In this document: positions 1 through 64,000 of the stretch, piece by piece
Position numbering within the stretch: position 1 is the stretch's first letter
Layout: the number at the start of each line of letters is the position of its first letter
Source of the DNA: Candidatus Lloydbacteria bacterium RIFCSPHIGHO2_02_FULL_50_18
GTDB lineage: Bacteria; Patescibacteriota; Minisyncoccia; Phycocordibacterales; UBA6899
Reading direction: 5' to 3'
DNA length: 64,000 nucleotides
NCBI GenBank assembly: GCA_001821395.1
Contig: MHLM01000001.1
Location: forward strand, 128,001 to 192,000
Position numbers and translations under genes: made by a program
The notes under the pieces: generated by a model
Told to the model about the DNA's origin: nothing
Database searches by the model: none
Seen by the model: the letters and a program-made list of their open reading frames with translations, nothing else

Positions 1-157
1 TCCCGTCAGAAAAACCGTTCAGAAATCCGGAGACAAACATCAAATTGAAGAATGAGAGAGATAAAATAAATACAGTGAAGACTGCCGTAGACTTATTGCC
101 CCTCGTGATAGTTTTATAAGCAACAAAAAATGCTGTTTTCAAGTCAGTTCCATTCAT
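1..157 (-). CDS. ABC transporter permease (FtsX/MacB-like), N-terminal fragment; continues beyond window start
   Basis: Minus-strand ATG at 157-155, 4 nt after the TAG stop of the adaptor gene. Translation MNGTDLKTAFFVAYKTITRGNKSTAVFTVFILSLSFFNLMFVSGF has a hydrophobic N-terminal helix as in FtsX-type permeases. Sits in an operon with the periplasmic adaptor. Confidence 0.35.
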   Translation of the reverse strand, partial: MNGTDLKTAFFVAYKTITRGNKSTAVFTVFILSLSFFNLMFVSGFLNGFSDG

Positions 158-160
158 GAT

Positions 161-1720
161 CTATTTTTGCTTTTTCTCAGCACCAAGAATAACCTGATCT
201 CCATCGAAAAGACCCGAAATGATCTCGATCATACCGACATCGTTCTCGATGCCCGTATGTACCTCTGTCTCTGTCACCTGACCATCCGTAAGCGTCTGCA
301 CTATCTTTTTTCCATCCTTGCTTTGTACGGCACTCGCGGGGACAAAAAGTGCATCTTCTGAAATTGCAGTGTTGATCCACACATTAGCCGTCATCCCCGA
401 TCGAATGCGTTCGTCCACCTTGTCGAACAATATCGTTGTCTGATAATACACGGCACCGCCAATAATTGTCTCAACGGGATCAATAGTAACGACCTTTCCG
501 CTAAATTCCTCATCTTCAATGGCATCAAACGTGATCCTCGCCTTCTGTCCAATACGTACATTCACAATCTTGTCTTCGACGACATTTAATTGTATTTGCA
601 ATGCACCACCTGCGGCAAGTGACACTACAATTATGTCTGCACCAACAACCTCACCAACCTCACCCCGGACGTTCGTTACCATGGAGGATACCGGTGCAGA
701 GATCGTCAAATCCCTCCTCTGTGCTTCTGTCCTCGTAAGGGAAGCTTCTGCTTGTATGATTTGCGCCTGATACACGGCAATATCCGACGACCTTGCCGGG
801 GCAGTCTTTAGGGTGAGCTGATTCTCTGCGATGTGGAGGGCTGATTCTTTCATTTGGAGATTTTCTTCCGCAAGAAGAAGGTTTGACAGCGCAATGTCAA
901 CATTCGTTCGCGCTGTGGAAATATCAGTCTTCCACTTATCGATTGTCGCTTGAGTAATCTTGGAACTTGGAGTAAGCGCGTTTACCATCAAGGCCTCATT
1001 CACAAGAAATGCCTTTACCTGTGAGGTATTTTTTTTAGCAAGAGTTGTTGCCAGAACAAGATCGCTCTCCGCTGAAACCTCCGCGAGACTTCCAGCCCAC
1101 TCATTGAGTGTCACCTCGATCCCAACCCTCGCCTCTAGTACCGCGCGCTCAAGTTGCATATCGAACGGAAAACTAAAGAGTAATTGTGGATTAGATGTTT
1201 TAGGATTATCGAACAATTGGTCAGACCTTGCTCGCACTGCGTCATCGGACCGAGTATAGGCACCTTGTAATCTATCAATCATATTCTTCTTTGCATCAAG
1301 AAGTGACTGCTCGGCATTATACACTGCAGTCTCAGAGATACTCACGTCTTCGGGTGACGCTCCACTTAATAGCTGACTTAATTTTGCCTTCTGAAGGTCT
1401 ATTCCCGCTTGCATTTCTTTTACCTGTGCATCGAGCTGAGTGGTATCTTGTTTGGCGAGAAGTTTGCCTGCTGAAATCTTGTCACCAACACGCGCATTCA
1501 AAAAAACAAGCTTGCCGCTTCCCTTGAAGCGCAAGTCAATCTGTGTTGGAGATTCGACTTTTCCACTTGCAGAAACCTCCTGAACAATATCCCCTCTTTT
1601 TGCAACCGCAAGAGTGTAGGAAGGAGCATTCAAACGCTGCATCAAAAAAATGCCGCTAATAGCCAGGGCAATCAGGGTTCCCAATGCGGTAAATAAGATT
1701 TTCTTGTTCATAAAATACAC
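161..1720 (-). CDS. efflux pump periplasmic adaptor subunit (HlyD/MacA family)
   Basis: 519-aa ORF with an N-terminal TM anchor (ILFTALGTLIALAISGIFL), long coiled-coil segments and C-terminal beta-barrel/lipoyl-like segments typical of membrane-fusion proteins. Followed by an overlapping permease gene. Confidence 0.7.
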   Translation of the reverse strand: MYFMNKKILFTALGTLIALAISGIFLMQRLNAPSYTLAVAKRGDIVQEVSASGKVESPTQIDLRFKGSGKLVFLNARVGDKISAGKLLAKQDTTQLDAQVKEMQAGIDLQKAKLSQLLSGASPEDVSISETAVYNAEQSLLDAKKNMIDRLQGAYTRSDDAVRARSDQLFDNPKTSNPQLLFSFPFDMQLERAVLEARVGIEVTLNEWAGSLAEVSAESDLVLATTLAKKNTSQVKAFLVNEALMVNALTPSSKITQATIDKWKTDISTARTNVDIALSNLLLAEENLQMKESALHIAENQLTLKTAPARSSDIAVYQAQIIQAEASLTRTEAQRRDLTISAPVSSMVTNVRGEVGEVVGADIIVVSLAAGGALQIQLNVVEDKIVNVRIGQKARITFDAIEDEEFSGKVVTIDPVETIIGGAVYYQTTILFDKVDERIRSGMTANVWINTAISEDALFVPASAVQSKDGKKIVQTLTDGQVTETEVHTGIENDVGMIEIISGLFDGDQVILGAEKKQK

Positions 1721-1824
1721 AAATAATAAAGAGTAAAAAAGACGCAGTCATTTCATTCCACTGCAATTCATCATAATATAAAATATCTTTACAAGCAAGT
1801 TACTTTATGATAAAGTAAACCAAA

Positions 1825-2280
1825 ATGGAACGTAAGGAAACGATAGAAAAACTCATCGCCTCAATACACAAGGAGACTCGGGCTGCGGGGCTTTTTGTGC
1901 ACACTATATCCGAGATCACTGGGATACATTCTACCGACATACGCTGTTTAGAATTTTTAAGTGAGGCACACTCCGCGACTGCCGGAGAACTTGGGAGGGC
2001 TACGGGGCTTACGACAGGGGCAGTCACTGCGATGATCGACAGGCTTGAAAATGGGGGCTTTGTAAAGCGCGAAGCGGATAAAAAAGACCGAAGAAAGATC
2101 ATCATCAGACTCCTGGGAATTCCGAAAAAGCTCAAATTGGTACGGGAAATGTTCTCAAAGCAAATACCCGACATTCTCGCTGAGTACAATACGGCGGAAT
2201 TACTATTGATTGCGAACTGGAACATAAAAATGGCCGCCGTATTTCACGAAAAAATAAGTAAACTCAAAGCAAAAGACTAA
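1825..2280 (+). CDS. MarR-family transcriptional regulator
   Basis: 151 aa with a winged-helix segment (TGIHSTDIRCLEFL..ATAGELGRATGLTTGAVTAMIDRLENGGFVKREADKKDRR) characteristic of MarR. Divergently placed from the efflux operon. Confidence 0.75.
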   Translation: MERKETIEKLIASIHKETRAAGLFVHTISEITGIHSTDIRCLEFLSEAHSATAGELGRATGLTTGAVTAMIDRLENGGFVKREADKKDRRKIIIRLLGIPKKLKLVREMFSKQIPDILAEYNTAELLLIANWNIKMAAVFHEKISKLKAKD

Positions 2281-2586
2281 CATCGCTTATATCTTTATTA
2301 TATACGTCTCCGCCATGCAGCGCTTCACAACAAAAACGACATGCGACGTATCTCTTGAATTTATAGGCAACTGAGCCCATTGATCGGGTAATGCCTCGTG
2401 AGACCTCGGAAGCGTATTCTCGCATCGGTTTCCCGTCTTTTGTGCTAAGGTGTCTCGGTTGAGGCCCTCTTGGACGAAATGGGCTTCTGCACAAATGCTG
2501 AAAACCACGTGTGCTCGGTGCGACAAATTGCTATCTTGGCAAAAAAACGATAGCCTTCGAACAGAGCCTGCTGACTGGGGTCATCA

Positions 2587-2822
2587 TGTCATCAATGAAA
2601 TCGGAGTTCCTCAATCATGCAAAATCAATGCTGGAACAGAAGCATGGGAATGTGCTTACGGACGTCGAAAAGCAACTAGTGCTTCAAGCATTTACGGCAT
2701 GGGAGTCACGGTGGAACGATAAGTCGCCGTCATGCACGCTTGATTGCCAGTGGCCGACATTTTCTCAAGAGGAAAAGTGCTCTACAGTGGAACGATTTTG
2801 CAATTCGTATATAAATCCGTAA
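2587..2822 (+). CDS. small hypothetical protein (about 78 aa from internal Met MSSMKSEF...)
   Basis: Only open frame in the 2.3-3.1 kb gap; a weak terminator-like hairpin follows at 2825-2860. No recognisable domain. Confidence 0.2.
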
Positions 2823-2916
2823 ACGAAAGCCGCCGCACAAGAGTGTGGCTTTTTATTTATTTGCTTAATTCAAAAAATAAACATCGTGTCGTGCTAATCG
2901 GTCACTTACGATTTCA

Positions 2917-2946
2917 TGAACGGCCTCTCGGTCATACGAACCTATT
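2917..2946. repeat. 28-bp direct repeat, copy 1 (gcctctcggtcatacgaacctattctcg); copy 2 is at 3867-3896 next to tRNA-Gln
   Basis: 25 of 28 nt identical between the copies. Each contains a T-arm-like hairpin (TCGGT-7 nt-ACCGA). The copies flank the gene at 3147-3815. Confidence 0.55.
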
Positions 2947-3146
2947 CTCGCACTCTGCCTTTCGAAGTGCTGGATGACTCGGTCGCGGATAATTCCTTGT
3001 GAGACGTTGTAAGGATATTCTCACACCCCCTTCACCTCTTGTGCTGATGGGAGTCGGTCAGTAAATATCCCAGAGATTCTTGCTTGCTAAACACAGTGAG
3101 TTCGAGTAGTCTTTGACGCAGAACATTGTTGAGGTAAGGGGTAGTC

Positions 3147-3815
3147 ATGTTGATATATGCCGTAATTGGTACGCTTGTGGTCGCACTGCTCATCTTCTTG
3201 GCGTGCCGTTATTTTCGAAATCATTGCCTCGAGTGCAAAAAGAGGACTGACTGGGACAAATATGACTCCTGCAAAGCGTGCAATGCGGAGCACGAAGCAC
3301 GGGTGTCAAAGCACCGAGAAGAAATGACGGGGCGCATGATTGCGGTCACCCATGAAGTACTTGCACAATCAAGGGCAGAAACGGAAGAATTCGGTTTTAG
3401 TGATTACGATTTCCTCGATAGACCCTGCATGGTCTGTTCGCCTGGCCGGACTACTAGTCACCGAGAACTCTTTCGAGAGCGTGGTCTCGCGGGTAATCCG
3501 CAAGCATGCCAAGATTATTATTGGAACACTCACGTTCCCCTTGCAAGAAAGGCGCACAAAGATCGCGAGTCAAAGAAATTTTGGAAGCGCTGGCTGTACA
3601 TCCCACCGACAAAAGAGGAGGAGGAAGCGGTCAGTCGAGTGAGCTGGTGGCTAAAGAATGCACTCAGTGCGGGTCGTGACGATCTTGCCCAGCTACGCGA
3701 GTACCGGACGTATCACGAAAAGCCTGACCATTGGATGGACATGACTACCAAACAACTCATGGAGCGCCGACTCTCGCGCGCAAAGAAGGCACTAGATTTA
3801 AATATTGATCGGTAA
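3147..3815 (+). CDS. hypothetical protein with N-terminal TM helix and CxxC-x14-CxxC zinc-ribbon-like motif
   Basis: 222-aa ORF; MLIYAVIGTLVVALLIFLACRYF is a TM helix, followed by CLECKKRTDWDKYDSCKACN. No family recognised. Confidence 0.5.
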   Translation: MLIYAVIGTLVVALLIFLACRYFRNHCLECKKRTDWDKYDSCKACNAEHEARVSKHREEMTGRMIAVTHEVLAQSRAETEEFGFSDYDFLDRPCMVCSPGRTTSHRELFRERGLAGNPQACQDYYWNTHVPLARKAHKDRESKKFWKRWLYIPPTKEEEEAVSRVSWWLKNALSAGRDDLAQLREYRTYHEKPDHWMDMTTKQLMERRLSRAKKALDLNIDR

Positions 3816-3866
3816 TGTTTATTTCGGGGCCATTAGCGCCCCTTTTTGTTATACAAAATATCTTAT

Positions 3867-3896
3867 GCCTCTCGGTCATCCGAACCGATTCTTGAT
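3867..3896. repeat. 28-bp direct repeat, copy 2 (tRNA-Gln-proximal)
   Basis: gcctctcggtcatccgaaccgattcttg lies immediately 3' of tRNA-Gln on its coding strand. It matches the copy at 2917-2946. Confidence 0.55.
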
Positions 3897-3899
3897 AGC

Positions 3900-3968
3900 T
3901 GCGGGACTTGGAGTCGAACCAAAATTGACGGATTCAAAGTCCGCTGTCCTACCATTAGACGATCCCGC
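3900..3968 (-). tRNA. tRNA-Gln (anticodon TTG)
   Basis: Reverse complement reads GCGGGATCG..GCGGA-CTTTGAA-TCCGT..TTTGG-TTCGACT-CCAAG-TCCCGC-A. Cloverleaf has a 7-bp acceptor, anticodon loop CTTTGAA and T-loop TTCGACT. Confidence 0.8.
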
Positions 3969-4046
3969 AATAACAGGATAATAGCATTTTATATACGAAA
4001 GACAAAAAAACCGCCGTTACTACGGCGGTGACTGCTTCAACCGATA

Positions 4047-4475
4047 TCACGAATCGCACAATGTCCATTTTGCAGGATTATTCGTATGCTTTGATTGCGT
4101 AATTACCGCCCATTGTGGATCACCATGATTGTGAACGGGGGTAATCGTCTGCAGTGTGTATTCACCCATTTTCTGACTCATGTCTGACCTAAAAACATCA
4201 TCATTGGTGATAGTGCTCGGGTCCCTCTCCGGATGAATACTCGCAAAGAATTCCCTTCGCCAGCCGCGGAGGTCCCCTGTCACAATTGTTCTCTGTACAA
4301 AGATGAATTCGGGACCTGCATTGCAAATGAAATTATAGCGGTGGCCCGTCCCGTCTTCGATCAGGGAAGCATAGGGCGGCAGATTCAGGAAGATGTCTCT
4401 ATTGATCACGGGGTACTCCCCTAGGATGGTGTTTGCATCTCCAGAAACCATAATACCAAATATGTATTTTGGCAA
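4047..4475 (-). CDS. hypothetical protein, paralog A of a tandem pair
   Basis: 142 aa. Shares a motif block (FxFVQRTIVxxxxxGW ... GxPxAVITQ) with the next gene. A hairpin plus T-run terminator lies at 3988-4020 on the minus strand. Confidence 0.5.
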   Translation of the reverse strand: MPKYIFGIMVSGDANTILGEYPVINRDIFLNLPPYASLIEDGTGHRYNFICNAGPEFIFVQRTIVTGDLRGWRREFFASIHPERDPSTITNDDVFRSDMSQKMGEYTLQTITPVHNHGDPQWAVITQSKHTNNPAKWTLCDS

Positions 4476-4545
4476 CTATATATAAAAAATTCACCGCCGA
4501 AATTCGGAGGTGAATGGAGGGTGAAAAGTAAAAAATTAAGAGTGC

Positions 4546-4920
4546 TCAACTCTTAAACCAATCGCGGGGATCGTTCACCATGAACTTCTGAGTGACGATC
4601 ACCGCTTCCGGATTTCCTTCTCGATCACGGACGATTACTTCAACATAAAAAGCACCATAATTTTCCCGCACATCCATCTTGAGCATATCCCCTTGTTTCA
4701 AAGCACGAGGATCTGCATTCACGAGACAAGCATTTTCTTGCTTCAGCCAACCGTTAAAGTGGCGGATAACAATAGTGCGCTGTACATACAGCCGCTGCTC
4801 GTCGATGAACGCCAGGACCGCAAGTTCTTCTCGAGTACCGATTTTACAAATAGTATCGAGCGCAAATACACCGCGAAATGATTCCATCTTTGCCTCTTCT
4901 TGAGGTGGAACAAACAACAC
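4546..4920 (-). CDS. hypothetical protein, paralog B of a tandem pair
   Basis: 124 aa. LYVQRTIVIRHFNGW ... GNPEAVIVTQ aligns with paralog A. A terminator hairpin (TTAAGAGTtgagcACTCTTAA plus T-run) follows the stop. Confidence 0.5.
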   Translation of the reverse strand: MLFVPPQEEAKMESFRGVFALDTICKIGTREELAVLAFIDEQRLYVQRTIVIRHFNGWLKQENACLVNADPRALKQGDMLKMDVRENYGAFYVEVIVRDREGNPEAVIVTQKFMVNDPRDWFKS

Positions 4921-4958
4921 CTAAATACCGTTATAGAGGGTGTTGGCAAGAACGTCAA

Positions 4959-6032
4959 CTACTTCCCTTCTCCGGCAACTTTAATAAGCGCTAATTCTAT
5001 CGGGAGCGTCGGTACCGTACTAAATCCGATCTCACGGGTCGCATCGAGAAATGCATAGAGTACATGAGAGTTGATCTTCTTTTCGGGAGAATTTGCCAAT
5101 CGCAACAGAAAAACGAGATCATCAGGAGTGAACTCATCTTTGTAATGACCTTCGGCGTTTTTGTCATAACGCAGCATGAGCGTCGCACGCATCTTTTCAA
5201 GAATGAGTCTCAAGTAGACCTTCATATCAACGTGTTCATCTTTGGCACTTTGTATCGCCGACAAACCGTCGGAAATATTTCCTGACTCGATGGATCCCAG
5301 AACGCGGTTCACAAGATCATGCGTCGGTGCTCCGACGATGCGAGAAACGGTGTCGACATCAAGCCGTCGGTCCTTCGCGGCTACCAGCACTTTTTCAAGT
5401 ACCGAAAGCGTATCGCGAAACGAGCCGTCGCCAAACATCGCAATGATGTCTGCTGAAGGACTGTCGATTGTTACCTGCTCCTTTTTCGCCGTATCGAGCA
5501 CATATTTTTTTAATTCATCGAGAGTCGGATCACGAAACACAAACGACTGGCATCGTGAGATTATGGTATCGGGGAGCTTATCTCTATCGGTGGTCGCAAG
5601 AATAAATACCGCATGCGCGGGAGGTTCCTCCAGAGTCTTGAGGAGTGCATTGAATGCTTCCTTGGTGAGCATGTGTACCTCATCGATAATGTAGACCTTG
5701 TACGGGGATTCGAATGGCATCGAGCGTACCGACTCACGAAGCTCGCGAATGTCGTCAATAGAACGATTTGAGGCACCGTCCATCTCATAGAGATCCGACG
5801 GTTTACACCCAATTTCGGCGGCAAAGATACGCGCAACGCTTGTCTTGCCCGTTCCTCGGCCTCCCGAAAAAAGATAGGCATGAGAAATAGATTTATCCTC
5901 AATCTCACGCAAGAGTATAGAAACAACCTCGTGCTGTCCCTGCACGTCTTCAAACTTACTGGGTCTATATTTCCGATATAAAGCGAGCTCGCTCATGTGA
6001 AGAGTATAGCCTGTCTGATACACCTTCTGCAA
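4959..6032 (-). CDS. dnaX: DNA polymerase III clamp-loader subunit (gamma/tau DnaX-like, possibly delta-prime); true start probably the internal Met at about 5996
   Basis: YRKYRPSKFEDVQGQHEVV N-terminal motif, Walker A GGRGTGKTS, Walker B YIIDEVHML and sensor region ISRCQ are all typical of DnaX. Confidence 0.6.
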   Translation of the reverse strand: MQKVYQTGYTLHMSELALYRKYRPSKFEDVQGQHEVVSILLREIEDKSISHAYLFSGGRGTGKTSVARIFAAEIGCKPSDLYEMDGASNRSIDDIRELRESVRSMPFESPYKVYIIDEVHMLTKEAFNALLKTLEEPPAHAVFILATTDRDKLPDTIISRCQSFVFRDPTLDELKKYVLDTAKKEQVTIDSPSADIIAMFGDGSFRDTLSVLEKVLVAAKDRRLDVDTVSRIVGAPTHDLVNRVLGSIESGNISDGLSAIQSAKDEHVDMKVYLRLILEKMRATLMLRYDKNAEGHYKDEFTPDDLVFLLRLANSPEKKINSHVLYAFLDATREIGFSTVPTLPIELALIKVAGEGK

Positions 6033-6104
6033 AGGGATATGCTCGGTCGCGGGGGTGCAACAAAATAGCCCCGACCGTACTGGCGGGGCTATGTTGATGA
6101 AATA

Positions 6105-6323
6105 CTAACAAACGTCAGGGCCGTGGCTTCCGCAACAAAGCTCACCGAGCGCCTCATTCGTTGACGCCTGAATAGCGTCTTTGTGACAGCATGATTCTGC
6201 AGTTTTGCCGCACGGGCATTTTCCATGCTCATCAAGCACCACTTTTTTTTCGTCAGCGGAACATGCGGCAACGCCCTTTTTATCAGACCCTGCACATGCG
6301 CAATCTCCTCCGCAGCCTCCCAT
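6105..6323 (-). CDS. cysteine-rich small protein (13 Cys in 72 aa; metallothionein-like or metal-binding?)
   Basis: MGGCGGDCACAGSDKK..CSADEKK..HGKCPCGKTAESCCHKD..LCCGSHGPDVC. Start overlaps the upstream gene stop (ATGA at 6323), indicating translational coupling. A terminator hairpin lies downstream at 6062-6100. Confidence 0.45.
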   Translation of the reverse strand: MGGCGGDCACAGSDKKGVAACSADEKKVVLDEHGKCPCGKTAESCCHKDAIQASTNEALGELCCGSHGPDVC

Positions 6324-6817
6324 TATGATTTTTTCTTCTTAGCTGGAGCCTTCTTGACCGACGCCTTTTTAACAGAGACTTTCTTGGCAACACCTTTCTT
6401 TGCGACGACCTTTCTTACCGTCTTCACTGCTTTCTTTACAGTTTTTTGAACCGCCTTCTTGGCGACTGATCCGCCCTTCTTTGCGGTGCGTGTAAGCTCG
6501 CGCTCGACGTTCTTCCAGTTCTTTTTGAGTTCCACTGCAGCACGATCGAGGTCACTCGCCTTGATCGAGGTCATATTCCCGTAAACCTCTGTCGCGTTAT
6601 CAATGATGGCTGCGTATGCCTTCTGATCAAGCTTCTTCATTTTCTTTGCCGCCTTCATGACATCAGCCTCCAGGTCTCCAACCCACTTTGCCGCCTTTTT
6701 GCGATGAGCTCCTGCATCCTTACTGCCATAAAAATAATACCCCGCTCCGGCCGCGGCCGCTGCTGCGAGCCCCAGACCGACTCCGACTGCTACTTTCTGC
6801 TTATTGACCTTTGCCAT
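6323..6817 (-). CDS. YtxH-like membrane-anchored protein with lysine-rich (histone H1-like) C-terminal tail
   Basis: N-terminal Gly/Ala-rich TM (VAVGVGLGLAAAAAAGAGYYFYGSKDAG) followed by a coiled coil. The C-terminus is AKK/VKK repeats. Confidence 0.45.
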   Translation of the reverse strand: MAKVNKQKVAVGVGLGLAAAAAAGAGYYFYGSKDAGAHRKKAAKWVGDLEADVMKAAKKMKKLDQKAYAAIIDNATEVYGNMTSIKASDLDRAAVELKKNWKNVERELTRTAKKGGSVAKKAVQKTVKKAVKTVRKVVAKKGVAKKVSVKKASVKKAPAKKKKS

Positions 6818-6847
6818 ATATTTAAAATTAAATGAATAACACTCATG

Positions 6848-7153
6848 CTACACACCAGCGTCATGCTTATGCTTGCCGCGGGCTTTTTTATTACGTGATA
6901 CAACAGAAGCGAAAAAATCACTCACGTGCTTCACCTTCATTCCCTCTTCGCGAACCCTTGCTCGCAATATCCGGATATCATCACGAATATCGTTGCTCTC
7001 CAAAGTGACATTTTTCATCACCTCGTCAAAGCTTTTGAGAATTCGGATCACATAGAATAATGCAACGATGAGCAATACTCCGAGAGCGATGACCACTCCC
7101 GTAGTTGCAACGAAGAACACATCCATCTTGAAAAAATCATCCATATGATGCAA
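6848..7153 (-). CDS. DUF948/YtxG-like small membrane protein
   Basis: N-terminal TM (VATTGVVIALGVLLIVALFYVI) followed by a charged coiled coil. First gene of a three-gene operon resembling Bacillus ytxGH. Confidence 0.45.
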   Translation of the reverse strand: MHHMDDFFKMDVFFVATTGVVIALGVLLIVALFYVIRILKSFDEVMKNVTLESNDIRDDIRILRARVREEGMKVKHVSDFFASVVSRNKKARGKHKHDAGV

Positions 7154-7208
7154 CTATTATATACCACCCCGCTTTCAGTGCAAACAAAAACCCCTCAACA
7201 ATGAGGGG

Positions 7209-7520
7209 TCAGCGATGAATGATGAGGCGCAGGGCGGCTTTGATCATGACCAGCCCCATGATACATGAGAGGAGCGGAATGATGAGCATAAACGAGAATT
7301 TGATGTCGTAGATCACTACGATAGAGAAGTAGGCACACCCGGCAAGCAAGTGCAGCATGCCCCAGATCATGAGACAAAATCCCGCCTTACGCCGAGACTT
7401 TTCAAGGCGGAACGCACGCACGAAGGACTCTGCGAGGTCAACAACGAGCTTCATTGAATGAACTCCTTCTACGAATACGGATATCTGTTCATAGCATAGT
7501 ACGAGTGGTACTAATGTCAA
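7209..7520 (-). CDS. hypothetical small membrane protein (2 TM)
   Basis: Hydrophobic segments GFCLMIWGMLHLLAGCAYFSIVVIY and FMLIIPLLSCIMGLVMI. A terminator hairpin lies at 7185-7208 on the minus strand. Confidence 0.4.
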   Translation of the reverse strand: MTLVPLVLCYEQISVFVEGVHSMKLVVDLAESFVRAFRLEKSRRKAGFCLMIWGMLHLLAGCAYFSIVVIYDIKFSFMLIIPLLSCIMGLVMIKAALRLIIHR

Positions 7521-7521
7521 T

Positions 7522-8481
7522 TCAACGATCCGTATCAGACAAAAAATCAGTCACGATGGATTCTATCTCCGCCGCCCCACCGGCCTCCATAAGTCTGACG
7601 CGTAATTCCTTTGCGCCGTCGAAGCCATTCACATACGCTTTGTAATGCTTCTTCATCACGGCAAAATTCTTCACATCGCCCAATAGTTCCACGAAGAGCC
7701 TAGTGTGTTCGAGCATGATGGCAAAGCGCTCTGCTAATTTCATTTCATCCAACGATCTGCCGGCAAACAAAAATGGATTACCAAAGATCGCACGGCCGAG
7801 CATGATGCCGTCCGCGCCTGTTTCTTCTGCTTTCTTTTGTGCATCATCGAGATCTTTCACGTCACCGTTGCCGATGATGAGCGTACCCGTTCCTTTCGCC
7901 ATTCGGACCGCTTCCGCTATGTGCTCCCACCTGGCCGGAACATCGGACATTTCTTTTCTCGTTCGTGCGTGTACGGTGATTGCCGCAGGCTTCGCATCAA
8001 GGAGTGCAGAAAGCCACGTATCAAGTTCAACAGCGTTATACCCCACACGCGTCTTCACTGACACGGGGAGCTGGGGTGCACCCTCTTTTGTTGCGGCAAT
8101 GATCTCTTGCGCAAGTTTTGGATGCTTCATCAGACTTGCCCCACCGCCTTGCTTCTCGACGTTCTTATCGGGACAACCCATATTGATATCGATACCATCG
8201 AACCCGAGTTGTGCGATCAATGCTGCAACCTTAAAAAAATGATCGGGCTTTGACCCAAAGACCTGTGCAACGATAGGGCGCTCTTCCTCCGTATACAAGA
8301 GGTCCTTCAAGAGCACTGCGCTTCCCGGCGACAAAAGACCGTCCACGGCGACGAACTCAGTCCAGAGCACATCGGGCTTTCCGTACTTTGCAACAATACG
8401 TCGAAGGGCGGCATCGGTGACATCGGCCATCGGCGCAAGAGCAAAAAAAGGTTTCGGGAGTTGTGCCCAGAAGTTTGACAT
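7522..8481 (-). CDS. dus: tRNA-dihydrouridine synthase
   Basis: FALAPMADVTDAALRRIV, DINMGCP and VHARTR motifs of the Dus TIM-barrel family. Start taken at MSNFWAQ. Confidence 0.75.
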   Translation of the reverse strand: MSNFWAQLPKPFFALAPMADVTDAALRRIVAKYGKPDVLWTEFVAVDGLLSPGSAVLLKDLLYTEEERPIVAQVFGSKPDHFFKVAALIAQLGFDGIDINMGCPDKNVEKQGGGASLMKHPKLAQEIIAATKEGAPQLPVSVKTRVGYNAVELDTWLSALLDAKPAAITVHARTRKEMSDVPARWEHIAEAVRMAKGTGTLIIGNGDVKDLDDAQKKAEETGADGIMLGRAIFGNPFLFAGRSLDEMKLAERFAIMLEHTRLFVELLGDVKNFAVMKKHYKAYVNGFDGAKELRVRLMEAGGAAEIESIVTDFLSDTDR

Positions 8482-8560
8482 TATGGAACTATAAGGTAGT
8501 TCGCAGGGTGGCGTCAACCACATTACTCCTTAATAAACAGACGTCACAAGACGATCGCAT

Positions 8561-11239
8561 TTACTGAACCGGAGGCTGATCAGGCAAACGGAGAAGCGCC
8601 TGATCGAATGCGGAGAGCGGTTCATCTTTCTTTTCCTCTGTCATCAAGCGCGGAAAATCTGCACGCGTGAAAACGAGTGTCGAACCCTGCTCGAGCTTAC
8701 CGCCGATGATCTTCTCGGCGACCTTTTGCTCTATCACCTCTTGGACAGCGCGTGTCATCGGGCGCGCACCCATGTCGGGATCGACACCATCAAGCATGAC
8801 CGCATCGATGACCGTATCATTGATGACCAAATTGATACTTTTTTCACGAAGACGCTTTTGCAGCTTTTTCAGCATGAGTTCTGCTATGCGACGATAATCG
8901 GGAACGGTCAACGGATGGAACAAAATAATGCCGTCGAAACGATTGAAGAGTTCGGGCTTCAGCTTTCCCTGACCGATGATAGTATCAATGATCTCTTTTT
9001 TAACGCTTTCGAGTTCTTTTCCCTCGTGCATTGCCTCGCGTATCTGCGGCGCACCTGCATTCGATGTCGCGATAAAGATCGTATTGCGCGCATTCACCTT
9101 CTTCCCCTGTGCATCATGAAAGACTCCTTCGTCCAAGACCTGAAGAAAGAGATCGAGCACCTTGGTATTCGTCTTTTCAAACTCGTCGAGCAGAAGGACT
9201 CCGTAGGGCTGTTCCTTGAGCAATATTGTAAGTGCTCCGGGTGTTCCATCCATTCCGCCGATCATGCGATCGAGCCCATCATCACCCTGATATTCACTCA
9301 TATCGAGACGCGCCATCGCATTCTCGTTCCCAAAGAACACCGTCGCTAGGGCTTTTGCCGTTTCCGTCTTTCCCACTCCGGTCGGTCCCAAGAAAAGGAA
9401 TGCACCGATCGGTCTGTTCATGTTACGCACACCCGCTCGGGAGCGACGCATGGCATTCGCAATAACTTGAAGCGCCTCCTCCTGACCAACAACGAGTTTT
9501 TGCATAATCGTCTCAAGATTGAGCAATCTATCCCGCTCTTCCTCGCTAATATCACCAACGGGAATACTGGTCTTTTCGTGGATGAATCGCAGCACATCCA
9601 CTTTCTTGACGATGTGCCCTCCGTGCGCAAGCATGCTTGGCGTCAGTTCAACCAAGATATCGATCGCCTTGTCCGGCATGACCCCTTCGCTGAAATAGTG
9701 CTGCGCCCCGCTGATGATCTCAGTGATCGCGGGATAGGTGAAAAAGATGGGATTTCTCCGTTCGGTCTCCTCAGCGACCTCCTCGATGATGCGAACGAGT
9801 GACGCTTCAGCCGGCTCCGTAAGCATCACCTTCTCAAAACGTTTCATGATCGCATTGTTCGGCTCAATGAATTGATGAAATCGGGAATTATCCGCAGTCG
9901 CGATGACTTGAATGAAATCCCCGGAGAGATACGGATCGAGAATGCCGACCACGTCCGCATCAATTGCGAGCGCACCCTGAATAAATCCCGGCAGGTCATC
10001 AATGACGAGAATAATATTCCCCGCCTTTACGGCGTCATTCATGATACGGATAAAAGACGTTTCAAGTTCCTGCTTTGTTTTCATCGTCGCGATGAACGCA
10101 TTCGCATCAAAAGCCATGACCCGCTTGTGCATTAACGTCGGATTGATGTATCCGTTCATGATATCCCGTGCAAAATCCAAGATCACGTCCATTTTACCTG
10201 TGCCTTCTTCACCAACAAGAATAGCATTCGCTTCCTTCGAGCGGGACAAAACGACCTCGAGCTGCTTGATCTGCTCGCTTCCGTAAATGAAGTTAAAACT
10301 CGAACCTCCTCCGATCGCTTCTTTAGTGAGGTCATGACTGAACCGACTGAGCGCATATGCGGAACCGTACGCAAAGTCTGCACCGAACGACGGCGACTGT
10401 CCGAGCGACACCTTACCCCAATAACGTTTTTTCTGTTTTCTTTTTTTGATCTGTCGCTCCACCCACTCGGTCGCTCCGACAAGTTCGCGCTTTCTCACTC
10501 CGAGTCCAAAGAGAAACTGGTAGAAATCCGGATCCAATTCGGTTATTTTGTTTGAAAGATCAAACAGCGTGAAAACTTCACGAAGCTCAGATTCCTTTTC
10601 TGCAAAATTCACGATGGTTGTTCTGTTCTTCAAATACTCTCTGACCGATTCCTCGCCGATGCCGCAACGAGTGAGAATATGCCGTCCATATCGTGAGGTG
10701 GCAAATGCAAAGAGGAGGTCTCCGTGTGCAACGACATAATATATTTCCGCTACCTCGTAATTTGGGATCGTATATGGGGTCTGCGCCCCCACAGCGCCAC
10801 GCTCGAGGAGTGCCTCGACATAATAATAGTAAGAATTGCCGTAGAAGCGAAGCATCTTCATTGTAAGCCAGACCGCAAAAGCCATGAGAAAAATGCCATT
10901 TCCGATAGGATTTTTTGTATCAAGCGGAATACGAGTTCCGCCGACAAAAGGAATGAGGTTCGGAATCGGGGCACTCGTAGGTATCGCGACCTGATCGGCA
11001 CTTGGGACGGTCACCGTATCACCGAAAAACTGCTGATATTGCGTGGGGATAGCGACACCACTCAAAAGCTTCGCCCTGATAAGGGGGGCACAGAGTATTC
11101 CGAGATAGATGATAACGATCGTTCCGCTCAAAACAGAAACCCATCCGCGGATTTTTCTTGATAATACTGCGTCAAGAACGATCGTTTTGTGATAACGCTC
11201 TGCCGGTTCTTTAAAAAAACTGTTATTGAATCCAAGCAT
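8561..11239 (-). CDS. membrane-anchored Hsp100/Clp-family AAA+ ATPase with degenerate D1 and intact D2; no M-domain and no obvious ClpP-binding loop
   Basis: D2 has Walker [10 protein letters not shown], Walker B LLLDEFEK and sensor/arginine-finger regions. D1 Walker A is GEEGTGKM and Walker B is ILVIDDLPG (both degenerate). Two N-terminal TM helices. Start ATG at 11239 lies 2 nt after the TGA of the upstream gene. Confidence 0.6.
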   Translation of the reverse strand: MLGFNNSFFKEPAERYHKTIVLDAVLSRKIRGWVSVLSGTIVIIYLGILCAPLIRAKLLSGVAIPTQYQQFFGDTVTVPSADQVAIPTSAPIPNLIPFVGGTRIPLDTKNPIGNGIFLMAFAVWLTMKMLRFYGNSYYYYVEALLERGAVGAQTPYTIPNYEVAEIYYVVAHGDLLFAFATSRYGRHILTRCGIGEESVREYLKNRTTIVNFAEKESELREVFTLFDLSNKITELDPDFYQFLFGLGVRKRELVGATEWVERQIKKRKQKKRYWGKVSLGQSPSFGADFAYGSAYALSRFSHDLTKEAIGGGSSFNFIYGSEQIKQLEVVLSRSKEANAILVGEEGTGKMDVILDFARDIMNGYINPTLMHKRVMAFDANAFIATMKTKQELETSFIRIMNDAVKAGNIILVIDDLPGFIQGALAIDADVVGILDPYLSGDFIQVIATADNSRFHQFIEPNNAIMKRFEKVMLTEPAEASLVRIIEEVAEETERRNPIFFTYPAITEIISGAQHYFSEGVMPDKAIDILVELTPSMLAHGGHIVKKVDVLRFIHEKTSIPVGDISEEERDRLLNLETIMQKLVVGQEEALQVIANAMRRSRAGVRNMNRPIGAFLFLGPTGVGKTETAKALATVFFGNENAMARLDMSEYQGDDGLDRMIGGMDGTPGALTILLKEQPYGVLLLDEFEKTNTKVLDLFLQVLDEGVFHDAQGKKVNARNTIFIATSNAGAPQIREAMHEGKELESVKKEIIDTIIGQGKLKPELFNRFDGIILFHPLTVPDYRRIAELMLKKLQKRLREKSINLVINDTVIDAVMLDGVDPDMGARPMTRAVQEVIEQKVAEKIIGGKLEQGSTLVFTRADFPRLMTEEKKDEPLSAFDQALLRLPDQPPVQ

Positions 11240-11241
11240 GA

Positions 11242-11703
11242 TCAGAAGGTCAGTGAATGAATTCCGGTAATGAAAAAATGTCCGACAAGAATAGGGAGGA
11301 TCGTCCACAGCAAGATGATCGCCATACCAAGAAGCAGTACGATAAAAAAGCAAATAATGGCAATACCGATGAGCGCACTACGGAGCACAAAGCCGACCAT
11401 CCGCATGATAAAATTGACGACCATGTTGCCAAAAAACTCTCCTGGATCAATGATCAGACTTACTTTTTTCTCCTGAAGCCTCTTGAACGGAGCGACCCAG
11501 CTTCGCACGACGTCAGGAAAAGAAAAAAGATGATTCACATACCAAAGATAGTTCCACCAAATGTGGACAATATCCACATAGGCCAGTGAATAGTGCCAAA
11601 CAAAGTAATCTCGCATGAGCGCCAATAGGGGCATATAGTAAAAGTATATCATGGAGCGGGCAACAACGAATAGCGAGTAGCAAATATGTATAAAAAACCG
11701 CAA
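11242..11703 (-). CDS. hypothetical membrane protein, translationally coupled to the Clp-like ATPase
   Basis: Aromatic-rich N-terminus and two C-terminal TM helices (ALIGIAIICFFIVLLLGMAIILLWTILPILVG). Its stop lies 2 nt before the downstream start. Confidence 0.4.
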   Translation of the reverse strand: MRFFIHICYSLFVVARSMIYFYYMPLLALMRDYFVWHYSLAYVDIVHIWWNYLWYVNHLFSFPDVVRSWVAPFKRLQEKKVSLIIDPGEFFGNMVVNFIMRMVGFVLRSALIGIAIICFFIVLLLGMAIILLWTILPILVGHFFITGIHSLTF

Positions 11704-11737
11704 ACCATTAATGGCGTGCGGTTGTTGTTCAACGGAT

Positions 11738-12391
11738 CTACCTGTACTTATTACACCGAATGAGCTGAGTAAAGTCGTTTTGGTCTTTTATAGCCAGGCA
11801 CATGCCACTCTCATAAAATTCAAATCCATCTCTAGTGATCGCACCGTCAGCACTGTCGGTATCGAGTCTAAAAAAATAACCAGAGACAAATCCATCATTT
11901 GCAGTCTTTAACAGAACACTGTGTCCCTCAGGTTCCACCCTTCCACGATCACGTGCGCGATACTTGATTGTCAGCAATAGTTCGCGTGCTCCTCTATATT
12001 CATGTTTCGCAATAAGTTTTGCCGCCGCAAGCATATCCGTTTCATTGCGGAGCAACGCCAGTGCATGATCCAATTGCTCATATCGTTTAGAGTTCCCCTG
12101 GCAAGAACGATATGCGAAAGTATCGGCATAGACGAGGGCGCCCACTGCCTCGCTAACATCCCCTGACTTGATGGCAAGCGCCGCGTACTTCTCGAACACA
12201 GCGATCTGCCGTTTCATTTTTTGCATTTGCGGCGCACTCATCGAATCGCAGCGCTCTGTGAGTGGCGCGGCAAAGGAAATTTCGGGTAACGCGATAGCAA
12301 GCACAGCAAAAAATATTTTGACAAAATTCATGATTATCCTTTTCTGCGTGGTCCTAAAACATGGTACCATAAAAACGATAGAAGTCAACAT
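11738..12391 (-). CDS. secreted hypothetical protein (likely start MNFVKIFFAVLAIALPEISFA at 12331)
   Basis: Signal-peptide-like N-terminus. A terminator hairpin lies at 11706-11736. No recognised domain. Confidence 0.45.
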   Translation of the reverse strand: MLTSIVFMVPCFRTTQKRIIMNFVKIFFAVLAIALPEISFAAPLTERCDSMSAPQMQKMKRQIAVFEKYAALAIKSGDVSEAVGALVYADTFAYRSCQGNSKRYEQLDHALALLRNETDMLAAAKLIAKHEYRGARELLLTIKYRARDRGRVEPEGHSVLLKTANDGFVSGYFFRLDTDSADGAITRDGFEFYESGMCLAIKDQNDFTQLIRCNKYR

Positions 12392-12412
12392 AATGCTACC
12401 AATAGATGGCGG

Positions 12413-13255
12413 CTACTTATAGAATATTTTATTGCCAAAACGCAAGTCGATCGACTTCACCGTTGTTGTCCCCTTCTTTGTACGCGCGATCTCCTCTTCA
12501 GCAAGCTTCAAGTTTGCAACACTTGCGCTCGGATCCTTCGATGAGGTCCATGAAAAAATCCATGGCTTGTCACTCGTGAAGGAGTAATCATGCTCATCAA
12601 GCTGGTCGATCTCATGCACGAAAATTCCCTCCTTTTCCAGCTCAGCAATAACGGCATACACTCTTTCGAGTTCTTCTTTCGGAAGCATAAATAATCCGAT
12701 CGGAGTATCCTGTTCGCTTTCACCCGCAATATTGGTGCGATAAATATCGAACGGGTAACCGGAGTACTCCGGAGCAAGCGCAAATACATAACCCTCACTG
12801 TCGGCGAGATAACAAATACCGCGGTCAGTCGTCGAGGCCTCAGCGCCACTCATGCACCAGAGATGCTTTGGCAGATACTCTATTATATTGATCTTCAGTA
12901 TCTTTTTTGCCTCAACGTTCATGTCGACCGCTTTGATGTGCGCATCAAAAGCGAGTAACGCAAGTGAAAGTTCCGAGCTTGGGTAAAAGAGTGCATTGTT
13001 GCGGTCTATCCTCCAAAGGATCTTTTCGGAAAGTAGTTTTTGTGCGATATTCCTGATCTCATCTGCACTACTTGCTACCGCTCCGGAGACCTCGATCGTA
13101 CTGATGCGAATAGCCTCCCGCTCCGCCCCCCAACTCACCGCGAAAAAAAGAAAATACCCAATCAATAAAAACTGACAGAGCCGTTCGAACGCGAGATCAA
13201 TGCGACGCATCCGGGCTCGTCCTGATTTAAGTGTTTTACGCGAGAGAAAGGCCAT
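12413..13255 (-). CDS. ftsQ: cell-division protein FtsQ/DivIB-like (TM plus POTRA-like domain)
   Basis: Short cytoplasmic N-terminus, TM (FLLIGYFLFFAVSW), then IRISTIEVSGAV..SADEI, a POTRA-like segment. C-terminal beta domain ends ...SIDLRFGNKIFYK. Confidence 0.45.
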   Translation of the reverse strand: MAFLSRKTLKSGRARMRRIDLAFERLCQFLLIGYFLFFAVSWGAEREAIRISTIEVSGAVASSADEIRNIAQKLLSEKILWRIDRNNALFYPSSELSLALLAFDAHIKAVDMNVEAKKILKINIIEYLPKHLWCMSGAEASTTDRGICYLADSEGYVFALAPEYSGYPFDIYRTNIAGESEQDTPIGLFMLPKEELERVYAVIAELEKEGIFVHEIDQLDEHDYSFTSDKPWIFSWTSSKDPSASVANLKLAEEEIARTKKGTTTVKSIDLRFGNKIFYK

Positions 13256-13264
13256 ACGCAGAGT

Positions 13265-14530
13265 TTAACCCCCGATGACACTTTTGCCCATGAATTGCTG
13301 CAGCGCTTCCGGAACACGGATCGTACCGTCGGACTGCTGATAGTTCTCAACAATAGAAACAAGGATGCGCGGTGTCGGAATGGCGGTGCAATTAAGCGAG
13401 TGCACAAATCGTAATTTCCCCTCCTTATCGCGATAACGCATATTGAGTCGTCTCGTCTGGAAATCATGAAAATACGACGCGGAACTGATCTCGCGATACT
13501 TCCCTTCACCGGGTACCCACAATTCGATATCATACTTCTTTACCTGACCGAGACCGAGATCTCCTCCGCAATTAACGACCGTGTGATACGGGATACCCAA
13601 GAGCTCAATGAATTCTTCGGTATTGCGGTTGATCTCCTCGTGAAGACGCACCGATTCTTCATGGCTCCCCTCGCACAGTACGACCTGCTCCCATTTAAAG
13701 AATTCATGGACACGGATAAGTCCGCGCGTGTCTTTCCCGTGCGCCCCCGCTTCGCGTCGGAAACATGGAGAGAAAGCGAGGAACTTGATCGGACCGCCCG
13801 AAATATCGATCGTCTCGTCCATATAGTAACCCATCGTGGCAACCTCACCTGTTCCGGCGAGAAAATCGCCGTCTTGGGTCTTATACAGGTCATCTTCGCC
13901 CTGAGGAAGATATCCGGTGCCGAGAAATGTTTCACGCCGTACGAGTGATGGGACGAGCATCGGCATGAAGCCTTTTGCGCCCCAGTGCTTGATCGCGAGT
14001 TGCCAAACCGCATTCGCGAGCATGAAGCCGTCACCCTTGAGAAAATAGCCGCGAAAACCGGACACTTTTGTCCCTCGCTCGAAATCGACCATGTCGTGCT
14101 TTTCCATGAGGTCGATGTGGCTTTGCGCAGGGAAAGGAAATGCGGTCGGTTCACCCCAGCGTTTCACCTCCTGATTCTCTGCATCGCTCTCGCCGTCCGG
14201 AACAGAGATGTCGGGCACGTTCGGTACCTGCAGCATCTCAAACCGCCAGCCCTCCATCACTCCCTTTAATTCTTCTTCTTTTGCCATGAGCGTATCCTTC
14301 AAGAGCTTCATCTGATCGATCATTGACTGTCGTTCGGTCTGATCGCTCGCACGCGCGATCTTGTCGGTATATGAATTCTGCTCAGCGCGCATTGTCTCAA
14401 CCTCAGTGAGCAATGCGGAGCGCCGGCCTTCCAAACGCAACAGTTCATCTACATTAAAATCAATACGCTTCTTTTTGGCCGCCGCCTTGATGAGGTCGGG
14501 GTTTTCTCTTATGAATTTTATATCAAGCAT
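13265..14530 (-). CDS. serS: seryl-tRNA synthetase
   Basis: N-terminal coiled-coil arm (MLDIKFIRENPDLIK...) and class II core motifs (FRREAGAHGKDTRGLIRVHEF, GLGQVKKYDIELW, REISSASYFHDFQTRRL). Confidence 0.9.
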   Translation of the reverse strand: MLDIKFIRENPDLIKAAAKKKRIDFNVDELLRLEGRRSALLTEVETMRAEQNSYTDKIARASDQTERQSMIDQMKLLKDTLMAKEEELKGVMEGWRFEMLQVPNVPDISVPDGESDAENQEVKRWGEPTAFPFPAQSHIDLMEKHDMVDFERGTKVSGFRGYFLKGDGFMLANAVWQLAIKHWGAKGFMPMLVPSLVRRETFLGTGYLPQGEDDLYKTQDGDFLAGTGEVATMGYYMDETIDISGGPIKFLAFSPCFRREAGAHGKDTRGLIRVHEFFKWEQVVLCEGSHEESVRLHEEINRNTEEFIELLGIPYHTVVNCGGDLGLGQVKKYDIELWVPGEGKYREISSASYFHDFQTRRLNMRYRDKEGKLRFVHSLNCTAIPTPRILVSIVENYQQSDGTIRVPEALQQFMGKSVIGG

Positions 14531-14587
14531 GGAAACATCATAGCAAAACTGCGGGAAAAAGAAAAAAGTACAAAAAAAGCCGGATGT

Positions 14588-14899
14588 TCATCCTGCTTTC
14601 TTGTCGTAACGATTTGGCTTCATATAACGTTCCGCATCCTTTTCACCGAACAAATTGCAAACATCAAGAACATCAAGCGCGTAAAGAAATTTCTTCCATG
14701 CAAATTTCACAACTGTGAATGCGCCAATCGTTGCGCAAGTATAGGCAATCAGCTGCGGGTGAAAAAAATGAGCGCTCAATGTGACCCACAATGACTGAAT
14801 GGCATTTGTACCGAAATGATATACACAGACAATACCGAGCAGTGCAGTCACGACAGAAACAACGACAACTACATATAATCTGAATCTAATGTTGCTCAA
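14588..14899 (-). CDS. hypothetical small membrane protein
   Basis: Three hydrophobic helices. No recognised family. Confidence 0.35.
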   Translation of the reverse strand: MSNIRFRLYVVVVVSVVTALLGIVCVYHFGTNAIQSLWVTLSAHFFHPQLIAYTCATIGAFTVVKFAWKKFLYALDVLDVCNLFGEKDAERYMKPNRYDKKAG

Positions 14900-15007
14900 T
14901 TTCTATACCCCTTATACGGTGTCGCATTTCTTGCAAAAGAATATCACTGGATTATCATCTGTCAACTTTCCTGCGATTGCGTTACTTGATCTATAATAGA
15001 ATGCATC

Positions 15008-15880
15008 ATGGGATATACAATCAGACAACTTTCCGACCAGGAGTTCCCTCCCCAGCTTCTCGAAATACCCGAGCCCCCGAAAGAATTATGGCTCGCCGGT
15101 GAACTCCCATCACCCGATACAGTGCTCCTTACCGTCGTCGGTGCACGCAAGCACACCTCGTACGGAAGAGAAGCATGCGAGGAAATCATTGCGGGGCTTG
15201 CGGGATACGACATCACCATTGTCTCCGGACTCGCCATTGGCATTGATGCGATCGCGCACGAGTCGGCGATACGCGCAGGACTTATGACCATCGCTGTTCC
15301 GGGATCGGGACTTGACCCTCGTGTGCTTTATCCGCGCACCAATTACCAACTTGCCGAGCGGATTCTTGAAGCAGGCGGTGCGCTGCTTTCTGAGTTTGCA
15401 CCCGATACCCCTCCTGCTCCGTGGACGTTCCCAAAGAGGAATCGCATCATGGCGGGTCTTGCCCGCGCGACACTCCTTATCGAAGCACAAGAAAGATCCG
15501 GTACGCTCATCACCGCGCGACTTGCCACGGACTATAACCGAGAGCTTCTCGTTGTGCCTGGAAGCATCTTTTCTCCGCTTTCAAAAGGAACGAATCAATT
15601 CATCGCACTCGGGGCAACGCCGGTGACCTCCGCCGCCGACGTGCTCCGAGCGCTTGGATTTAACACTGAGGATATGGCGGAAAAAGTAGAGATCGATCTT
15701 TCACAATTCCCTTCCGATGAGCGAGCAGTGCTTGAGCTCCTCACCGAGCCACTGGAGCGTGAGCGGCTCATTACGCAAATGGGGGTAAGCGCGAGCGATG
15801 CGAATGTGCTTTTGATGAGACTCGAGATCAATGGATACATATCGGATACACCGGAGGGCATTCGCAGGAACTATATATAA
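15008..15880 (+). CDS. dprA: DNA-processing protein DprA (Smf)
   Basis: Rossmann-like DprA core: LTVVGARKHTSYGREA, VSGLAIGIDAIAHESA, TIAVPGSGLD and SGTLITARLA. Confidence 0.8.
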   Translation: MGYTIRQLSDQEFPPQLLEIPEPPKELWLAGELPSPDTVLLTVVGARKHTSYGREACEEIIAGLAGYDITIVSGLAIGIDAIAHESAIRAGLMTIAVPGSGLDPRVLYPRTNYQLAERILEAGGALLSEFAPDTPPAPWTFPKRNRIMAGLARATLLIEAQERSGTLITARLATDYNRELLVVPGSIFSPLSKGTNQFIALGATPVTSAADVLRALGFNTEDMAEKVEIDLSQFPSDERAVLELLTEPLERERLITQMGVSASDANVLLMRLEINGYISDTPEGIRRNYI

Positions 15881-16044
15881 TAGCAATGGTAATTACTGCG
15901 TAAGGAAGTCTGCGCAACGTGTGCCAACGTTGCATTTTCACTATTCACAACGCGAAGAAACATGATGATAGCGGTGCTCTTTTTGAAATTTATTTTTTAT
16001 CCACGATTTGCAAATTATTTTTTGGCATGATACTTATTGAAAGC

Positions 16045-18243
16045 ATGTCAGTAGCAATGAAAAACAAAACGCTGGTCATTGTCGAGTCACCGACAAAGAT
16101 CAAGAAGCTTGAAGCCTACCTTGGCGATGACTACATCGTCCTCGCTTCCGTTGGACATATTCGCGACCTCCCAAAATCCAATAAGGTCGCTATCGATATC
16201 GATGGCGGTTTTGTACCGCATTATGAAATTGTTCCGGGGAAGGACAAGGTGGTTCGCGAACTCAAGGAGGCGGCGAAGGTCGTCAAAGAAGTCCTCCTCG
16301 CAACCGACCCCGACCGCGAAGGCGAGGCTATCGCCTGGCACATCGTCGAAGTCCTCGGCCTAAAAAATGCAAAACGTATCGTATTTCATGAAATCACTGA
16401 ATCTGCAATACAAGAAGCGGTGAAACACCCCCGTCCAATCGATGAAAACCTCCGCCAGGCACAGGAAGCACGACGCATCCTTGATCGTCTCGTAGGATAT
16501 GACCTTTCGGGACTTATCTGGAAAAAAGTTCGCTATGGCCTCTCTGCGGGACGCGTGCAATCCCCGGCGCTCCGTATCATCATGGAGCGGGAACGAGAGA
16601 TCCGTGCGTTCATTCCGGAAACATTCTGGAGACTGACCGCGGACGTTGCGACCGCAAAAAAAGAACCATTCACGCTCACCTGTAGCGAGGAGCCGAGAGA
16701 CAAAGAACTTGTAGACAGGATCCTCAAAGAAGGAAAGATGAATGACTGGTATGTCCTCGAAGTGAAAGAAACCCAGGTTGCGCGCACGCCGAAGACTCCT
16801 TTTACTACCTCAACACTCCAGCAGTCCGCATCAACTCGACTCGGACTGTCCCCCTCGCGCACGATGCAGATCGCACAGAAACTTTATGAGGCCGGACTCA
16901 TCAGTTATATGCGTACCGATAGCACCAATCTCGCGCAAGAGGCGCAGAAAGAAATTCTCGCTATGATCGAAAAGACCTATGGCAAGGAAAAGGCGATGGC
17001 ACGTACCTACAAAACGAAGAGCAAGAATGCACAAGAAGCACATGAAGCAATTCGTCCCACGAGCGCATCAAAGAAAAAGGCGGGACTAACTCCAGAGCAG
17101 CAAAGTCTCTATGCCCTGATATGGGAGCGCACGATCGCATCGCAGATGATCGATGCCACCACATTGCGTACAAAAATAGTGGCGAATATAGAGGGAGCAA
17201 AGCAGCCAATTCCCGATTTTCATGCGAACGGATCGCGTATCATCGCAAAAGGATGGCTCGAAGCGGATCCCGATGCCGCTGGCGAAGAAGTCACTCTTCC
17301 AAAAGTTTCATCCGGAGATAAGCTCATACTAAAACAGCTCGACGCCCTCGAGAAGCAAACCGAACCGCTTCCCCGTTACACCGAGGCGGGTCTCATTAAG
17401 GAGCTCGACAAACGCGACATCGGTCGACCGTCGACCTATGCTTCCATCCTCCGGACCATCACCACGAGAGGTTACGTGAATAAAGAAGGCAAGACGCTCA
17501 TACCGACTGATACCGGGGATGTCGTCAGTTCATTCCTCGAACAACACTTTGCCAAATACATCAGTGACACATTCACTGCAGAGATAGAGCAAAAACTCGA
17601 TGATATCGCCCTCGGGAAACGAAAATATGCAAAGACGCTGAAAGAATTTTATGATCCATTCAAAAAAGATGTGAAATCGAAAGATAAAATTGAGAAGATT
17701 ACCAACCTTGGTGAGGCACCGATGGGACTGCTTTGTCCAAAGTGCGGCGGCAATATGATCATCAAGCTCGGCAAGAACGGCAAGTTCTTATCATGCGCAA
17801 AATTTCCGGATTGTGACGGATTGCGCGGTATCGACGGACAAGAGATCGAGGGCCCCCGTCTCACCGGAGAAAAATGCCCCGACTGCGAGAAGGGTGACCT
17901 CATCGAGCGCGAGGGTAAGTTCGGACGATTCATTGCTTGTGCAAACTATCCGAAATGCAAATACATCAAAAAAGATGCCAATCTTAACCCGGTCACCTCA
18001 AGCGGAGTCAAATGTAATATCTGCAACGAGGGCGACATGATCGAGCGACGTGGCAGATTCGGGATATTTTGGTCATGTTCGAACTATCCGAAATGCAAAC
18101 ATGCGATCAAGGCGAAACCGACGGGGAAATTATGCCCAATGTGCCAAGCACTCATGATGGAAGGTACGAAAACAATTCCCGAGAGATGTTCAAAAAAGGA
18201 GTGCCCCAACCATAACCCGCACAAGCTCAATAAACCCAAATAG
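16045..18243 (+). CDS. topA: DNA topoisomerase I with three C-terminal zinc-ribbon repeats
   Basis: TOPRIM segment (LVIVESPTKIKKLEAYLG, EGEAIAWH) and active-site region (GLISYMRTDST). Three C4 zinc ribbons (CPKCGG..C..C, CPDCEKG..C..C, CNICNEG..C..C). Start taken at MSVAMKNK. Confidence 0.85.
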   Translation: MSVAMKNKTLVIVESPTKIKKLEAYLGDDYIVLASVGHIRDLPKSNKVAIDIDGGFVPHYEIVPGKDKVVRELKEAAKVVKEVLLATDPDREGEAIAWHIVEVLGLKNAKRIVFHEITESAIQEAVKHPRPIDENLRQAQEARRILDRLVGYDLSGLIWKKVRYGLSAGRVQSPALRIIMEREREIRAFIPETFWRLTADVATAKKEPFTLTCSEEPRDKELVDRILKEGKMNDWYVLEVKETQVARTPKTPFTTSTLQQSASTRLGLSPSRTMQIAQKLYEAGLISYMRTDSTNLAQEAQKEILAMIEKTYGKEKAMARTYKTKSKNAQEAHEAIRPTSASKKKAGLTPEQQSLYALIWERTIASQMIDATTLRTKIVANIEGAKQPIPDFHANGSRIIAKGWLEADPDAAGEEVTLPKVSSGDKLILKQLDALEKQTEPLPRYTEAGLIKELDKRDIGRPSTYASILRTITTRGYVNKEGKTLIPTDTGDVVSSFLEQHFAKYISDTFTAEIEQKLDDIALGKRKYAKTLKEFYDPFKKDVKSKDKIEKITNLGEAPMGLLCPKCGGNMIIKLGKNGKFLSCAKFPDCDGLRGIDGQEIEGPRLTGEKCPDCEKGDLIEREGKFGRFIACANYPKCKYIKKDANLNPVTSSGVKCNICNEGDMIERRGRFGIFWSCSNYPKCKHAIKAKPTGKLCPMCQALMMEGTKTIPERCSKKECPNHNPHKLNKPK

Positions 18244-18375
18244 GTAGCTTGCAATCTGCATTGCAAGCGGAAAATTGTTTTTGTGAGACGGAGCATTGTT
18301 TCGCCAGCAGGCGAAACGCGAGTCGGGGTCGCGAGCGTTTTCGTTCGACGGAACGAAAACGACTTGTGACCAAAA

Positions 18376-18447
18376 ACTATTCCCGAACGATGCAGCAAGA
18401 AGGAGTGCCCGAATCATAACCCCCACAAACTGAACAAGCTCACATAA
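18376..18447 (+). repeat. duplicated copy of the last ~70 bp of topA (encodes TIPERCSKKECPNHNPHKLNKLT*), separated from the gene by a 132-bp hairpin-rich insert
   Basis: 18168-18243 (the real topA end) and 18376-18447 align nearly base for base, with mostly synonymous differences. The intervening 18244-18375 contains three strong hairpins. Confidence 0.6.
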
Positions 18448-18543
18448 CACAAATACCACCCGCTCCAGAGAGCGGGTGATTGATTCTTGCTCAACTACCT
18501 ACTTTTTCATCTGTACACAGTTGCACAAATCTGATTTTTCGTT

Positions 18544-27530: not shown

Positions 27531-27637
27531 GGCAGGATTCGAAGCCGTTCTCCCATGTTTTTGAGCGATGGCTTTGCATCGTGAAAAAATGGGCGACATT
27601 GTTTACTTGCGAACAAACCGACCCTATGGTCGGTTTT
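27531..27637 (+). repeat. tRNA-3'-end-derived repeat unit (Tyr locus, copy 2, ending in a terminator-like hairpin)
   Basis: The first 33 nt (GGCAGGATTCGAAGCCGTTCTCCCATgTTTtTGA) are nearly identical to the unit after tRNA-Lys at 40785. The unit ends with aaaccgaccctatggtcggtttt. Confidence 0.55.
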
Positions 27638-27663
27638 ACGTATGGTGTCCAGATATATGCCCT

Positions 27664-29778
27664 CTAAATAGCACCACTCTTACATTGCTTACATAAGTCA
27701 CGTACATTCTCGGGAACATAATCACACGACGGTGCGAGTTTGAAATTCTCGCAGACATTTGCGGGCATTCCGCCACCCGACGCGCCAGCAGGAGGCATCA
27801 TACCGGTCGGAATTCCTGCGGGAAGCTCTCCGCTCTTTGGAACTCCCTCGGGACGATAACCTGCTTCGGGGATGCCCTCCTTAGGAATACCCGCTGGCAT
27901 TCCGGCAGGTCTAAAACTCTGCATGCACTCAGCGATAAACGGCTGTACGTCTTCCGGTCCTCGTATTGTAGAAACATCACCGATCTTCGACTTGATACAG
28001 TCACGCATTTCCGCTGGCGCCTGCTCGAGCATCTTATCCATTATTGCAGTCGCATTAGCCGCACATGATTGAAATGCATTCCCCATGTCGGGAGAAAGCT
28101 CGATGCCGTCTCCATTCATGATCTTTTCTACGACATCTTTTCCAAGTTTCTCTTCGATACATGCGCGCATTTCCGGCGGCATCTTCTCAAGACCTTCGCG
28201 CGCCTGTTGCATTCCGCTCTCACGCATGGACTCAAAACACTTTCTCACGATATCTCCGCTTTGCGCATCCATTTCCCCACCCGAAAGCATCTTATCGAGC
28301 CCGCTCGACCCAAGCCCTTTTTCGATACAGGCTTTTGCCTCGGGTGTTGCGATATCCATCGCTGCACTTATCTTTTCTTTTATCTTAGGCATCATATCTG
28401 CCATGCAACCCTTGATCAACTGACCCATATTTTGTGTGGGCATGAACGTACCTTCTGATATCTTTGCCAGCGCTTCTTCTCCTAATTTTTCCTTTAGGCA
28501 TACACGCGCTTCTTCAGGAAGCTGCGGCAAACCGGCACGCAATTGACCCATTCCATCTTTGATCTCTTTCAATTGCTCGGCTGGAATGAGGCCATACTTT
28601 TCGGCAAACTTAAAACATTCTTCCTGGTGCGACGTATCATTACAATACGCCTCACAAGTTTCACGAGAACGGCACCCACCGGGACCCTCTCCGCCGGTCT
28701 TCCTCGCCATCTCGGCATCTTCCTTTGAAATGAGCCCTGCTTTCTCGGCGAAGTTCACACATTCATCGGCATGATCACTTTCGGAACAATATGCTTCACA
28801 AAGCGCTTTTGTTGTGCACTTTCCGGGAGTTTCACCCGACTTCATAAATGGGAGTACTCTGCGCGACTCTGCGACATCTTTTGGATCAATGAACCCTGCT
28901 TTCTCGGCAAACGTGAGACATTCATCAGCATGGGTCGTATCAGCGCAATATGATTCACATGATTTTTTGTCTGTGCAGCCACCCGGAAGCGTCGCGCCTT
29001 CTGCAAGTACTCTGGATATCCGTTTCGCGTCCTGCAATACATCTTTCGGTATCAGGTTGTGTCGTTCTGCAAATAAGAGGCATTCATCCAAATGCGCGAC
29101 TCCATTGCAGTACGCCTCGCATGTTTTTTGGTCCTTACATGCACCGGGACCGTCTCCTCGGAGAACATCGGCAAACTCCCTCGCGCGAGCAGCCTCTTCC
29201 TTTGAGATCATGCCATTTTCTTCCGCATAATCCGTACACGCTACGATGTGCGCCTTGTCATCACAGTACGTCTTGCAGGACGACTGGTCCTTACAATTTC
29301 CGAGCTTAGTGATGGGAAATTTATTCTTCTCAGTTTCCGATCGCTGCAGATGCCCGACCGCACCAAACACACTATCGGTCACGACACCGTCATTGGTGAA
29401 CGTATACACGCGCCCCCACAAATTCAACCTCATATCATCGGGACGCTGCGTCTGATACGAAGTGGAATATATCCCTTTTGTACCCTCGTTGAAACCACTG
29501 ACGCTCCAGTTCATGTCGGCGGCAGTGTATCGAATCGTATATATTTTTCCTGCCATGAGCGTTCCCATGGGGTCGCTCGAACCCTTCCAGCCGGAATCAT
29601 CAAAATTGGCTGTATCAAAATTCACGTAAAATGTTTTTCCCGACTTGATGTACGACTGCCATGGCCCGAGTTCGGGTGCCGCAAACGCAACGATCACCGA
29701 GCTCATGAATATTCCCGCACAAACGATCAGCACTGCAATGTGTCCTGCGAGCACATTCTTCATGTGAAAATTTTTCAT
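27664..29778 (-). CDS. secreted cysteine-rich repeat protein (705 aa): signal peptide, beta-rich domain, six Cys4-His repeats, four helical Cys repeats, Pro/Gly-rich tail
   Basis: Six roughly 45-aa repeats of the form C-x5-C-x3-YC-x4-H-x3-EC-x2-FAEK..LI. Then four EMRxCIExKLG-type repeats. The C-terminus is PAGIPxEGxP-rich. Start taken at MKNFHMKNVLAGHIAVLIVCAG. Confidence 0.6.
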   Translation of the reverse strand: MKNFHMKNVLAGHIAVLIVCAGIFMSSVIVAFAAPELGPWQSYIKSGKTFYVNFDTANFDDSGWKGSSDPMGTLMAGKIYTIRYTAADMNWSVSGFNEGTKGIYSTSYQTQRPDDMRLNLWGRVYTFTNDGVVTDSVFGAVGHLQRSETEKNKFPITKLGNCKDQSSCKTYCDDKAHIVACTDYAEENGMISKEEAARAREFADVLRGDGPGACKDQKTCEAYCNGVAHLDECLLFAERHNLIPKDVLQDAKRISRVLAEGATLPGGCTDKKSCESYCADTTHADECLTFAEKAGFIDPKDVAESRRVLPFMKSGETPGKCTTKALCEAYCSESDHADECVNFAEKAGLISKEDAEMARKTGGEGPGGCRSRETCEAYCNDTSHQEECFKFAEKYGLIPAEQLKEIKDGMGQLRAGLPQLPEEARVCLKEKLGEEALAKISEGTFMPTQNMGQLIKGCMADMMPKIKEKISAAMDIATPEAKACIEKGLGSSGLDKMLSGGEMDAQSGDIVRKCFESMRESGMQQAREGLEKMPPEMRACIEEKLGKDVVEKIMNGDGIELSPDMGNAFQSCAANATAIMDKMLEQAPAEMRDCIKSKIGDVSTIRGPEDVQPFIAECMQSFRPAGMPAGIPKEGIPEAGYRPEGVPKSGELPAGIPTGMMPPAGASGGGMPANVCENFKLAPSCDYVPENVRDLCKQCKSGAI

Positions 29779-29782
29779 ATCG

Positions 29783-30070
29783 CTAGAAAGGATTCTGATA
29801 AGTGTCGGTATACGGATTGACCGTTTTTTCGAACGGATTCGTATCAGGCATCTTTTCGACTGGATTGGATGCACCAGTTTTTTGATAAATATCTCCACCA
29901 AAAGATTCGGCGGGTACCGCCTCTGCCGGTGTGGCATTTGTATCACTTCCTGATAATGTGTTGTCGGTCCCCTTTTGAGAAGTACCGAAATAAAACCAAA
30001 ACATAAACCCTAAAATGACGGCGAACACGAGCGCGGCAAGCGCAAGTAGTACATTTTTTTTCATGATCAA
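29783..30070 (-). CDS. small secreted/membrane-anchored hypothetical protein
   Basis: N-terminal hydrophobic helix MKKNVLLALAALVFAVILGFMFWFYF, with a low-complexity Thr/Pro/Asn-rich remainder. Its stop lies 4 nt before the start of the repeat-protein gene. Confidence 0.4.
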   Translation of the reverse strand: MIMKKNVLLALAALVFAVILGFMFWFYFGTSQKGTDNTLSGSDTNATPAEAVPAESFGGDIYQKTGASNPVEKMPDTNPFEKTVNPYTDTYQNPF

Positions 30071-30227
30071 ATTTTATCATATCAAAAAGTATAGTGCGAA
30101 CAGCCGGACTCCACTATGTCGTACCTGATCGACAACATATCGTTACAGAGACACATCTTTACCAGGATCTCGATCATCAATTCAAAACGATGAGCTGTGA
30201 CCATAATGACCCAGCGACTCTGCTCAA

Positions 30228-30258
30228 AGAAAAACCGGCGTTCGCCGGTTTTTCTTTA
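30228..30258 (-). terminator. bidirectional hairpin terminator immediately after the clpB stop
   Basis: aaagaaaaaccggcg-ttcg-ccggtttttctttatt. Confidence 0.55.
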
Positions 30259-32943
30259 TTACACCTTCACATTGGACTTCACTCTCACTTTTGAGCGAAT
30301 GGGTTCTCTCTTTTTGTCCACCTTGATGTCGATCTCTTCGCCTTTCATTCCGACAGTGACTAACCCCCCGGACATCATACGTTCTCTGATGATCGCTGAA
30401 GCGACCGGAGTGAGGATCTTGTCTTGGATCAGTCTGCGAAGCGGCCGCGCACCATACTGCGGATTGTATCCGGCCTTTGCAAGATAGCCGAGCGCATCAT
30501 TCGAGATGACCAGCTTGATTTCTTTCGTGAGCAATCGTTCACGAAGTTTTTCAACCTGTAGCGTGACAATATTCTTCAGCGCTTCAGGAGAAAGAATATC
30601 AAACATGATGATGTCATCGAGACGATTCAGAAACTCGGGTCTGAAGTAATCTTTCAACCGAAGCATCACCTTGTCCTTGGTCTGGGTATATTCCTCCGCA
30701 TCGTTCGCATTACCAAAGCCGATCGTCTGCATCTTGTCGATGAATTCGCTTCCGATATTGGAAGTCATCACAATGACGGTATTCTTAAAGTTGACAACGC
30801 GACCCTTGGAATCAGTGAGTCGTCCATCGTCTAAGACTTGAAGCAGGATGTTGAATACCTCAGGATGGGCTTTTTCTATTTCGTCGAAAAGAATGACGGA
30901 GTACGGGCGATGGCGCACCATTTCAGTCAAATTGCCTGACTCTTCATAGCCCACATAGCCGGGAGGAGCTCCGATCAGCTTGGAAACGGCAAATTTCTCC
31001 ATGTATTCGGACATATCAACACGGATCATCGACTTCTCATCGTCGAAGAGAAATCCCGTAAGCGCCTTGGTAAGTTCGGTCTTACCGACTCCTGTTGGAC
31101 CCAAAAAGAGGAACGATCCAATCGGTCGACCCGGGTCGGCGATGCCGACACGCGAACGCTTGATAGCATCGGCGATCTTTTGGATGGCCGCATCCTGCCC
31201 GACCACGCGCTTGCGCAGCTCGTCCTCGATGCGGTTCAGCTTGGATGCCTCTTCCTCAAGCATGCGCGACAAAGGAACTCCGGTCCATTTCGAAACAACT
31301 TTGGCGATGTCCGGCTCGGTCACCTCCTCGTGCAATATCCGCCGTGAGCTTTGCAATTTTTTTAACTTGGCGGTTTTCTCGATCAGCGATTTTTCCAGTG
31401 CGGGAATTTTCCCATAACGGATCTCTGCCGCCTTCGCAAGATCACTACGCAATTCAGCATTTTCAGCCTCGAGTCGAAATGTTTCAAGCTCTTTTTTGAT
31501 ATTGCGGAGTGCTAACACAAGCTCTTTTTCATTCTTCCATTTTAATTCAAATTCACGCGTTTCTTCTTTGAGATCAGCAATCTCCTTGCTGATGATCTTC
31601 ATGCGGTCCTTTGCCTTTTTCCCCGCAGCGCCTTCGGACTCCTGTTTCAAGGCTTCATTTTCAATTTCCAGGCGCATGATCTTGCGATGTGTCTGCTCAA
31701 GGATCGTTGGCTTGTTTTCCAATTCGATGCGCAGTGACGATGCGGCTTCGTCGATAAGATCGACCGCCTTGTCGGGAAGAAAACGATCGGAGATATAACG
31801 GCTCGACAGATTCACTGCCGCCAAGATAGAGTCATCGGTGATCTTCACGCCGTGAAATATCTCGTATTTCTCCTTGAGTCCGCGCAAAATAGCCACCGCA
31901 TCCTCGATCGAGGGTTCGTTGATATAGACCGGCTGAAAACGTCGCGTAAGCGCCGGGTCCTTTTCGATATATTTTTGATACTCCTTAAGTGTGGTCGCAC
32001 CGATCGCGCGAAGTTCCCCTCGCGCAAGTGCAGGTTTCAGCATATTTGAGGCATCCATTGCCCCTTCTGCCGCACCGGCTCCGACGATAGTATGGATCTC
32101 ATCGATGAAAAGAATGATCTTTCCTTCAGACCTCTCGATCTCCTTCATGATGGCCTTCAGGCGCTCCTCGAATTCTCCGCGGTATTTCGTACCCGCGATC
32201 AGGAGACCAAGATCAAGTGAAACAAGCTCCTTATCCCGCAAAAATTCGGGAATATCTCCTTTTGCGATACGTTGTGCAAGACCCTCAACGGCTGCGGTCT
32301 TTCCCGTTCCTGCCTCACCGATGAGTATGGGATTATTTTTTGTACGACGAGAAAGAATCTGAATGATACGGCTGATCTCTTCGTCTCGGCCAACGACGGG
32401 ATCGAGCTTGTCTTCCTTGGCAAGCTTCGTGAGCGAGCGCGTGTACTTTCCGATAGCGCGCATTTTCTTTTGCCCTTCGCCTTCGCCATTTCCGCTATCA
32501 CGCAGCTCATAGAGTACGCGCAAAACACTTTCTTTATCGATGCGAAATTTCGCTATGATCTCCTGCGCACCTGACGGGACGTTCATGAGCGAAAGAAAAA
32601 GATGCTCGGTTGAAATGAATTGATCGCTCAACTCCTTTGCAACCGCTTGCGACGCTTCAAGTGCTTGTGCGAGCTCGGGAGTAAGATACAGCTGATAGGA
32701 CGAGGCGGTCTGACTGCTCGGCTGATTTCCCTCCTCAAGAGTCTCGATGATCGTCTCCGTCATGATGACGGGATCGATATCGAGCTTCTCGAGAATAGAC
32801 AGAACCATACTCTCATCCTGGAGCACAAGACCCGCCAAAAGATGGACTGGTGTGACATGAGTCTGCCCACGCTCAATGGCGAGCTCGTGGGCACGCCTAA
32901 TCGCATCTCTCGCTTTTGTGGTGAAATTATTGAATGGTGGCAT
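30259..32943 (-). CDS. clpB: chaperone ClpB (two AAA+ modules plus coiled-coil M-domain)
   Basis: N-domain, D1 ([16 protein letters not shown]), long coiled-coil M-domain, D2 ([18 protein letters not shown]). Size is typical at 894 aa. Confidence 0.9.
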
Positions 32944-33017
32944 ATGAGTTTACGGTTGAATATAATACTTTTTGTCTGATAACCGCTACAATACAATATA
33001 TCTTTCTATTGTCAACA

Positions 33018-33929
33018 CTACGATGCGCTCACGATATCCTTGGGTTCCCCCGAAGTGGGTGTGGACTGTGCAACACCTGATGAAACTGCGGTAACAAGCT
33101 CAAGGATGCGCGATGCCGGATAGATTGCCAGACCTGTCCCCACCAGAGGATTCACCACAATACCAACCGCCTGTGCATCGAGATTGACCACGAGAGCGCC
33201 GGCATAATCCTCCGGAATCTTTGGATTCGTGTCTATCGCGGTGACGTGGTCGGGGGTCGTCGTGCTTTCGCTTTTCGTATAATGGAATTTCGAAAGTGTC
33301 CCCTTAAAAACCCCCGCTCCGTCCGCTCCACCCAACGCAATGATCGTTTGCGCTATTTTCGCATCAGTCTGCCGCCCAAAGGTCACGGAATCGAATATAT
33401 CGGAAGGTATCGTGTCACTGATCTTGAGCAACGCGAGCGGAGTCTTCCCGATCGCATCGTGCTTGATCGGTACCGCCAGATAGGATCTCTCTCCGATGGT
33501 AATGCGATAGCTGGCGAGTACAACAGACTCAACGGAGATGCTCTTTTGGTCTGCAACAATCACACCATCACGAGATACCACAAATCCCGTTGCGAGCGGA
33601 GGAGTGCCTGTCGCCTCTGCCGCAGCAAAGATGAGCGCGATACGAGGCTGATTTTTTTCCACAGCAGCAACAATAAAATCGTCTTCCTTGGCATAGATGG
33701 TTACCTCCTTCGTGATAGTTGTGACCGGCCTTACCGTCGAACTTTCCGGGGTACTCGATCCTGTTACGACACGTTCGATCGTGCGCTCTACTACGCGATT
33801 GACTGTTTGCGTCAGCGTCGGCGGTGCCTCTTCGAGCATAGCAACGGTGATCACTCCCGTGCCAACAGAAACCACGAATGAGGTAAGCATCGTGAGAAGG
33901 ATCATCTGTTTGTTATTGAGCTCATCCAT
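33018..33929 (-). CDS. membrane-anchored protein with weak HtrA/trypsin-like fold resemblance; catalytic His and Ser apparently absent
   Basis: N-terminal TM (MILLTMLTSFVVSVGTGVITVAML). Segments GFVVSRDGVIVAD and IIALGGADGAGVF sit where HtrA has the catalytic His and the GNSGG Ser; both are replaced. Confidence 0.35.
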   Translation of the reverse strand: MDELNNKQMILLTMLTSFVVSVGTGVITVAMLEEAPPTLTQTVNRVVERTIERVVTGSSTPESSTVRPVTTITKEVTIYAKEDDFIVAAVEKNQPRIALIFAAAEATGTPPLATGFVVSRDGVIVADQKSISVESVVLASYRITIGERSYLAVPIKHDAIGKTPLALLKISDTIPSDIFDSVTFGRQTDAKIAQTIIALGGADGAGVFKGTLSKFHYTKSESTTTPDHVTAIDTNPKIPEDYAGALVVNLDAQAVGIVVNPLVGTGLAIYPASRILELVTAVSSGVAQSTPTSGEPKDIVSAS

Positions 33930-34013
33930 GAGAACAGTATATCGTATTATAAATAAAGTATCGAGTACAAAAATCCGCCCCCATGGTGGGACGGCTTATG
34001 CTAAAAAGACAGC

Positions 34014-34589
34014 CTAGAGACGACGAGAAACGACTTCCCAGTCGATCGAAGCCCAGAATGCCTCAATATAATCAGCACGCTTTACCCCGTAATCAAGCAC
34101 GAACGCATGTTCAAAAACATCCATCACCAAAAGCGGTGTCGCGCCGGCCAAATGCCCCGTATCGTGTTCATTGATCCATACGTTGAAGAGCGCATCGGAC
34201 TCCTTATCGTGAACGAGCATTGCCCAACCAATACCTCGCATTGCACCCGTAGCCTTGAAATCTTTTTCCCATGCACCCACACTTCCCCAGGTTGAGATAA
34301 TCTTTTGCATGAGAGGATGCCCTTCGGCTATCATCTTTCCCATGGAAGCCATATTTCCGAAATAAAGTTCGTGCAAACGCATGCCATCATACTCCCACCC
34401 GAATCTCCGCTTGAGTTCAGCATATTCGGGAGTTGTGAATGCTCCATCTGCAGATAATGAATTTAATTTCTCAACAAGCGCATTCGTATTCTTGACATAA
34501 CCCTCATAGAGACCAAAATGATTTTTCAGTAATGCGTCGCTAAAACCCTTTGTCCCCAAAAGATACTCGAACTTTTTTGCTGTGTACAT
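34014..34589 (-). CDS. sod: Fe/Mn superoxide dismutase
   Basis: C-terminal DVFEHAF (the D-x-W-E-H metal-ligand motif) and LHELYFGNM. Typical length. Confidence 0.7.
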   Translation of the reverse strand: MYTAKKFEYLLGTKGFSDALLKNHFGLYEGYVKNTNALVEKLNSLSADGAFTTPEYAELKRRFGWEYDGMRLHELYFGNMASMGKMIAEGHPLMQKIISTWGSVGAWEKDFKATGAMRGIGWAMLVHDKESDALFNVWINEHDTGHLAGATPLLVMDVFEHAFVLDYGVKRADYIEAFWASIDWEVVSRRL

Positions 34590-34642
34590 AATTGCTCTGT
34601 TAATTATAAAAATATTTTAATGATCATACCGATTCTAACATA

Positions 34643-35392
34643 CTATTCGGTCATGACTTTTCCCCACAATTCGCGATCAAGACTTTCTTTCCCGTGTGTC
34701 AAAATAAAATAATTAAGGTACATGAACGGGATGTTGAGCAATCCCACGACCCACTTGAGTACGAGCTGCCCCCAGATCAGCGCCAACATAAGTTCCATAC
34801 TCACACCAACATATGCAATAAAAACAAAAAGCACACTATCAATCGTTAGTGCGGGAATCGTCGAGATAACGTTGCGTAACCATAAATGTTTTCCATGGGT
34901 ACGTTCTTTGAACCACGCATAGATATACGCATCGATATTTTCCGAGATGAAAAAGGCGACCCATGATGCGATGGTCATCTGGGGAACAACGACAAAGAGG
35001 CTATCCCAATATTTTCCTTGTTCACTCCAAAACGGATGAGGTTCGAACTGTGCACCAAGCCAGAGAAAGAAGACCATCGCCATCTGAGCAATGAGCGCAA
35101 TGAAGATCATGCGCTGCGTTGCCTTGCGTCCGAATCGTTCATTGACGATATCGGTAAGCAGAAATGTCACAGAAAATACCAATACTCCCGCTGAGGTGGT
35201 GAACAAACCCATGCTGCCGAGATCGAACGAAGCAACTTTGGTCGCGAGTATTTGTGACATCAGTACGAACGCAACGTACAGTCCGACCAAGAGGTCCGAA
35301 CTTCCCAGCCTGCGTGCATACAAGCTTCCGAGCAACGTAAAGCTCGTTACTCCTATGACCCAATACGCAAAAAGAGGAATCAGCATATGCAA
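34643..35392 (-). CDS. queuosine-precursor transporter (YhhQ/DUF165 family) membrane protein
   Basis: Polytopic membrane protein carrying the family-typical TDIVNERFGRK and FISENIDAYIY segments. Confidence 0.55.
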   Translation of the reverse strand: MHMLIPLFAYWVIGVTSFTLLGSLYARRLGSSDLLVGLYVAFVLMSQILATKVASFDLGSMGLFTTSAGVLVFSVTFLLTDIVNERFGRKATQRMIFIALIAQMAMVFFLWLGAQFEPHPFWSEQGKYWDSLFVVVPQMTIASWVAFFISENIDAYIYAWFKERTHGKHLWLRNVISTIPALTIDSVLFVFIAYVGVSMELMLALIWGQLVLKWVVGLLNIPFMYLNYFILTHGKESLDRELWGKVMTE

Positions 35393-35406
35393 CCATTATA
35401 CGATTC

Positions 35407-36621
35407 CTATACCAATGCAACAACGAGTGTTTTACGGATCTCCAGAAGCGCGAAAAGAAAGAGGTCGATATCTTTTTTTGTTGTGCTCCGCCCAAGACTG
35501 ATGCGCAGACCGCTTGGCTCTCCGTCATGCCCTGCGGCCTGAAGCGCCATCAGTACGTGAGAATGTTCCGCATCTGCTTCATTGCATGCACTCTTGGTTG
35601 AAACGGCTATACCCTTCGCATCGAGTGCGATCGTAACAAATTCATGATCGGCACCACGGAGAGCAATATTTATATTATTGGGAAGTCGTGACGTAAGACT
35701 GCCGTTAATGGTCACATCTTCCTGCGTTTGAAGTTCCGCGATCAAATAATCTTGAAGTTGCATGAGGCGGTCGCATTCATTCCTTCTTTCGGACGCAGCG
35801 ATCCGTAGCGCCTCCGCGAATCCGACGATGAGCGGAATGTTCTCAGTCCCTGCACGTAATCCCCTCTCCTGACCTCCACCCGTGATCAACGGATAAACGG
35901 GGATCGTTCGTCCGACAAAAAGGAGCCCAATCCCCTTCGGTCCGTAAATTTTTGCCGCATTCAATGTCATAAGATCGACGCCAAGCTGCGGAACTCGAAG
36001 CTCAAGATAATTTGTCGCCTGGCACGCATCGGTATGAAACAGGGGGTAGCAATCATCGCCCTCCGCACGCACGTCGCGAGACGTCCCTCGTACTTCTTTT
36101 TTCCAATTGCGTATCGCACGTGCAATTGCTCGGATCGGCTGCACAACGCCGATCTCATTGTTCGCGTACCCGATTGAAATGATCACCGTATCCTTGGTTA
36201 TCGCACGAAGCAATTCATCAATGTCGATAATACCCTCTTTATCAACGGAAATAATGGAAAGCGTTGCACCTTCCCTCTCCAATGCGCGTGCCGCAGCGAG
36301 CACGGCATCATGCTCGATCGCGCAGACGACAATATGAGGGGTTTGCTCGGGATGATTCTGCCTCCACGACATCACCGTTCCCCTGAGCGCCAAATTACAG
36401 GATTCTGTTGCACTTCCCGTGAAAATTATTTCATCGGCATGCACCCCAAGTTCTTCTGCAATAGACCTTCGGGCATTCGCCATGGCACTCTTAGCAAGAA
36501 CACCCTCCTCGTGGATCGATGATGGGTTACCGAACGTTTCTCCCCAGTATAGGGCCATTGCTTTCTGCACCTCGGTTGAGACAGGTGTCGCGGCGGCATG
36601 ATCAAGATAAATGCGTTTCAT
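35407..36621 (-). CDS. iscS: cysteine desulfurase (class V aminotransferase, IscS/NifS-like)
   Basis: MKRIYLDHAAATP N-terminus, PLP-lysine region and C-terminal SxGSAC-type segment (STKSACN). Confidence 0.85.
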   Translation of the reverse strand: MKRIYLDHAAATPVSTEVQKAMALYWGETFGNPSSIHEEGVLAKSAMANARRSIAEELGVHADEIIFTGSATESCNLALRGTVMSWRQNHPEQTPHIVVCAIEHDAVLAAARALEREGATLSIISVDKEGIIDIDELLRAITKDTVIISIGYANNEIGVVQPIRAIARAIRNWKKEVRGTSRDVRAEGDDCYPLFHTDACQATNYLELRVPQLGVDLMTLNAAKIYGPKGIGLLFVGRTIPVYPLITGGGQERGLRAGTENIPLIVGFAEALRIAASERRNECDRLMQLQDYLIAELQTQEDVTINGSLTSRLPNNINIALRGADHEFVTIALDAKGIAVSTKSACNEADAEHSHVLMALQAAGHDGEPSGLRISLGRSTTKKDIDLFLFALLEIRKTLVVALV

Positions 36622-36715
36622 GTATTTTTCAGTCTATGATGCAACGCCTTGTTTGACAATATATTTTGAATACGTAACCTGAGGCAAGGATACTTCTTTC
36701 ATTTCAAGGAAATTT

Positions 36716-36973
36716 ATGATTTGGTCAATCGTGATTACGCTCGTGGTTGCACTTTGCGCAGGGTTCTGGCTCAAGTCCTCGGCACTTGCATGGCTTTCGG
36801 TATGCGCTGTCATCATCACGTTGATCCGCACCAACAAAAACGGTGACGCGTTAGCATTTGTCTACGCAATTATCGCAATCATCATCGCGTGGACTACGTT
36901 CTATTTTTCGACATACCAGCACTGGGTCGGCGATCTCTTTGGATATTTTATGAAAGAGTTCGTACTTCGATGA
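36716..36973 (+). CDS. small hypothetical membrane protein (85 aa, 3 TM)
   Basis: Entirely hydrophobic helices. A strong terminator lies at 36985-37010. Confidence 0.3.
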   Translation: MIWSIVITLVVALCAGFWLKSSALAWLSVCAVIITLIRTNKNGDALAFVYAIIAIIIAWTTFYFSTYQHWVGDLFGYFMKEFVLR

Positions 36974-37279
36974 GACACGAGGACGGCATGCCGTCCTTTT
37001 TATTTTTTTGCATAATAGTCCGCAGTTGATAGCATTGGGGTAGGACAAAATAGTACGAGGAGTTTCAGTGAAAGCACTCAAAAGTGAGCGAGCAAAAAGG
37101 ATATTGAGCGGCTGCAATGGTGCACACCAGGGGATGATGCGGACGCCCACACGCGGCGGGAGCGCAAAAGGTGAGTTTGATTGTCCGGTATGTCGTCAAA
37201 CCTTCAGGTGGGTGAAGGTACCCAAAGCCAAGTAGCACCCGAAAGGGTGTTTTTTGCAAATTTGGGAAGCTGGGCTATT

Positions 37280-37732
37280 ATGTACTGCATGACACCATCA
37301 CTCATCACCATTGTAATTCTGGGAATAGCAATTATCGTCCTCGTTGTATGGCTTATCTTGCTCGAGCGACGCATTGCCAAACTCGTCGGAGGGAGTGACG
37401 CATCTTCACTCGAAGACACTATCACCAAGAATCAGAAAGATCTCGGCGAACTGTTCGCATTCAAACAAGCGGTGGAAACCGAGATCAATGAGATCGACAA
37501 GCGAATGAAGAAAAAGCTTCACGGCGTGCGCATGCTCCGCTTCAACCCATTTCATGGCACCGGCTCCGGAGGAAACCAGAGCTTTGCCACTGCGTTTCTT
37601 GATGAAGAAGGCAACGGAGCAGTACTTTCTTCTCTCTACTCACGTGAAAAGGTCAGCATTTTTGCAAAACCGGTTGTCAACCGAACATCTGAGTTCGAAT
37701 TGAGCGAGGAAGAGAAAGAAGTACTCAAATAG
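37280..37732 (+). CDS. DUF4446-like small membrane protein
   Basis: N-terminal TM (LITIVILGIAIIVLVVWLILL), then a coiled coil and the segment RFNPFHGTGSGGNQSFATAFLDEEGNGAVLSSLY typical of this family. Confidence 0.4.
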   Translation: MYCMTPSLITIVILGIAIIVLVVWLILLERRIAKLVGGSDASSLEDTITKNQKDLGELFAFKQAVETEINEIDKRMKKKLHGVRMLRFNPFHGTGSGGNQSFATAFLDEEGNGAVLSSLYSREKVSIFAKPVVNRTSEFELSEEEKEVLK

Positions 37733-37807
37733 CTGAATAAGTTTGTTGTTGAGCCGTGGTTTCTCGACACTATTAATATTGTGTGGTAGTATCGCCATAT
37801 TGCAATT

Positions 37808-39313
37808 ATGGCTGAAAAAAACACAACATCATCCGTAGAACGCTCGCCAATCGTCGTCATTATGGGTCACGTTGACCACGGAAAATCGACGCTTTTGGAC
37901 TACATCAGGAAAACGAATATCGTAGCTACTGAAGCGGGTGGTATTACCCAGCATATTTCCGCATATGAGGTAACCCACAAGGACGCAAAAGAAACGGAAA
38001 AGAGGATCACCTTCTTGGACACGCCGGGGCACGCAGCATTCCAAAGTATGCGCTCACGCGGGGCACGCGTTGCCGACATTGCCGTACTCGTCGTATCTGC
38101 GGAAGATGGAGTAAAGACTCAAACGATAGAGGCGCACAAGGCGATCGTAGAGGCGAAGATCCCCTACATCGTAGCAATCAACAAGATTGACAAGCCAAAT
38201 GCGAATATTGAGAAAACGAAACAGACACTCGCAGAAGCTGAGATATATATCGAGGGATACGGCGGCGACATTCCCTTTGTCCTGATCTCCGCAAAAACAG
38301 GGCAAGGAGTTCCGGAGCTGCTCGACATGATGCTGCTCATCGCAGAAATGAACGAACTCACCGGTGATACAAGCATCCCCGCAAAAGGTGTGATCATTGA
38401 ATCTAAGATGGATCCTAAAAAGGGTATTATTGCGACCGTCGTGATCACTGACGGCACATTAAACAAAGGGATGTTCGTCGTTGCCGAAGGGGCAATGACG
38501 CCCGTACGCGCGATCGAGAACTTCTTGGGAAAACCTCTGGAATCGGCAACATTCTCGTCCCCAATTCTCCTTTCAGGATGGACTGCCGTACCGAACGTCG
38601 GGGCAGAATTCACTGCACTGGAAAACAAAAAAGGGGCGGAGGCCTTGGTGGGACAAGCAAATCTCGTTAAAAAGATCGTTGTCAAAGACTCGTTACCGGC
38701 TGATGGAGTGCTCTTTCCCATCATCATCCGTGCCGATGTTGCTGGGTCGCTTGAAGCTATTGTTTCCGAGATAGGAAAACTGAAACATGAGCGGGTCATA
38801 TTAAAGGTCATCCAAAAGGGCGTCGGGGCCGTCAATGAAAGCGACATCAAACTTGCCTTTGGAACGAACAATCCCGTCGTGATCGCTTTTCACACAAAGG
38901 CTGACACGCCTGCGATCGATCTCGCTGCACGCACCGATGTCACCATCCATCAATTTGACGTCATCTATAAGCTAACCGAATGGCTTGAGGAAGAGATCAA
39001 GCGTCGCGCGCCGCATATCGAAATGGAAGAAAGACTCGGAGAATTCCGCATCATTCGCTGTTTCAGCCAACAAAAAAATCTTCAGGTTGTCGGTGGCGCC
39101 GTTCTATCGGGAAAAATGGTCAACGGTGCGAGGGTGAAGATCATGCGCCGCGAGGTTGAGATTGGGGAAGGAAAGGTCGTTGAACTGCAGTCACAAAAAG
39201 TGAAGGCGGCCGAAGTTCTTGAGGGCCATGAATGCGGGCTTCAGGTAGAATCCAAATTCACCCTTGCTGAACGCGATGTGCTTATCCCCTATATTATTGT
39301 CAAAAAACAATAA
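37808..39313 (+). CDS. infB: translation initiation factor IF-2 (short form lacking N-terminal extension)
   Basis: G-domain [25 protein letters not shown]; C-terminal beta-barrels. Confidence 0.9.
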
Positions 39314-39451
39314 CATGATGGAACTTTCCCAAATGGCGAACTTCTTTGTTGCGGGTCCCCAGCGACTCGGTCAACATATCGGAATATGTCTTCCTCGTCC
39401 CCTTCCCCGCGTCGCGAATTTCATCCATTTGAGTAAGTTCCACTGCAAAAT

Positions 39452-39811
39452 ATGAGTAAGCTCAAACATCAGCGTGAGGAATTCATGCTCAAGGATCTCG
39501 CCGCGGATTTCCTTTCGCGTCAATCGAACAGAACTTCACTTATCACCGTCACGCGCGTGATTCTTTCTGACGACCAGAAACGCGTCGACATACTGTTATC
39601 TGTTCTTCCCAAAGAAGCAGAAAAGGCGGCACTCATTTTTGCTAATCGCATGACGACAGAATTCAAAGAATACATCAAAGCACACAGCAGAATCCGCATT
39701 CTTCCGAAGATACATTTTTCACCTGATTTCGGCGAGCAAAATCGACAGCGCATCCAAGAGCTCCTCGAACTTGTTGACGGTGAGCAAGAAACTGGAACTT
39801 CGCAAAAATAA
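39452..39811 (+). CDS. rbfA: ribosome-binding factor A
   Basis: KH-like fold motif ITVTRVILSDDQKRVDILLSV. Conserved infB-rbfA gene order. Confidence 0.8.
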   Translation: MSKLKHQREEFMLKDLAADFLSRQSNRTSLITVTRVILSDDQKRVDILLSVLPKEAEKAALIFANRMTTEFKEYIKAHSRIRILPKIHFSPDFGEQNRQRIQELLELVDGEQETGTSQK

Positions 39812-39830
39812 TTGGTATAGTTTGCGCTAT

Positions 39831-39902
39831 GGCGTAGTGGCGAAGTGGTAACGCATAGATCTGCAAAATCTACATGCACCGGTCCGATTCCGGTCTACGC
39901 CT
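39831..39902 (+). tRNA. tRNA-Cys (anticodon GCA), discriminator U73, unusual T-loop TCCGATT
   Basis: GGCGTAG..TAGAT-CTGCAAA-ATCTA..ACCGG-TCCGATT-CCGGT-CTACGCC-T. Confidence 0.65.
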
Positions 39903-39975
39903 CCCTAAAACATTTTGTTGCAAAATGTTCGGGCGATCATTTTGCAACAAAATGATTTAGCCATGAACAAATGCT

Positions 39976-40056
39976 GCCCGGGTGGTGAAATGGTATACAC
40001 AGGAGACTTAAAATCTCCCGTCGCAAGGCATGTGGGTTCGACTCCCACCCCGGGCA
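39976..40056 (+). tRNA. tRNA-Leu (anticodon TAA), long variable arm
   Basis: GCCCGGG..GGAGA-CTTAAAA-TCTCC-long arm-GTGGG-TTCGACT-CCCAC-CCCGGGC-A. Confidence 0.8.
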
Positions 40057-40118
40057 CAAAGTAAATAAATCCCTGATGGGATTTATTTACTTTGTGCCCG
40101 GGAGAAAGCAAGCTGCCT

Positions 40119-40221
40119 TGCTTTCGCGTGGGAGTCGAAGCCCGTTTCGTTATTTGCGAAGAATTCCTATTCTGAGAAAATCGAAATGGGGTGCTGACCC
40201 AGCAAAGATCGAACCTCCCAC
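40119..40221 (+). repeat. tRNA-3'-end-derived repeat unit (Leu-TAA locus)
   Basis: Starts GTGGGAGTCGAAGCCC, has internal AAGAATTCCTATTCTGAGAAAATCGAAATGGGGTGCTGACC and ends GATCGAACCTCCCAC. The ends GTGGGAG and CTCCCAC are complementary. Confidence 0.55.
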
Positions 40222-40643
40222 GTTAATAGTGTAAAATGAGTCAATGAATAAAAAGATCGTCGCATCACTGACTCTCTCAATCGTTGTTTCATTTCTGATA
40301 ATAGTTACTGTTTCGAATTATTTTGCTGAGAAAGAAATAGCGAACCAGCGCTCTGAATACACAACTCGAGGAATAGCCTTTGGCGAAACTCTTGCCCCGT
40401 AGGCATACCTTTTCCATATGCATGCATGGGGCTTTGTGTTCGTGAAACCAATATAAAAAATTTGCTTGTAGATGTGGTGATCTTTTGCATTCCCACATAC
40501 ATTCTTGTCTATGCTTTACTTGTTTTGATAGCCAAAAGAAGATCTCGAATAGGTGACGTTTCATCAAACGTAAATTAGCCCCAGTGTTCGAATCTATTGC
40601 GAATCTTCCTTGATTTGCTATGATAGCGAAGTTAGGGAAAATT

Positions 40644-40719
40644 GCCTTCGTAGCTCAGTTGGTAGAGCAGCTCGCTCTTAACGAGACGGTCGCAGGTTCG
40701 AATCCTGCCGGGGGCACCA
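40644..40719 (+). tRNA. tRNA-Lys (anticodon CTT), CCA encoded
   Basis: GCCTTCG..CTCG-CTCTTAA-CGAG..GCAGG-TTCGAAT-CCTGC-CGGGGGC-ACCA. The acceptor 3' end lies in a long palindrome that contains a terminator hairpin. Confidence 0.85.
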
Positions 40720-40784
40720 TAAAAAAATCCGCGACAAGCGGATTTTTTTATGGTGCCCCCGAAGAAGTGCCCTGCGGCACTTCT

Positions 40785-40881
40785 GGCAGGATTCGAAGCC
40801 GTTCTCCCATATTTCTGAATGATTCATATCATGAGGAAATGGGAAACGGGTACTGACGCAGTAGGCGTCGAAACTCCTGCC
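40785..40881 (+). repeat. tRNA-3'-end-derived repeat unit (Lys locus)
   Basis: Starts GGCAGGATTCGAAGCCGTTCTCCCATATTTCTGAA, has internal GGGTACTGACGCAGTAGGCG and ends TCGAAACTCCTGCC. Terminal inverted repeats are about 17 nt. Confidence 0.55.
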
Positions 40882-41090
40882 GTGAGATTTCAAAAGACTG
40901 AGTATATTTCGCATGCCTGCGCATGCAGGTCTTCAAAATACGAAACCCAACATGCAGAGCTTGTCTTCGTGTCCCCAATGGCATCGGTGTGATTTCGCAC
41001 TTGCGAACAAGTCTATGAGAACCCAACTGATGTCGGTTTATTCTTCCACTTCCCTTTTATCCAAATTCCAGTACTATAGCCCTACACCCT

Positions 41091-41172
41091 GCCCAGGTGG
41101 CGTAATTGGTAGCCGCGCCAGTCTTAGGAACTGGTCTCGCAAGAGGTGGAGGTTCAAGTCCTCTCCTGGGCA
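41091..41172 (+). tRNA. tRNA-Leu (anticodon TAG), long variable arm
   Basis: GCCCAGG..CCAGT-CTTAGGA-ACTGG-long arm-GGAGG-TTCAAGT-CCTCT-CCTGGGC-A. Confidence 0.8.
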
Positions 41173-41226
41173 CAAAGAAAACCGCGTAAGCGGTTTTTGT
41201 GTGCCCAGAGCGACTGAATACTACAA

Positions 41227-41333
41227 AGAGTACTTCATTTTTCTAAAGCAGAATACTGCTAAGAAAAATTGGTCGCACCACAGAGAGTACTTCATTTTTC
41301 TAGAGCAGAATACTGCTAAGAAAAATTGGTCGC
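41227..41333 (+). repeat. tandem direct repeat, 2 x 50 bp (period 57 bp), nested inside an 8-bp inverted repeat (cgactgaa / ttcagtcg)
   Basis: agagtacttcatttttcta[a/g]agcagaatactgctaagaaaaattggtcgc occurs twice with a single mismatch. Confidence 0.7.
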
Positions 41334-41347
41334 TGCTTCAGTCGCGC

Positions 41348-41430
41348 GAGAGGACTTGAAGCCGTTCTCCTGTATTTTTGAAGATTTCTTAATCTGACAG
41401 GTAGCCCAAATCTTGCACGCCAGTCTCTAC
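41348..41430 (+). repeat. tRNA-3'-end-derived repeat unit (Leu-TAG locus)
   Basis: Starts GAGAGGACTTGAAGCCGTTCTCC (shares the GAAGCCGTTCTCC core with the Lys and Tyr units) and ends GCCAGTCTCTAC. Confidence 0.5.
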
Positions 41431-41458
41431 GTAATCATCATGGATAGATTCATGATGA

Positions 41459-44400
41459 TCATTCATTTCCCATCAATTCGTTTATTTTAGCCGAAGTGGT
41501 TTTACCAACATATCCGGTCCCCCTAACAAGACCCCAGGGCGCTAAAACATCTTCGGTATATTTTTCTTGGAATTTTATAACTGCTTTATAAGTCAAGAGG
41601 CCGAAATAATCAGTTTCCTTACCCGGAGAGCCAACACCCGAATCAGCCAATCGAGTATCGGGGTCGGAATTGAGGAAAATTTGCAAGCGTTTTATGTCTG
41701 CATTTGTTTGTCGGTATTGTCGGTATTGAGTAAATGGGTTAGTAAATGGCAAAATATTTATTCGCAAATTTTCCGTTACAGTAGTACCCGATCTTAGAAC
41801 GATTATGCTTGAAGCAGTATCTGATGATCTGCCGTAGGCAGTGTAAAATTTAACATAAACGGTATATTGTCCATCCGGACAGATTAGATTTTTAAGTGTA
41901 CCGCCAAATTTTGAGCATAAGTCCCATAGCTTGAAGGCGACATAATCTTCTCGGCTGGCATCAGTGAAATCTCCAGTCATTGAAATCGCCAATTGCTTGA
42001 TGTCCATTCCCGCATTAAAACCAAGTATGACATTTCTATTTGACGTTGTGCTTGATCCGGAATTTACAAAAACCTTAAATCCACCTGTCGGCGTTATCGG
42101 CAAATTACTCCAACCTGCTGGCATACCACCTCCCCCACTTGAAGTTACAGCAGGAGTTACTAAGACGGCGTCCCAAATCAAAGTAAAATTATGAGAGTTG
42201 GAATTTCCGACGTTATCTGAGGCAGTAAAACTGATTACATAAGTTCCGTTAGTATCGACTGAGATAGTTGTGCTCGACGCGGTACCGTCTCCAAACGTTA
42301 CCGCACCAGGTCCTGAAACTTTTGCCCACTGATAAGTTGAAGCGTTCATATCGCTCCCGGAATCTGAAGCTGCAGCGACTTGAGTAAATGTAGCTCCTTT
42401 ATTTTGATCATCTCCAGCACTAATGGTGGGATTTTGTTTATCAATTTTTATGATATTTGACGATTCTGTGTTCTCAATATTCCCTAAATTATCTACTGAG
42501 TAGTACCTTATATATTGCTGACAACTAGAACCTGAGTCACACGACAAACTAACACTTGTTCCTTCAGTGGTTGGCACGCAGCTATTATTAGTGTCAACGC
42601 AATAATATGTATGCGCTATTCCGCTTCCGCTATTATCAGACGGGTTCAAATTAATAGTAAGATCTGAACTATGCCAATTATCATCAGCATTATCGGTTGT
42701 AGTTGGAGACGTATTTCCCACTACAATCGATTCATTAAATGAAACGCTCCAATCGTAAAGGGGCAGTCCGGTACTGCCTGAAGATGGCGATACGCTCGTA
42801 TCTGTATCTCGAATATTACCACCTACGGCAGTAGCATCGCCGGCTTGTGCGCACCAAGATGCAACAACATAGCAACTCCAGGCGTATCTCAAATGTTGAT
42901 CTGTGCCAGTCGGCGTATCACTTAGAGTAATTTTTACTTGACTGTTATTATTTATAAGTTCTACTGAATCTATTGAAACACTATTGCCACCAGCCTGTGT
43001 AAATTCAAACCCATAATCAGGACGCTCCGCAACGTTGGCAGTATCAATAGCTAATGTTCCATAAGGGATATTATAATTGGCGATTATTACGTTACTCGAT
43101 CTCAAAATCGATGATGGCATGAGGGGATTCCAAGTCTGTCCCTCAAACAATACTTTATCCATAACTTTTGCAAACATCTCTCCCATTTTTTTTCTTGGGT
43201 ATTCACGTCCATATGGAGCTTGTCCGACCGATAATGATATTGATACTTTGGCTGGACCAAAATAATTTTTCCGGGATTATCTATATGCGCGTTTAATTGT
43301 GCTTCAGCTATTTCCCCCGTTGGCGCGGAATTCATTTGATTTATAAATAATGGGATAGTGTCGTTACGGCTAGTCAGAGTATTAAGATCGGTTTCATAAT
43401 CCAACTGCCATTCTTCAAGATAACTTTTATAATTTGCTCCGGCACCACCCACATAATCACTTTCTCCGTGAATTGAAGTAACTGCGATGGGTCGATACAG
43501 CTCGCCTAGCGTACTCTCAACGTAAGTTTTAGTTACACTTGCCTGTGTCATACCCTTGTTATACCAAGATGTCCCCTTTTTTAAACCACTGTAGTTAGTT
43601 CCACCATGTGCATGGAGGCCAACGACAATTGGACTGAGAAGATCTTCATACGCATGAAGGCTATTGGCCATTCCTGATGAGATTGTTTCCACATTACCGC
43701 CCTCTCCTTGCCCAGACTCAATTAATGGTATGAGCGGAGCAGCTGTTCCTTCAACTCCGGGGGTAAGCATAAGATTATTATAAGGCTGCGTAACGCTTAT
43801 AGGCGGTGAAGCATAATAAACTACGGCCAGACTTTGCCCCGTTGACAATATCTGATAGTAGGTTGTTTGCTCATTTACCGCGAAGGAAACAGTCCCGGAA
43901 TTATTTGTAAGAGCAGGAGTTGCTGACACGCTTATTATATGAGGAGACCCACTCGTACTTGTAGGTGTATAGGTGAATGTTTTTGCATCTGACGAACCGG
44001 ACCACGACAACGAAGTTGGCGCAAACGTTCCGGCACCAGTTGATGACGATGTAATCGTGCCGGTATATTCGCCATCAGGCGTCACAATAAAATTACCGGA
44101 TGCTGTAGCCATCGTGCCAGACGACGGGCCGGCAAAAGTAAATGATGTAGCGGGTGGCGCAAGGGTGACGACTGAAAATTCAGAACTGTCTGCGGTTGCA
44201 GGGACGCCATCGGTAACCCTGAGCTTGTAATAATAAATCGTAGCGGGAGATAGTCCGGTATCTGATAATGTGAGCGATGTTTGTCCGCTTAAAATATTCC
44301 CAACACCCGGCGTAAAACCGCTGCTTATGCTACGGTACCACTGATAAATATAGGGTGCTATTCCTCCTGTTGCTTCCGAAGATGAAAGATCGATACTTGA

Positions 44401-45189
44401 ATCTGTTTTCTCCATTAAACTAATTGAGCCGGCGCTAAAAGTAGAAAACGGATATTCAAGCCCTGTGCCCGAATTGTATAAACTCGTGATCTCATCTGGA
44501 GTTAGTATTTTTTTCCAAAAACCAACAGAATCAATGCGCCCGTCCAAATACATTGTAGCACCAGAAGCCTGAAATCTCCCGATTGTAAATGCTGCGCTAG
44601 TATTTGCCGGCTCGGAACCGGCGACGCTTGTATTGGTATACGTATTATTAACAGTTATGGTATTAGTATGAGTGGTAGCATTGTGGCTACATGTGAGAAA
44701 ATACCATTGGCCAATCTGGACTCCCCCCGTTGGAGTCACATATGCATCTACCGATGGAAAAGTAGAACAGCGAAACGTGTCGGAACTAACACCGTAATAC
44801 AAAGCATATTCTCCGGTGCTGCCATATTTTCCAACAAACGTCATATTTGTTGATTTGGTATCAAGATAGACCCATGCAGAAATAGTAAAATCTATACCGC
44901 CTATACTCAAACTGGGATTATCAACGATGCTTAAATATTCTGAGTTAGCCATAGTTAACTGCGCAGAATTTCCAAGTTTGCCAACTCCTTGAGTCACCGT
45001 ATTGTTGTCGGTCAGATTATTTGAACTAACACTATCTGCTCGCGTACCACTTACCTCATCTAATTTCCAATAAGAAATAAGTGATGTGGATAAATCCGTT
45101 GCAAAAACATGAGAGAAAAATTGTGTGTACAACGACACCGAAATTAAAAGCAGGGCAAATATTTTAAAATTTTTTCGAAAGGTTTTCAT
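41459..45189 (-). CDS. large secreted surface protein (about 1250 aa if read through): signal peptide, LamG-like lectin domain, Ig/FN3-like region, SASA/sialate-O-acetylesterase-like (SGNH) domain, beta-rich repeats, C-terminal peptidoglycan-binding domain. Interrupted by a frameshift at an A8 tract at 43186-43193, giving ORFs 43102-45189 and 41459-43186.
   Basis: N-terminus MKTFRKNFKIFALLLISVSL is a signal peptide. LamG segments FTISAWVYLD and GRIDSVGFWKKILTPDEITSLYNSG. Esterase motifs GQSLAV, HGESDY and DKLHMD. Adding one A to the coding-strand A8 run joins ...DKLHMDVNTQEKK to MGEMFAKVMDKV..., restoring the SASA C-terminal consensus. C-terminal PG_binding-like segment DIKRLQIFLNSDPDTRLADSGVGSPGKETDYFGLLTYKAVIKFQ. 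Confidence 0.55.
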
Positions 45190-45523
45190 AATTCGTTACT
45201 CTTTCGCCATTGAAGATATATCATAAAATGATGGTTTTTAAAAAAATATTTTGTAAACACTTTCCAAAAAATCACCACCAACACAACCAACGATGAACCA
45301 CCACCACCCGGCTTACGCCGCAAAGTATTGTAGGGCGAATAAAAGCTAAGGCCGTGGTGAATTCACCAAGCCCGAAAAAAATTAACCCCTTGCTCATTTT
45401 AGCCCAAAATATTTCGTATTTTGTTTCTAATCTTGTATCTCTTGTTCGTATTGTACCATATTTTTCCAAGTCAAAGACAAAATCGCCAATATTGAATTAG
45501 CCGCTTACCTCCTCTCAAAACCC

Positions 45524-45551
45524 TTGACTTTTCCCCTATTTTTGCTATAAT
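45524..45551 (+). promoter_or_regulatory. sigma70-like promoter (TTGACT, 16-nt spacer, TATAAT) upstream of the 45620 gene, with AGGAG RBS at 45607
   Basis: cccTTGACTtttcccctatttttgcTATAATgctgac. A consensus -35/-10 pair of this quality is rare in the window. Confidence 0.55.
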
Positions 45552-45619
45552 GCTGACAGATATTTTCGTACTATCCGTAAGGGTAGATTGACACTTTCAT
45601 AGTTTTTTTAGGAGCTACC

Positions 45620-46606
45620 ATGACTATTTCTGAAAGCACCTTAGACAAGGTCGGCGCAATGGGCGCTGCATTCTCTCTCATTGACCTCATTCGCGGGTTC
45701 AGCCATGGAGGCGTTCACGTCGGCGGAGGCACGGGCGGAGTAGGTTTTCTTACTTCTCTTCTCACTGTGCTCGTCAGAGTATGGGAAGAAAAAGGCGGGA
45801 GCATGAAAGACGAAAGCGAAATGCTCGAGTCAATGTTTGCAAACCCGCAAGCAAAGAATGAAAAACTCACACCGCAGGAACGTACCAAGATCGCGGCCGT
45901 CATCAAGGCGATGACTCCGGCAGAGCAGAAAGTGTTCCGCATCGCAATTTTTGTGATGGACCCCGATGTGACGACGATCGAAGTACCGGAGAAAAAAGAC
46001 AAGGACGGCAAAGTCATCGCTGTAGCCGGAAAACGAACCGAAAAAACGGGAATTGATCCTCGGGTCAATGTCCTGCACGGTATCGCCGAGCACGTCCATG
46101 ACAACCTCGATAACGTCACCGAAGTGGCCGAATTACTTCGCGGTACGGGGGCGCTGGGTGGAAACAACGAGGCACTTAAGTTTCTCGTCAAGGTACAAGT
46201 AGAGCTCAAAAAGCTTCTTTGCACGTTCTTCGGGGTCGAATCCGTCGATCTTATCACCTTCGACATGGTCAAAGAAAAGGCAACCGTGCTCATCGGAAAT
46301 ATCGGTGTGCCGAATGCCAATTTGCCGGGACCTCCGGTCGGTCCGCTCATGCGAGTGGGTCGCCTCATCACGCCGGGGAGTTATCGCAATGCTCCTGCAT
46401 CGAAAAGCGTGAAGTCCAAGAAAGAGGTAAGGTCGACGAGCCTGCTGAAGATGTTTGCAGTGGTAGCATGTATCACCGGCATCCTCGCTTACGGCTTGTA
46501 CTTCGGAGCTTCAAAGTACCGAGCGTACCAAAGAGATACTGAGATTGACAACATCATCAACGCGTATCAACCGACCAAAACGTCGGCTGAGCAGCCGATG
46601 AAATAG
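45620..46606 (+). CDS. hypothetical protein (328 aa) with Gly-rich N-terminal hydrophobic segment and C-terminal TM anchor
   Basis: No recognisable domain. Its stop lies 18 nt before the next gene, consistent with an operon. Confidence 0.5.
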   Translation: MTISESTLDKVGAMGAAFSLIDLIRGFSHGGVHVGGGTGGVGFLTSLLTVLVRVWEEKGGSMKDESEMLESMFANPQAKNEKLTPQERTKIAAVIKAMTPAEQKVFRIAIFVMDPDVTTIEVPEKKDKDGKVIAVAGKRTEKTGIDPRVNVLHGIAEHVHDNLDNVTEVAELLRGTGALGGNNEALKFLVKVQVELKKLLCTFFGVESVDLITFDMVKEKATVLIGNIGVPNANLPGPPVGPLMRVGRLITPGSYRNAPASKSVKSKKEVRSTSLLKMFAVVACITGILAYGLYFGASKYRAYQRDTEIDNIINAYQPTKTSAEQPMK

Positions 46607-46624
46607 GTCTCAAGGAGAAATCTC

Positions 46625-48247
46625 ATGAGTTTATGGAAAAAAGCAGGCTACGGCCTTTTGGGAATTTCGGCCATTCTCGGTCGAAGGACCCTCTCGTCCG
46701 CATACGACCGCCAGATCGAGGGCATTACCGACGCGCATATCAAATATGTCGGCGGCGCAATGCTCTTCGGAGTTTGCGGTCTCGTGCTTAACTTCATCTT
46801 TTTGATGAATGGGATGCACGGCATGCAAACAGCGCTCTTCGGAGTTATCTGTCTTGCGTCACTGTATTACATGATCGCGCCAAAAATGAGCATTCCGCTC
46901 ATCATCGCGGCCGCAGCGGTTCATGCCGGAGAGGCGAAAGATCAAGCGAAGCTCAAACTGCTCGGCGACGGAGTGAAAGACATTGTCAATCTGGCAAGTC
47001 TGGCACTCTTTTGGATCGGTGTGTACATCGTCGGAACGATCATTGCCCCATGGGACTTGAGTTGGGAATTCTTTCTTTTCCTTCACATGTTCATCATCAT
47101 GGCACTACTGCTCTTTGTGAGCGGCAAGGCATCGGTCAGCACGAAAGTGTACGATAATTGCTTCAAGTTCACCATTGCTGTGATCGTTGTCAGCGTACTC
47201 ACGATCGCAATCGGACGTGAGCACGTAGGACCATTATGGGCGCAATTCTCCGCAAGCAAAACTTCTCGTATCGAGGCCAAGTTGAACGCAAGTTCGATTA
47301 AGACCGCAGACGAAGCGTCAGCCGAGTGGATTGAGAAGAATGTTCACATCGATAAGCGGACCGGTGAGCAATTCGTCATCGTTACCGACAAGGTCACCGG
47401 CAAACAAAAACCGGTCGCCGCACAGCCCTACATTGAGAGGGAGAAGCAACGCAGGAACGAAACCATCCGCTCGGTCACGGAAAAAGGCGGAAAGACCAAT
47501 GCGACAAACACGAGACAGGATAATAAGGGAGGTTACTTCTCTTATGAATACTGGAACGCAAAAGCGCATGAATGGTCGGAATCCTGGGGGGTACCACTCT
47601 TCGTCGGCATCATTGCAGTATTGGCAATGGTCGTGGCACACTTCATTCCCGTCATCTGGGGAGGAAAGAAACTCTTTGGAAAGTCAGGTACTGAAACGGC
47701 AAAGGTTGTTAGTACGCCGAAGGAGTCCGGAAACGGACTTGTTGCCACATTACTCGTTGCGGGTGCTCTCGTGTATATTGGCTTTCAGTATACGCAAGGT
47801 GAACGAGGAGCAAAAGCCAATATGGCACCGCAAACAAGCGTTGCGACATATGCCACACTAAAGAAAGGAGATGCCGGTCTGTGGATGGCCTACTGGAGTG
47901 ACATGAACGGGCACTCCATTTACAGACTTCCTCAAGATAGATGGCATGGGCGAACTGTTTCGCTTTTGCCAGGCAGCTCTGTTTCGAATGTGTCCGACAT
48001 CACGCTTGTTTTTGATCCTAATGATCCAAGTACCAATATCTCATTTAACGGAGATTGCGTTGCCGGTAGCTACGATATTCAAAAAGAGTGCGTCGGATAC
48101 TGGAGAACAGAAGTGGGGTCCGGTACTTTCAGGCTTGAATGGTGGGGAAGCCAGGAAACATTCCACATTGCACTGTTTCCGGGACAACTGCCGGCAAAAG
48201 GACAGGCACAAGCCATCAAGGAGATACGCTTCGTAAAAAAACAATGA
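46625..48247 (+). CDS. hypothetical polytopic membrane protein (540 aa; about 6 N-terminal TM, soluble insert, 2 more TM, C-terminal beta-rich domain)
   Basis: Hydrophobicity pattern only. Followed by a bidirectional terminator at 48278-48312. Confidence 0.5.
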   Translation: MSLWKKAGYGLLGISAILGRRTLSSAYDRQIEGITDAHIKYVGGAMLFGVCGLVLNFIFLMNGMHGMQTALFGVICLASLYYMIAPKMSIPLIIAAAAVHAGEAKDQAKLKLLGDGVKDIVNLASLALFWIGVYIVGTIIAPWDLSWEFFLFLHMFIIMALLLFVSGKASVSTKVYDNCFKFTIAVIVVSVLTIAIGREHVGPLWAQFSASKTSRIEAKLNASSIKTADEASAEWIEKNVHIDKRTGEQFVIVTDKVTGKQKPVAAQPYIEREKQRRNETIRSVTEKGGKTNATNTRQDNKGGYFSYEYWNAKAHEWSESWGVPLFVGIIAVLAMVVAHFIPVIWGGKKLFGKSGTETAKVVSTPKESGNGLVATLLVAGALVYIGFQYTQGERGAKANMAPQTSVATYATLKKGDAGLWMAYWSDMNGHSIYRLPQDRWHGRTVSLLPGSSVSNVSDITLVFDPNDPSTNISFNGDCVAGSYDIQKECVGYWRTEVGSGTFRLEWWGSQETFHIALFPGQLPAKGQAQAIKEIRFVKKQ

Positions 48248-48277
48248 ACGTTCTTTTGCTCACAAGAGCAAAGACCA

Positions 48278-48312
48278 AGGCATGATTGCCTTGGTCTTTT
48301 TTTTAAAAAACA
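48278..48312. terminator. bidirectional intrinsic terminator between convergent genes
   Basis: aaagaccaaggcaatcatgccttggtctttttttt. The stem is perfect and flanked by A-run and T-run. Confidence 0.6.
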
Positions 48313-48331
48313 AAGTATTCAGACCTACGCC

Positions 48332-48688
48332 CTAAATAGGAACAGTTGTTTGAATAGTAGGCGCGGTACCCAGTCCGCCGAGCGGTGCAAGTCCCAATTC
48401 TGTTTGGATGAATCCGATGATCGACCAGAGCGCTACAATCACAAAAATACCCACCATGCCCCATACGAGAAACATCCTCCCCTCCTGCACCGCCTTCTCA
48501 TCATCGGCATGCCAAATGAATTTTACGACACCCCAAAAAAATACCGCAACCGCACAACCCAACAGTACGGGCATGATGGTCTGCATGAGATTAATGAGAT
48601 CATCCATGATGGTGATCACCGACGTCTGAGCAAGTGCAAATGTTGGTAAGAAAAAAAACGTACCGAGAATAAAAGATCGTTTAGACAT
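48332..48688 (-). CDS. VirB2/TrbC-like (T4SS-pilin-like) small membrane protein, paralog 1 of 8
   Basis: Signal peptide ending AQT, then two TM helices joined by a charged loop (AVAVFFWGVVKFIWHADDEKAVQEGRMFLVWGMVGIFVIVALW) and a short Gly/Thr-rich C-tail. Confidence 0.5.
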   Translation of the reverse strand: MSKRSFILGTFFFLPTFALAQTSVITIMDDLINLMQTIMPVLLGCAVAVFFWGVVKFIWHADDEKAVQEGRMFLVWGMVGIFVIVALWSIIGFIQTELGLAPLGGLGTAPTIQTTVPI

Positions 48689-49001
48689 AATTCATCAGCG
48701 TCATATCGCCGCCTATTGAGCTAATAAGGAATCGCATGATACCAAACACGGCAACCATGATGAACATGCCAATGATACCCCATATCATACCGAGACGCCC
48801 CTTATCGCGCATCTCCGCATTATCCGGATTCCAGATATACGCGACCACTCCGTAGATAAAATAGACGGTCGCGAGTGCAAAGAGCAAAGCGATGATAGGA
48901 TTCAAAATATACGTCGAGATGTTGCCGACGAAAGTGAGCACCGATGCGGGAATCGGGGGCGCAGCTGCTTCTGCTACGCTTGGAAAAAAAATGTTTAACA
49001 T
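48681..49001 (-). CDS. VirB2/TrbC-like small membrane protein, paralog 2 (start MLNIFFPSV at 49001)
   Basis: Same architecture: LFALATVYFIYGVVAYIWNPDNAEMRDKGRLGMIWGIIGMFIMVAVFG. Overlaps paralog 1 by 8 nt. Confidence 0.5.
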   Translation of the reverse strand: MLNIFFPSVAEAAAPPIPASVLTFVGNISTYILNPIIALLFALATVYFIYGVVAYIWNPDNAEMRDKGRLGMIWGIIGMFIMVAVFGIMRFLISSIGGDMTLMNYV

Positions 49002-49104
49002 GAATAAATTATAGCATCTCAATAAAAATTGACTATCCGAATGAGCAAACAAAAACCCCCGAGAACATTCTCGGGGGGTTTTTGTAATCCTATTTTTATC
49101 AGGA

Positions 49105-49461
49105 CTAGACTCCAGGAACAGCAAATGCTGGTGGTGTTGACGTGGTTATTGTCCCAGTCAATCCAAGCTGAGTCTGAGCCCAACCAAGAATACCCCAGAG
49201 AGCGACCATGACAAAGATCGCAACCATACCCCAGATCATAAGCGTCTTACCCTGCTCCTTTGCGGCTTCATCGCTTGCATTAGCGATATATTTGACCAAG
49301 CCCCAAAAGAACGCAACGACCGCAAGACCCATGAGTAATGGGATCAAAAGCGAGATAATACCCTGAACGCTGTTTACGAGATCGGCGATACCGGTGAGCA
49401 CGGTTGCTGCAGAAGCAACTGCGGGACCCACAAGCATCATTCCGATGATAAATTTCTTCAT
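49105..49461 (-). CDS. VirB2/TrbC-like small membrane protein, paralog 3 (start MKKFIIGMML)
   Basis: Signal peptide AVASAAT, then LAVVAFFWGLVKYIANASDEAAKEQGKTLMIWGMVAIFVMVALWG. Confidence 0.5.
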   Translation of the reverse strand: MKKFIIGMMLVGPAVASAATVLTGIADLVNSVQGIISLLIPLLMGLAVVAFFWGLVKYIANASDEAAKEQGKTLMIWGMVAIFVMVALWGILGWAQTQLGLTGTITTSTPPAFAVPGV

Positions 49462-49635
49462 AGATTTGATAATAATTAATAAATACACCGCCAAAACTAT
49501 AACTTAATGCTATCGCACAAACCGATGTCAAGCAATAGAAAAAAAAGATACCTGTGGATTACTGTTTCCGTTACCCGGAATCACAAAAATCGACCTCTTC
49601 ACATGCCTGATGATCATATTTTTGTACGATAAGAG

Positions 49636-49998
49636 CTAATGGATGCCGCCAGTCGAATCCACATAATCCGGTGCGCCTCCCGGCATAATCCCAAATGTAT
49701 CAACAAGAAGAATTCGCACTATTCCCCATACGGAGAAGAGCACGACGAACGCGATAATCCCCCAAATGATGAATTGCTTTCCTTTTTCACGTTCAACGGG
49801 ATCGTTCGCATTACCGATAAATTTTACGACGCCCCAGAAAAAGAACATGATGGCAGCGATCCAGAAAAATTGTCCGGCCTTCACCAAAATATTGTAGACA
49901 AGCACCTCGAGGTCAAAGACGTCCGTGACTTGCGCGAAAACAAGGGATGGAGTGCCAAGAAGCGTCGCAATACCGAACTGTTTGTTTATTGTTCTCAT
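49636..49998 (-). CDS. VirB2/TrbC-like small membrane protein, paralog 4
   Basis: Signal peptide VFAQVT, then FWIAAIMFFFWGVVKFIGNANDPVEREKGKQFIIWGIIAFVVLFSVWG. Confidence 0.5.
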   Translation of the reverse strand: MRTINKQFGIATLLGTPSLVFAQVTDVFDLEVLVYNILVKAGQFFWIAAIMFFFWGVVKFIGNANDPVEREKGKQFIIWGIIAFVVLFSVWGIVRILLVDTFGIMPGGAPDYVDSTGGIH

Positions 49999-50013
49999 GA
50001 AAATAAAAAATAA

Positions 50014-50358
50014 TTATGAGGGCGTACTCAAAAAAGGAATACCGAACGAACCTCCAAAGAGTGTTGAATTCAAGATACCGATGAGTCCCCACATCCCAAG
50101 CACAACCGCGATACCGATGATGGCCCACAGCAGATAGGGCTTGATCTCTTCGCGCCTTTTCTCATTATCTGAATTCATCATATAGAGCGCGATACCATAT
50201 ACGAGTCCGGCGATAAGCGCGGCAAAGAAAATGGAGATAATGTTCTTTAAGACTCCCAAGAGCAACTCGACGAAACTCTTGAAGTCCGTCGGCGTAGTAG
50301 CGGCAAAAGTAATAAGGGGGGAACAGAAGACTAGCGTCGCAAAGATGAATTTTTTCAT
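50014..50358 (-). CDS. VirB2/TrbC-like small membrane protein, paralog 5 (start MKKFIFATL)
   Basis: Signal peptide ITFAATT, then FFAALIAGLVYGIALYMMNSDNEKRREEIKPYLLWAIIGIAVVLGMWG. Confidence 0.5.
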   Translation of the reverse strand: MKKFIFATLVFCSPLITFAATTPTDFKSFVELLLGVLKNIISIFFAALIAGLVYGIALYMMNSDNEKRREEIKPYLLWAIIGIAVVLGMWGLIGILNSTLFGGSFGIPFLSTPS

Positions 50359-50365
50359 ATACATA

Positions 50366-50704
50366 TTAAAATAATATCGCCGTACCATATACCATGTCTG
50401 CGATGACTTTTGCACCAAGGATAATGAGCCCGCCAACGAGTGTCCACGTGAGCCAGATCTTCGCCTTCGTCACCTGCGCTTCATCCCCCCCCGCGGTGAC
50501 GAACTGAAAACCAGCATAAATAATACAGCACGCGAGCGCGGGTATGCCGACCAGCTGCATGATCTCGATCAGCCAATAGATAAAATCCTGAAGCGTAAGA
50601 ATTGAGGGAGCCGGATTTGATAGCAGTGTCCATGATGCAGCAAGTGAAATTCTTGGTTGCGAGAGGGTGAGTGTGGCGAAAGATACTAAGGCTGTTTTTT
50701 TCAT
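50366..50704 (-). CDS. VirB2/TrbC-like small membrane protein, paralog 6
   Basis: Signal peptide ISLAASW, then GIPALACCIIYAGFQFVTAGGDEAQVTKAKIWLTWTLVGGLIILGAKV. Confidence 0.5.
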   Translation of the reverse strand: MKKTALVSFATLTLSQPRISLAASWTLLSNPAPSILTLQDFIYWLIEIMQLVGIPALACCIIYAGFQFVTAGGDEAQVTKAKIWLTWTLVGGLIILGAKVIADMVYGTAILF

Positions 50705-50723
50705 AAAGGTATTGGGATTCAGA

Positions 50724-51083
50724 TCACAATGAGCTAATAGTCGCCTGTATCGCTGCGGCGATCACTTTCGCACCGAGCAGCACGAGTGCCCCCAACAGTG
50801 TCCACTTGAAGGTGGTACGAGCCTTCGCAATCTGCGCCTCATTGTCCCCCGCGGTCACAAAGAGAAATCCGCCATAAATGATGAACATCACAATAATGGG
50901 CACTCCGATAAGAAAAACGAGGTCGACGATAGCGAGCAGGAGATCGGGAATAGAGGTAATCCCACCGTAAGTGATCGGGTTTACATAGCTTGACGAAGCA
51001 GCAGACGCCGTATGCGTACCCATTAAAAGTCCGAGCGTTGTCAGGTTTAATGGTTTTGTTATGTAGTGTTGCATAAGTATCAT
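50724..51083 (-). CDS. VirB2/TrbC-like small membrane protein, paralog 7
   Basis: Signal peptide HTASAASS, then GVPIIVMFIIYGGFLFVTAGDNEAQIAKARTTFKWTLLGALVLLGAKV. Closest relative of paralog 6. Confidence 0.5.
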   Translation of the reverse strand: MILMQHYITKPLNLTTLGLLMGTHTASAASSSYVNPITYGGITSIPDLLLAIVDLVFLIGVPIIVMFIIYGGFLFVTAGDNEAQIAKARTTFKWTLLGALVLLGAKVIAAAIQATISSL

Positions 51084-51087
51084 GAAT

Positions 51088-51561
51088 TTATGGCCCCAAG
51101 AAATTAAATGACGATCCGGTACCAAGGAAGAATTCGAGGATGAAATTAACAGTCACCCACGCCGCAAGTGCGATAATGAGTCCCCAGAACACATTCAAGA
51201 AAACGTCGTGCGCCTGTTTGACTTGGCCTTCATTGCCACGATTGGTCACGTAGAGAAAACCGGCATAGGCGAACATGACCGCACCCAATGGTGCTGCGAT
51301 CTTGAAAATGAGGAAATTGATCACATTCTGCGCAGTCTCGATCACGTCGTTAAAATAACATTCCTCATGATTACCCGGGGTGGTAGCATTTGATGCCCAG
51401 ACCAAGGGGCTCGGATCTTTGACCGCACCGTCTCCATTAATGTCAAATCCGCAAGGAATGATCGTTGACGGTGAAGCTGCGAATACAGAGAATGGGGTCA
51501 CGAGTATCAAAACACCGAGGAATATCGCAGAAACAAATCGATGAGTGACACTGTTGTGCAT
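51088..51561 (-). CDS. VirB2/TrbC-like small membrane protein, paralog 8, with extra Cys-containing N-terminal module
   Basis: Signal peptide SVFAASP, extra segment CGFDINGDGAVKD..NHEECYF, then AAPLGAVMFAYAGFLYVTNRGNEGQVKQAHDVFLNVFWGLIIALAAW. Confidence 0.5.
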   Translation of the reverse strand: MHNSVTHRFVSAIFLGVLILVTPFSVFAASPSTIIPCGFDINGDGAVKDPSPLVWASNATTPGNHEECYFNDVIETAQNVINFLIFKIAAPLGAVMFAYAGFLYVTNRGNEGQVKQAHDVFLNVFWGLIIALAAWVTVNFILEFFLGTGSSFNFLGP

Positions 51562-51576
51562 AGCAATAAGTGAAGT

Positions 51577-52896
51577 TTAGTAGCGAGACAAAGCAACGTC
51601 AAGTTCCGTGTTCAATTTTGCAACAGCCGTAGCGGTGTCATTCCTCCCTGACGAGACTGATTCGACCATCGCTTGGAATGCTTTGTCGGAAATTTCCGGC
51701 TTTGGATCAAGCCAGGTACGTGCACGAATGGCCGCTTCGAAAAATACCGCCATCGCCGCATCGGTCGGAGGAACCGCGAGCAGGTCTCTTCGAACGGGGG
51801 GCAGATTGTACGCCGCAGCAAAGTCTTTTGCGGGATTCGCATCAAAGAGCAGTTTCTGCATAGCAACAAAGGCGGTGCTTTTATTTTTGGAGGTCTTCAG
51901 CACAGCGAGACCATGCACCTTTGCAAATGTTACCTCAGCCGTCGTTCCTCGCGGTTCCGGAACCTGTGCGACCGCAAAATTCAGGTGTGGATTTTTTGCC
52001 TTGATCTCGCTATATGCACTCGCGTAATCGAAATATACCGCGAGATTTCCGTTGATGAATTCATTGCGCGAATCACTGCGCGCACGACTCCATGTAAAAA
52101 TATTTTTGAGCGGATTCGAAAAATCCATAAAGAAACGGAGGGCAGAAACAACATCCTGATCGGCAACAAATTGACCGGCATCGGATTTTGCAACCATGCT
52201 CTTGGGTGTTTTCCCATTCATCTTGACGATAGGGTTACCCACCTGAAGAAAGAGCATCGCAAGAATGTCTTTCGCATGGGTCACATTGACATACTCCCCA
52301 AATGAAATTGCGCTCTGAACAAGTTCGGAGGTACGTACGTCGCGTTTTGTGAATTTGGGGGTAAGCGTCAAGAACTCATCCCAGAACTTGGGCACTTCGG
52401 TAACCGATGCATTGGTAAAAATATCTCTGTTCCAATACATGACCATCGGGTCGATCGCAAACGGGAGCGCGACCAGCCCCTCATCGCGCATATATATCTC
52501 CGATGCCTGAATGAAGCTCGATGAAAAAAGACCCGGTGAAACAGCAGTGTACGGTACCAGCTCGATCTTATCGAAATGGCGCAGAATGAGATCATCGGGC
52601 AAAAGCAGAACATCGGGGCCCGTTCCGCTTGCGAGCGCCTCAACGATATCACTATCGAAATTTTTCGGATCATGAAATTGATACGAAATACTAAAATTCT
52701 TTTTATATATATCGTTAAATTTCTTGATCGTCTCCGAAAGACCCGCGGTGTCCTGAAAAGTACCCCATATGACGACGTTCCCCTGAGCCCCAGGAACGGT
52801 CGTGTCACCCTTTTTAGGATCCGACGTTGCAAACACAAGAAGACCGACAACGGCCATTATTCCAAAAAAAGTAAGAAGAATCGTCTGAAATTTCAT
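51577..52896 (-). CDS. extracellular solute-binding protein (ABC transporter substrate-binding, cluster 1 / sugar-type)
   Basis: N-terminal TM/signal, then GNVVIWGTFQDT, with two-lobe SBP fold segments throughout. 439 aa. Confidence 0.5.
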   Translation of the reverse strand: MKFQTILLTFFGIMAVVGLLVFATSDPKKGDTTVPGAQGNVVIWGTFQDTAGLSETIKKFNDIYKKNFSISYQFHDPKNFDSDIVEALASGTGPDVLLLPDDLILRHFDKIELVPYTAVSPGLFSSSFIQASEIYMRDEGLVALPFAIDPMVMYWNRDIFTNASVTEVPKFWDEFLTLTPKFTKRDVRTSELVQSAISFGEYVNVTHAKDILAMLFLQVGNPIVKMNGKTPKSMVAKSDAGQFVADQDVVSALRFFMDFSNPLKNIFTWSRARSDSRNEFINGNLAVYFDYASAYSEIKAKNPHLNFAVAQVPEPRGTTAEVTFAKVHGLAVLKTSKNKSTAFVAMQKLLFDANPAKDFAAAYNLPPVRRDLLAVPPTDAAMAVFFEAAIRARTWLDPKPEISDKAFQAMVESVSSGRNDTATAVAKLNTELDVALSRY

Positions 52897-52911
52897 AGGT
52901 ACAACGTAGCG

Positions 52912-53472
52912 CTATGCCCGCATCTCCGTACTATTCACCTGATAAAGACCTTTCCGAAATATAAGACCATAATGAAAATTTCCCGCATTGACTGTTTTTT
53001 CAAAGGTGAAATTCAGCGATTCAACGAGCTTTCGCGCTTCTGTTTCAGGAAACACTTGTTCGGTCGTCGGTCCCATATTATTGAAAGACGCCGTCCAGTC
53101 GATCAGCATGAGTCTTCCACCCTGCTTGAGTACTCGGCGTGCCTCATCCAGAACGTTTTTTTTATCGGATGCCTGAAAGAGCACGTTCGAAACAACGACG
53201 ACATCGCATACCCCATCGCTCAATTTCGTCCCGCCCAAAAGTTCGACATCTCCCCAGAGAAATGAAACATTGCCGATGTGCTTTTCTTTACAGGTATTTT
53301 CGAGGCGCGTAAGCAAGTCCTTTTGCACCTCGATCGCGTACACCTTCCCTGTTCCGTGCATGGCTTCTGCCGCAGCGATTGTATATGCACCCGACCCCGC
53401 GCCAAAATCTGCAACCACCAAATTATCGGCTAACCCTAATTGTTCGATATTCTTCTCCGGTGCTGAAAACAT
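52912..53472 (-). CDS. class I SAM-dependent methyltransferase
   Basis: Motif I VVADFGAGSGAYT, motif II VYAIEV, post-I acidic residue, and motif IV region DVVVVSNVL. Confidence 0.65.
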   Translation of the reverse strand: MFSAPEKNIEQLGLADNLVVADFGAGSGAYTIAAAEAMHGTGKVYAIEVQKDLLTRLENTCKEKHIGNVSFLWGDVELLGGTKLSDGVCDVVVVSNVLFQASDKKNVLDEARRVLKQGGRLMLIDWTASFNNMGPTTEQVFPETEARKLVESLNFTFEKTVNAGNFHYGLIFRKGLYQVNSTEMRA

Positions 53473-53561
53473 TCGTCAATTATAGCATTTTCTGAAGATA
53501 TACGGGAAGCGCACAATCCCCACCTACATTGCTCCTGCTCTTTGGGGGCGTAGAACTTACC

Positions 53562-53816
53562 CTATCGATAGATATCATGAGTACCCACATCAAGATAATA
53601 GATGGCATCCTTTTCTTTTTTAATGATCACCCGATAGGTAAAGTTTGCGGAAAAGGCATACCAAGATCTGAATTTTCCATGAAGTTTGTGAAACTTCAAA
53701 GATTCAGCGTCTTTTTCTTTCTCAAATAAAGATACCGCGCGAAAGACGTCATTTTGCACTTCCTCGTCGCATTTTTTGAGTGAGCGAAGGAAGCGTGCCG
53801 TATAGAGATACAGCAT
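53562..53816 (-). CDS. parE: type II toxin, RelE/ParE superfamily
   Basis: 84 aa; KFHKLHGKFRSWYAFSANFTYRVIIKKEKDAIYYLDVGTHDIY is the canonical RelE/ParE C-terminal core. Lies immediately downstream of the antitoxin with a 1-nt gap. Confidence 0.7.
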   Translation of the reverse strand: MLYLYTARFLRSLKKCDEEVQNDVFRAVSLFEKEKDAESLKFHKLHGKFRSWYAFSANFTYRVIIKKEKDAIYYLDVGTHDIYR

Positions 53817-53817
53817 A

Positions 53818-54036
53818 TTAGAATTTCTTAAATAATTTCTTCAGGTCTCCTCTATACACGCGTCCGGCCTTAATGTCCGCCTCTGCTTCGTTGAGACGGC
53901 TCAGTGCGCGCTCCTCCTGCAATCGCCCAAGCGCAAAACGCACGAGATGTGCTTTCGACTCACTCGTCCCCGCTCGTAACTCTTCTTCAATGAACGACTC
54001 CAGCTCTTTGGTGATCGGTACGGTAATTGTTGACAT
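53818..54036 (-). CDS. parD: type II antitoxin, ParD/CopG ribbon-helix-helix family
   Basis: 72 aa; N-terminal beta strand plus two helices, VPITKELESFIEEELRAGTSESKAHLVRFALGRLQEE, typical of RHH antitoxins. Confidence 0.65.
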   Translation of the reverse strand: MSTITVPITKELESFIEEELRAGTSESKAHLVRFALGRLQEERALSRLNEAEADIKAGRVYRGDLKKLFKKF

Positions 54037-54048
54037 GTACTATATCCT

Positions 54049-54067
54049 AGTACTATCTGATAGTACT
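54049..54067. promoter_or_regulatory. perfect 19-bp palindrome (agtactatc-a-gatagtact) in the spacer of the parDE promoter (TTGACA / TAGGAT on the minus strand); putative autoregulatory operator
   Basis: The palindrome sits between minus-strand -35 (54072-54067) and -10 (54049-54044) elements, directly upstream of the antitoxin start at 54036. Confidence 0.5.
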
Positions 54068-54296
54068 GTCAATATCACCTTAACTTTACTTTCATTCTTC
54101 ACCAAACATGAATGAAGCGATCTGTGCGAGGAATTGGAGAATCTTTATATCGGCCAAATTATCTCAAGCTTGCAGATAGAGATGCAGTGCGAGGCAAAAC
54201 AGAAATACGCAAGCAAGCCTTACTCAGAGTAAGGTGCAGCGCATATTTTTGTTTTAACAAAGCAATGCGCTCTATGTGCAAGCTTTTCTCTCCTGC

Positions 54297-56774
54297 TTAC
54301 AGGGTTATTAGGGAAGCGATGGAATCGCCTTCCCGCAGCTTCATGATCCGTACCCCCTGTGTCTGACGACCAAGGATCGGCACTTCTTTCAGTGTCACAC
54401 GAATGACCTGGCTATTCTTTGAGATCGCAACAATCTCCCCATCGCGATCGGCGACCACAAGTCCCGTCATAATTTTTCCCGTCTTTGGTGTCACTTTTGC
54501 AGTTTTGATCCCTGACCCGCCGCGTTTCTGCACTTTATACTCTGAGAGTTTACTCATTTTACCGTAACCCTTTTCTGAGAGCACGACAAGAAGCGGATCG
54601 GCATCGGTTTTCTTGATGACATCGGCGGTCACGATCTTATCTTTGCCCTTCAGGTTCATACCGCGCACCCCTCCGGCGCTCCTTCCCATTTCGCGCACGT
54701 CAGAGTGCTTAAAACGGATAGACTGACCCTCTTGCGAAACAAGGGAGATATCATCGCCCGTTTCAACAAAACGTGCGGTGAGGAGCTGGTCGTTCGGCTG
54801 AAGCTTGATCGCAATGAGTCCGCTGCGGCGCACATCGCGGAAACCGTCTGCGGCGACCTTTTTGACCACTCCGCACTCGGTCACCATAACTAAGGAGAGT
54901 TTTTCTGCTGTCTTCATCTCCTTCGGCATCGCGAGCATCGAGGTCACCGACTCGTCTCCTCCGAGCGACAGATAATTCATGATGGATTTCCCCTTTGTTG
55001 CCCGCCGCCCCTCCGGAAGCTCATAGGCTTTTATCTGGTACGCTTTACCCTTGTCCGTAAAAAACAGGATGTCGGCGTGCGTTGATGTCGTCAAGAACAT
55101 CTTCACGAAATCTTCTTCTTTCGTATCGAGATCCATCACGCCCACTCCGCCGCGTTTCTGCGTATGATATTCCACGGGATCGGTACGCTTAATGTATCCG
55201 CCATCAGAAAAAACAAGTACGGTTTCCTTCTCCGGAATGGTGTCCTCGATGGAGATCGTCTGCACTCCGCCTTTCATGATCTTTGTACGACGCTCATCTC
55301 CATACTTCTCTTTCATTTCTATCATCTCCGCCTTGATGACGCCCATCATCTTCTTCATACTTGCGAGGATCGACTCAAGCTCTTTGATGATCTCACTAAG
55401 TGCCTTCAGTTCATCATCGATCTTCTTGCGCTCAAGGCCTGCAAGTTTTGCAAGTTTCATTTCAAGAATTGCGGCAGCTTGCTTATCAGAGAACTTGAAT
55501 TCCTTCATCAGATTTGCATGAGCGGTCGGAGTATCTTTTGAGGCCTTGATGAGTTTGATAATCGCATCAATATGGTCGAGTGCCTTTTTAAGCCCAAGTA
55601 AAATGTGCTCGCGGTCTTTTGCTTTTGCAAGATCAAACTCTGTGCGTCGCTTCACTACCGCTTTGCGATGTTTGATGAAGACCTCGAGAATACTCTTGAT
55701 CGAAAGTGTCTGGGGGACTCCGTCAACAAGCCCGACCATATTGTAGTGGAACGTTGTTTCGATCTCGGTATGTTTGTAGAGATAGTTCAAGACTTTCTGC
55801 GGAGGTACGCCCTGCTTCAAATATACGGCAATACGAATATCGCCCTTTGCGGACTCATCACGAAGATCTTTGATGCCTTCAAGTTTTTTCTCACGCACAA
55901 GGTCGGCGATCTTCTCGAGAAGCATCGCCTTGTTCACGCGGTACGGTAAGCTCGTGATAATGATTTCTGTTTGCCCTGCCTTCTGCTCCACGATCTCCGC
56001 CTCACCGCGGCAAACGACTCCCCCGCGCCCTGTTGCATATGCATGACGGATATCTAACTTATTGTAGGCAACTCCACCGGTCGGAAAATCCGGACCTTTG
56101 ATGAATTCGAGCAGATCCTCTCCCGTTGCCTCTGGGTTATCGATGAGATGAGTCAATGCATCAACGACTTCACCGAGATTGTGCGGAGGGATAGAGGTCG
56201 CCATACCAACCGCAATACCCAGCGTACCGTTCAAAAGAAGATTCGGGACAACCGACGGCAATACCGAAGGTTCTTTTTTTGAACCGTCATAGTTCGGACG
56301 GAAGTCAACGGTATCCTTATCGAGGTCACGAAGTACCTCCCCCGCAATACGCGACATCTTTGCTTCCGTATAACGATATGCAGCAGCGGAGTCTCCATCG
56401 ATCGAGCCAAAGTTCCCTTGACCCAAGACCAGAGGGTAGCGCATCGAGAAAAGCTGGGCCATCTTGACCATCGCATCATAGACAGATGAGTCTCCGTGGG
56501 GATGGTACGATCCGAGCACCGCACCAACCACCGTCGCTGATTTTTTGAATCGCGCAGAGGAGGAAAGCCCCATTTCATGCATCGCATAGAGGATGCGACG
56601 ATGGACGGGCTTCAGTCCATCACGCACATCGGGAAGTGCGCGGTCCACAATAACAGACATCGCGTAATCAATGAATGACTCTCGCATCTCTGTGACGATG
56701 TTGACCGGCAATACTCCAACCGTACCGATCTCCGGAGTTGGGCTTTCTTCTTTTTTTTCTACTGCTTTGCTCAT
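54297..56774 (-). CDS. gyrA: DNA gyrase subunit A
   Basis: Active-site region [14 protein letters not shown] and AAMRYTEAKM with catalytic Tyr. C-terminal beta-pinwheel repeats with GyrA-box-like QKRGGVG. Confidence 0.85.
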
Positions 56775-56789
56775 AATGATGAAATAATT

Positions 56790-57134
56790 TTATGGGTTGG
56801 TATTCAATGATCCTATATCAATGGCGCTCGTTGTTGCTACGTCACTTGCTCCAACGCTCGCCACAAGCTGGTTTTGTTCAGCGGCATATTGCAACTGCCC
56901 GGTAGTTTCGCTCCATTGCGAAAGTGCGCTGTTTTTCATGTCAGCAAATATGTTGCCAACTACTTCCGTCGGCGATACTTCCTGCACGCTCTTGTCGGAT
57001 GCTCTTACCTCAGAGTTCCGCCCCTCCCACCAGACTGAAACGATCAGCACCGACAGAAGCACCGTCGTTACCACAGCAATCTGCTGGCGAACATGACGGG
57101 GTTTTGCTTTTAATGTATCTAAATAATCAAGCAT
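56790..57134 (-). CDS. hypothetical membrane-anchored protein
   Basis: Single TM (IAVVTTVLLSVLIVSVWW) with an extracytoplasmic tail. No recognisable domain. Confidence 0.35.
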   Translation of the reverse strand: MLDYLDTLKAKPRHVRQQIAVVTTVLLSVLIVSVWWEGRNSEVRASDKSVQEVSPTEVVGNIFADMKNSALSQWSETTGQLQYAAEQNQLVASVGASDVATTSAIDIGSLNTNP

Positions 57135-57142
57135 AAATATAG

Positions 57143-57811
57143 TTACGCATGGAGAAGCGGTTCAAGGACGATAACGTCCCCTTCCTTTCCTTCAAGGTCT
57201 TTCTTTTTCAATATCAATTTTTCTATTTGTACGACATCTTCCGCTCCTGCTTCTTTCAAAAATGCTTTCAGTTGCTTGTCGTTCTTATCTTCAAAATCAA
57301 CGGGAATGATAAGCTTGGCGTCGAGCATGACCGCGATCTTGCCGGCATCAGAAGGGGTCAACACATCACCTCCCGATATCGGAACAACGAGAATATCAAC
57401 TTCCCCGATACCCTCGATGGTCTCAGGCGATAGCTCTGTCCCCGCAAGCGCTCCAAGGATGCAGATCCGGATGCCTTCGAGCTCTACTGTATATATAGTA
57501 TTCAACAGACCGGCCTCTCCGACGGATTTCGGTGATAAAAAACCGGAGACGGCGACTCCGCCTATCTCATACTCCCCCGGACCGGACACAACGAACGGCA
57601 CCTTGTCGCCATGCGAAAGGTTTTCTACTCCGTTCAATTCCGGGTGATTCATCGATACCAAACCGATGCGTGCAGCAAAACGGATCGGCTTCATGCGCGA
57701 CTGTTTTCCAAAAGGATTCGCAGCAATAACAGTATCTCCTTGAGCGATCTTTATGAACTGGCCTCCATGGTACGTGATTATCATGCGGTTGAGTATAACA
57801 ATTTCATTCAA
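57143..57811 (-). CDS. MBL-fold metallo-hydrolase (UlaG-like); the start at MIITYHGG (about 57784) is possible
   Basis: ITYHGGQFIKI..., HGDKV, and Asp/His-containing beta-lactamase-fold segments. Confidence 0.55.
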   Translation of the reverse strand: MNEIVILNRMIITYHGGQFIKIAQGDTVIAANPFGKQSRMKPIRFAARIGLVSMNHPELNGVENLSHGDKVPFVVSGPGEYEIGGVAVSGFLSPKSVGEAGLLNTIYTVELEGIRICILGALAGTELSPETIEGIGEVDILVVPISGGDVLTPSDAGKIAVMLDAKLIIPVDFEDKNDKQLKAFLKEAGAEDVVQIEKLILKKKDLEGKEGDVIVLEPLLHA

Positions 57812-58389
57812 AAAGGGAAAGACAAAAACAGTTGAAAAATAGCGACATATTGTGTGTAATGCACTAGTCTAATGGGTATTGACATTATACACATATAATG
57901 CTATTACTCTAGAAGAGGTGATTGGAATTCCCACAAGGGTTGCTGGCAAAAGAAGGACGAGCATGATGCTCATCTGTGCCGTGCAAACCATCGACTGCCG
58001 CGTATGACGCGCCCCGTCCCCGACAACATGTAGGGATGCGGCCAAAGACTGCGGCGCGCGGGTTCATATCCGTCACCATTTCGTCGCCGTCGGGCGACAG
58101 CACGGACCAAGGGAGTTGCCTTCCCCTGGTCCACAACAATGAAAGGGGCAGGATGCACCACATTCGCGATCCCACCTGATCTTTCCCACCTCCCCCAAAC
58201 CGCTCGCGAACCCCATTCAATTGGTAACGCATATGAGCTTCAAAAAAAGCTGATCATCAATCAGCACTGCGCCGAGTCGACTGCATGGAAAGAGATGAGC
58301 CCCGAAAGGATAGTAAAGAGAAACGCTTCGTAAAAAGCAGATCTCCTGGCCGAGCTCCACACCAAGTGCAAAGATTCACAGCAGACAGG

Positions 58390-58423
58390 CCACGCCATAA
58401 AAACGCGTGGTCTTCTTTTATTT
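58390..58423 (+). terminator. plus-strand intrinsic terminator inside the rpsA upstream region
   Basis: ccacgcc-ataaaaa-cgcgtgg followed by tcttcttttattt. Confidence 0.5.
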
Positions 58424-58431
58424 ACCAAAAC

Positions 58432-58460
58432 TTGACAGTATTTGAGGAGATGGATAGATT
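58432..58460 (+). promoter_or_regulatory. sigma70-like promoter (TTGACA, 17-nt spacer, TAGATT)
   Basis: aaacTTGACAgtatttgaggagatggaTAGATTaagg. Lies about 515 nt upstream of the rpsA ATG. Confidence 0.5.
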
Positions 58461-58633
58461 AAGGCCTCGTGGTAAGCACTGAGCAATCAGACACAAACCT
58501 TGTTCATTCCCTTTGCTAAGGAGAGAGTATCGATGAAACGCAGTCAACAGAGTTTTATTTAAACGCCAGCCGGCCGGTGCTCGAAATAGGTTTGTCCCCA
58601 AAAGGACTCCCGTATTGAGCGCGAAAGCCCAAA

Positions 58634-58666
58634 GCCCCCACCCTAAAAGTGGGGGCCAATTTTTTA
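58634..58666 (+). terminator. plus-strand intrinsic terminator/attenuator in the rpsA leader
   Basis: gcccccaccc-taaaa-gtgggggc followed by caatttttt. Confidence 0.55.
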
Positions 58667-58975
58667 CATAGGGTACCCCTCTGTACATAGGGTACTCCTA
58701 TGTAGCAGTGACTTGCATAATTGGGACTCATTTGATAGTCTTTTGGCACAACTGAATATTAACAACACTATTGGGATTAACCCGTCATCAAGTAAGGGGG
58801 TTCCTCAAAATGGATGAAGTTCGAGACGTGGAGAAAGGGACGAGGAAGACATATTCATATATGTTGACCGAGTCACAGAGGCTCCACAACGAAGAAATTC
58901 GCCATTTTTAGAAACACTCACTGAGACGACCCCCAAGAGGAACAGTTATCTGCCCTCACGCAGATTTTTATTTTT

Positions 58976-60100
58976 ATGACTACAATAGAAGAAGATGAAG
59001 TGATCATCATTGGCGGCGAGCAAGTGCTCGACCCTGGCCACGTGATGACGAAGTATATGGCGGAGATCGTGAAGCGCCCGGAGCCGGGTGAGATTGTTGA
59101 AGGTCCCGTCATCAAAGTAGACAAGAAGGCTGTGTATATCAACATGCCTCCTTACGGCATCGGTATCATCTATGGCCGTGAGTACATGAACGCGCGCGAC
59201 CTCGTGAAGCACATGAACATCGGTGACGTCATCACCGCAAAGGTCGTTGAGAGCGAGAATGAGAATGGTTACGTCGAGCTTTCACTCAAGGAAGCACGTC
59301 AGTCGCTTATCTGGGCCGAGGCGGAAGATTACGTACGCAAGAAAACCGTACTGGACCTTATGGTAAAGGATGCGAACAAGGGCGGACTCATGCTCGACTG
59401 GCAGGGTATCTCAGGATTCCTTCCCGCATCACAACTCTCGGGAGATCATTACCCTCGCGTCACGGATGGTGACAAGGATAAGATCCTCGAGGAATTGAAG
59501 CGACTCGTTGGAGAGAAGCTTTCGGTCGTGATGATCACCGCGGTTCCAAAGGAAGGCAAACTCATCTTCTCGGAGAAGGAGCAGAATCAGAAAGAGAAGG
59601 AAGAGATCGTCGCGAAGTATCGACTCGGCTCGATTGTCGAAGGAGAGATCACCGGCATCGTCGACTTCGGTGCATTCATGAAGATTGAGGAGGGTCTCGA
59701 GGGGCTCATCCATATCTCAGAGATGGATTGGGGTCTTGTGGACGATCCACGCAAGCTCTTCAAGGTTGGTGAGCATGTGAAAGCGCAGATCATCGAGATC
59801 AAGGATAATAAGGTTTCGCTTTCCGTAAAGGTTCTAAAAGAAAACCCATGGAAAAGTGCTGAGAAGAAATATAAGAAAGGTGATGTCGTGAAAGGTGTTG
59901 TTATCAAATTCAACAAGTACGGCGCACTTGCCTCCATTGAGGAAGGTGTTGCGGGACTCGTCCATGTTTCGGAATTCGGCACAGAAGAGAAGCTTCGCGC
60001 CGCGATCGAACTTGGCAAGGTCTATCCGTTCACCATTACCCTCTTTGAGCCAAAGGACCAGCGCATGACGCTCTCGTTTACGACAGAGAAGAAGGCATAA
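58976..60100 (+). CDS. rpsA: 30S ribosomal protein S1 (four S1 domains)
   Basis: Repeated S1 OB-fold motifs (GEIVEGPVIKVD, GDVITAKVVES, GSIVEGEITGIVDFGAFMKI, GDVVKGVVIKFNKYGALASI). 374 aa. Confidence 0.85.
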   Translation: MTTIEEDEVIIIGGEQVLDPGHVMTKYMAEIVKRPEPGEIVEGPVIKVDKKAVYINMPPYGIGIIYGREYMNARDLVKHMNIGDVITAKVVESENENGYVELSLKEARQSLIWAEAEDYVRKKTVLDLMVKDANKGGLMLDWQGISGFLPASQLSGDHYPRVTDGDKDKILEELKRLVGEKLSVVMITAVPKEGKLIFSEKEQNQKEKEEIVAKYRLGSIVEGEITGIVDFGAFMKIEEGLEGLIHISEMDWGLVDDPRKLFKVGEHVKAQIIEIKDNKVSLSVKVLKENPWKSAEKKYKKGDVVKGVVIKFNKYGALASIEEGVAGLVHVSEFGTEEKLRAAIELGKVYPFTITLFEPKDQRMTLSFTTEKKA

Positions 60101-60127
60101 GCTCGCTCTCGGTATTGCTTGTCGAAA

Positions 60128-60178
60128 GAAAACACCACCCACTTGGCCTGCCTGCGCAGGCAGGGTGGTGTTTTCGTT
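60128..60178 (+). terminator. intrinsic terminator after rpsA
   Basis: aaaacaccaccc..ggcctgcctgcgcaggcag..ggtggtgttttcg, a long stem. Confidence 0.55.
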
Positions 60179-60242
60179 CGGGAATTGACAACACTATCGC
60201 AGTTGATAGCATGAGTATCAGCAATGTTGTTTGGAGGGAAAA

Positions 60243-60476
60243 ATGGCTGAGATCAAACGTGAACCCACGGGAATTCGCTGCAAACTTGAAAACTGTGAGG
60301 ACGGGATCATCATCAAGAAAACGGTCATCGAACTCGCTATCCCAAAAAGTGAGATTCGCATGGGAGGAGGACCCTTACCGATGCAGCATGTTGTGACCTG
60401 CTACTGCAATTCATGCGGGACCGTCTACGAGCCCGAAGTCATTCTCAAGAAGATGGGTTCCATGTCTCACCCATGA
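60243..60476 (+). CDS. small hypothetical protein with two CxxC-like pairs (zinc-ribbon-like)
   Basis: MAEIKREPTGIRCKLENCEDG...VVTCYCNSCGTVYEPE; 77 aa from the second Met. Confidence 0.3.
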   Translation: MAEIKREPTGIRCKLENCEDGIIIKKTVIELAIPKSEIRMGGGPLPMQHVVTCYCNSCGTVYEPEVILKKMGSMSHP

Positions 60477-60529
60477 ACTGGCAAAATTTTTTGCAAAAAA
60501 ACCGTACCAATTGGTACGGTTTTGCTATT

Positions 60530-61042
60530 TCAAAAGAGTTCTCTGCGCCAAAGATAGGCCGGTATCGCGAGTCGTTCGCGGAACGTGAACGATGAGCGGG
60601 AGCGAACCCACCATTCGTCAGCATCGAAATGATAACCGATCGATGGGTCGGTCATTCCCTTTGCGCCGGGGAATCTGGCATTACGGAGACACCGTATGCA
60701 GCGTTCCACATGATCCGGATGAGCCGCGGCATAAACCTGAGAAACCAAGTGGCGTCGTGCTGACAGAAAACCTGCTGCTGCGTCGGCGACATCGCGCGAA
60801 GAGAGATAGCCTCTTTCTTTCAGCGGAACGGTGTAATGGACCTGCGCACCGAGCGACCGGAGCTCTATAGCGACTTCCCACTGCGCGATCACATAGCAAC
60901 CTTCTTGGTCACCGCGTACGTATGACGCGACCATCCTCGCGATCTCCCGAGAACTGAGCGAGGGCTGGGTCTTTCCGATTCTGCCGAAAGAAAATGCAAC
61001 AATAGCCTTCAAGGAACACCTCCGTGTATCACGATGCTGCAT
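60530..61042 (-). CDS. DUF218 (YdcF/ElyC/SanA-like) domain protein; GC-rich relative to neighbours
   Basis: AIVAFSFGRIGKTQPSLSSREIARMVASYVRGDQ...VYAAAHPDHVERCIRCL resembles the YdcF fold motifs. Assignment is tentative. Confidence 0.4.
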   Translation of the reverse strand: MQHRDTRRCSLKAIVAFSFGRIGKTQPSLSSREIARMVASYVRGDQEGCYVIAQWEVAIELRSLGAQVHYTVPLKERGYLSSRDVADAAAGFLSARRHLVSQVYAAAHPDHVERCIRCLRNARFPGAKGMTDPSIGYHFDADEWWVRSRSSFTFRERLAIPAYLWRRELF

Positions 61043-61146
61043 CCAGACTACTTATTCATAAGCATGTCTGCAAGTGCCGAGCAATGAGCCGATGTAACAA
61101 CTGCAATTCAGGTATCTCGACCGAAGAGCGAATTTTCCGAGCGTTC

Positions 61147-61749
61147 TCAGCTCTTCAGGTCCTGCGATCTTACTTTTTTGATCGTATCTTTAAATTTTTC
61201 ATGACCATTAGTGATCAAAAAGACAATACGTTCCGCAATACCGATACTCCGACTTTTTATCGTGGACAATTCTTCAACAGTAAATTTTTCCAATACAAAA
61301 TCCCCTGCTTTTCTCCGTGGTGCGTCCAAGGTGATTGCTGGCGCGACTCCGACGCGGAAGCGGTAGAAATCGCGTGTCTTAATAGCGGCAATAATAGACA
61401 CCACCCCATTCTGTCCTCCTGCCCCACGGTCGCGTGCCGAACGCCAGTCTCCGGTTGGAAGATCGGCGTCGTCATGAATAACGATAAGCTGTGCGGCCTG
61501 ATCGGGACTTTTCACGAGCGTAAGAAGACTTTTGCCGGACTGATTCATATAAGTCTCCGGCTCGAGAAGGACAACCTCGTTCCCCGCGATCTCACCGTAT
61601 GACGCTAATGCATCATATGTTTTTTTATATTCCCAAGAAGAAAAGTTATATTTTTTTCGAAATTGCTCGATTACGATGCGTCCGGCATTATGACGCGTCT
61701 TTGCATATTCTCCTCCGGGATTTCCCAACCCTACGATAATCCATTTCAT
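61147..61749 (-). CDS. pth: peptidyl-tRNA hydrolase
   Basis: MKWIIVGLGNPGGEYAKTRHNAGRIV N-terminal signature, with conserved Asp/His region VIHDDADLP. Confidence 0.85.
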   Translation of the reverse strand: MKWIIVGLGNPGGEYAKTRHNAGRIVIEQFRKKYNFSSWEYKKTYDALASYGEIAGNEVVLLEPETYMNQSGKSLLTLVKSPDQAAQLIVIHDDADLPTGDWRSARDRGAGGQNGVVSIIAAIKTRDFYRFRVGVAPAITLDAPRRKAGDFVLEKFTVEELSTIKSRSIGIAERIVFLITNGHEKFKDTIKKVRSQDLKS

Positions 61750-61880
61750 TCCTGCATTGTAACGTAAATTCCTTTTTTTCATAGCATTGTATTTTCCGCG
61801 ACGTAAATGACGAGCGCTTCGCGGCGTGTCACACTTATTGCTATTGTGTCAAGGGGTTTTTTCCCGTATGATAAGCGGAA

Positions 61881-62531
61881 ATGAGCACCCAAAATAACCC
61901 CGTTTCAGATCAGCAAGACACGCACAACATCAACACAGAGAGCACAGAGGGGACGAACAGGAATGAGGGGAAAATTTCTACACTCAGGGTCATTTGGGAA
62001 ACCGTGCGCTACGCGATCATCGCCGCACTCATCATCATCCCCATTCGCACCTTCGTCGCACAGCCGTTTGTCGTATCCGGTAACTCTATGTATCCCACCT
62101 TTGAGAATGGGCAATATCTTATCGTCGATGAAACAGCAAAATACATCGGTGAATATCATCGTGGTGATGTGGTCATTCTTCGCTACCCCAATGATCCGTC
62201 AAAATTCTTCATCAAGCGCGTAATCGGACTCCCCGGAGAAACGGTGACCATTCAAAATGGCAAGGTTTCAATCACCAGCGCAACACAGAAAGAACCGTTG
62301 CTGTTGGATGAGCCCTATGTGAAAAATCCAAAGTTCGACAGCTCTTCACGCACGCTCGATAACGAAGAATTCTTCGTGATGGGCGACAATCGCGCACAAA
62401 GCTCCGACTCGCGTGTATGGGGCCCGGTACCAAGACGGCTCATGGACGGCAATGCGTTACTCCGACTGTATCCCCTCACGCTCGTCGCTCTCCATCCGGG
62501 AGGAATTCAAAGCTTTGGGGTCACCTATTGA
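61881..62531 (+). CDS. lepB: signal peptidase I
   Basis: TM anchor, catalytic Ser in VVSGNSMYPTF, Lys box KRVIGLPGE, and GDNRAQSSDSR. Confidence 0.8.
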   Translation: MSTQNNPVSDQQDTHNINTESTEGTNRNEGKISTLRVIWETVRYAIIAALIIIPIRTFVAQPFVVSGNSMYPTFENGQYLIVDETAKYIGEYHRGDVVILRYPNDPSKFFIKRVIGLPGETVTIQNGKVSITSATQKEPLLLDEPYVKNPKFDSSSRTLDNEEFFVMGDNRAQSSDSRVWGPVPRRLMDGNALLRLYPLTLVALHPGGIQSFGVTY

Positions 62532-62566
62532 TTATTTTTATTATTTATTCATTTAGTCTTCACGCT

Positions 62567-63958
62567 ATGACAAAGAAAGAGTCCGAAAAGAAAGAGATAC
62601 CGACAGCCCTCAAGGGAATGAGAGACCTGATCGGTGATGAATCACACAAGTACCAGGGCTTTTTTGAAAAGGCAGCGGAGGTTGCTATCTATTACGGATT
62701 TCAGCCGATCGATGTGCCGATCATGGAGCGCGAGGAGGTGTTCCTCTCTACGCAAAGCGAAGACACCGATCTCGTGGGGAAAGAAATGTACTCACTCAAG
62801 ACAAAGAGCGGGGAAAAACTCGCGTTGCGTCCCGAGGGTACCGCTCCCGTGATGCGCGCGTATCTTGAGCATGGCATGCAGTCACATCCGCAGCCCGTAA
62901 AATTCTACTACTACGGCTCATTTTTTCGTCACGACAATCCTCAACGCGGTCGCTATCGTGAATTCAAGCAGTTTGGCATTGAGATGATCGGCTCATCGAA
63001 ATCGATCAGTGACGCAATGGTGATCTATTTGAACGCTACCATCCTAAAAGAGGTCGGTCTCACAAACATCATGATTGATGTGAACTCGATCGGAGACAAG
63101 GAATCACGCGCGCCATATCTTCGTGAACTCACCGCATACTACCGAAAACATATCAATCACCTGTGTGCGAACTGTAAGCAGCGCATCAAGACGAACCCCC
63201 TGCGCCTGCTCGATTGTAAAAGTCCCGAGTGCCAACCATTCAAAGAGAAAGCTCCGCAATCGATCGCCCATCTTTCACCTGCAGCAAAACAGCACTTCAA
63301 GGAGGTCCTCGAGTTCCTTGATGCGCTCAAGCTCACCTATCGCATCAATACTAATCTCGTTCGCGGTCTCGACTATTACACACATACGGTCTTTGAGATC
63401 ACCGAGATCCCCGACGACCGACCGGCTGAGATCTTTGCCGAGAACGCAACACAGCTCGAAGCCACAGATAAGGAGAAGGACGACAAGAAAAAGAAGCATG
63501 AGCGTGAAGACGCGGAAAATGCGCCGATGTCCATCGCCGGAGGAGGTCGTTATGATTACCTTGCGAAACGCCTCGGAAGCAAAAAAGACATTCCCGCAGT
63601 CGGAAGCTCCATCGGTGTCGATCGTGTGCTATTGTCCCCCAACTACAAAGGCTCGGCACCACGCATCGTAAAGAAGCCGAAGATCTATTTCATCCAGCTT
63701 GGTTTCGAGGCAAAACTAAAGTCACTCGAGATCATTGAAGTACTGCGTAACGCACGTATTCCCGTTGTTCATGCACTCAACAAAGATTCGCTCGGAGCAC
63801 AGCTTGGTATCGCCGAGAGAATGCAGGTTCCCTATGCGCTCATCTTTGGACAGAAGGAAGCGCTTGAAGGCACGGTGATTGTGCGCAACATGCTCACCCG
63901 CTCACAGGAGACAATAAAGATCGCAAAGCTGGCGGATTATATAAAAGCCATCAAATAG
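62567..63958 (+). CDS. hisS: histidyl-tRNA synthetase (with a Lys/Asp/Glu-rich insertion)
   Basis: Class II motif 1/2 region LRPEGTAPVMRAY..FRHDNPQRGRYREF, motif 3 GGGRYD, and C-terminal anticodon-binding domain. Start taken at MTKKESEKKE to avoid overlap with lepB. Confidence 0.85.
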   Translation: MTKKESEKKEIPTALKGMRDLIGDESHKYQGFFEKAAEVAIYYGFQPIDVPIMEREEVFLSTQSEDTDLVGKEMYSLKTKSGEKLALRPEGTAPVMRAYLEHGMQSHPQPVKFYYYGSFFRHDNPQRGRYREFKQFGIEMIGSSKSISDAMVIYLNATILKEVGLTNIMIDVNSIGDKESRAPYLRELTAYYRKHINHLCANCKQRIKTNPLRLLDCKSPECQPFKEKAPQSIAHLSPAAKQHFKEVLEFLDALKLTYRINTNLVRGLDYYTHTVFEITEIPDDRPAEIFAENATQLEATDKEKDDKKKKHEREDAENAPMSIAGGGRYDYLAKRLGSKKDIPAVGSSIGVDRVLLSPNYKGSAPRIVKKPKIYFIQLGFEAKLKSLEIIEVLRNARIPVVHALNKDSLGAQLGIAERMQVPYALIFGQKEALEGTVIVRNMLTRSQETIKIAKLADYIKAIK

Positions 63959-64000
63959 AAACCGCTCGGCATTGCTTTTTGAGGGCACGCATAAAAGTCT

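Follow-up and report, generated by a model that had tools for sequence, protein, structure and literature searches.

At the 3′ end of a tRNA-Gln gene of this Lloydbacteria genome, a single gene is bracketed by two nearly identical 28-nt sequences. The locus raises the question of whether the bracketed DNA is what remains of an element that integrated at the tRNA and, if so, whether the two repeats are its attachment sites. The original prediction had answered yes on both counts, reading the repeats as attL and attR of a tRNA-targeting element that has lost its integrase. Analysis of the 64-kb window (the whole stretch of DNA under study, 64 000 nt) and of related loci supports the first answer: the 944-bp unit is best regarded as DNA inserted at a tRNA-Gln integration hot spot from which the integrase has gone, and a related insertion is polymorphic in a sister species. 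The second answer fared less well, as the 28-mer is not tRNA sequence and is likely not to be the crossover site.

The repeat pair and the tRNA gene

The features at this end of the locus are as follows.
2923–2950, + strand: 28-mer copy 1 (distal), GCCTCTCGGTCATACGAACCTATTCTCG, directly abutting block A (see below) with no gap
3867–3894, + strand: 28-mer copy 2, GCCTCTCGGTCATCCGAACCGATTCTTG, separated by 3 nt from the tRNA-Gln 3′ end
3898–3969, − strand: tRNA-Gln(TTG), with no encoded CCA (ARAGORN; Rfam 60.8 bits)
4047–4887, − strand: two paralogous hypothetical genes (134 aa, 4047–4451; 113 aa, 4546–4887) between tRNA-Gln and dnaX

The direct repeat GCCTCTCGGTCATNCGAACCNATTCTNG occurs exactly twice in the window, both times on the + strand and with 25 of the 28 positions identical, and a separate repeat search of the window returned the same pair. 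Any 28-mer match was absent from all 100 dinucleotide shuffles, which rules out a chance repeat. The predicted repeats are real, although copy 1 lies 6 nt away from the position first given for it (2923–2950, not 2917–2946). The similarity between the copies is confined to the 28 nt and ends at both edges. The suggested search for the 28-mer elsewhere revealed no further copy in the whole 64 kb even with up to six substitutions allowed, excluding a common motif on this scale and with it a REP-like dispersed repeat, which would have many copies across the genome; a scan of JGI metagenomes gave one other instance. The repeats also differ from those of IS elements, MITEs and transposons in being direct, 28 nt long and imperfect, and no transposase is present at the locus.

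Copy 2 begins 3 nt past tRNA-Gln(TTG), which places the unit where an island would be expected, at a tRNA 3′ end. The distance from the tRNA end to the 28-mer varies among instances (3, 5 and 18 nt), and the 28-mer belongs to the trailer side. No residual tRNA similarity adjoins copy 1, which rules out a duplicated tRNA and trailer of which the tRNA has since decayed. The T-arm-like hairpin that had been assigned to each repeat did not survive analysis: a 5-bp stem with a 7-nt loop (a 5-7-5 dyad, TCGGT N7 ACCGA) can form in copy 2 only, a base pair being lost both in copy 1 and in the copy of a relative; the loop, TCGGATG, is not a T-loop; and none of the folds was better than those of shuffled sequences (z of −0.2 to −1.6). 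A structured RNA was rejected for the 28-mer and for the block alike, in the absence of fold support or of any match in Rfam.

The two genes on the far side of the tRNA are indeed paralogues (∼23% identity) but are not the accessory signature for which they had been taken. Both are conserved between dnaX and tRNA-Gln in the related species L108, L109 and L110, and the pair is not part of the island.

The bracketed gene

The gene and its signals occupy the following positions.
3084–3112, + strand: predicted promoter of the 222-aa gene, TTGCTA/17 nt/TAGTCT, read from the sequence and kept upstream of all homologues
3147–3815, + strand: conserved gene for a 222-aa protein with an N-terminal membrane helix and Cys clusters
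3826–3842, + strand: intrinsic terminator serving the 222-aa gene, GGGGCCATTAGCGCCCC and then a run of T

The single gene between the repeats is real and conserved and its product starts with a hydrophobic helix, as had been proposed, but the cysteine motif is C27xxC30-x11-C42xxC45 rather than CxxC-x14-CxxC and is accompanied by a second invariant pair, C94xxC97. The family is very small (∼12 members among 1.84 billion representatives in a profile search). The six homologues located each have a different genomic context but share the promoter, and the closest relatives, in which the neighbouring 134-aa gene is 79–84% identical, yielded no orthologue; the gene has the patchy distribution expected of island cargo. 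A 98-nt deletion allele exists, and a supposed 163-aa variant in L102, L103 and L105 proved to be a gene-calling difference on identical DNA. Block and 28-mer are both absent around the homologues elsewhere, and no flanking repeats surround those in L006 and L007; the rve protein of L006 belongs to a different genome and is not part of the gene module. The AlphaFold model of the protein is mediocre (pLDDT 71, pTM 0.45) and all-helical, and no PDB entry matched it.

Comparison of the protein with phage and mobile-element databases, as the original prediction had advised, pointed to no mobile source. There was no PHROG or Pfam match and no relative in IMG/VR, INPHARED or PLSDB, and a phage or plasmid origin of the cargo was rejected. 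Related sequences were likewise absent from the IMG/VR, phage and plasmid collections, as were the block patterns from IMG/VR, where matches to a 16-mer core are due to chance and lie inside coding regions of high-GC contigs. The composition of the unit is not anomalous. That no integrase remains was borne out: neither an integrase nor another recombinase was found within ±10 kb, so that the integrase expected near one end of an island is missing, and no recombinase domain was detected in the 222-aa protein, in its neighbours or among ten window ORFs of 280–413 aa. The same was true of the DNA beside every block-bearing locus, including L109 and the flanks in L169.

Conserved blocks and a duplicated tRNA end

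Beyond copy 1 the following features were recognized.
2951–3064, + strand: block A, a non-coding conserved end sequence of 114 nt, adjoining copy 1
2961–2972, + strand: TTCGAAGTGCTG, putative distal junction of the unit, an 11/12 match to the native trailer plus the last 4 nt of tRNA-Gln
2832–2849, + strand: intrinsic terminator after the small ORF
2511–2822, + strand: small ORF, candidate cargo of an older unit (103 aa if started at the GTG, 78 aa if started at the ATG at 2586), with the terminator after it
2385–2461, + strand: block B, a shorter copy in the same orientation as block A and 600 nt upstream of it
2287–2321, + strand: a 35-mer, repeated (34/35) at L091 2042–2076, ∼2.1 kb to the left of the window start
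1825–2280, + strand: MarR-family regulator gene of the left flank

Block A has homologues at L109 11338–11466 (73% identity, z of 22.6; alignment score 120 versus 27.5 ± 4.6 for shuffles), at L169 10944–11034, in block B (score 61 versus 27.8 ± 5.0 for shuffles) and in block C, which lies upstream of the window. An HMM built from two of these, block A and the L109 block, found the three others: block B, which lacks the left third of the block (E of 5.5e-7), the L169 copy (E of 2e-4) and, weakly, block C. The blocks have no conserved RNA fold. A role as promoter or leader is unlikely, since the genes that adjoin them differ in orientation. A 9-mer, TCTCGGTCA, recurs in the 28-mers and the blocks, always on the same strand; it has five exact occurrences against an expected 0.5, three of the five being in the 28-mers and block C, and both exact matches in L169 fall in its block region. 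From this distribution, TCTCGGTCA is a putative binding site of a now-absent recombinase. The small ORF was not called by gene callers and has no family match, and a 28-mer was not seen at the right end of a putative unit C.

The tRNA itself has left a trace farther out. Its last 18 nt are repeated at 17 of 18 positions on the same strand ∼6 kb away (L091 2114–2131, window coordinate about −2062 and outside the window), adjoining block C, and in 68 kb no other 18-mer of tRNA-Gln has a match. The repeated segment spans the 3′ part of the T-loop, the T stem, the acceptor stem and the discriminator. The 944-bp unit is nested in a ∼6-kb composite that is bracketed by this true duplication of the tRNA-Gln 3′ end; the 35-mer pair encloses the tRNA fragment, block C and the ABC-FtsX-MFP-MarR genes. 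Direct repeats containing the 3′ part of the tRNA are present for the composite (17/18 nt), whereas the unit itself has only TTCGAAGTGCTG, with 4 nt of tRNA. The reference for the 11/12 match of TTCGAAGTGCTG is TTCAAAGTGCTG, the native trailer and tRNA end preserved at the distal tRNA fragment, and the score of this match was reached by 13 of 2000 shuffles. The GCTG within TTCGAAGTGCTG, too short as a duplicated core to be significant alone, is also the junction mapped by comparing L169 with L175.

Comparison with relatives

The distant relative L109/L090 keeps the gene order 99aa-149aa-72aa-dnaX-138aa-tRNA-Gln and carries the 28-mer at the same place after the tRNA (26 nt with one mismatch to copy 2; 29/31 over an extended block), while all of its other intergenic DNA is unalignable with the window. 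In L109 the tRNA is followed by the 28-mer, one unrelated gene (coding for a 232-aa membrane protein) and, with its relative orientation unchanged, the block A homologue; the tRNA-proximal 28-mer is the only one and the distal copy is absent. A 9-nt sequence after the L109 block, GCTGCGGGA, is not oriented as a displaced tRNA end would be and was dismissed as a chance match. The closer relative L108, with a 100% identical tRNA, has a different trailer and no 28-mer. Judged from these trailers, the 28-mer is patchily distributed, as would be expected of mobile DNA.

A second comparison concerns a sister species, in which the strains L169 and L175 share an identical MarR protein and are identical up to ...GCATTTGCTG. 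Past this point L175 has tRNA-Gln(CTG) and L169 has block-bearing foreign DNA, the edge of which is marked by the block; the two strains form an occupied/empty pair whose junction falls at the final nucleotides of the tRNA. A 452-aa gene in the L169 insertion was considered as an integrase and is not recognizable as one. In this species the flank with the MarR orthologue abuts three tandem 3′-end fragments of tRNA-Gln(CTG) and exists as several alleles, making it a proven hot spot.

The check on the tRNA-Gln locus that accompanied the original prediction, a search for an empty site, gave no such allele of the 944-bp unit among 16–21 contigs, nor any circular-junction sequence; the long contigs of this population all carry the identical arrangement. 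The matches listed in a dnaX-based scan of GTDB genomes were all distant relatives (≤56% identity) and gave the dnaX–tRNA-Gln synteny, with no close empty site among them. The strain L102, which is 99.94% identical, diverges exactly where the best-conserved sub-block starts, and contig ends recur at block edges.

Interpretation of the locus

The explanation that we find probable on balance is that the DNA downstream of tRNA-Gln(TTG) consists of stacked, decayed remnants, now lacking an integrase, of integrative elements that target tRNA-Gln 3′ ends in Lloydbacteria-like Parcubacteria. The comparison of block and 28-mer with the relatives, the extra block copies and the 18-nt copy of the tRNA end lead us to propose that the mini-island is probably the tRNA-proximal unit of an accreted array. 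Each unit would consist of a left-end block of ∼75–115 nt, one self-contained cargo gene (promoter and terminator included), and a right-end 28-mer. The newest, unit A (∼2973 to 3897; block A, the 222-aa gene and copy 2), would have entered, probably through site-specific recombination at the very 3′ end of the tRNA (GCTG, + strand), and pushed the older downstream DNA outward: 18 nt of native trailer and then copy 1, which would be the right end of an older unit B containing block B and the small ORF. The ∼6-kb stack would also hold block C and the ABC-FtsX-MFP-MarR genes and end at the 18-nt copy of the tRNA end; the recombinase would have acted in trans or been lost. Against such a stack stands the finding that the efflux–MarR genes inside the 6-kb bracket form a syntenic flank in the sister species, so that the outer bracket may reflect a rearrangement rather than one insertion. 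The missing recombinase, empty site and circular junction, the variable spacing between 28-mer and tRNA, the shortened block B, the lack of a 28-mer in the putative unit C, the normal composition and the blank searches of the IMG/VR, phage and plasmid collections also weigh against it. The repeats, the block family, the duplicated tRNA end, the polymorphic insertion of the sister species and the patchy cargo are observed; the crossover position, the sequence of events and the recombinase are inferred.

Taken literally, the original prediction describes one 944-bp element with a crossover inside a 28-mer attB, the 28-mers being attL and attR and block A an attP arm. The arrangement as direct repeats, with 3 nt between copy 2 and the tRNA, fits this account, as do the junction of copy 1 with block A, gapless as expected of a core plus arm, the single 28-mer beside tRNA-Gln in L109, which resembles an attB, and the dyad of copy 2, which is like the core site of a recombinase. 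We nevertheless regard it as unlikely: L109 has cargo and block but lacks the distal 28-mer, of the three mismatches between the copies one is located in what would be the 7-nt overlap and another disrupts the dyad, a remnant of trailer and GCTG intervenes between copy 1 and the block, and the one block-bearing insertion with a mapped junction has it at the tRNA end and not in a 28-mer. Given the lone tRNA-proximal 28-mer of L109 and the trailer-GCTG remnant, the two 28-mers are likelier to be equivalent right ends of neighbouring units; the 28-mer is probably the conserved right end of each unit and not a crossover site. The closest relative, L108, without a 28-mer after an identical tRNA, counts against the literal account and equally against an immobile origin, in which 28-mer and block would be conserved cis-acting DNA or RNA elements near tRNA-Gln (binding, transcription or processing signals) copied by local duplication, with the genes subject to ordinary gain and loss. 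This is quite improbable, even though the 28/31-mer and the block have been conserved between the window and L109 to a degree that intergenic DNA evolving neutrally could not reach and the uniform population contigs, the normal composition and the lack of a recombinase are in keeping with it. Neither element has a conserved fold or an Rfam match, the varied gene orientations beside the blocks speak against a promoter or leader, tRNA 3′-end fragments accompany the blocks, and the block of L169 belongs to a presence/absence polymorphism at the tRNA end with respect to L175.

The slimmest chance is that of a dedicated cassette system, in which single-gene units with block and 28-mer would be shuffled at tRNA-Gln by some recombinase, following an integron-like logic with different sites and a tRNA anchor. 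Two or three tandem units of one gene each, a different gene in the same frame in L109, the point of divergence of L102 and the recurrence of contig ends at block edges would all be accommodated. However, attC-like hairpins and an IntI-like gene are lacking, the cargo genes have their own promoters, the homologues of the 222-aa gene elsewhere stand without block and 28-mer, and the signs of shuffling amount to one contig end and assembly breaks that may be re-assemblies of the same reads. There is a slim prospect that Lloydbacteria-like CPR bacteria keep a tRNA-Gln-anchored array of single-gene cassettes, each delimited by a ∼115-nt block and a 28-mer with TCTCGGTCA in common, exchanged between strains or species by a recombinase encoded elsewhere; such an array would be an integron-like gene-capture system with new sites in minimal-genome organisms.

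Comparison with known systems

It is textbook biology that elements integrate at tRNA genes and then decay and accrete, and a stack of decayed remnants is for this reason largely an ordinary finding. Its interest lies in an integration hot spot at tRNA-Gln within the Candidate Phyla Radiation, bacteria whose mobile elements are poorly known, and in the unusually small units of one gene each, which, if exchanged, would constitute a compact gene-capture mechanism in tiny-genome organisms. The 28-mer and the block are boundary sequences that could help to locate the intact parent element together with its recombinase.

Integron gene cassettes share with these units a tandem single-gene layout, a conserved boundary sequence and one fixed chromosomal anchor. 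They differ in having an attC-type fold, an IntI and attI, and usually promoterless ORFs; none of these is seen here, where promoter and terminator come with the cargo, whose orientation varies. Integrases that target tRNA genes reportedly fall into sublocation classes, attributed to Williams (Nucleic Acids Res. 2002), with crossover at the extreme 3′ end or in the T-loop. The 18-nt repeat, which runs from the 3′ part of the T-loop to the discriminator, and the L169 junction at the last tRNA nucleotides conform to this pattern, whereas the identity from unit to unit extends to the trailer side (the 28-mer) and not into the tRNA, and there is no integrase to classify.

CIMEs are decayed remnants of ICEs or IMEs that keep attL and attR without integrase and transfer genes (PMC5704250). 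The unit is like them in lacking any integration or transfer gene and in having att-like repeats at a tRNA 3′ end, and accretion has been proposed as the origin of both. It is unlike them in that its att sites, and any mobilization by the integrase of a related element, are putative, and in that no parent ICE or IME is known in the lineage; conjugative elements of the CIME-parent type are not known from CPR bacteria.

The ssrA-specific islands of Dehalococcoides are tandem, mostly 10–30 kb in length, and carry a serine-recombinase module next to attL (PMC3146451). Unlike these, the units described here are smaller than 1 kb with one gene each, have no recombinase at any locus and are bounded on the inside by a trailer-side 28-mer rather than a tRNA fragment. 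In both systems, the units lie in a stack that follows the gene of a small RNA on its downstream side, direct repeats derived from the 3′ end of that gene (20 bp in Dehalococcoides, 18 nt here) are joined by extra conserved flanking sequence, some units are without integration genes and the region varies between strains.

Results

The pattern GCCTCTCGGTCATNCGAACCNATTCTNG has exactly two matches in the window, both on the plus strand, and none among 100 dinucleotide-preserving shuffles; an independent repeat search returns the same pair, so the predicted 28-bp direct repeats, identical at 25 of 28 positions, are real. Copy 2 lies beside tRNA-Gln as had been proposed, while the start of copy 1 had been set 6 nt too low. 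The features of the locus are

2385-2461, block B (HMM E-value 5.5e-7)
2923-2950, plus strand, copy 1 of the 28-mer
2951-3064, block A (114 nt), right of copy 1
2961-2972, TTCGAAGTGCTG, before the start point of block A
3084-3112, promoter of the 222-aa gene
3147-3815, plus strand, the 222-aa cargo gene, a real ORF
3867-3894, plus strand, copy 2 of the 28-mer
3898-3969, minus strand, tRNA-Gln(TTG) (ARAGORN, Rfam)

With the tRNA at these coordinates, copy 2 starts 3 nt past its 3' end. The likeness of the copies stops at 28 nt on both sides, no tRNA trace was found adjoining copy 1, and a fuzzy search with up to six substitutions gave no third copy in the 64 kb; within that span the repeat is not the common motif that the original prediction had named as a contrary case. 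A T-arm-like hairpin had been ascribed to each repeat. A 5-bp stem forms in copy 2 only, one pair being lost in copy 1 and in the copy of a relative, and no 28-mer fold is better than those of shuffled sequence. The dyad of the 28-mer resembles a recombinase core site. The 9-mer TCTCGGTCA has five exact occurrences in 68 kb (0.5 expected), of which the two 28-mers and block C account for three; in L169, a sister-species contig, both exact matches are inside the block region, and one of the two in L109, a distant relative, is inside its 28-mer.

Cargo gene

The cysteines of the 222-aa product are spaced CxxC-x11-CxxC rather than with the x14 first reported. An identical protein, annotated as hypothetical, is present in Candidatus Lloydbacteria bacterium RIFCSPHIGHO2_01_FULL. 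The sequence matches no family in Pfam or PHROG; among 5.8 billion proteins only seven were related to it (51-64% identity), and about 12 were recovered when 1.84 billion representatives were searched exhaustively with a profile. The modelled structure is helical, with middling confidence, and nothing in the PDB matches it. The homologues occupy six different genomic contexts, that of the window and the following:

L006, beside an rve-type DDE protein
L007/L008, beside DUF5671
L167, beside NusB-Nudix
L168, beside a secreted protein
contig of the homologue P0002, beside RibD_C/DUF2200 genes

A promoter (TTGCxA, 17 nt, TAGTCT) and a terminator are common to all homologues, and no tRNA-Gln, 28-mer or block stands beside those found elsewhere. 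Other samples contain orthologues of the neighbouring 134-aa gene at 84 and 79% identity, but none of the 222-aa gene above 64%, so that the closest relatives probably lack the latter. A 98-nt deletion allele (3447-3544) is present in the population in public data, seen as two frameshifted products (P0008 and P0014). Judged by its contexts, its missing close orthologues and this allele, the gene is accessory. In L006 (1394-2840) the homologue, 55% identical, adjoins a 412-aa rve (DDE) protein, with two copies of TTTCGGTATCATTTTG between the two genes that are probably a transposon end abutting the gene.

Blocks and tRNA-end copies

Block A is homologous to L109 11338-11466 (73% identity; score 120 against 27.5 ± 4.6 for shuffles; z 22.6), which has the same relative orientation and comes after a single 232-aa membrane-protein gene following the 28-mer. 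With an HMM made from this pair, three further copies were found, namely block B and

L169 10944-11034, sister-species block (E-value 2e-4)
L091 about 2154-2263, block C, same genome, 2 kb left of the window start (weak HMM match)

Identity between block C and the block of L169 is 76% (z 19.6). Every block begins directly after GCTG, and no conserved RNA fold was found in the blocks on either strand. After block B come a small ORF and a terminator, and after block A the promoter, the 222-aa gene and its terminator; the gene that comes next in L109 and in L169 points towards the block, making a promoter or leader role unlikely.

TTCGAAGTGCTG matches TTCAAAGTGCTG at 11 of 12 positions, a score reached by 13 of 2000 shuffles. 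TTCAAAGTGCTG precedes an 18-nt copy (17/18) of the tRNA-Gln(TTG) 3' end at L091 2114-2131, a direct copy on the strand of the tRNA at about -2062 in window coordinates, outside the window. Apart from the gene itself, nothing else in 68 kb matches any part of this tRNA. The copy lies about 25 nt from block C and about 6 kb from the tRNA gene, which places the efflux-MarR genes inside a tRNA-end bracket. A 35-nt direct repeat (34/35; TTATATCTTTATTATATACGTCTCC[C/G]CCATGCAGC; window 2287-2321 and L091 2042-2076) brackets about 4.4 kb with the tRNA fragment, block C and ABC-FtsX-MFP-MarR.

L102, from a near-identical strain, is 99.94% identical over 3.5 kb and then diverges exactly where the best-conserved part of block A begins; its 57 nt at 3587-3643 (left of 3037 in the window) are AT-rich, with two SNPs just inside the junction. 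Contig ends recur in several assemblies at 2387-2391 (block B edge), 2939 (inside copy 1), 3051 (inside block A) and 3146 (1 nt before the ATG). The switch in L102 and the ends at block edges hint at recombination at the blocks and could be an assembly artefact; structural variation in the population, or repeated assembly of the same reads, could account for the recurrent ends.

Sister species and relatives

Ten contigs carry MarR proteins identical among themselves and 87% identical to that of the window, their efflux-MarR genes showing 82% DNA identity to those of the window. In the sister-species contigs L175, L172 and L178, three tandem tRNA-Gln(CTG) 3' ends, all with a trailer and a terminator hairpin, separate the MarR flank from the intact tRNA (L175 600-1165), a classical att-site graveyard. 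L169 is identical to L175 up to ...GCATTTGCTG, past which L169 continues as block-bearing foreign DNA with a 452-aa gene (no family assigned) and L175 as the tRNA body. On this alignment, L169 and L175 are an occupied and an empty site with the junction at the last tRNA nucleotides (GCTG on the strand compared), and the block is shown by the sister species to be part of inserted DNA. L172 and L177 are additional alleles at the MarR flank. At least four structural alleles share the identical MarR protein, one having tRNA-Gly in place of tRNA-Gln.

A JGI metagenome scan for the repeat gave one match outside the species, L090, of which L109 is the version with longer flank. Gene order is kept in L109 (99aa-149aa-72aa-dnaX-138aa-tRNA-Gln), the other intergenic DNA being unalignable with the window. 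The 28-mer directly follows its tRNA-Gln and is 29/31 identical to copy 2 over an extended block, with no second copy within 10 kb; neither a 222-aa homologue nor an integrase was found. In L108, a closer relative, tRNA-Gln is identical to that of the window but the trailer differs, so that the distribution of the 28-mer is patchy, unlike that of a vertically conserved tRNA signal. In this sister lineage (L108 10462-10685 and the tail of L110, from a related species) a pseudo-tRNA-Gln directly precedes an intact tRNA-Gln(TTG) with its own promoter; the 5' two-thirds of the pseudogene remain, interrupted at the anticodon by an insert of about 31 nt, while the T arm is gone, and a CCCC(T)CGGAATT motif is found both in this insert and in the trailer.

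Among the matches listed (loci L010-L039; window dnaX 4959-6032), tRNA-Gln directly after dnaX is the common Parcubacteria arrangement, many having a gap of about 10-130 nt, and the 113/134-aa genes stand in between only in the Lloydbacteria-like lineage. Two such paralogous genes are present in L108 and L110 and one in L109; the pair, once taken as an accessory signature, is instead lineage-conserved. Also conserved between the window and L109 upstream of dnaX are a 72-aa cysteine-rich protein (6105-6323; L109 8613-8831) and a protein of about 150-164 aa that is rich in lysine, neither of them assigned to a family.

Discussion

The simplest account, towards which we lean, takes the locus for an accreted array whose units, small and decayed, come from one family of tRNA-Gln-targeting integrative elements. 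In each unit the block would form the left end and the 28-mer the right end. Unit A (about 2973-3897) would carry the 222-aa gene, unit B (about 2385-2968) would carry the small ORF and end with copy 1 and 18 nt of old trailer, and older material would contain block C and end at the 18-nt tRNA fragment. The two 28-mers would then be equivalent ends of neighbouring units. The original prediction took them for attL and attR, the two halves of one crossover, a reading with which the direct abutment of copy 1 on the block and the core-like dyad agree; however, L109, with cargo and block, carries only the proximal 28-mer, which fits neighbouring units better, and we regard a single crossover as rather improbable. 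What survives of that prediction is an integrase-less unit beside tRNA-Gln that looks like inserted DNA, the lack of an integrase at the unit holding under either model.

The mobile-element interpretation of the mini-island is partly supported. The unit has no compositional anomaly, its arrangement is fixed in every long contig of the population, and neither an empty site nor a circular junction of unit A was seen in population contigs or relatives. A bolder interpretation, a tRNA-anchored cassette-exchange system in CPR bacteria, seems to us very unlikely. The locus was also compared with integron cassettes, with IS or MITE elements and, within the 64 kb, with dispersed repeats, and it fails the tests for each.

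This kind of feature is already known and its significance is modest. Its closest parallel is with tandem tRNA/tmRNA islands such as the ssrA islands of Dehalococcoides, which have 20-bp repeats and extra conserved flanking sequence and include some units that lack integration genes and were taken to be cis-mobilizable elements (PMC3146451); CIMEs in general provide a second (PMC5704250). In contrast to both, no recombinase was found here at any locus sampled, the units are very small and single-gene, and the boundary repeat is trailer-side sequence, not tRNA sequence.

Follow-up and report, generated by a model that had tools for sequence, protein, structure and literature searches.

Membrane-anchored class-I Clp/Hsp100-type ATPase with a degenerate first ring and a conserved membrane partner in Patescibacteria

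Among the AAA+ proteins that work at membranes, FtsH and Msp1/ATAD1 are N-terminally anchored rings that pull their clients from the bilayer (cf. PMC12793716). Torsin (cf. PMC5425593) is a ClpB-D2-like AAA+ protein at the membrane that has no aromatic pore-loop residues and needs LAP1 or LULL1. Here we describe a two-gene locus, found in a window of 64,000 nucleotides (the whole stretch of DNA that was analysed), which encodes a membrane-anchored class-I Clp/Hsp100-type AAA+ protein, referred to below as the ATPase, and a small membrane protein, referred to as the partner.

The ATPase gene occupies positions 8561..11239 of the minus strand, on which all other features given with coordinates below are also located, and encodes 892 aa from an ATG at 11239. 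A 930-aa version of this ORF with a TTG start overlaps the upstream gene. That gene (11242..11634) encodes the 130-aa partner, or a 136-aa product if translated from another ATG at 11652, and its TGA at 11242-11244 leaves a 2-nt gap before the start codon of the ATPase, exactly as the preliminary description of this DNA had reported. The AF2 monomer model of the ATPase has a pLDDT of 85.7. The possibility that this gene is a pseudogene or a decaying paralogue was also considered and rejected: the frame is intact, no variation is seen in the D2 motifs, and conservation of the protein extends over hundreds of species.

The ATPase belongs to the class-I, i.e., two-ring, Clp/Hsp100 AAA+ proteins. 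The Pfam scan that the preliminary description had proposed as a check identified AAA_2 at residues 609-769 (E=5e-38) and ClpB_D2-small at residues 778-855 (E=5e-21), the latter forming the C-terminus, where Peptidase_M41 had no match; Clp_N was likewise unmatched, and D1 yielded only a sub-threshold hit to AAA_lid_9. D1 is alignable with ClpB residues 157-401 and with ClpA, and the NCBIfam ClpA model covers residues 257-855, which indicates that D1 is homologous yet diverged. The scores against NCBIfam equivalog models are all about one-third of the respective cut-offs, namely, 414 bits versus 1232 for ClpB (TIGR03346, with two separate stretches aligned), 358 versus 993 for ClpA, and 327 versus 885 for ClpV. 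D2 shares 35-44% identity with the D2 of ClpB (351 bits for the ClpB match in PDB), and the best fold matches of the whole protein in PDB are ClpC from S. aureus, B. subtilis, and M. tuberculosis and ClpB from E. coli, with TM-scores of approximately 0.7 to 0.8 on the target. In the JGI annotation, homologues of the ATPase are called ClpC or ClpA. For the analysis of the family, we relied on three markers, the shared deletion in the D2 loop, the TM anchor, and the partner gene.

The partner is found immediately upstream of the ATPase in all 74 loci with upstream DNA, including 9 in which the two are fused in frame, and the fused forms contain either no extra TM helix or one. An in-frame ATG is located between -25 and +19 nt from the partner stop codon in 59 of the 65 split loci. 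A separate set of 9 loci gave the same picture, with the partner directly upstream in 8 and fused in the ninth (P0097), and a reverse check, starting from independently picked partner homologues, found the ATPase following them in 3 cases out of 3. The suggested pairing with the upstream membrane protein has thus been borne out. Most partner homologues are 130 aa long (the one in P0121 is 100% identical), and the partner profile matches at least 625 clusters, every one of them named hypothetical. The N-terminal ~85 aa are helical and carry the motifs W-H-Y ... F-S-x-P ... P-F/W-K-R ... R-x-V-G-x-x-x-R, whereas the C-terminal ~45 aa are hydrophobic; the AF2 model is all-helical (pLDDT 86). Searches of the partner against Pfam gave no match, its profile had no sequence match in PDB (best E, 0.69), and its model had no fold match there by Foldseek (best E, 5.3). 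Judging from its genomic association, the partner is predicted to be an obligate subunit, adaptor, or anchor of the ATPase.

A two-helix hairpin tethers the ATPase to the membrane on its cytoplasmic side. The two TM helices and the periplasmic loop previously noted in the first ~150 aa are seen in hydropathy plots and in the AF2 model, and family conservation agrees with the helices. A basic cytoplasmic tail of 27 aa (11159-11239; 6 K/R in residues 1-32) is followed by TM helix 1 (residues 28-60; 11060..11158), an extracytoplasmic loop (residues 61-110; 10910..11059), and TM helix 2 (residues 111-138; 10826..10909), with pLDDT values of ~80-94 in both helices. The hairpin is present in all family members examined, which makes the TM helices part of the real protein; a mis-called N-terminal extension was rejected as their source, given that homologues have the same start Met and the same hairpin. 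The loop between the helices is the least conserved region and represents a subfamily-specific insertion; in most of the family, it measures ~5-10 aa. The hairpin is connected through a conserved Tyr-rich linker (residues 139-160; 10760..10825; column conservation, 0.59), in which the AF2 confidence is low (pLDDT <50 at residues 143-153), to a reduced Clp_N-like helical N-domain (residues 161-299; 10343..10759) that hhalign relates to the N-domains of ClpA and ClpB over 91 columns (P=90%, E=1.8e-6). A search with residues 1-300 matched 254 representatives of 50%-identity clusters.

This topology bears on the idea of an export motor, in which the 12 hairpin helices, together with those of the partner, would form a channel for unfolded proteins driven through by the ring, in the manner of PTEX HSP101-EXP2. 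In its favor, an Hsp100 motor is combined here with several subunits in a membrane-embedded assembly, and Patescibacteria live attached to host cells. However, Hsp100 proteins thread their substrates from D1 to D2, and the N-terminal anchor turns the D1 entry face, not the D2 exit face, toward the membrane, so that any movement would be directed away from it. Further, the extracytoplasmic loop is nearly absent from most members, and the pore loops are non-canonical, all of which leaves an export motor with very little credence. The orientation of the D1 face and the near absence of an extracytoplasmic part also make the secretion-module role that had been floated for this protein unlikely. No T6SS genes were found near the ATPase locus.

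The D1 AAA+ module (residues 300-545; 9605..10342) has degenerate motifs. Its Walker A motif reads GEEGTGKM (residues 343-350; 10190-10213), compared to GEPGVGKT in ClpB, and its Walker B motif reads IILVIDDLPG (residues 409-418; 9986-10015), compared to ILFIDELHT; sensor-1 is degenerate as well. The alignment, which could have revealed intact D1 motifs, instead shows both Walker motifs to be non-canonical. The previously described degeneration of D1 needs one correction: the Thr of Walker A is indeed lost and Walker B is degenerate, but the Walker A lysine, K349, is retained, and the replacement of Thr by Met is the sole change at the Lys/Thr pair. Among 95 diverse representatives, only a single one has a canonical D1 Walker A and a single one has the DE of D1 Walker B; the homologue P0096 retains a canonical D1. 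Column conservation is 0.60 in D1 versus 0.72 in D2. Based on these motifs, the D1 ring appears to be a conserved but catalytically dead scaffold.

In D2 with D2-small (residues 546-856; 8672..9604), the Walker A (9365-9388) and Walker B (9173-9196) motifs, sensor-1 residue N727 (9053-9070), the Arg finger R767 (8933-8947), and the GAR at residues 824-826 of the sensor-2 GARP motif (8759-8770) are invariant in 76 aligned homologues, and Walker A and Walker B are canonical in 92 and 93, respectively, of the 95 diverse representatives. The earlier view of a fully intact D2 holds for these motifs but not for the pore loop, IGGMDGTPGAL (residues 660-670; 9230-9262), which is 4-5 residues shorter than in ClpB (a 5-aa deletion) and has a Met or Phe and an acidic residue (Asp/Glu) where ClpB has GYVG with its tyrosine. 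The D1 pore-loop Tyr is lost too, KYRGEFE being replaced by KTKQELE (10058-10084), and a pore-loop Tyr is present in only 3 of the 95 representatives and 3 of the 192 sequences in a wider sample. A reading of the D2 pore as devoid of any hydrophobic residue had to be softened, as the loop tip in the wider family sample is Phe in 37% and Met in 28% of the sequences. The hydrophobic residue together with the acidic one could serve as a putative gripping element on the shortened loop. D2 retains every catalytic residue and is predicted to be the only motor of the ATPase.

The disappearance of both pore-loop tyrosines weakens a plain "unfoldase" reading, and the absence from both rings of the Tyr that threading Hsp100s need was counted against a threading extractor. 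A Torsin-like, non-threading switch might operate instead, with the ATP cycle of D2 driving the assembly, disassembly, or conformational change of a membrane complex together with the partner, and with the dead D1 and the partner playing regulatory, activator-like roles. The family-wide loss of the canonical Tyr from both pore loops, the D2 loop shortened by 4-6 residues, the pseudo-ATPase nature of D1, and the obligate membrane partner, reminiscent of the Torsin requirement for LAP1/LULL1, all favor such a switch. Yet the protein has a full Hsp100 D2 with its own invariant Arg finger and D2-small, the hydrophobic residue at the loop tip could still grip a substrate, and phmmer retrieved no Torsin chain from PDB at E<=0.001; we consider this switch a serious alternative, albeit rather unlikely.

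The preliminary description was right that the ATPase lacks both the ClpB-type M-domain and the IGF/IGL loop for ClpP docking. Neither alignment nor spacing reveals an M-domain in D1-small: the distance from PDKAID (residues 521-527) to the start of D2 is ~35 residues, versus ~125-160 in ClpB, and the alignments with ClpB, including PDB ClpB, are split in two with a break at residues 536/545. The D1-D2 spacing is ClpA-like. The lack of the M-domain implies that there is no ClpB-type coupling to DnaK. The window also encodes, as previously stated, a genuine ClpB (30259..32943), which matches TIGR03346 over its full length (1-852 of 853) with 1186 bits and which, along with the missing M-domain, supports the earlier statement that the ATPase is not the housekeeping disaggregase. 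It could still be a membrane-localised ClpB paralogue that acts on aggregates near the membrane, as its D2 finds its best sequence matches in ClpB, both in TIGR03346 and in PDB. Besides the missing means of DnaK coupling and the canonical ClpB in the same window, however, the dead D1 and the lost pore tyrosines speak against a disaggregase, and an obligate membrane partner would be unexpected for a general one; such a paralogue seems highly improbable.

As for ClpP, the [ILVM]G[FL] tripeptide between D2 sensor-1 and the Arg finger is found in 0 of 181 family sequences, and the corresponding region has a ClpB-like length. The absence of the docking loop indicates that the ATPase does not feed a protease, and it does not appear to be built for ClpP docking. 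A membrane-anchored ClpA or ClpC orthologue supplying ClpP with membrane proteins, amounting to FtsH-like proteolysis assembled from Clp parts, would find some backing in the two-ring layout without an M-domain, which resembles that of ClpA, and in the names given to the homologues by JGI annotators. Against it, in addition to the docking region, stand the ClpA score far under its cut-off and the fact that no clpP was found among the scanned ORFs of the window, and we regard this option as hardly credible.

Members of the ATPase family occur in 583 or more species-level genomes whose records are titled as Patescibacteria, and the pair is carried by complete genomes, e.g., CP060229.1 and CP179887.1. 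Some locus records are titled "Saccharibacteria," "Gammaproteobacteria," "Bdellovibrionales," or "Sulfuricurvum"; these titles were not taken as reliable taxonomy. In the window, the locus neighbors are serS, ftsQ, and dus. The ftsQ gene (12413..13255), upstream of the pair, was identified by its POTRA_1 domain, seen in 11 of 14 orthologues, and by a profile match to FtsQ in PDB (E=9e-7). It is found just upstream of the pair in 12 of the 80 loci and in L001, L002, L006, and L007, the gap reaching up to ~1 kb in L014 and L019. A family-wide serS-ftsQ-pair-dus synteny was rejected, as just 12 of the 80 loci show it, the partner being the sole universal neighbor, and we infer an association of ftsQ with the pair as a context gene rather than as an established part of the machine. 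More generally, a division or cell-wall gene (ftsQ, mraZ-rsmH-ftsL-ftsI, mraY, or peptidoglycan peptidases) is present in the flanks of 40 of the 80 loci, in at least 3 distinct arrangements; in L004, the pair lies between mraZ-rsmH-ftsL-like genes and mraY. The other half of the loci show no such association. Related genomes are not independent, and the link to the division cluster may thus reflect the conserved synteny of small genomes.

A full-text search of the literature on Clp, AAA+, or membrane-anchored Hsp100 proteins of Patescibacteria, CPR, or Parcubacteria returned nothing relevant. Our preferred reading, to which we tentatively assign a probability of roughly 0.45, is that the pair forms a Patescibacteria-specific, two-component, ClpP-independent and D2-driven remodeller or extractor at the inner membrane, possibly linked to the divisome. 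The role of a "membrane-protein unfoldase or extractor" that had been put forward for this protein is a hypothesis that fits the topology, since the N-terminal anchor turns the D1 entry face to the bilayer, an arrangement known from FtsH and Msp1. The ATPase would probably be hexameric, with its N-domain/D1 face directed toward the membrane as in these two proteins. Acting from the cytoplasm, D2 would use ATP hydrolysis to pull on or remodel a specific client that is embedded in or associated with the membrane, and the client would then be let go, not degraded. The pore would be non-canonical in both rings, with K-x-K-Q-E-L-E in D1 and the short Met/Phe- and Asp/Glu-containing loop in D2, which suggests a restricted set of clients, perhaps juxtamembrane segments of basic character, as opposed to general unfolding. 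The recurrence of the pair beside ftsQ, mraZ-rsmH-ftsL-ftsI, mraY, and peptidoglycan peptidases suggests that this client belongs to the apparatus of division or cell-wall synthesis. A bolder proposal, that the pair, with its pseudo-ATPase D1 ring, tyrosine-less acidic pores, and obligate, in some cases fused partner, has given up threading and is a Patescibacteria-wide, ATP-driven remodeller or checkpoint of that apparatus, i.e., a lineage-specific divisome component without a counterpart in model bacteria, appears unlikely.

Patescibacteria have tiny cells and genomes, account for a large share of bacterial diversity, and have few conserved proteins of unassigned function; among them, Minisyncoccia are reported to be cultivable. 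The retention of a two-gene module in so many species genomes implies that its task is likely to be a central one, and the repeated proximity of the module to ftsQ and the mraZ-ftsI cluster provides a lead to division and wall building in this group. The ATPase would represent a naturally occurring Hsp100 that is anchored in the membrane, has a D1 ring reduced to a fossil, and has re-engineered pore loops. It could serve to test which properties a Clp motor requires for mechanical work, and it could reveal whether partner-dependent action of the Torsin kind has arisen independently in bacteria.

With ClpA, ClpB, and ClpC, the ATPase shares the two-ring AAA+ layout, a putative Clp_N-type N-domain, AAA_2, and ClpB_D2-small. 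It differs from them in the anchor formed by two N-terminal TM helices, in the small membrane protein that is its obligate partner, in the degeneration of Walker A, Walker B, and sensor-1 in D1, and in the loss of the pore Tyr and the short D2 loop; it has neither the M-domain of ClpB and ClpC nor the ClpP loop of ClpA and ClpC. ClpV/TssH and PTEX HSP101 provide a precedent for a class-I Hsp100 that is uncoupled from ClpP and dedicated to a single client or apparatus, although ClpV and HSP101, unlike the ATPase, are soluble and have pore tyrosines and an active D1. FtsH and Msp1 resemble it in the N-terminal TM anchor, the short linker, and the entry face turned to the membrane, a geometry that we infer for the ATPase, and also in the mode of action proposed for it. 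These two, however, belong to the classical single-ring AAA+ clade, as opposed to the two-ring Hsp100s, and show no sequence relationship to the ATPase beyond the AAA+ core; FtsH has a fused protease, and both have aromatic pore loops. Torsin resembles the ATPase in being ClpB-D2-like, in its position at the membrane, in pore loops without the canonical Tyr, and in its membrane partner, but it is a single ring in the ER lumen with no Arg finger of its own, whereas the ATPase has the invariant R767 and carries its pseudo-D1 in cis.

The ATPase is encoded on the minus strand of the window, from an ATG at position 11239 to a stop codon at 8561-8563 (892 aa). The upstream gene, which encodes its partner, ends with a TGA at 11242-11244, 2 nt ahead of this ATG, so that the pair consists of two tightly packed minus-strand genes. 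A 930-aa ORF with a TTG start simply runs into the upstream gene. Domain content and predicted fold assign the ATPase to the Clp/Hsp100 superfamily. Pfam searches detect AAA_2 (residues 609-769) and ClpB_D2-small (residues 778-855), with only a sub-threshold lid match in D1. The NCBIfam equivalog models for ClpB, ClpA, ClpV, ClpK, and ClpG all match at approximately one third of their cutoffs, and the ClpA model aligns without a break to residues 257-855; thus, D1 is homologous, though diverged. Profile-profile comparison points to a reduced Clp_N-like domain at residues 161-299, after the anchor (P=90%). An AlphaFold2 model built with a 76-sequence alignment (pLDDT 85.7) displays helices at residues 28-60 and 111-138 as well as a linker modelled with low confidence, an N-domain built of helices, and two AAA+ modules, and its best matches among PDB structures are ClpC and ClpB. 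The hydrophobic hairpin is kept in essentially all family members, and homologues share the same start Met, which confirms that the N-terminal transmembrane segments are part of the real protein, as the preliminary description had it, and not of a mis-predicted extension.

In alignments with Escherichia coli ClpB, the D1 Walker A motif reads GEEGTGKM instead of GEPGVGKT, and Walker B reads IDDLPG instead of IDELHT. Thus, D1 is degenerate, as proposed, in that the Mg-binding Thr is changed to Met and the catalytic Glu to Asp, but the Walker A Lys, included in the proposed loss, is retained. With the ClpA and ClpB reference sequences used for these alignments, the motifs correspond as they do in the PDB alignment. 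Among 95 representatives, which are diverse members of 50%-identity clusters, D1 has a canonical Walker A in 1, the Walker A Lys in 26, and a Walker B DE in 1; in D2, Walker A is canonical in 92 of them and Walker B is canonical in 93. In 76 homologues, D2 shows no variation in Walker A, Walker B, the sensor-1 Asn, the Arg finger, or the sensor-2 GAR, and it is predicted to be the only catalytically competent ring. Column conservation is 0.60 in D1 versus 0.72 in D2, a level that, despite the loss of the motifs, fits a structural pseudo-ATPase ring.

The description of D2 as fully intact holds for its catalytic motifs but not for its pore loop, which reads IGGMDGTPGAL (residues 660-670) and is 4 to 5 residues shorter than its ClpB counterpart. 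In D1, the pore loop KYRGEFE is replaced by KTKQELE, with loss of the Tyr. All 95 representatives have a D2 loop 4 to 6 residues shorter than that of ClpB, with a Tyr in only 3; among 192 sequences, the tip of the loop carries Phe in 37% and Met in 28%, with Asp or Glu usually in the next position. Judging by these alignments, both pore-loop changes are family-wide. P0096, an 873-aa homologue encoded outside the window, retains Walker A and B motifs of canonical form in D1 (GEPGCGKT and IDEIH) and already lacks both pore tyrosines, which suggests that the pore change preceded the decay of D1; its N-terminus matches the partner domain weakly (E about 3e-4). An acidic, tyrosine-less pore argues for either a narrow client range or a non-threading mode of action. 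The latter would correspond to a Torsin-like conformational switch that works without threading, which is the main rival to the favored extractor or remodeller of specific clients, though a less probable reading.

The absence of an M-domain from the aligned ATPase, with a D1-D2 connection of ClpA-like length, and of a ClpP-docking tripeptide [ILVM]G[FL] at the ClpA/ClpC loop position from all 181 family members (0/181) bears out what had been described for both features. A ClpP-coupled protease is therefore most improbable. Hardly better placed is a general disaggregase: the window separately encodes a genuine full-length ClpB with all canonical motifs (30259-32943, minus strand; NCBIfam match and motif alignment), as previously noted.

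A D1-specific peptide pattern, run against one genome per species, yielded at least 583 confirmed relatives among the matches listed, with titles naming Lloyd-, Taylor-, Kaiser-, Nomura-, Ryan-, Yanofsky-, Nealson-, Portnoy-, Sung-, and Gottesmanbacteria, Paceibacterota, and Minisyncoccia. The N-terminal 300 residues of the ATPase retrieve 254 representatives of 50%-identity clusters, and its nearest relatives carry the labels Candidatus Lloydbacteria, Paceibacterota, or Patescibacteria. Three family loci are on contigs titled Gammaproteobacteria (L084), Bdellovibrionales (L089, very GC-rich), and Sulfuricurvum (L064), which may reflect mis-binning, mislabelling, or true presence outside Patescibacteria. 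The window itself, with a short dnaX, dus, serS, topA, relA/spoT, parB, gyrA, eight tRNAs, and a GC content of ~48%, is a typical Patescibacteria genome segment. So is its "dark" and surface content: the regions 27664-29946 (minus), 45620-48247 (plus), and 41459-45189 (minus) contain several large ORFs without a Pfam match (760, 328, and 540 aa) and two predicted PKD/LamG-type surface proteins. Two adjacent small minus-strand ORFs at 4047-4475 and 4546-4920 (142 and 124 aa) have a "[FY]VQRTIV...GW" motif in common and appear to be tandem paralogues.

The partner has 130 aa (136 aa as called in a 100%-identical database entry) and contains W-H-Y, F-S-x-P, P-[FW]-K-R, and R-x-V-G-x-x-x-R motifs, followed by ~45 hydrophobic residues. 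It has no match in Pfam, PDB sequences, or PDB folds, and its profile retrieves at least 625 clusters, every one of them from Patescibacteria and named hypothetical. The noted pairing with an upstream membrane-protein gene proved general: a partner homologue lies directly upstream of the ATPase at L001-L004 and L006-L009 and in 74/74 GTDB-representative loci with upstream DNA. Of 65 split loci, 59 have an in-frame ATPase ATG within -25 to +19 nt of the partner stop codon, most commonly at +1, -4, or -1. Nine loci carry the partner domain as an in-frame fusion to the ATPase N-terminus; P0097 is likewise a fusion, and its locus, L005, is the one among L001-L009 without a small upstream gene. Conversely, three independently chosen partner homologues are each followed by an 815- to 855-aa AAA_2/ClpB_D2-small protein. 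Gene fusion and invariant adjacency are strong evidence that the two proteins would function as a single complex. Within their N-terminal 160 aa, fused ATPases carry the partner hydrophobic hairpin plus one extra transmembrane helix (L053, L077, L079, and L081) or none (L082 and L084), an odd/even difference that cannot be reconciled with one topology for the partner N-terminal domain.

The serS-ftsQ-pair-dus order of the window is limited to one clade (12/80 loci, plus L001, L002, L006, and L007); as a check on the ftsQ assignment, POTRA_1 matches 11 of 14 orthologues, and the profile matches PDB FtsQ (E=9e-7). A second clade has the pair immediately ahead of mraZ (18 loci), rsmH (15 loci), an ftsL-like gene, and ftsI (12 loci), and in L004 it lies between mraZ-rsmH-ftsL-like and mraY. 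Further loci have a PBP5/YkuD peptidase or M14 carboxypeptidase within ~4 kb, the PBP5/YkuD peptidase being upstream of the pair in 3 of 6 such loci and downstream in the remaining ones. Altogether, 40/80 loci have a same-strand division or cell-wall gene within ±5 kb flanks, in at least 3 distinct arrangements. This neighbourhood is suggestive, not conclusive: the genomes are small and related, so that the loci do not count as independent. In the window, ftsQ and the partner gene are separated by a gene for a Pfam-less 217-aa protein that has a hydrophobic, signal-like stretch at its N-terminus (11738-12391, minus); it looks like a lineage-specific operon insertion, since the partner directly follows ftsQ in L001, L002, L007, and L011. 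In the pair-before-mraZ clade, a Pfam-less membrane protein of ~112 to 118 aa directly upstream of the partner gene (at least 7 loci, e.g., L063:3548-3952, L090:4647-4985, and L092:4659-4994) may be a third component. The 164-aa protein encoded at 6323-6817 (minus), which is rich in Lys and Ala and has a hydrophobic segment at its N-terminus, is seen again downstream of the pair in at least 6 related loci.

These comparisons show a predicted membrane-tethered two-ring Hsp100 with an obligate membrane partner, devoid of a DnaK-coupling M-domain and a ClpP loop. The N-terminal anchor and ~20-aa linker would orient the N-domain/D1 face to the membrane, an arrangement shared with FtsH and Msp1. 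In Hsp100 motors, substrate travels from D1 to D2, so if clients are translocated at all, they would be drawn out of the membrane or away from it; an export motor would have to run the other way and is very unlikely. We favor, at a probability of about 0.45, a machine that is powered by D2, works without ClpP, and extracts or remodels specific membrane-associated proteins together with the partner, possibly with a link to the divisome.

Homologues are named only "AAA family ATPase," "ClpC/ClpA," or "hypothetical" in databases, and a full-text literature search found no description of the family. By their defining tests, the ATPase is not a ClpB, a ClpA/ClpC, or a ClpV. It resembles FtsH and Msp1 in geometry, and it resembles Torsin-LAP1 in that both are D2-like ATPases without pore tyrosines that rely on a membrane partner.

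What the first reader, a model, noticed from the sequence alone, without database searches (positions are those of the whole stretch)
18168..18447. Duplicated topA 3' end separated by a 132-bp hairpin-rich insert: scar of integration into the gene's 3' end?
The last about 70 bp of topA (18168-18243) recur at 18376-18447. The second copy has mostly synonymous differences and still encodes ...TIPERCSKKECPNHNPHKLNKLT*.

The 132 bp between them contain three strong hairpins, the first acting as the topA terminator. Elements that integrate into the 3' end of a gene bring a replacement 3' end and leave the displaced original downstream.

This mirrors the tRNA-3'-end scars elsewhere in the window. 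It suggests the same recombination process has acted at several loci.
Basis: seen in the sequence. Interest (0 to 1): 0.5.

Follow-up and report, generated by a model that had tools for sequence, protein, structure and literature searches.

The report
Guide-bearing RNA cassette behind topA
The repeated end of the topoisomerase gene is real, and the 132 bases between the copies are one member of an apparently undescribed, widespread family of small folded RNA elements in Patescibacteria that sit behind tRNA genes and topA, each with a short sequence complementary to its insertion site.

Summary
The last 77 nt of topA (18167-18243) recur at 18371-18447 with 77% nt identity, and the encoded peptide is the same except for its last two residues.

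The spacer is not a bare scar or a set of terminators. It is one copy of a conserved structured element of about 110 nt:
- a 5' hairpin (P0);
- a 9-12-nt guide;
- a three-way-junction core that ends in GUGAC.

The second gene-end copy pairs with the guide and closes the junction.

The window holds three copies: behind topA, behind tRNA-Trp, and a degenerate one before tRNA-Leu. A covariance model finds 126 copies in 99 sources (92 metagenome loci, 6 loci of relatives, the window). Most lie just downstream of a same-strand tRNA, typically joined at T-loop position 55|56. Covariation is strong (92% of cells paired against 70% in shuffles). Rfam 15 and literature searches found nothing.

At topA the junction falls in the same codon in seven genomes. 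The states seen are filled, stacked twice, truncated remnant and empty. The topA cores belong to at least four lineages nested among tRNA-linked cores.

The guide plus two further bases is complementary to the intact gene across the junction. No recombinase is nearby.

Best reading: a retargetable, guide-directed mobile RNA cassette. The mechanism is inferred, not shown.

The parts
16057..18243 (+). topA (DNA topoisomerase I). The ORF is open from GTG at 15919; the database protein of 728 aa starts at 16057.
   Evidence: ORF list. 100% match to the Candidatus Lloydbacteria RIFCSPHIGHO2_01_FULL_49_22 topoisomerase I, with Toprim, Topoisom_bac and Zn_ribbon_Top1 domains.
18167..18243 (+). Copy 1 (T1) of the duplicated gene end. 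It runs from the second base of the Thr codon in G-T-K-T-I-P-E-R-C through the stop codon TAG. This is the copy in use.
   Evidence: The junction GGN A|C(G/A)AA is the same in seven genomes.
18246..18269 (+). P0 hairpin (AGC-TTGCAAT-CTGC-ATTGCAA-GCG). This 5' module has the same AGC...GCG flanks as P2. Several other family members have it; L209 and L210 do not.
   Evidence: Read directly from the sequence. Only a weak terminator-like match at 18255-18271.
18273..18285 (+). Guide (AATTGTTTTTG, 18273-18283) plus two junction bases (TG, 18284-18285). It is complementary to GTA|CGAAAACAATT of the intact gene. Without the two extra bases it also pairs with the start of copy 2, forming P1.
   Evidence: Inverted repeats I10 and I18. 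Family-wide rule in 66 of 84 elements.
18287..18370 (+). Three-way-junction core: Px (GAC/GTC), GGA/GA internal loop, P2 (18293-18319), GGG linker, P3 (18328-18370) ending GUGAC, with an invariant G.U pair.
   Evidence: RNAalifold consensus, pair counts. Covariance-model match 18275-18382, 100.3 bits.
18371..18447 (+). Copy 2 (T2) of the topA end with its own stop codon TAA. Its first bases form the 3' strand of P1.
18457..18478 (+). G+C-rich hairpin followed by ATTGATTCTT. This is the likely real transcription end of the topA unit.
25414..25523 (-). Second family member, downstream of tRNA-Trp (25554-25625, minus strand). The junction is at the acceptor 3' end (GCC|CGCAAAG).
   Evidence: 94.3 bits. 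Its core is 92% identical to the topA-linked core of L209.
21439..21546 (+). Third, degenerate family member, upstream of tRNA-Leu(caa).
   Evidence: 51.2 bits.

Best explanation
The spacer between the two topA ends is a small structured-RNA cassette of a new family, found so far in Patescibacteria.

Anatomy, 5' to 3' on the gene's strand:
- an optional hairpin, P0;
- a guide of about 9-14 nt that is the reverse complement of the host gene across the insertion point (2 nt upstream plus the first 7-12 nt of the duplicated segment);
- a three-way junction with invariant junction nucleotides (G-N-C/G-N'-C helix, GGA/GA loop, GGG linker, P3 closing with UCGC/GUGA and a fixed G.U);
- the end ...GUGAC, directly abutting a second copy of the gene's 3' segment. 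That copy pairs with the guide and closes the junction (P1).

Shown:
- the family and its structure;
- its sense-strand specificity;
- its fixed position behind tRNA genes (mostly T-loop 55|56, or the acceptor 3' end) and at one codon of topA;
- the filled, stacked, truncated and empty states;
- that topA-linked cores come from several core lineages otherwise found at tRNAs.

Inferred:
- The element is mobile and retargetable.
- It selects its site by base pairing of the guide with the conserved 3' segment of a gene.
- It is joined at the P3|P1 boundary by a strand exchange of Campbell or reverse-splicing type, possibly through a unit-length circular or tandem intermediate. The gene then keeps a complete 3' end (copy 1) and the other copy lies behind the core.

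Whether the chemistry is RNA catalysis followed by copying into DNA, or a host enzyme acting on folded single strands, is unknown.
For: - Family: three copies in the window. The covariance model gave 126 matches with E<1e-8 in 99 sources.
- Structure: RNAalifold predicts the three-way junction independently, and 26 of 36 pairs show compensatory changes. 92.3% of cells are paired against 70.1% in shuffles (0 of 500 reach the observed value) and 29-40% when the partners are slid.
- Strand: G.U pairs outnumber A.C pairs 124 to 31, so the sense strand is the one that folds.
- Context: 58 elements lie 27-117 nt downstream of a same-strand tRNA, covering 19 amino-acid specificities. In 27 of them copy 2 starts at T-loop C56 directly after GUGAC.
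- Guide: it spans the junction in 66 of 84 elements. About 30 of these are not T-loop cases and involve about 10 different upstream dinucleotides.
- topA site: present in the window, L203, L005, L209 and L210; two stacked elements with three intact gene ends in L198; a truncated remnant in L208; absent in L205, L206/L207 and L211.
- Polyphyly: the nearest relatives of the topA cores are tRNA-linked cores. L209/L210 are closest to the window's tRNA-Trp element (92%/89%), against 73% (L209) to the window's own topA core.
- Constraint: the core is 93/98 identical between the window and L203, while topA DNA is 80% identical and the DNA beyond copy 2 is unalignable.
- Tandem arrays of identical units occur in L102 and L191, and diverged ones in L186; the L102 array ends in a truncated unit.
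- No associated protein gene.
Against: - No enzyme or intermediate has been identified, and no circular or excised form has been seen.
- Patescibacteria are reported to lack group II introns (PMC13011429), so a reverse transcriptase for an RNA route is not evident.
- How the guide and the gene-end copy are rewritten when a core changes target is unexplained.
- Between the window and L203 both gene-end copies have diverged about as much as the rest of topA and almost only synonymously, while the core stayed 95% identical. This looks like long vertical residence with a function, rather than recent mobility.
- P1 covariation could be a by-product of the guide matching copy 1 plus the duplication.
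- The site search favoured sites where the two extra bases pair, which inflates that count somewhat.
Confidence: 0.5

Rival explanations
1. It is a host-serving cis-acting RNA device in the 3' trailer or UTR. The guide toggles between pairing with the real gene end (copy 1) and the decoy (copy 2). The three-way junction binds a factor or ligand, or is a processing site, and so controls maturation, stability or termination of the tRNA or topA transcript. Spread to new genes is rare and incidental.
For: - The core is strongly conserved over a divergence at which synonymous sites are near saturation.
- It is always on the same strand as the gene and just downstream of it.
- Two mutually exclusive pairings exist for the guide.
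- Between L209 and L210, whose cores are 95% identical, the second extra guide base covaries with the Gly wobble base of the gene (A-T versus G-C). This suggests the pairing with the intact gene is still under selection.
- A second core family in the window uses the same flanking design.
Against: - It does not explain why about 60 nt of copy 2 beyond the guide-paired part keep the topA reading frame and peptide.
- It does not explain three stacked gene ends, topA cores from at least four lineages, or patchy presence among close relatives, which manage without it.
- Many tRNA loci have a terminator-like hairpin with a U tract between the tRNA and the guide.
Confidence: 0.22
2. It is an intron-like 3'-exon swap at the RNA level. 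The guide positions first the body|copy-1 junction and then the GUGAC|copy-2 junction in a cleaving and ligating ribozyme. Copy 1 plus the element are removed, possibly as a circle, and the gene body is joined to copy 2. Both spliced and unspliced transcripts would then encode a functional product.
For: - It would explain protein-level constraint on both copies: window copy 2 against L203 copy 2 shows 17 synonymous and 1 non-synonymous codon differences.
- The guide pairs across the body|copy-1 junction.
- The reaction point coincides exactly with the P3|P1 boundary of a junction with invariant nucleotides and a fixed G.U pair.
- Removal from copy-1 start to copy-2 start preserves the frame whatever the spacing.
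- Tandem unit arrays resemble ribozyme-processed satellite repeats.
Against: - No similarity to any ribozyme or intron in Rfam 15.
- Copy 2 in L210 carries H->L and K->T in the invariant NPHK motif.
- In several tRNA cases copy 2 is interrupted or reduced to a few nucleotides, so it could not complete a tRNA.
- Terminator-like hairpins often precede the guide.
- Copy 1 already completes the gene, so splicing is not needed.
Confidence: 0.12
3. It is the scar of a classical integrase-mediated integrative element in the 3' end of topA or tRNA. This is the first reader's idea: attL and attR remain after most of the element was deleted.
For: - A duplicated gene 3' end with an empty site in relatives.
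- The T-loop is a known crossover position for tRNA-targeting integrases (own knowledge: Williams 2002, Nucleic Acids Res).
Against: - The same ~85-nt covarying core recurs at more than 100 sites with different flanks.
- No integrase or cargo genes at any of 87 loci or in the window.
- The core is conserved far above neutral.
- An antisense guide is not a feature of att sites.
Confidence: 0.03
4. It is a chance repeat plus ordinary terminator hairpins, or an assembly artefact.
For: None beyond the presence of hairpins.
Against: - The same arrangement appears in independent assemblies from different samples.
- The z-score of the fold is -8.4.
- The coding pattern of the repeat is non-random.
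Confidence: 0.01

Closest known systems
Genomic islands and prophages that integrate into the 3' end of tRNA or tmRNA genes (tyrosine integrases; attL/attR)
   Same: The gene's 3' segment is duplicated so that the gene stays intact. The preferred junction is in the T-loop or at the acceptor end. Relatives have empty sites.
   Different: There is no integrase and no cargo. The whole insert is about 130-200 nt. It has a conserved covarying RNA fold and an antisense guide. It also targets a protein gene at a fixed codon, and the repeats can be only 77% identical.
[quoted passage not shown]
   Same: A short guide within a structured RNA pairs with the conserved host gene across the insertion point. 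Hosts are tRNA and housekeeping genes. Group I introns are frequent in Patescibacteria (PMC13011429).
   Different: The element is only about 110 nt with an unrelated fold and no Rfam match. It does not interrupt the gene but follows a complete copy of the gene end. The guide pairs mostly with the downstream side. Catalysis is not shown.
RNA- or DNA-guided insertion sequences (IS110/IS1111 bridge or seek RNA; IS200/IS605 guide-to-cleavage-site pairing)
   Same: The target is chosen by base pairing with a sequence carried by the element, so in principle it can be reprogrammed. Folded single strands are involved.
   Different: Those elements encode their recombinase, do not duplicate tens of nucleotides of target, and have different RNA architectures. 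No such protein gene is linked here.
Ribozyme-bearing repeats and retroelements (hammerhead satellite DNAs, retrozymes, the R2 HDV-like ribozyme that uses target rRNA sequence)
   Same: Small structured units are co-transcribed with a host gene. Tandem unit arrays occur. Target-gene sequence forms part of the fold.
   Different: No known ribozyme motif is present. The hosts are bacteria. No reverse transcriptase partner has been identified.
Integron gene cassettes (attC folded as single strand)
   Same: Stackable cassettes. The closing stem of the recombination structure uses bases that belong to the next unit.
   Different: attC has conserved R/L boxes and needs IntI at attI. Here the closing stem is specific to the target and no integron integrase is present.

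Membership tests
Integrative element att scar (tRNA / gene 3' end) | Direct repeat made of the duplicated 3' end of the target gene | tested here: met
Integrative element att scar (tRNA / gene 3' end) | Integrase or element genes between or next to the repeats, in this genome or in fuller copies elsewhere | tested here: not met
   The spacer is 132 bp with no ORF. No protein family is enriched near 87 loci. 30 window ORFs are all housekeeping or of unknown function.
MITE / small non-autonomous transposon | Element-specific terminal inverted repeats, a short fixed target duplication, and many near-identical copies | tested here: not met
   The inverted segments are target-derived and differ at every site. 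The duplication is 3 to about 77 nt. The window's own topA core is only about 73% identical to the L209 topA-linked core.
Intrinsic terminators only | G+C-rich hairpin followed directly by a U tract | tested here: not met
   Only a weak match within P0 at 18255-18271. P2 and P3 have no U tract. The good candidate lies after copy 2.
Diversity-generating retroelement (TR/VR) | Mismatches confined to adenines of the template repeat, with a reverse transcriptase nearby | tested here: not met
   Differences involve all four bases and are mostly synonymous. No reverse transcriptase.
Programmed stop-codon readthrough or translational bypass into copy 2 | Copy 2 in frame with copy 1 across genomes | tested here: not met
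   Spacings are 204, 196, 201, 213, 209, 178 and 183; only 4 of 7 are multiples of 3. There are in-frame stops in the window.
Any described RNA family (Rfam 15, including all self-cleaving ribozymes and group I/II introns) | Covariance-model match | tested here: not met
   Only tRNAs at gathering threshold in the window. No credible match at E<=10 on 18100-18560 (only a chance CRISPR-DR9 hit, E~0.9, on the hairpin after copy 2) nor at E<=1 on seven other element-bearing loci.
Self-cleaving or self-splicing ribozyme (functional class) | Site-specific cleavage or ligation by the RNA alone | not testable with these tools
   Only indirect hints: invariant junction nucleotides, a fixed G.U pair, and a reaction point at the helix boundary.
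New family proposed here (guide + three-way junction + gene-end copy) | Conserved secondary structure supported by covariation on the gene's strand | tested here: met
   The window copy scores 100.3 bits.
New family proposed here (guide + three-way junction + gene-end copy) | Guide complementary to the intact host gene across the junction, and copy 2 abutting GUGAC | tested here: met
   In the window, AATTGTTTTTG+TG pairs with GTA|CGAAAACAATT. Copy 2 starts at 18371, directly after GTGAC.

The most novel reading that the evidence does not exclude
The three-way junction is a new class of small cleaving and ligating ribozyme. Guided by about 10 nt of complementarity, it recombines RNA at the P3|P1 boundary. 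It would form unit-length circles from tandem or read-through transcripts, and it would swap or insert gene 3' ends. That would make it a protein-independent, reprogrammable mobile RNA cassette (a bacterial 'retroviroid-like' element), fixed in DNA by a host polymerase or reverse transcriptase.
Probability: 0.15. Interest if true: 0.95.

Novelty: categorically new. Interest (0 to 1): 0.82.

Why it matters
If the reading holds, small-genome Patescibacteria carry an abundant class of tiny structured-RNA elements with no gene of their own. A 64-kb window holds three copies of this family plus five or more of a sister family.

These elements find conserved gene ends by base pairing and can be retargeted: the same core lineage sits at tRNA-Trp in one genome and at topA in another. 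That would be a new kind of mobile element or RNA device, and possibly a new ribozyme. Its target rule (guide = reverse complement of 2 + ~10 nt of the site) is simple, easy to test and potentially programmable.

It also bears on annotation. These elements create pseudo-tRNA 3' fragments and duplicated gene ends that could be mistaken for island scars.

Tried and rejected
- Readthrough or ribosomal bypass into copy 2: rejected, because the spacing is not frame-locked and there are in-frame stops.
- DGR template/variable repeat: rejected, because the mismatches are not adenine-specific.
- MITE: rejected, because BLAST of the insert against the window gives no near-identical copies, only a 16-nt core motif.
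- Known RNA families: no credible hit in Rfam at gathering threshold or permissive E-values.
- Phage origin: the three viral-contig pattern matches look like G+C-rich chance hits without the 3' motif.
- Linked protein: all-against-all clustering of ORFs around 87 loci found nothing in more than 6 loci, and those were housekeeping. Pfam on 30 window ORFs found no recombinase or reverse transcriptase.
- Kissing interaction between the P0 loop (CUGC) and the P2 loop (AGCA): checked by eye across copies, no consistent covariation, dropped.
- Hammerhead-like reading of the junctions: the topology is similar but the conserved core nucleotides do not match.
- Literature: five full-text searches found nothing describing the element.
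- Finding an empty tRNA-Trp site in a relative: L212 instead carries the second element family there.
Full report
OBSERVATION

The repeat exists as described. Positions 18169-18242 and 18373-18446 are 77% identical without gaps and lie 204 nt apart. Both copies translate to KTIPERCSKKECPNHNPHKLNK followed by PK* or LT*.

Of 18 nucleotide differences, 14 codons differ synonymously. Only the last two codons differ in amino acid. None of 20,000 random-substitution simulations gave so few non-synonymous changes.

The spacer folds much better than shuffled sequence (z = -8.4).

The window is a housekeeping region of Candidatus Lloydbacteria bacterium RIFCSPHIGHO2_01_FULL_49_22 (Patescibacteria). 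The gene order is serS, dprA, topA, relA/spoT-like, parB.

THE SPACER BELONGS TO A FAMILY

A 16-nt stretch of the spacer recurs downstream of tRNA-Trp. Reading that region showed the same ordered motifs: GAGACGGAGC ... GCGAGUCGGGGUCGCG ... CGACGG ... UGUGACC. They are followed by a fragment of the tRNA's own 3' end. A third, degenerate copy lies before tRNA-Leu(caa).

Evidence from other sequences:
- Among 80 topA loci from reference genomes, one (L005, topA 63% identical in protein) has the element in the same place, again followed by a second topA end.
About four fifths of these are true elements.
- RNAalifold on 55 sequences predicts a three-way junction made of P1 (the closing stem), a 3-bp helix Px stacked on P2 through a GGA/GA loop, a GGG linker, and P3. 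Compensatory changes occur in 26 of 36 pairs.
- 92.3% of cells are paired, against 70.1% in column shuffles (0 of 500 reach the observed value) and 29-40% when partners are slid.
- G.U pairs outnumber A.C pairs 124 to 31, and one G.U pair is invariant. The strand of the host gene is therefore the one that folds, most simply as RNA.
- A covariance model (R1) scores the window's three copies at 100, 94 and 51 bits. It finds 126 copies at E<1e-8 in 99 sources (92 metagenome loci, 6 loci of relatives, the window).
- Rfam 15 has no credible match, even at permissive thresholds. Five full-text literature searches found no description.

ANATOMY IN THE WINDOW

- Copy 1 of the gene end: 18167-18243.
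- P0 hairpin: 18246-18269. Its AGC...GCG flanks are the same as those of P2.
- Guide AAUUGUUUUUG: 18273-18283.
- Three linker bases, then the core to GUGAC: ends at 18370.
- Copy 2: 18371-18447.
- Terminator-like hairpin: 18457-18478.

CONTEXT AND RULES

- In 58 elements a tRNA gene of the same strand ends 27-117 nt upstream. Nineteen amino-acid specificities are represented.
- In 27 of these the sequence directly after GUGAC repeats the tRNA from T-loop C56 to its 3' end. It often continues 10-25 nt into the trailer. Repeats range from 12 to 44 nt.
- In others the junction is at the acceptor 3' end, for example GCG|CAC. The window's tRNA-Trp copy is of this kind.
- The bases 5' of the core are always the reverse complement of the start of the repeated segment.
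- The next two bases are complementary to the two bases upstream of the junction in the intact gene. This holds in 66 of 84 elements, including about 30 non-T-loop cases with about 10 different dinucleotides. The search favoured such sites, so the count is somewhat generous. The sites do coincide with those defined independently by the repeat.
- The guide therefore matches the uninterrupted target across the insertion point. With copy 2 it forms P1 without those two pairs.

THE topA SITE ACROSS GENOMES

The junction is always GGN A|C(G/A)AA(A/G)AC, inside the Thr codon of the invariant G-T-K-T-I-P-E-R-C motif.

States seen:
- Filled: the window, L203 (topA 93% identical in protein), L005, L209 and L210 (81% and 79%). 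In L209 and L210 the guide starts right after the stop codon and there is no P0.
- Stacked: L198 has two elements and three intact gene ends of different natural variants (HRPDK and HNPHK types).
- Truncated remnant: L208 keeps P0, the guide and the first ~25 nt of the core, followed by unrelated DNA and no copy 2.
- Empty: L205, L206/L207 and L211.

With the closing stem excluded, the topA cores fall into at least four lineages. Each has tRNA-linked cores as nearest relatives. L209 and L210 are 92% and 89% identical to the window's tRNA-Trp element, and L209 only 73% identical to the window's topA element.

The site has therefore been colonised repeatedly, and core lineages change targets.

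Tandem arrays of identical 134- or 137-nt units occur in L102 and L191, and diverged ones in L186. The L102 array ends in a unit truncated within P2.

No protein family is enriched near the elements. The window has no recombinase, transposase or reverse transcriptase among 30 ORFs tested.

EVOLUTION OF THE TWO COPIES

Between the window and L203:
- topA DNA is 80% identical, and 321 of 703 codons differ synonymously.
- The DNA beyond copy 2 cannot be aligned.
- The core is 93/98 identical and includes one compensatory pair. The core is under strong constraint.

Copy 2 is also constrained. Window copy 2 against L203 copy 2 differs at 21 nt, giving 17 synonymous and 1 non-synonymous codon differences. 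It is therefore not a decaying scar.

A block of codons is exchanged between copy 1 and copy 2 in the two genomes. In the window, Ser is TCA in copy 1 and AGC in copy 2. In L203 it is AGT in copy 1 and TCA in copy 2. Neighbouring Glu, Lys and Pro codons follow the same pattern. This is most simply explained by recombination between the copies, as expected from excision and re-insertion at different points.

Two other observations on the copies:
- The element-free relatives L205 and L206 use TCN. The remnant L208 and L203 have AGY next to the gene. This fits an incoming replacement end in front of a displaced native end.
- In L210 the copies differ at only 4 nt, three of them non-synonymous and two in the invariant NPHK motif. 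In L005 the first 33 nt are identical. Recent conversion and neutral decay therefore also occur.

Spacing is not frame-locked: 204, 196, 201, 213, 209, 178, 183. This excludes readthrough or bypass. Why copy 2 stays coding is not settled (see notebook, 'unexplained').

MECHANISM

What is shown:
- a conserved sense-strand fold;
- a guide that spans the target junction;
- an exact boundary between the core's last helix and the repeated gene segment;
- repeated independent occupation, stacking and loss;
- absence of a linked enzyme gene.

What I infer as most likely (confidence about 0.5): the element is a retargetable cassette that recognises conserved gene ends by base pairing. It is joined at the P3|P1 boundary by a strand exchange, so that one complete gene end precedes it and another follows. 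Unit-length circles or tandem multimers are plausible intermediates.

Rivals:
- A host cis-acting RNA switch that toggles the guide between the real gene end and the decoy (0.22). It is favoured by core conservation and by one A-T to G-C covariation between the guide and the gene body in L209 and L210.
- An intron-like RNA 3'-exon swap (0.12). It would explain the coding constraint on copy 2, but it conflicts with damaged copies at some sites.
- A classical integrase scar (0.03).
- Chance (0.01).

COMPARISON AND NOVELTY

The element shares some features with known systems:
- the duplicated gene end and T-loop junction of tRNA-integrating islands;
- the junction-spanning guide of mobile introns;
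- the base-pair targeting of IS110 and IS200/IS605;
- the tandem units of ribozyme satellites;
- the stackability of integron cassettes.

It fails the defining tests of each that could be run here (see the membership table). I found no described family with this architecture. I therefore rate it categorically new as a kind of element, with the caveat that its activity is inferred from sequence only.

SCOPE

A second core family with the same flanking design occupies most other tRNA genes of the window, and in a relative it occupies tRNA-Trp. In L214 a family-1 element sits behind tRNA-Tyr, where the window has the second family. The design of antisense guide, payload and gene-end copy is therefore more general than one RNA fold.

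Noticed in passing
window 40058-40228, 40720-40888, 27349-27600, 41174-41400, 21680-21930: A second, different structured core ('core2'...GCYTTYKCG-hairpin-CGMAAWGG-GYRUACUG-hairpin-GAA...) follows tRNA-Leu(taa), tRNA-Lys, tRNA-Tyr (two copies), tRNA-Leu(tag) and tRNA-Leu(caa). Its flanks have the same design as family 1: a terminator-like hairpin, antisense of the acceptor 3' strand including CCA, an AGN-hairpin(CUGC loop)-YCG module, antisense of the T arm, the core, and then a copy of the T-arm 3' strand. No Rfam match.
   Followed up: partly
window 25377-25424 (minus strand); compare L212 3590-3675: The window's tRNA-Trp element looks chimeric. Directly after its GTGAC comes CCGCAACGAACGGTACTGCGATCGATTCCTCGTGGGCCCG, which matches the 3' part of the core2 element that follows tRNA-Trp in relative L212. 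The family-1 junction therefore seems to sit in the basal stem of an older core2 element.
   Followed up: partly
L214 1156-1284 (minus strand): In a relative, tRNA-Tyr carries a family-1 element (61 bits), whereas the window's tRNA-Tyr carries core2. Different payloads occupy the same tRNA site in different genomes.
   Followed up: no
window 21382-21407: A 26-nt copy of the 5' end of tRNA-Leu(caa) (GCTGGAGTGGCGGAATGGTAGACGCG) lies about 190 nt upstream of the real gene, just before the degenerate family-1 copy. It is a 5'-side duplication rather than the usual 3'-side one.
   Followed up: no
window 41215-41335: Two tandem ~60-nt direct repeats (...agagtacttcatttttcta[a/g]agcagaatactgctaagaaaaattggtcgc...) lie inside the flank of tRNA-Leu(tag), between its antisense-acceptor segment and the antisense T arm.
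   Followed up: no
L102 9563-9939; L191 3023-3404; L186 994-1288; L196 (five copies in 12 kb): There are tandem arrays of identical (L102, L191) or diverged (L186) units, each made of gene-end copy, hairpin, guide and core. The L102 array ends in a unit truncated within P2. Some contigs are very densely populated.
   Followed up: partly
L212 582-1379 (minus strand); also L213: A free-standing LAGLIDADG_3 ORF (265 aa) abuts tRNA-Tyr in a relative, between alr and the tRNA. It is absent from the window. No such family is enriched near the elements overall.
   Followed up: no
L206 2522-2887, L207, L198, L209 (between topA and the relA-like gene): A small minus-strand ORF of ~112-121 aa with no Pfam match lies between topA and the relA/spoT-like gene in L206, L207 and L209; L198 has an uncharacterised minus-strand coding stretch at the same place. 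It is missing in the window, so this intergenic region is rearranged often.
   Followed up: no

Follow-up and report, generated by a model that had tools for sequence, protein, structure and literature searches.

tRNA genes are among the most conserved loci of any genome, and the genomes of CPR bacteria are strongly reduced. In Candidatus Lloydbacteria bacterium RIFCSPHIGHO2_02_FULL_50_18, a CPR bacterium from groundwater, however, four tRNA genes within 1.6 kb are interleaved with palindromes, hairpins and repeat units, which raises the question of what this inter-tRNA material is and how it came to lie there. The locus was analysed within a window of 64,000 nucleotides (contig MHLM01000001.1, positions 128,001 to 192,000; coordinates below refer to this window). 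A preliminary description, made from the sequence alone, had interpreted the region as an accessory stretch with a decayed gene and a rearrangement hotspot. Its observations as a whole were confirmed; of its interpretation, the decayed gene and the hotspot were supported, but the accessory character was not. ARAGORN and the Rfam tRNA model (55–68 bits) agreed on the four tRNAs, all encoded on the + strand (Table 1).

The gene order infB-rbfA-tRNA Cys/Leu-TAA/Lys-CTT/Leu-TAG was also found in a Candidatus Taylorbacteria MAG with an IF-2 51% identical in sequence. There, the same four tRNAs lay within 450 nt, separated by plain spacers of 8, 84 and 45 nt and without any of the modules described below. 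Since the order is conserved with plain spacers, the four tRNAs are core genes and not accessory ones. Judging from this synteny, the cluster downstream of infB-rbfA is an ancestral core, to which only the inter-tRNA material was added. As IF-2 is too conserved, the underlying scan with this protein across species-representative genomes recovered mainly unrelated bacteria; their loci were used as controls, and the Taylorbacteria synteny came from the same scan. A promoter-like site (TTGCGA, 16-nt spacer, TATGAT; 40597–40624) was present in the leader of tRNA-Lys.

Table 1. Features of the four-tRNA locus, in order of position within the window.
Feature	Position	Strand	Properties
tRNA-Cys(GCA)	39831–39904	+	ARAGORN, Rfam; without module in this genome
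Twin palindromes after tRNA-Cys, one 27-bp hairpin	39905–39960	+	27-nt arms, 93% complementary
tRNA-Leu(TAA)	39976–40057	+	T-arm gtgggttcgactcccac; acceptor 3' strand 40049–40055; ARAGORN, Rfam
Trailer palindrome, tRNA-Leu(TAA)	arms 40049–40073/40078–40102	+	25 nt, 100% complementary
H2 hairpin, Leu-TAA module	40104–40125	+	gaaagcaag-CTGC-cttgctttc
Type-A unit, tRNA-Leu(TAA)	40128–40221	+	z = −5.0; 92 bits; 12/12 antisense match
Small two-TM protein gene, frameshifted (orf52 + orf50)	40244–40578	+	AT-rich stretch, 38.5% GC
tRNA-Lys leader, conserved	40591–40643	+	84% identical to L089, there inverted along with the tRNA
tRNA-Lys(CTT)	40644–40719	+	CCA gene-encoded; ARAGORN, Rfam
Trailer palindrome, tRNA-Lys	arms 40709–40732/40738–40761	+	24 nt, 100%; A-tract, GC stem, T-tract hairpin
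H2 hairpin, Lys module	40763–40784	+	agaagtgcc-CTGC-ggcacttct
Type-A unit, tRNA-Lys	40785–40882	+	z = −5.3; 94.5 bits; inverted repeat 13 nt, 100%
Spacer: small zinc-ribbon ORF remnant, then tRNA-Leu(TAG) leader	40883–41090	+	ORF intact in L089
tRNA-Leu(TAG) leader, conserved	41002–41088	+	81% identical to L089 11426–11514
tRNA-Leu(TAG)	41091–41173	+	T-stem GGAGG/CCTCT with G.U pair; ARAGORN, Rfam
Trailer palindrome, tRNA-Leu(TAG), imperfect	arms 41166–41180/41194–41208	+	15-nt arms, 87% complementary
H2 hairpin, Leu-TAG module	41210–41345	+	stem gcgactgaa/ttcagtcgc; loop ends CTGC; 114-nt loop insert
57-nt hairpin element, two copies	41220–41276, 41277–41333	+	95–96% identity
Truncated type-A unit, tRNA-Leu(TAG)	41346–41431	+	z = +0.6; 13 bits; inverted repeat 13 nt, 100%

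Most tRNA genes of this lineage carry 170–300 nt of structured, covarying sequence, each tailored to its own tRNA. Such a module lies 3' of the tRNA on the same strand and has four parts. A terminator-like hairpin comes first. The last ~21 nt of the tRNA gene in question, from the discriminator through the acceptor 3' strand and the T-stem 3' strand to the T-loop, then recur as an antisense copy that ends exactly at the complement of T54. Next is a conserved core of ~70 nt with two hairpins, termed type A to distinguish it from a second core (type B) seen elsewhere. Last, the T-loop and T-stem 3' strand recur in sense orientation; this copy, which always carries a 2-nt bulge, pairs with the antisense copy as helix P1 and thereby closes the core. 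In this lineage, a CUGC-loop hairpin (H2) splits the antisense copy at the acceptor/T junction. In about one third of the modules, the sense copy continues with the acceptor 3' strand, the discriminator and sometimes CCA. The repeat units recognized earlier as generic repeats are real, but their derivation had been missed: the T-loop and T-stem 3' strand of the upstream tRNA stand at the head of each unit as an exact reverse complement and at its end as a sense copy. It is this construction of units and palindromes from antisense and sense copies of the 3' end of the neighbouring tRNA that defines the element.

A unit had been described behind each of the last three tRNAs. Two are complete, but the one behind tRNA-Leu(TAG) is only a 5' fragment that keeps the P1 5' strand GAGAGGACTTGAA and P2/P3, with a decayed 3' half; its complete orthologue was found in the relative L089 (11661–11755, 80 bits). 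In the Leu-TAA unit, the P1 5' strand GTGGGAGTCGAA is reverse-complementary to the T-loop and T-stem 3' strand, and P1, with its 3' strand tcgaacctcccac, closes a three-way junction. In the Lys unit, the P1 5' strand GGCAGGATTCGAA is the reverse complement of the 3' half of the T-arm of tRNA-Lys. The same module also follows tRNA-Leu(CAA), tRNA-Tyr and tRNA-Trp in the window. There, only the T-arm part of the sense copy is kept, except at tRNA-Trp (20 nt). All five complete units of the window are "open": the acceptor 5'-strand mimic ahead of the unit is perfect, and the acceptor 3' copy matches at just 3–5 of 7 positions, so they cannot form a tRNA-like closure.

The match to the cognate tRNA was quantified in 25 units. 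Of these, 13 had a P1 5' strand fully complementary (12/12) to the cognate T-loop and T-stem 3' strand, and 20 reached at least 11/12, compared with a mean of 8.6/12 for non-cognate tRNAs. The acceptor 5'-strand mimic, located 30–33 nt ahead of the unit, matched at 7/7 positions in 12 units, and the acceptor 3' copy did so in eight. At the G.U pair in the T-stem of tRNA-Leu(TAG), AGAGG in the P1 5' strand shows that this strand is antisense to the T-stem 3' strand; a copy of the T-stem 5' strand was ruled out. As a control, 400 nt downstream of each of 25 tRNAs of unrelated bacteria were searched; antisense and sense copies of the tRNA 3' end did not exceed 9 nt there. In this lineage, antisense copies of 10–14 nt occurred at 11 of 38 tRNAs and sense copies of 10–20 nt at 10 of 38. 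Chance occurrence of the copies is excluded. Downstream of tRNA-Cys, neither an antisense nor a sense copy of its own 3' end was detected in this genome; the orthologous tRNA-Cys of L092–94 does have a CTGC hairpin and an antisense T-arm.

Among 28 distinct units, 89.2% of the cells were paired, compared with 68% in shuffles and 44–56% in slid controls. Compensatory changes were found at 24 of 29 base pairs, and changes on both sides in 154 cells (44 in shuffles). Complete units had folding z-scores between −3.6 and −7.8. The tRNA-sense strand folded more stably in 27/28 units, by 4.6 kcal/mol on average. This asymmetry was used for the strand call, since the G.U to A.C counts alone (14 to 10 in one count, 42 to 28 in another) were not decisive. 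In closed modules, the minimum-free-energy fold placed H2 and P1 inside an acceptor-like stem of 8 bp whose NCCA tail was free. A k-turn or box C/D guide RNA was rejected, as the internal loop of P2/P3 is fully Watson-Crick paired in the L104 unit and the first L114 unit and hence not conserved. The core of a hammerhead or another small ribozyme was also rejected (no motif by eye, no Rfam match).

With filters off, the unit model found units in the 64-kb window solely directly after tRNAs, on the strand of the tRNA, and no free-standing copies; in 1.27 Mb of other bacteria it found none. In relatives and metagenomes, modules followed Val, Ser, Gly, His, Pro and Cys tRNAs. The CPR module family occurs behind at least 13 tRNA species and has two conserved cores, with strong covariation. 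A tRNA-independent scan for the interior pattern yielded 19 metagenome loci. Five had no tRNA call and one had just a truncated tRNA at a contig end; where an upstream tRNA was detected, the units lay behind Val, Ser, Gly, His, Tyr or Pro tRNAs. Searches against Rfam, at the gathering threshold for the window and ten loci and at E ≤ 10 for the region, gave nothing beyond tRNAs, and sub-threshold miRNA matches covered the long palindromes only. No relevant prior description of such modules in CPR bacteria was found in the literature.

Palindromes that include the acceptor 3' strand had been described after tRNA-Leu(TAA), tRNA-Lys and tRNA-Leu(TAG), and an inverted-repeat search recovered all three. 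The second arm is the reverse complement of the acceptor 3' strand of the upstream tRNA. At tRNA-Leu(TAA), the acceptor 3' strand and trailer are followed by the terminator-like hairpin, the mirrored trailer and the acceptor 5'-strand mimic GCCCGGG (40096–40102; 7/7 match), 32 nt ahead of the unit. The mimic at tRNA-Lys is GCCCCCG (40755–40761; 7/7 match). Three CTGC-loop hairpins were found, as reported, but the third differs by an insert of 114 nt just 5' of CTGC. Across modules, the 9-bp stem of H2 is variable in sequence, and the loop is CTGC in 19/29. The twin palindromes after tRNA-Cys are also real and fold jointly as a single hairpin (−26.1 kcal/mol, z = −8.3), which is not a module; it was present in strains L006 and L008 and missing in L089.

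We hypothesize that the modules encode a tRNA-coupled structured RNA that derives from read-through and spreads by recombination via its tRNA-derived arms, an explanation to which we give an even chance. A lineage-specific module family would have been added to the ancestral Cys-Leu-Lys-Leu cluster, and the RNA would be a read-through product of the tRNA promoter. Its tRNA-derived arms would mimic an acceptor/T-helix and might be excised by the tRNA-processing machinery, as is thought for RttR of E. coli. Transcription of the modules may be rare, because the hairpin between tRNA and module resembles a bidirectional intrinsic terminator; the Lys trailer hairpin aaaaaaatccgc-gacaa-gcggattttttt fits such a terminator by eye, although a consensus scan listed no trailer hairpins. 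The open state of the five complete units in the window also speaks against the hypothesis. If the modules are RNAs, they constitute a new, abundant family of non-coding RNAs with a built-in link to tRNA processing. The putative released RNA may be largely selfish.

The perfect palindromes also bear on a regulatory role, which we consider unlikely. The module could be a tRNA-specific RNA device acting in cis, an antisense/sense switch that either captures the 3' third of the pre-tRNA or closes into an NCCA-ended minihelix. In the capturing state, the read-through antisense block would pair with the last third of the upstream pre-tRNA as a switch in processing or quality control; the sense strand within the unit would compete for the block. 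The resulting duplex of ~40 bp (T-loop, T-stem 3' strand, acceptor 3' strand and trailer), with H2 as a side branch, could be a substrate for a double-strand-specific RNase, and capture would serve surveillance, degradation or processing. Maturation of the minihelix would fall to RNase P, RNase Z or the CCA-adding enzyme, and the cognate aminoacyl-tRNA synthetase might recognize it. In the window, tRNA and module fold at minimum energy into exactly this capturing helix (−131 and −121 kcal/mol), and the palindrome arms are perfect over 24–25 bp. Where CCA is not gene-encoded, the antisense arm is the mirror image of the genomic trailer instead of CCA, which argues that its partner is the precursor in cis. 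The better conservation of the acceptor 5'-strand mimic than of the acceptor 3' copy is consistent with such pairing, as is the bulge-free match of P1 to the tRNA, whereas P1 needs the 2-nt bulge to pair with its own 3' strand. In L124, the most distant relative with modules, the antisense block is a contiguous, perfect 21-mer without H2; for this reason, the tRNA itself may be its best-conserved partner, and not the downstream sense copy. On the other hand, the helix would unfold the tRNA and probably destroy it, and co-transcriptional folding should favour the tRNA. Capture alone would also leave the covarying core of ~70 nt, the second core type and the closed, NCCA-tailed forms unexplained. 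If true, the switch would add a hitherto unrecognized layer, based on RNA, to the biogenesis or control of tRNAs in genome-reduced CPR bacteria and give a mechanistic lead for the long-unexplained RttR.

The proposed spread by recombination agrees with the variation among relatives, where the layout differed by inversions, indels and tandem arrays, in line with the hotspot proposed earlier. In relatives, tRNA-Lys or tRNA-Leu(TAG) was inverted, some carried an inserted 2-kb block of ORFs, and spacer lengths differed among contigs with identical RbfA. L113 and L114 contained hybrid modules. In the tandem arrays of L092, L108 and L123, every unit ended with a perfect 18–21-nt copy of the tRNA 3' end; tandem units were also noted in L106. 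The tandem duplication in the H2 loop of the Leu-TAG module, described earlier with a period of 50 or 51 bp, exists, but its period is 57 nt. Both copies lie in the loop of the H2 hairpin, consistent with the reported cgactgaa/ttcagtcg inverted repeat. The whole hairpin had a folding z-score of −4.8 and a single copy of −2.6. The duplication was identical in independent assemblies from several samples and is thus not an assembly artefact. The element was absent, single or double depending on the strain: L008 had one copy at the same loop position and L089 had no insert; L106 had a free-standing copy. Under the read-through and recombination hypothesis, the arms would provide homology for unequal crossing-over and for gene conversion with the tRNA. 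The modules would then stay matched to their tRNA, multiply in tandem and jump between tRNAs with similar T-arms, and the locus would be prone to indels and inversions.

A patchy distribution, truncated copies and nested insertions are just as characteristic of selfish DNA. The modules could be non-autonomous mobile or recombinogenic DNA, which we also regard as unlikely: scars of tRNA-targeting integrative elements, or single-stranded DNA hairpin elements of the REP/RAYT or IS200/IS605-derived type. Gene conversion between the arms would keep the palindromes perfect, and the RNA-like fold would reflect single-stranded DNA hairpins for a recombinase. The tandem arrays, the nested 57-nt insertion, the truncated copies, the patchy presence even between close relatives, the cargo-like small genes between tRNAs and the perfection of some palindromes over 24–25 bp are all compatible with such an element. 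So is the strand bias, as G.T pairs also stabilize single-stranded DNA hairpins. A direct repeat of the tRNA 3' end was present at the far side of the unit, so that the units are flanked as by attL/attR; att scars of integrative elements share sense copies of 12–21 nt downstream of an intact tRNA, and the module loci are, like att sites, prone to insertions of small genes. In the modules, however, the DNA between the repeats is a structured unit of only 95–170 nt, and an antisense copy, which att scars do not need, is always present. None of the 20 proteins encoded just beyond modules was an integrase, transposase or reverse transcriptase (most had housekeeping-type domains, a few none), and no matches were obtained in 2.9 million viral contigs or in phage records. 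The terminal inverted repeats change with the tRNA, unlike the ends of MITE- or REP-type repeats, and the lack of free-standing units in the 64 kb is also unlike such repeats. The antisense boundary fixed at T54 and the constant bulge in the P1 3' strand argue for design over scarring. Insertion of a unit into the T-loop of a duplicated tRNA was ruled out, because at TTCAAGT loops the left arm is ACTTGAA, the reverse complement and not the sense sequence. Should the modules be selfish DNA after all, they represent a new element type for which the tRNA 3' end is both address and recombination handle, which would explain why tRNA clusters are inversion and indel hotspots in these genomes.

A retroelement-like origin is very improbable. 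The antisense block would be a primer-binding site for the 3' end of the cognate tRNA, as in LTR retroelements, or the tRNA-like CCA end of the closed form would start reverse transcription, with copying to new tRNA loci. At CCA-encoding genes, the antisense block does consist of TGG and the complement of the acceptor and T-arm (TGGTGCCCCCG ... GCAGGATTCGAA at tRNA-Lys in the window); closed modules end in NCCA, and the copy in L118 reads ACCA where the tRNA gene has ACTG. However, the mirrored genomic trailer at the CCA-less Leu genes rules out, for these genes, a primer-binding site for mature tRNA including CCA, and H2 interrupts the putative site. The proteins beside the modules, as noted, include no reverse transcriptase, and in 95 complete Patescibacteria genomes no group II intron was detected (PMC13011429). 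The group I introns reported for Patescibacteria tRNAs, at position 35/36 (PMC13011429), do not account for the modules, which lie 3' of complete tRNAs and had no group I match in Rfam.

The nearest counterpart of the modules is the tyrT-distal repeat RNA RttR of E. coli (Rfam rtT), encoded by one repeat unit (PMC3318445). Those repeats, too, directly follow a tRNA gene and share its strand. At tyrV, each of three tandem 178-nt repeats closes with 19 nt identical to the tRNA 3' end; the tandem units of L092, L108, L123 and L106 likewise end in a copy of the 3' end of their own tRNA. The E. coli repeats contain an antisense T-stem 3' strand and T-loop (GGGGAAGGATgaGAA, 13/15), which pairs with the sense copy and closes the RttR fold. 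Homology to the modules was not detectable: the E. coli repeats scored ~4.5 bits with the unit model, and the rtT family had no match on modules at the gathering threshold or at E ≤ 10. RttR is confined to a single tRNA locus, has no acceptor 5'-strand mimic, acceptor-spanning palindrome or H2/CUGC hairpin, and its fold was not significantly stable (z = −0.7). If the modules are RNAs, they are a second, much richer instance of an architecture whose function has been open since 1991.

Functional RNAs can arise from the trailer of a tRNA transcript, as putatively here: the 3' external transcribed spacer of a tRNA operon in E. coli, 3'ETS-leuZ, acts as an sRNA sponge. Unlike the modules, it is not known to be complementary to its own tRNA, to be repeated or to be tRNA-specific in design. 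Acceptor/T-arm mimics that are handled by tRNA-processing enzymes include the tRNA-like domain of tmRNA and the bacterial Y RNA YrlA (PMC4201824). Closed modules resemble these in that an acceptor-like stem, its NCCA tail free, stacks on a T-stem-like helix. They differ in having no T-loop (it is paired or replaced by a three-way junction) and no D-arm analogue beyond H2. Moreover, their acceptor sequence is that of the neighbouring tRNA and not one fixed identity, and many copies have no 3' acceptor strand. ARAGORN and the Rfam tRNA model called only the genuine tRNAs and no module, so the modules are not tRNAs or tRNA pseudogenes by these models.

Small genes lie between the tRNAs as well. 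The region 40230–40600, previously described as a decayed gene with fragmented ORFs, holds one small membrane-protein gene in a stretch that is absent from relatives. Its ORFs of 52 aa (40244–40402) and 50 aa (40426–40578) are the halves of one two-TM protein of ~111 aa, separated by a single frameshift in the C-run at 40395–40398. With one C added there, the restored ORF aligned gap-free across 102 residues with homologues 106 and 102 aa in length. The zinc-ribbon ORF remnant in the spacer ahead of tRNA-Leu(TAG) matched the intact ORF of L089 weakly (50% over 22 aa), with its cysteines lost. A decayed unit hidden in the spacers 40222–40643 or 40883–41090 was rejected, as local alignment scores were no better than those of shuffles. 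Annotation pipelines now call spurious small ORFs over modules; gene calls across them included "genes" of 78 and 148 aa that cover tRNAs and units.

The palindromes and repeats around the four clustered tRNAs were real, more interesting than first described, and belong to a family of structured, tRNA-coupled modules that extends across the lineage and has two core types (A and B). ARAGORN and the Rfam tRNA model agreed on all four tRNAs, each on the plus strand. Palindromes spanning the acceptor 3' strand, which the preliminary description had placed after the last three tRNAs, were recovered as inverted repeats I2, I3 and I8, two of them perfect. The CTGC-loop hairpins reported next to them (H2) were also present, the third being of the same design with a 114-nt insert in its loop, directly 5' of CTGC. 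The twin palindromes noted after tRNA-Cys were confirmed and, when folded, formed a single 27-bp hairpin together.

The repeat units described after the tRNAs held up as well, but the antisense and sense copies of the adjacent tRNA's 3' end that they contain had been missed. The unit opened, at its 5' end, with a sequence exactly reverse-complementary to the T-loop and T-stem 3' strand of the adjoining upstream tRNA (inverted repeats I7, I11 and I15), and it finished with this segment in sense orientation. In the trailer palindrome, the second arm was reverse-complementary to its own tRNA's acceptor 3' strand and trailer. Complete units shared a three-way junction fold, in which a helix of the tRNA-derived arms (P1) encloses two hairpins, a long one (P2/P3) and a short one (P4), with folding z-scores of −3.6 to −7.8. 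Unpaired residues were conserved past P1 (GAA), from P2 to P4 (CUG) and in the P4 loop (GUA). The antisense copy always ended at the complement of T54, and, compared with the tRNA, the sense strand of P1 always had 2 nt inserted. The 9-bp stem of H2 varied widely in sequence, and its loop was CUGC in 19 of 29 modules.

A covariance model trained on six units and run with filters off detected units in the 64-kb window only immediately 3' of tRNAs and on the tRNA strand; a search of 1.27 Mb drawn from 80 genomes of other bacteria gave no unit. Across 28 distinct units, 89.2% of the cells were paired, compared with 68% in shuffles and 44–56% in slid controls. Compensatory changes occurred in 24 of 29 pairs, and 154 cells were altered on both sides (44 in shuffles). 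The fold of the tRNA-sense strand was the more stable one in 27 of the 28 units, by 4.6 kcal/mol on average; the counts of G.U versus A.C (42 to 28) were less decisive on the strand than folding energy.

Every module copy was fitted to its own tRNA's 3' end; the match was scored in 25 units whose upstream tRNA was identified. The P1 5' strand matched the cognate T-loop and T-stem 3' strand at 12/12 positions in 13 units and at 11/12 or better in 20, whereas the mean for non-cognate tRNAs was 8.6/12. A mimic of the acceptor 5' strand lay at a fixed position, 30–33 nt ahead of the unit (7/7 match in 12 units), and a copy of the acceptor 3' strand immediately followed P1 (7/7 in 8 units). For the Leu-TAA and Lys modules of the window, the 5'-strand mimic lies at about 40096 and 40755, and P1 ends at about 40221 and 40882. 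The T-stem of tRNA-Leu-TAG (GGAGG/CCTCT) contains a G.U pair, at which the P1 5' strand of the unit reads AGAGG. This shows that it is the antisense of the 3' strand and was not copied from the 5' strand of the tRNA itself. For 25 tRNAs of control bacteria, the first 400 nt downstream contained no copy of the 3' end, sense or antisense, that exceeded 9 nt.

In closed modules, defined by retention of the acceptor 3' copy after P1 (as at tRNA-Val-CAC in L108), the minimum-free-energy fold had an 8-bp acceptor-like stem and a free NCCA tail and enclosed H2 and P1, a predicted fold with a tRNA-like outline. The modules of the window were open, their acceptor 3' copy matching at only 3–5 of 7 positions. 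Folded together with its tRNA, such a module was most stable as a duplex of approximately 40 bp, in which the antisense block would pair with the T-loop, T-stem, acceptor 3' strand and trailer of its own tRNA, with H2 as a side branch. At CCA-less genes the antisense copy mirrored the genomic trailer and not CCA; therefore, only the precursor or the gene, and not the mature tRNA, can be the upstream partner. Among the rival readings, a cis-acting anti-tRNA switch seems rather unlikely. The most likely reading, to which we give about an even chance, is that the module RNA would arise by read-through and that its arms would mimic tRNA while doubling as recombination handles.

The same layout, sometimes with tandem pairs of units, was found in the window 3' of tRNA-Leu(CAA) (at 21598), tRNA-Tyr (at 27262) and tRNA-Trp (at 25554), and no module followed tRNA-Cys or tRNA-Gln (3898–3969, minus strand). 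Spacers at the Leu(CAA) locus held type-B core fragments (actcgtgaccaagtc), with a third P1-like start at around 22066. The small hairpin of the tRNA-Tyr module had a GAAG-type loop in place of CTGC, and the tRNA-Trp unit terminated in 20 nt that directly repeat the tRNA 3' end. The tRNA isopentenyl transferase gene miaA lies between the Leu(CAA) and Trp module loci, a placement that is probably coincidental.

Coordinates of the tRNA modules and associated features (window positions unless a locus is named)
Feature	Position	Strand	Remarks
tRNA-Leu(CAA) locus	21598–22090	+	acceptor-spanning palindrome, CTGC hairpin, two complete tandem type-A units
First type-A unit, Leu(CAA)	21752–21845		100.6 bits
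Second type-A unit, Leu(CAA)	21905–21995		82 bits
miaA	23383–24282	+
tRNA-Trp locus	25383–25625	−	divergent type-B-like unit
tRNA-Trp 3'-end copy	25386–25405
tRNA-Tyr locus	27262–27640	+	complete unit 27415–27512, truncated unit 27532–27610
tRNA-Cys-GCA	39831–39904	+
tRNA-Leu-TAA	39976–40057	+
Palindrome I2			25-nt arms, 100% complementary
Palindrome I3			24-nt arms, 100% complementary
Palindrome I8			15-nt arms, 87% complementary
H2, first	40104–40125
Broken small gene	40244–40578		orf52 and orf50
tRNA-Lys-CTT	40644–40719	+
H2, second	40763–40784
Spacer	40883–41090		weak remnant of a 64-aa zinc-ribbon ORF (intact in L089), then conserved tRNA-Leu-TAG leader
tRNA-Leu-TAG	41091–41173	+
H2, third	41210–41345		with loop insert
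57-nt element, two copies	41220–41276, 41277–41333
Surface-type ORFs	41459–43186, 43102–45189	−	overlap 85 nt
57-nt element, L106	7584–7639		intergenic
Type-B locus, L092	5883–6170
Type-B locus, L106	~1340–1490
Type-B locus, L110
Type-B locus, L102
Type-B locus, L124	11383–11500
Type-A unit, L101	1869–1963
Type-A unit, L115	4929–5023
Type-A unit, L117	1129–1223

By IF-2, the relative nearest to the window was a Candidatus Taylorbacteria MAG (51% identity). Its infB-rbfA-Cys-Leu-Lys-Leu order fitted within 450 nt, with short plain spacers and without modules; this makes the tRNA cluster ancestral and the modules additions to it. Contigs of relatives were ranked by RbfA identity. In L089 (89%), tRNA-Lys was inverted, and the Leu-TAG module was complete and without the 57-nt insert. 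In L092–94 (76%), tRNA-Leu-TAG was inverted, tRNA-Cys also had a module, and spacer lengths varied among contigs of identical RbfA; type-B units stood in tandem, and every one of them finished with 18 nt that perfectly repeat the tRNA 3' end. L095/96 (69%) had a 2-kb ORF insertion and no modules, L123 (53%) had closed modules with a CUGC H2 loop, and L124 (46%) had a contiguous perfect 21-mer antisense copy without H2, followed by a type-B core. The type-B core was invariant (GGGTCG.G, a hairpin, GTG.CC) within the same outer architecture as type A, with the antisense T-arm first and the tRNA 3'-end copy last. No Rfam family matched units of either type.

A metagenome scan with a pattern of the unit interior, independent of tRNA, yielded 19 loci. 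At the 13 with a detected tRNA (Val-GAC, Val-CAC, Ser-GGA/CGA/GCT, Gly, His, Tyr, and Pro-CGG or Pro-GGG), the match lay downstream of it, and 12 were also scored by the unit model. Five loci were without a tRNA call (L101, L109, L112, L115, L117), and the only tRNA of L111 was truncated, lying at the end of the contig. L101, L115 and L117 carried complete type-A units with the palindrome and the CTGC hairpin. Neither a tRNA nor another Rfam RNA was detected upstream of these three units, and in L117 the sequence ahead of the unit showed no match to its P1 arms; the gene preceding these units may be a tRNA that has decayed or escapes detection. Viral contigs and phage records gave no match. 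Hybrid modules point to exchange between tRNAs: a tRNA-Ser module ended in a Lys-type acceptor copy (L114), and a Val-GAC module had Val-CAC arms (L113). Among 20 proteins encoded just past modules there was no integrase, transposase or reverse transcriptase; most had housekeeping-type domains (cytidine deaminase, peroxiredoxin, MiaA, ABC transporter, RNase Y), and a few were domain-less. As a rival reading, a DNA-level mobile element appears unlikely. In L118 (4660–4864), a stretch of approximately 100 nt located ahead of tRNA-Pro(GGG) and including the 5' part of the tRNA (cgggctatcggatagtggtagtctacatgc) was directly duplicated, further evidence that tRNA loci of the lineage are recombination-prone.

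The closest known analogue is the distal part of the Escherichia coli tyrT operon (NC_000913, 1286700–1287240). Its three 178-nt repeats also lie 3' of a tRNA and hold antisense T-arm and sense 3'-end copies: each ends by exactly repeating 19 nt of the tRNA-Tyr 3' end and contains GGGGAAGGATgaGAA, which matches the reverse complement of the T-loop and T-stem 3' strand at 13 of 15 nt. This segment closes the predicted fold of RttR, the 171-nt sRNA annotated in strain K-12 from 7 nt past tyrV. However, the repeats scored only approximately 4.5 bits with the unit model, so that homology to the modules is undetectable. RttR shows no significant structure (z = −0.7) and is confined to a single tRNA locus; it has no acceptor mimic, no palindrome across the acceptor and no H2. 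Group I introns of Patescibacteria tRNAs are located in the anticodon loop (PMC13011429) and were rejected as relatives on account of this site.

The tandem duplication reported within the third H2 was present, although it consisted of two 57-nt copies (95–96% identical) rather than 50- or 51-nt ones. The locus sequence, including the duplication, was 100% identical across independently assembled contigs from several samples and is thus not an assembly artefact. The 57-nt element occurred once in the H2 loop of L008, was absent from L089 and was free-standing in L106, where it was 84% identical to the window copy with compensatory stem changes. The loop insert is therefore an independent small repeat, a hairpin element of its own.

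The suspected decayed gene was borne out as a single gene split by a frameshift. In a full-library HMMER search, homologues of 106 and 102 aa aligned through orf52 and then orf50, the 52-aa and 50-aa ORFs. Adding one C to the C-run at 40395–40398 restored a 111-aa ORF with a gapless alignment over 102 residues and no Pfam domain. The stretch was AT-rich (38.5% GC) and missing in relatives, and an intact homologue was flanked by ordinary protein genes. This is probably a recently inactivated small membrane-protein gene; a homopolymer sequencing error common to all assemblies is less likely. Automatic gene calls at 40620–40856 and 40913–41359 (78 and 148 aa; L001, L002) cross tRNA-Lys or tRNA-Leu-TAG and their modules and were dismissed as spurious. 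Two large surface-type ORFs at 41459–45189, which L089 lacks in the interval from the tRNA cluster to the conserved genes that follow, contained PKD (575 aa) and Laminin_G_3 (695 aa) domains.
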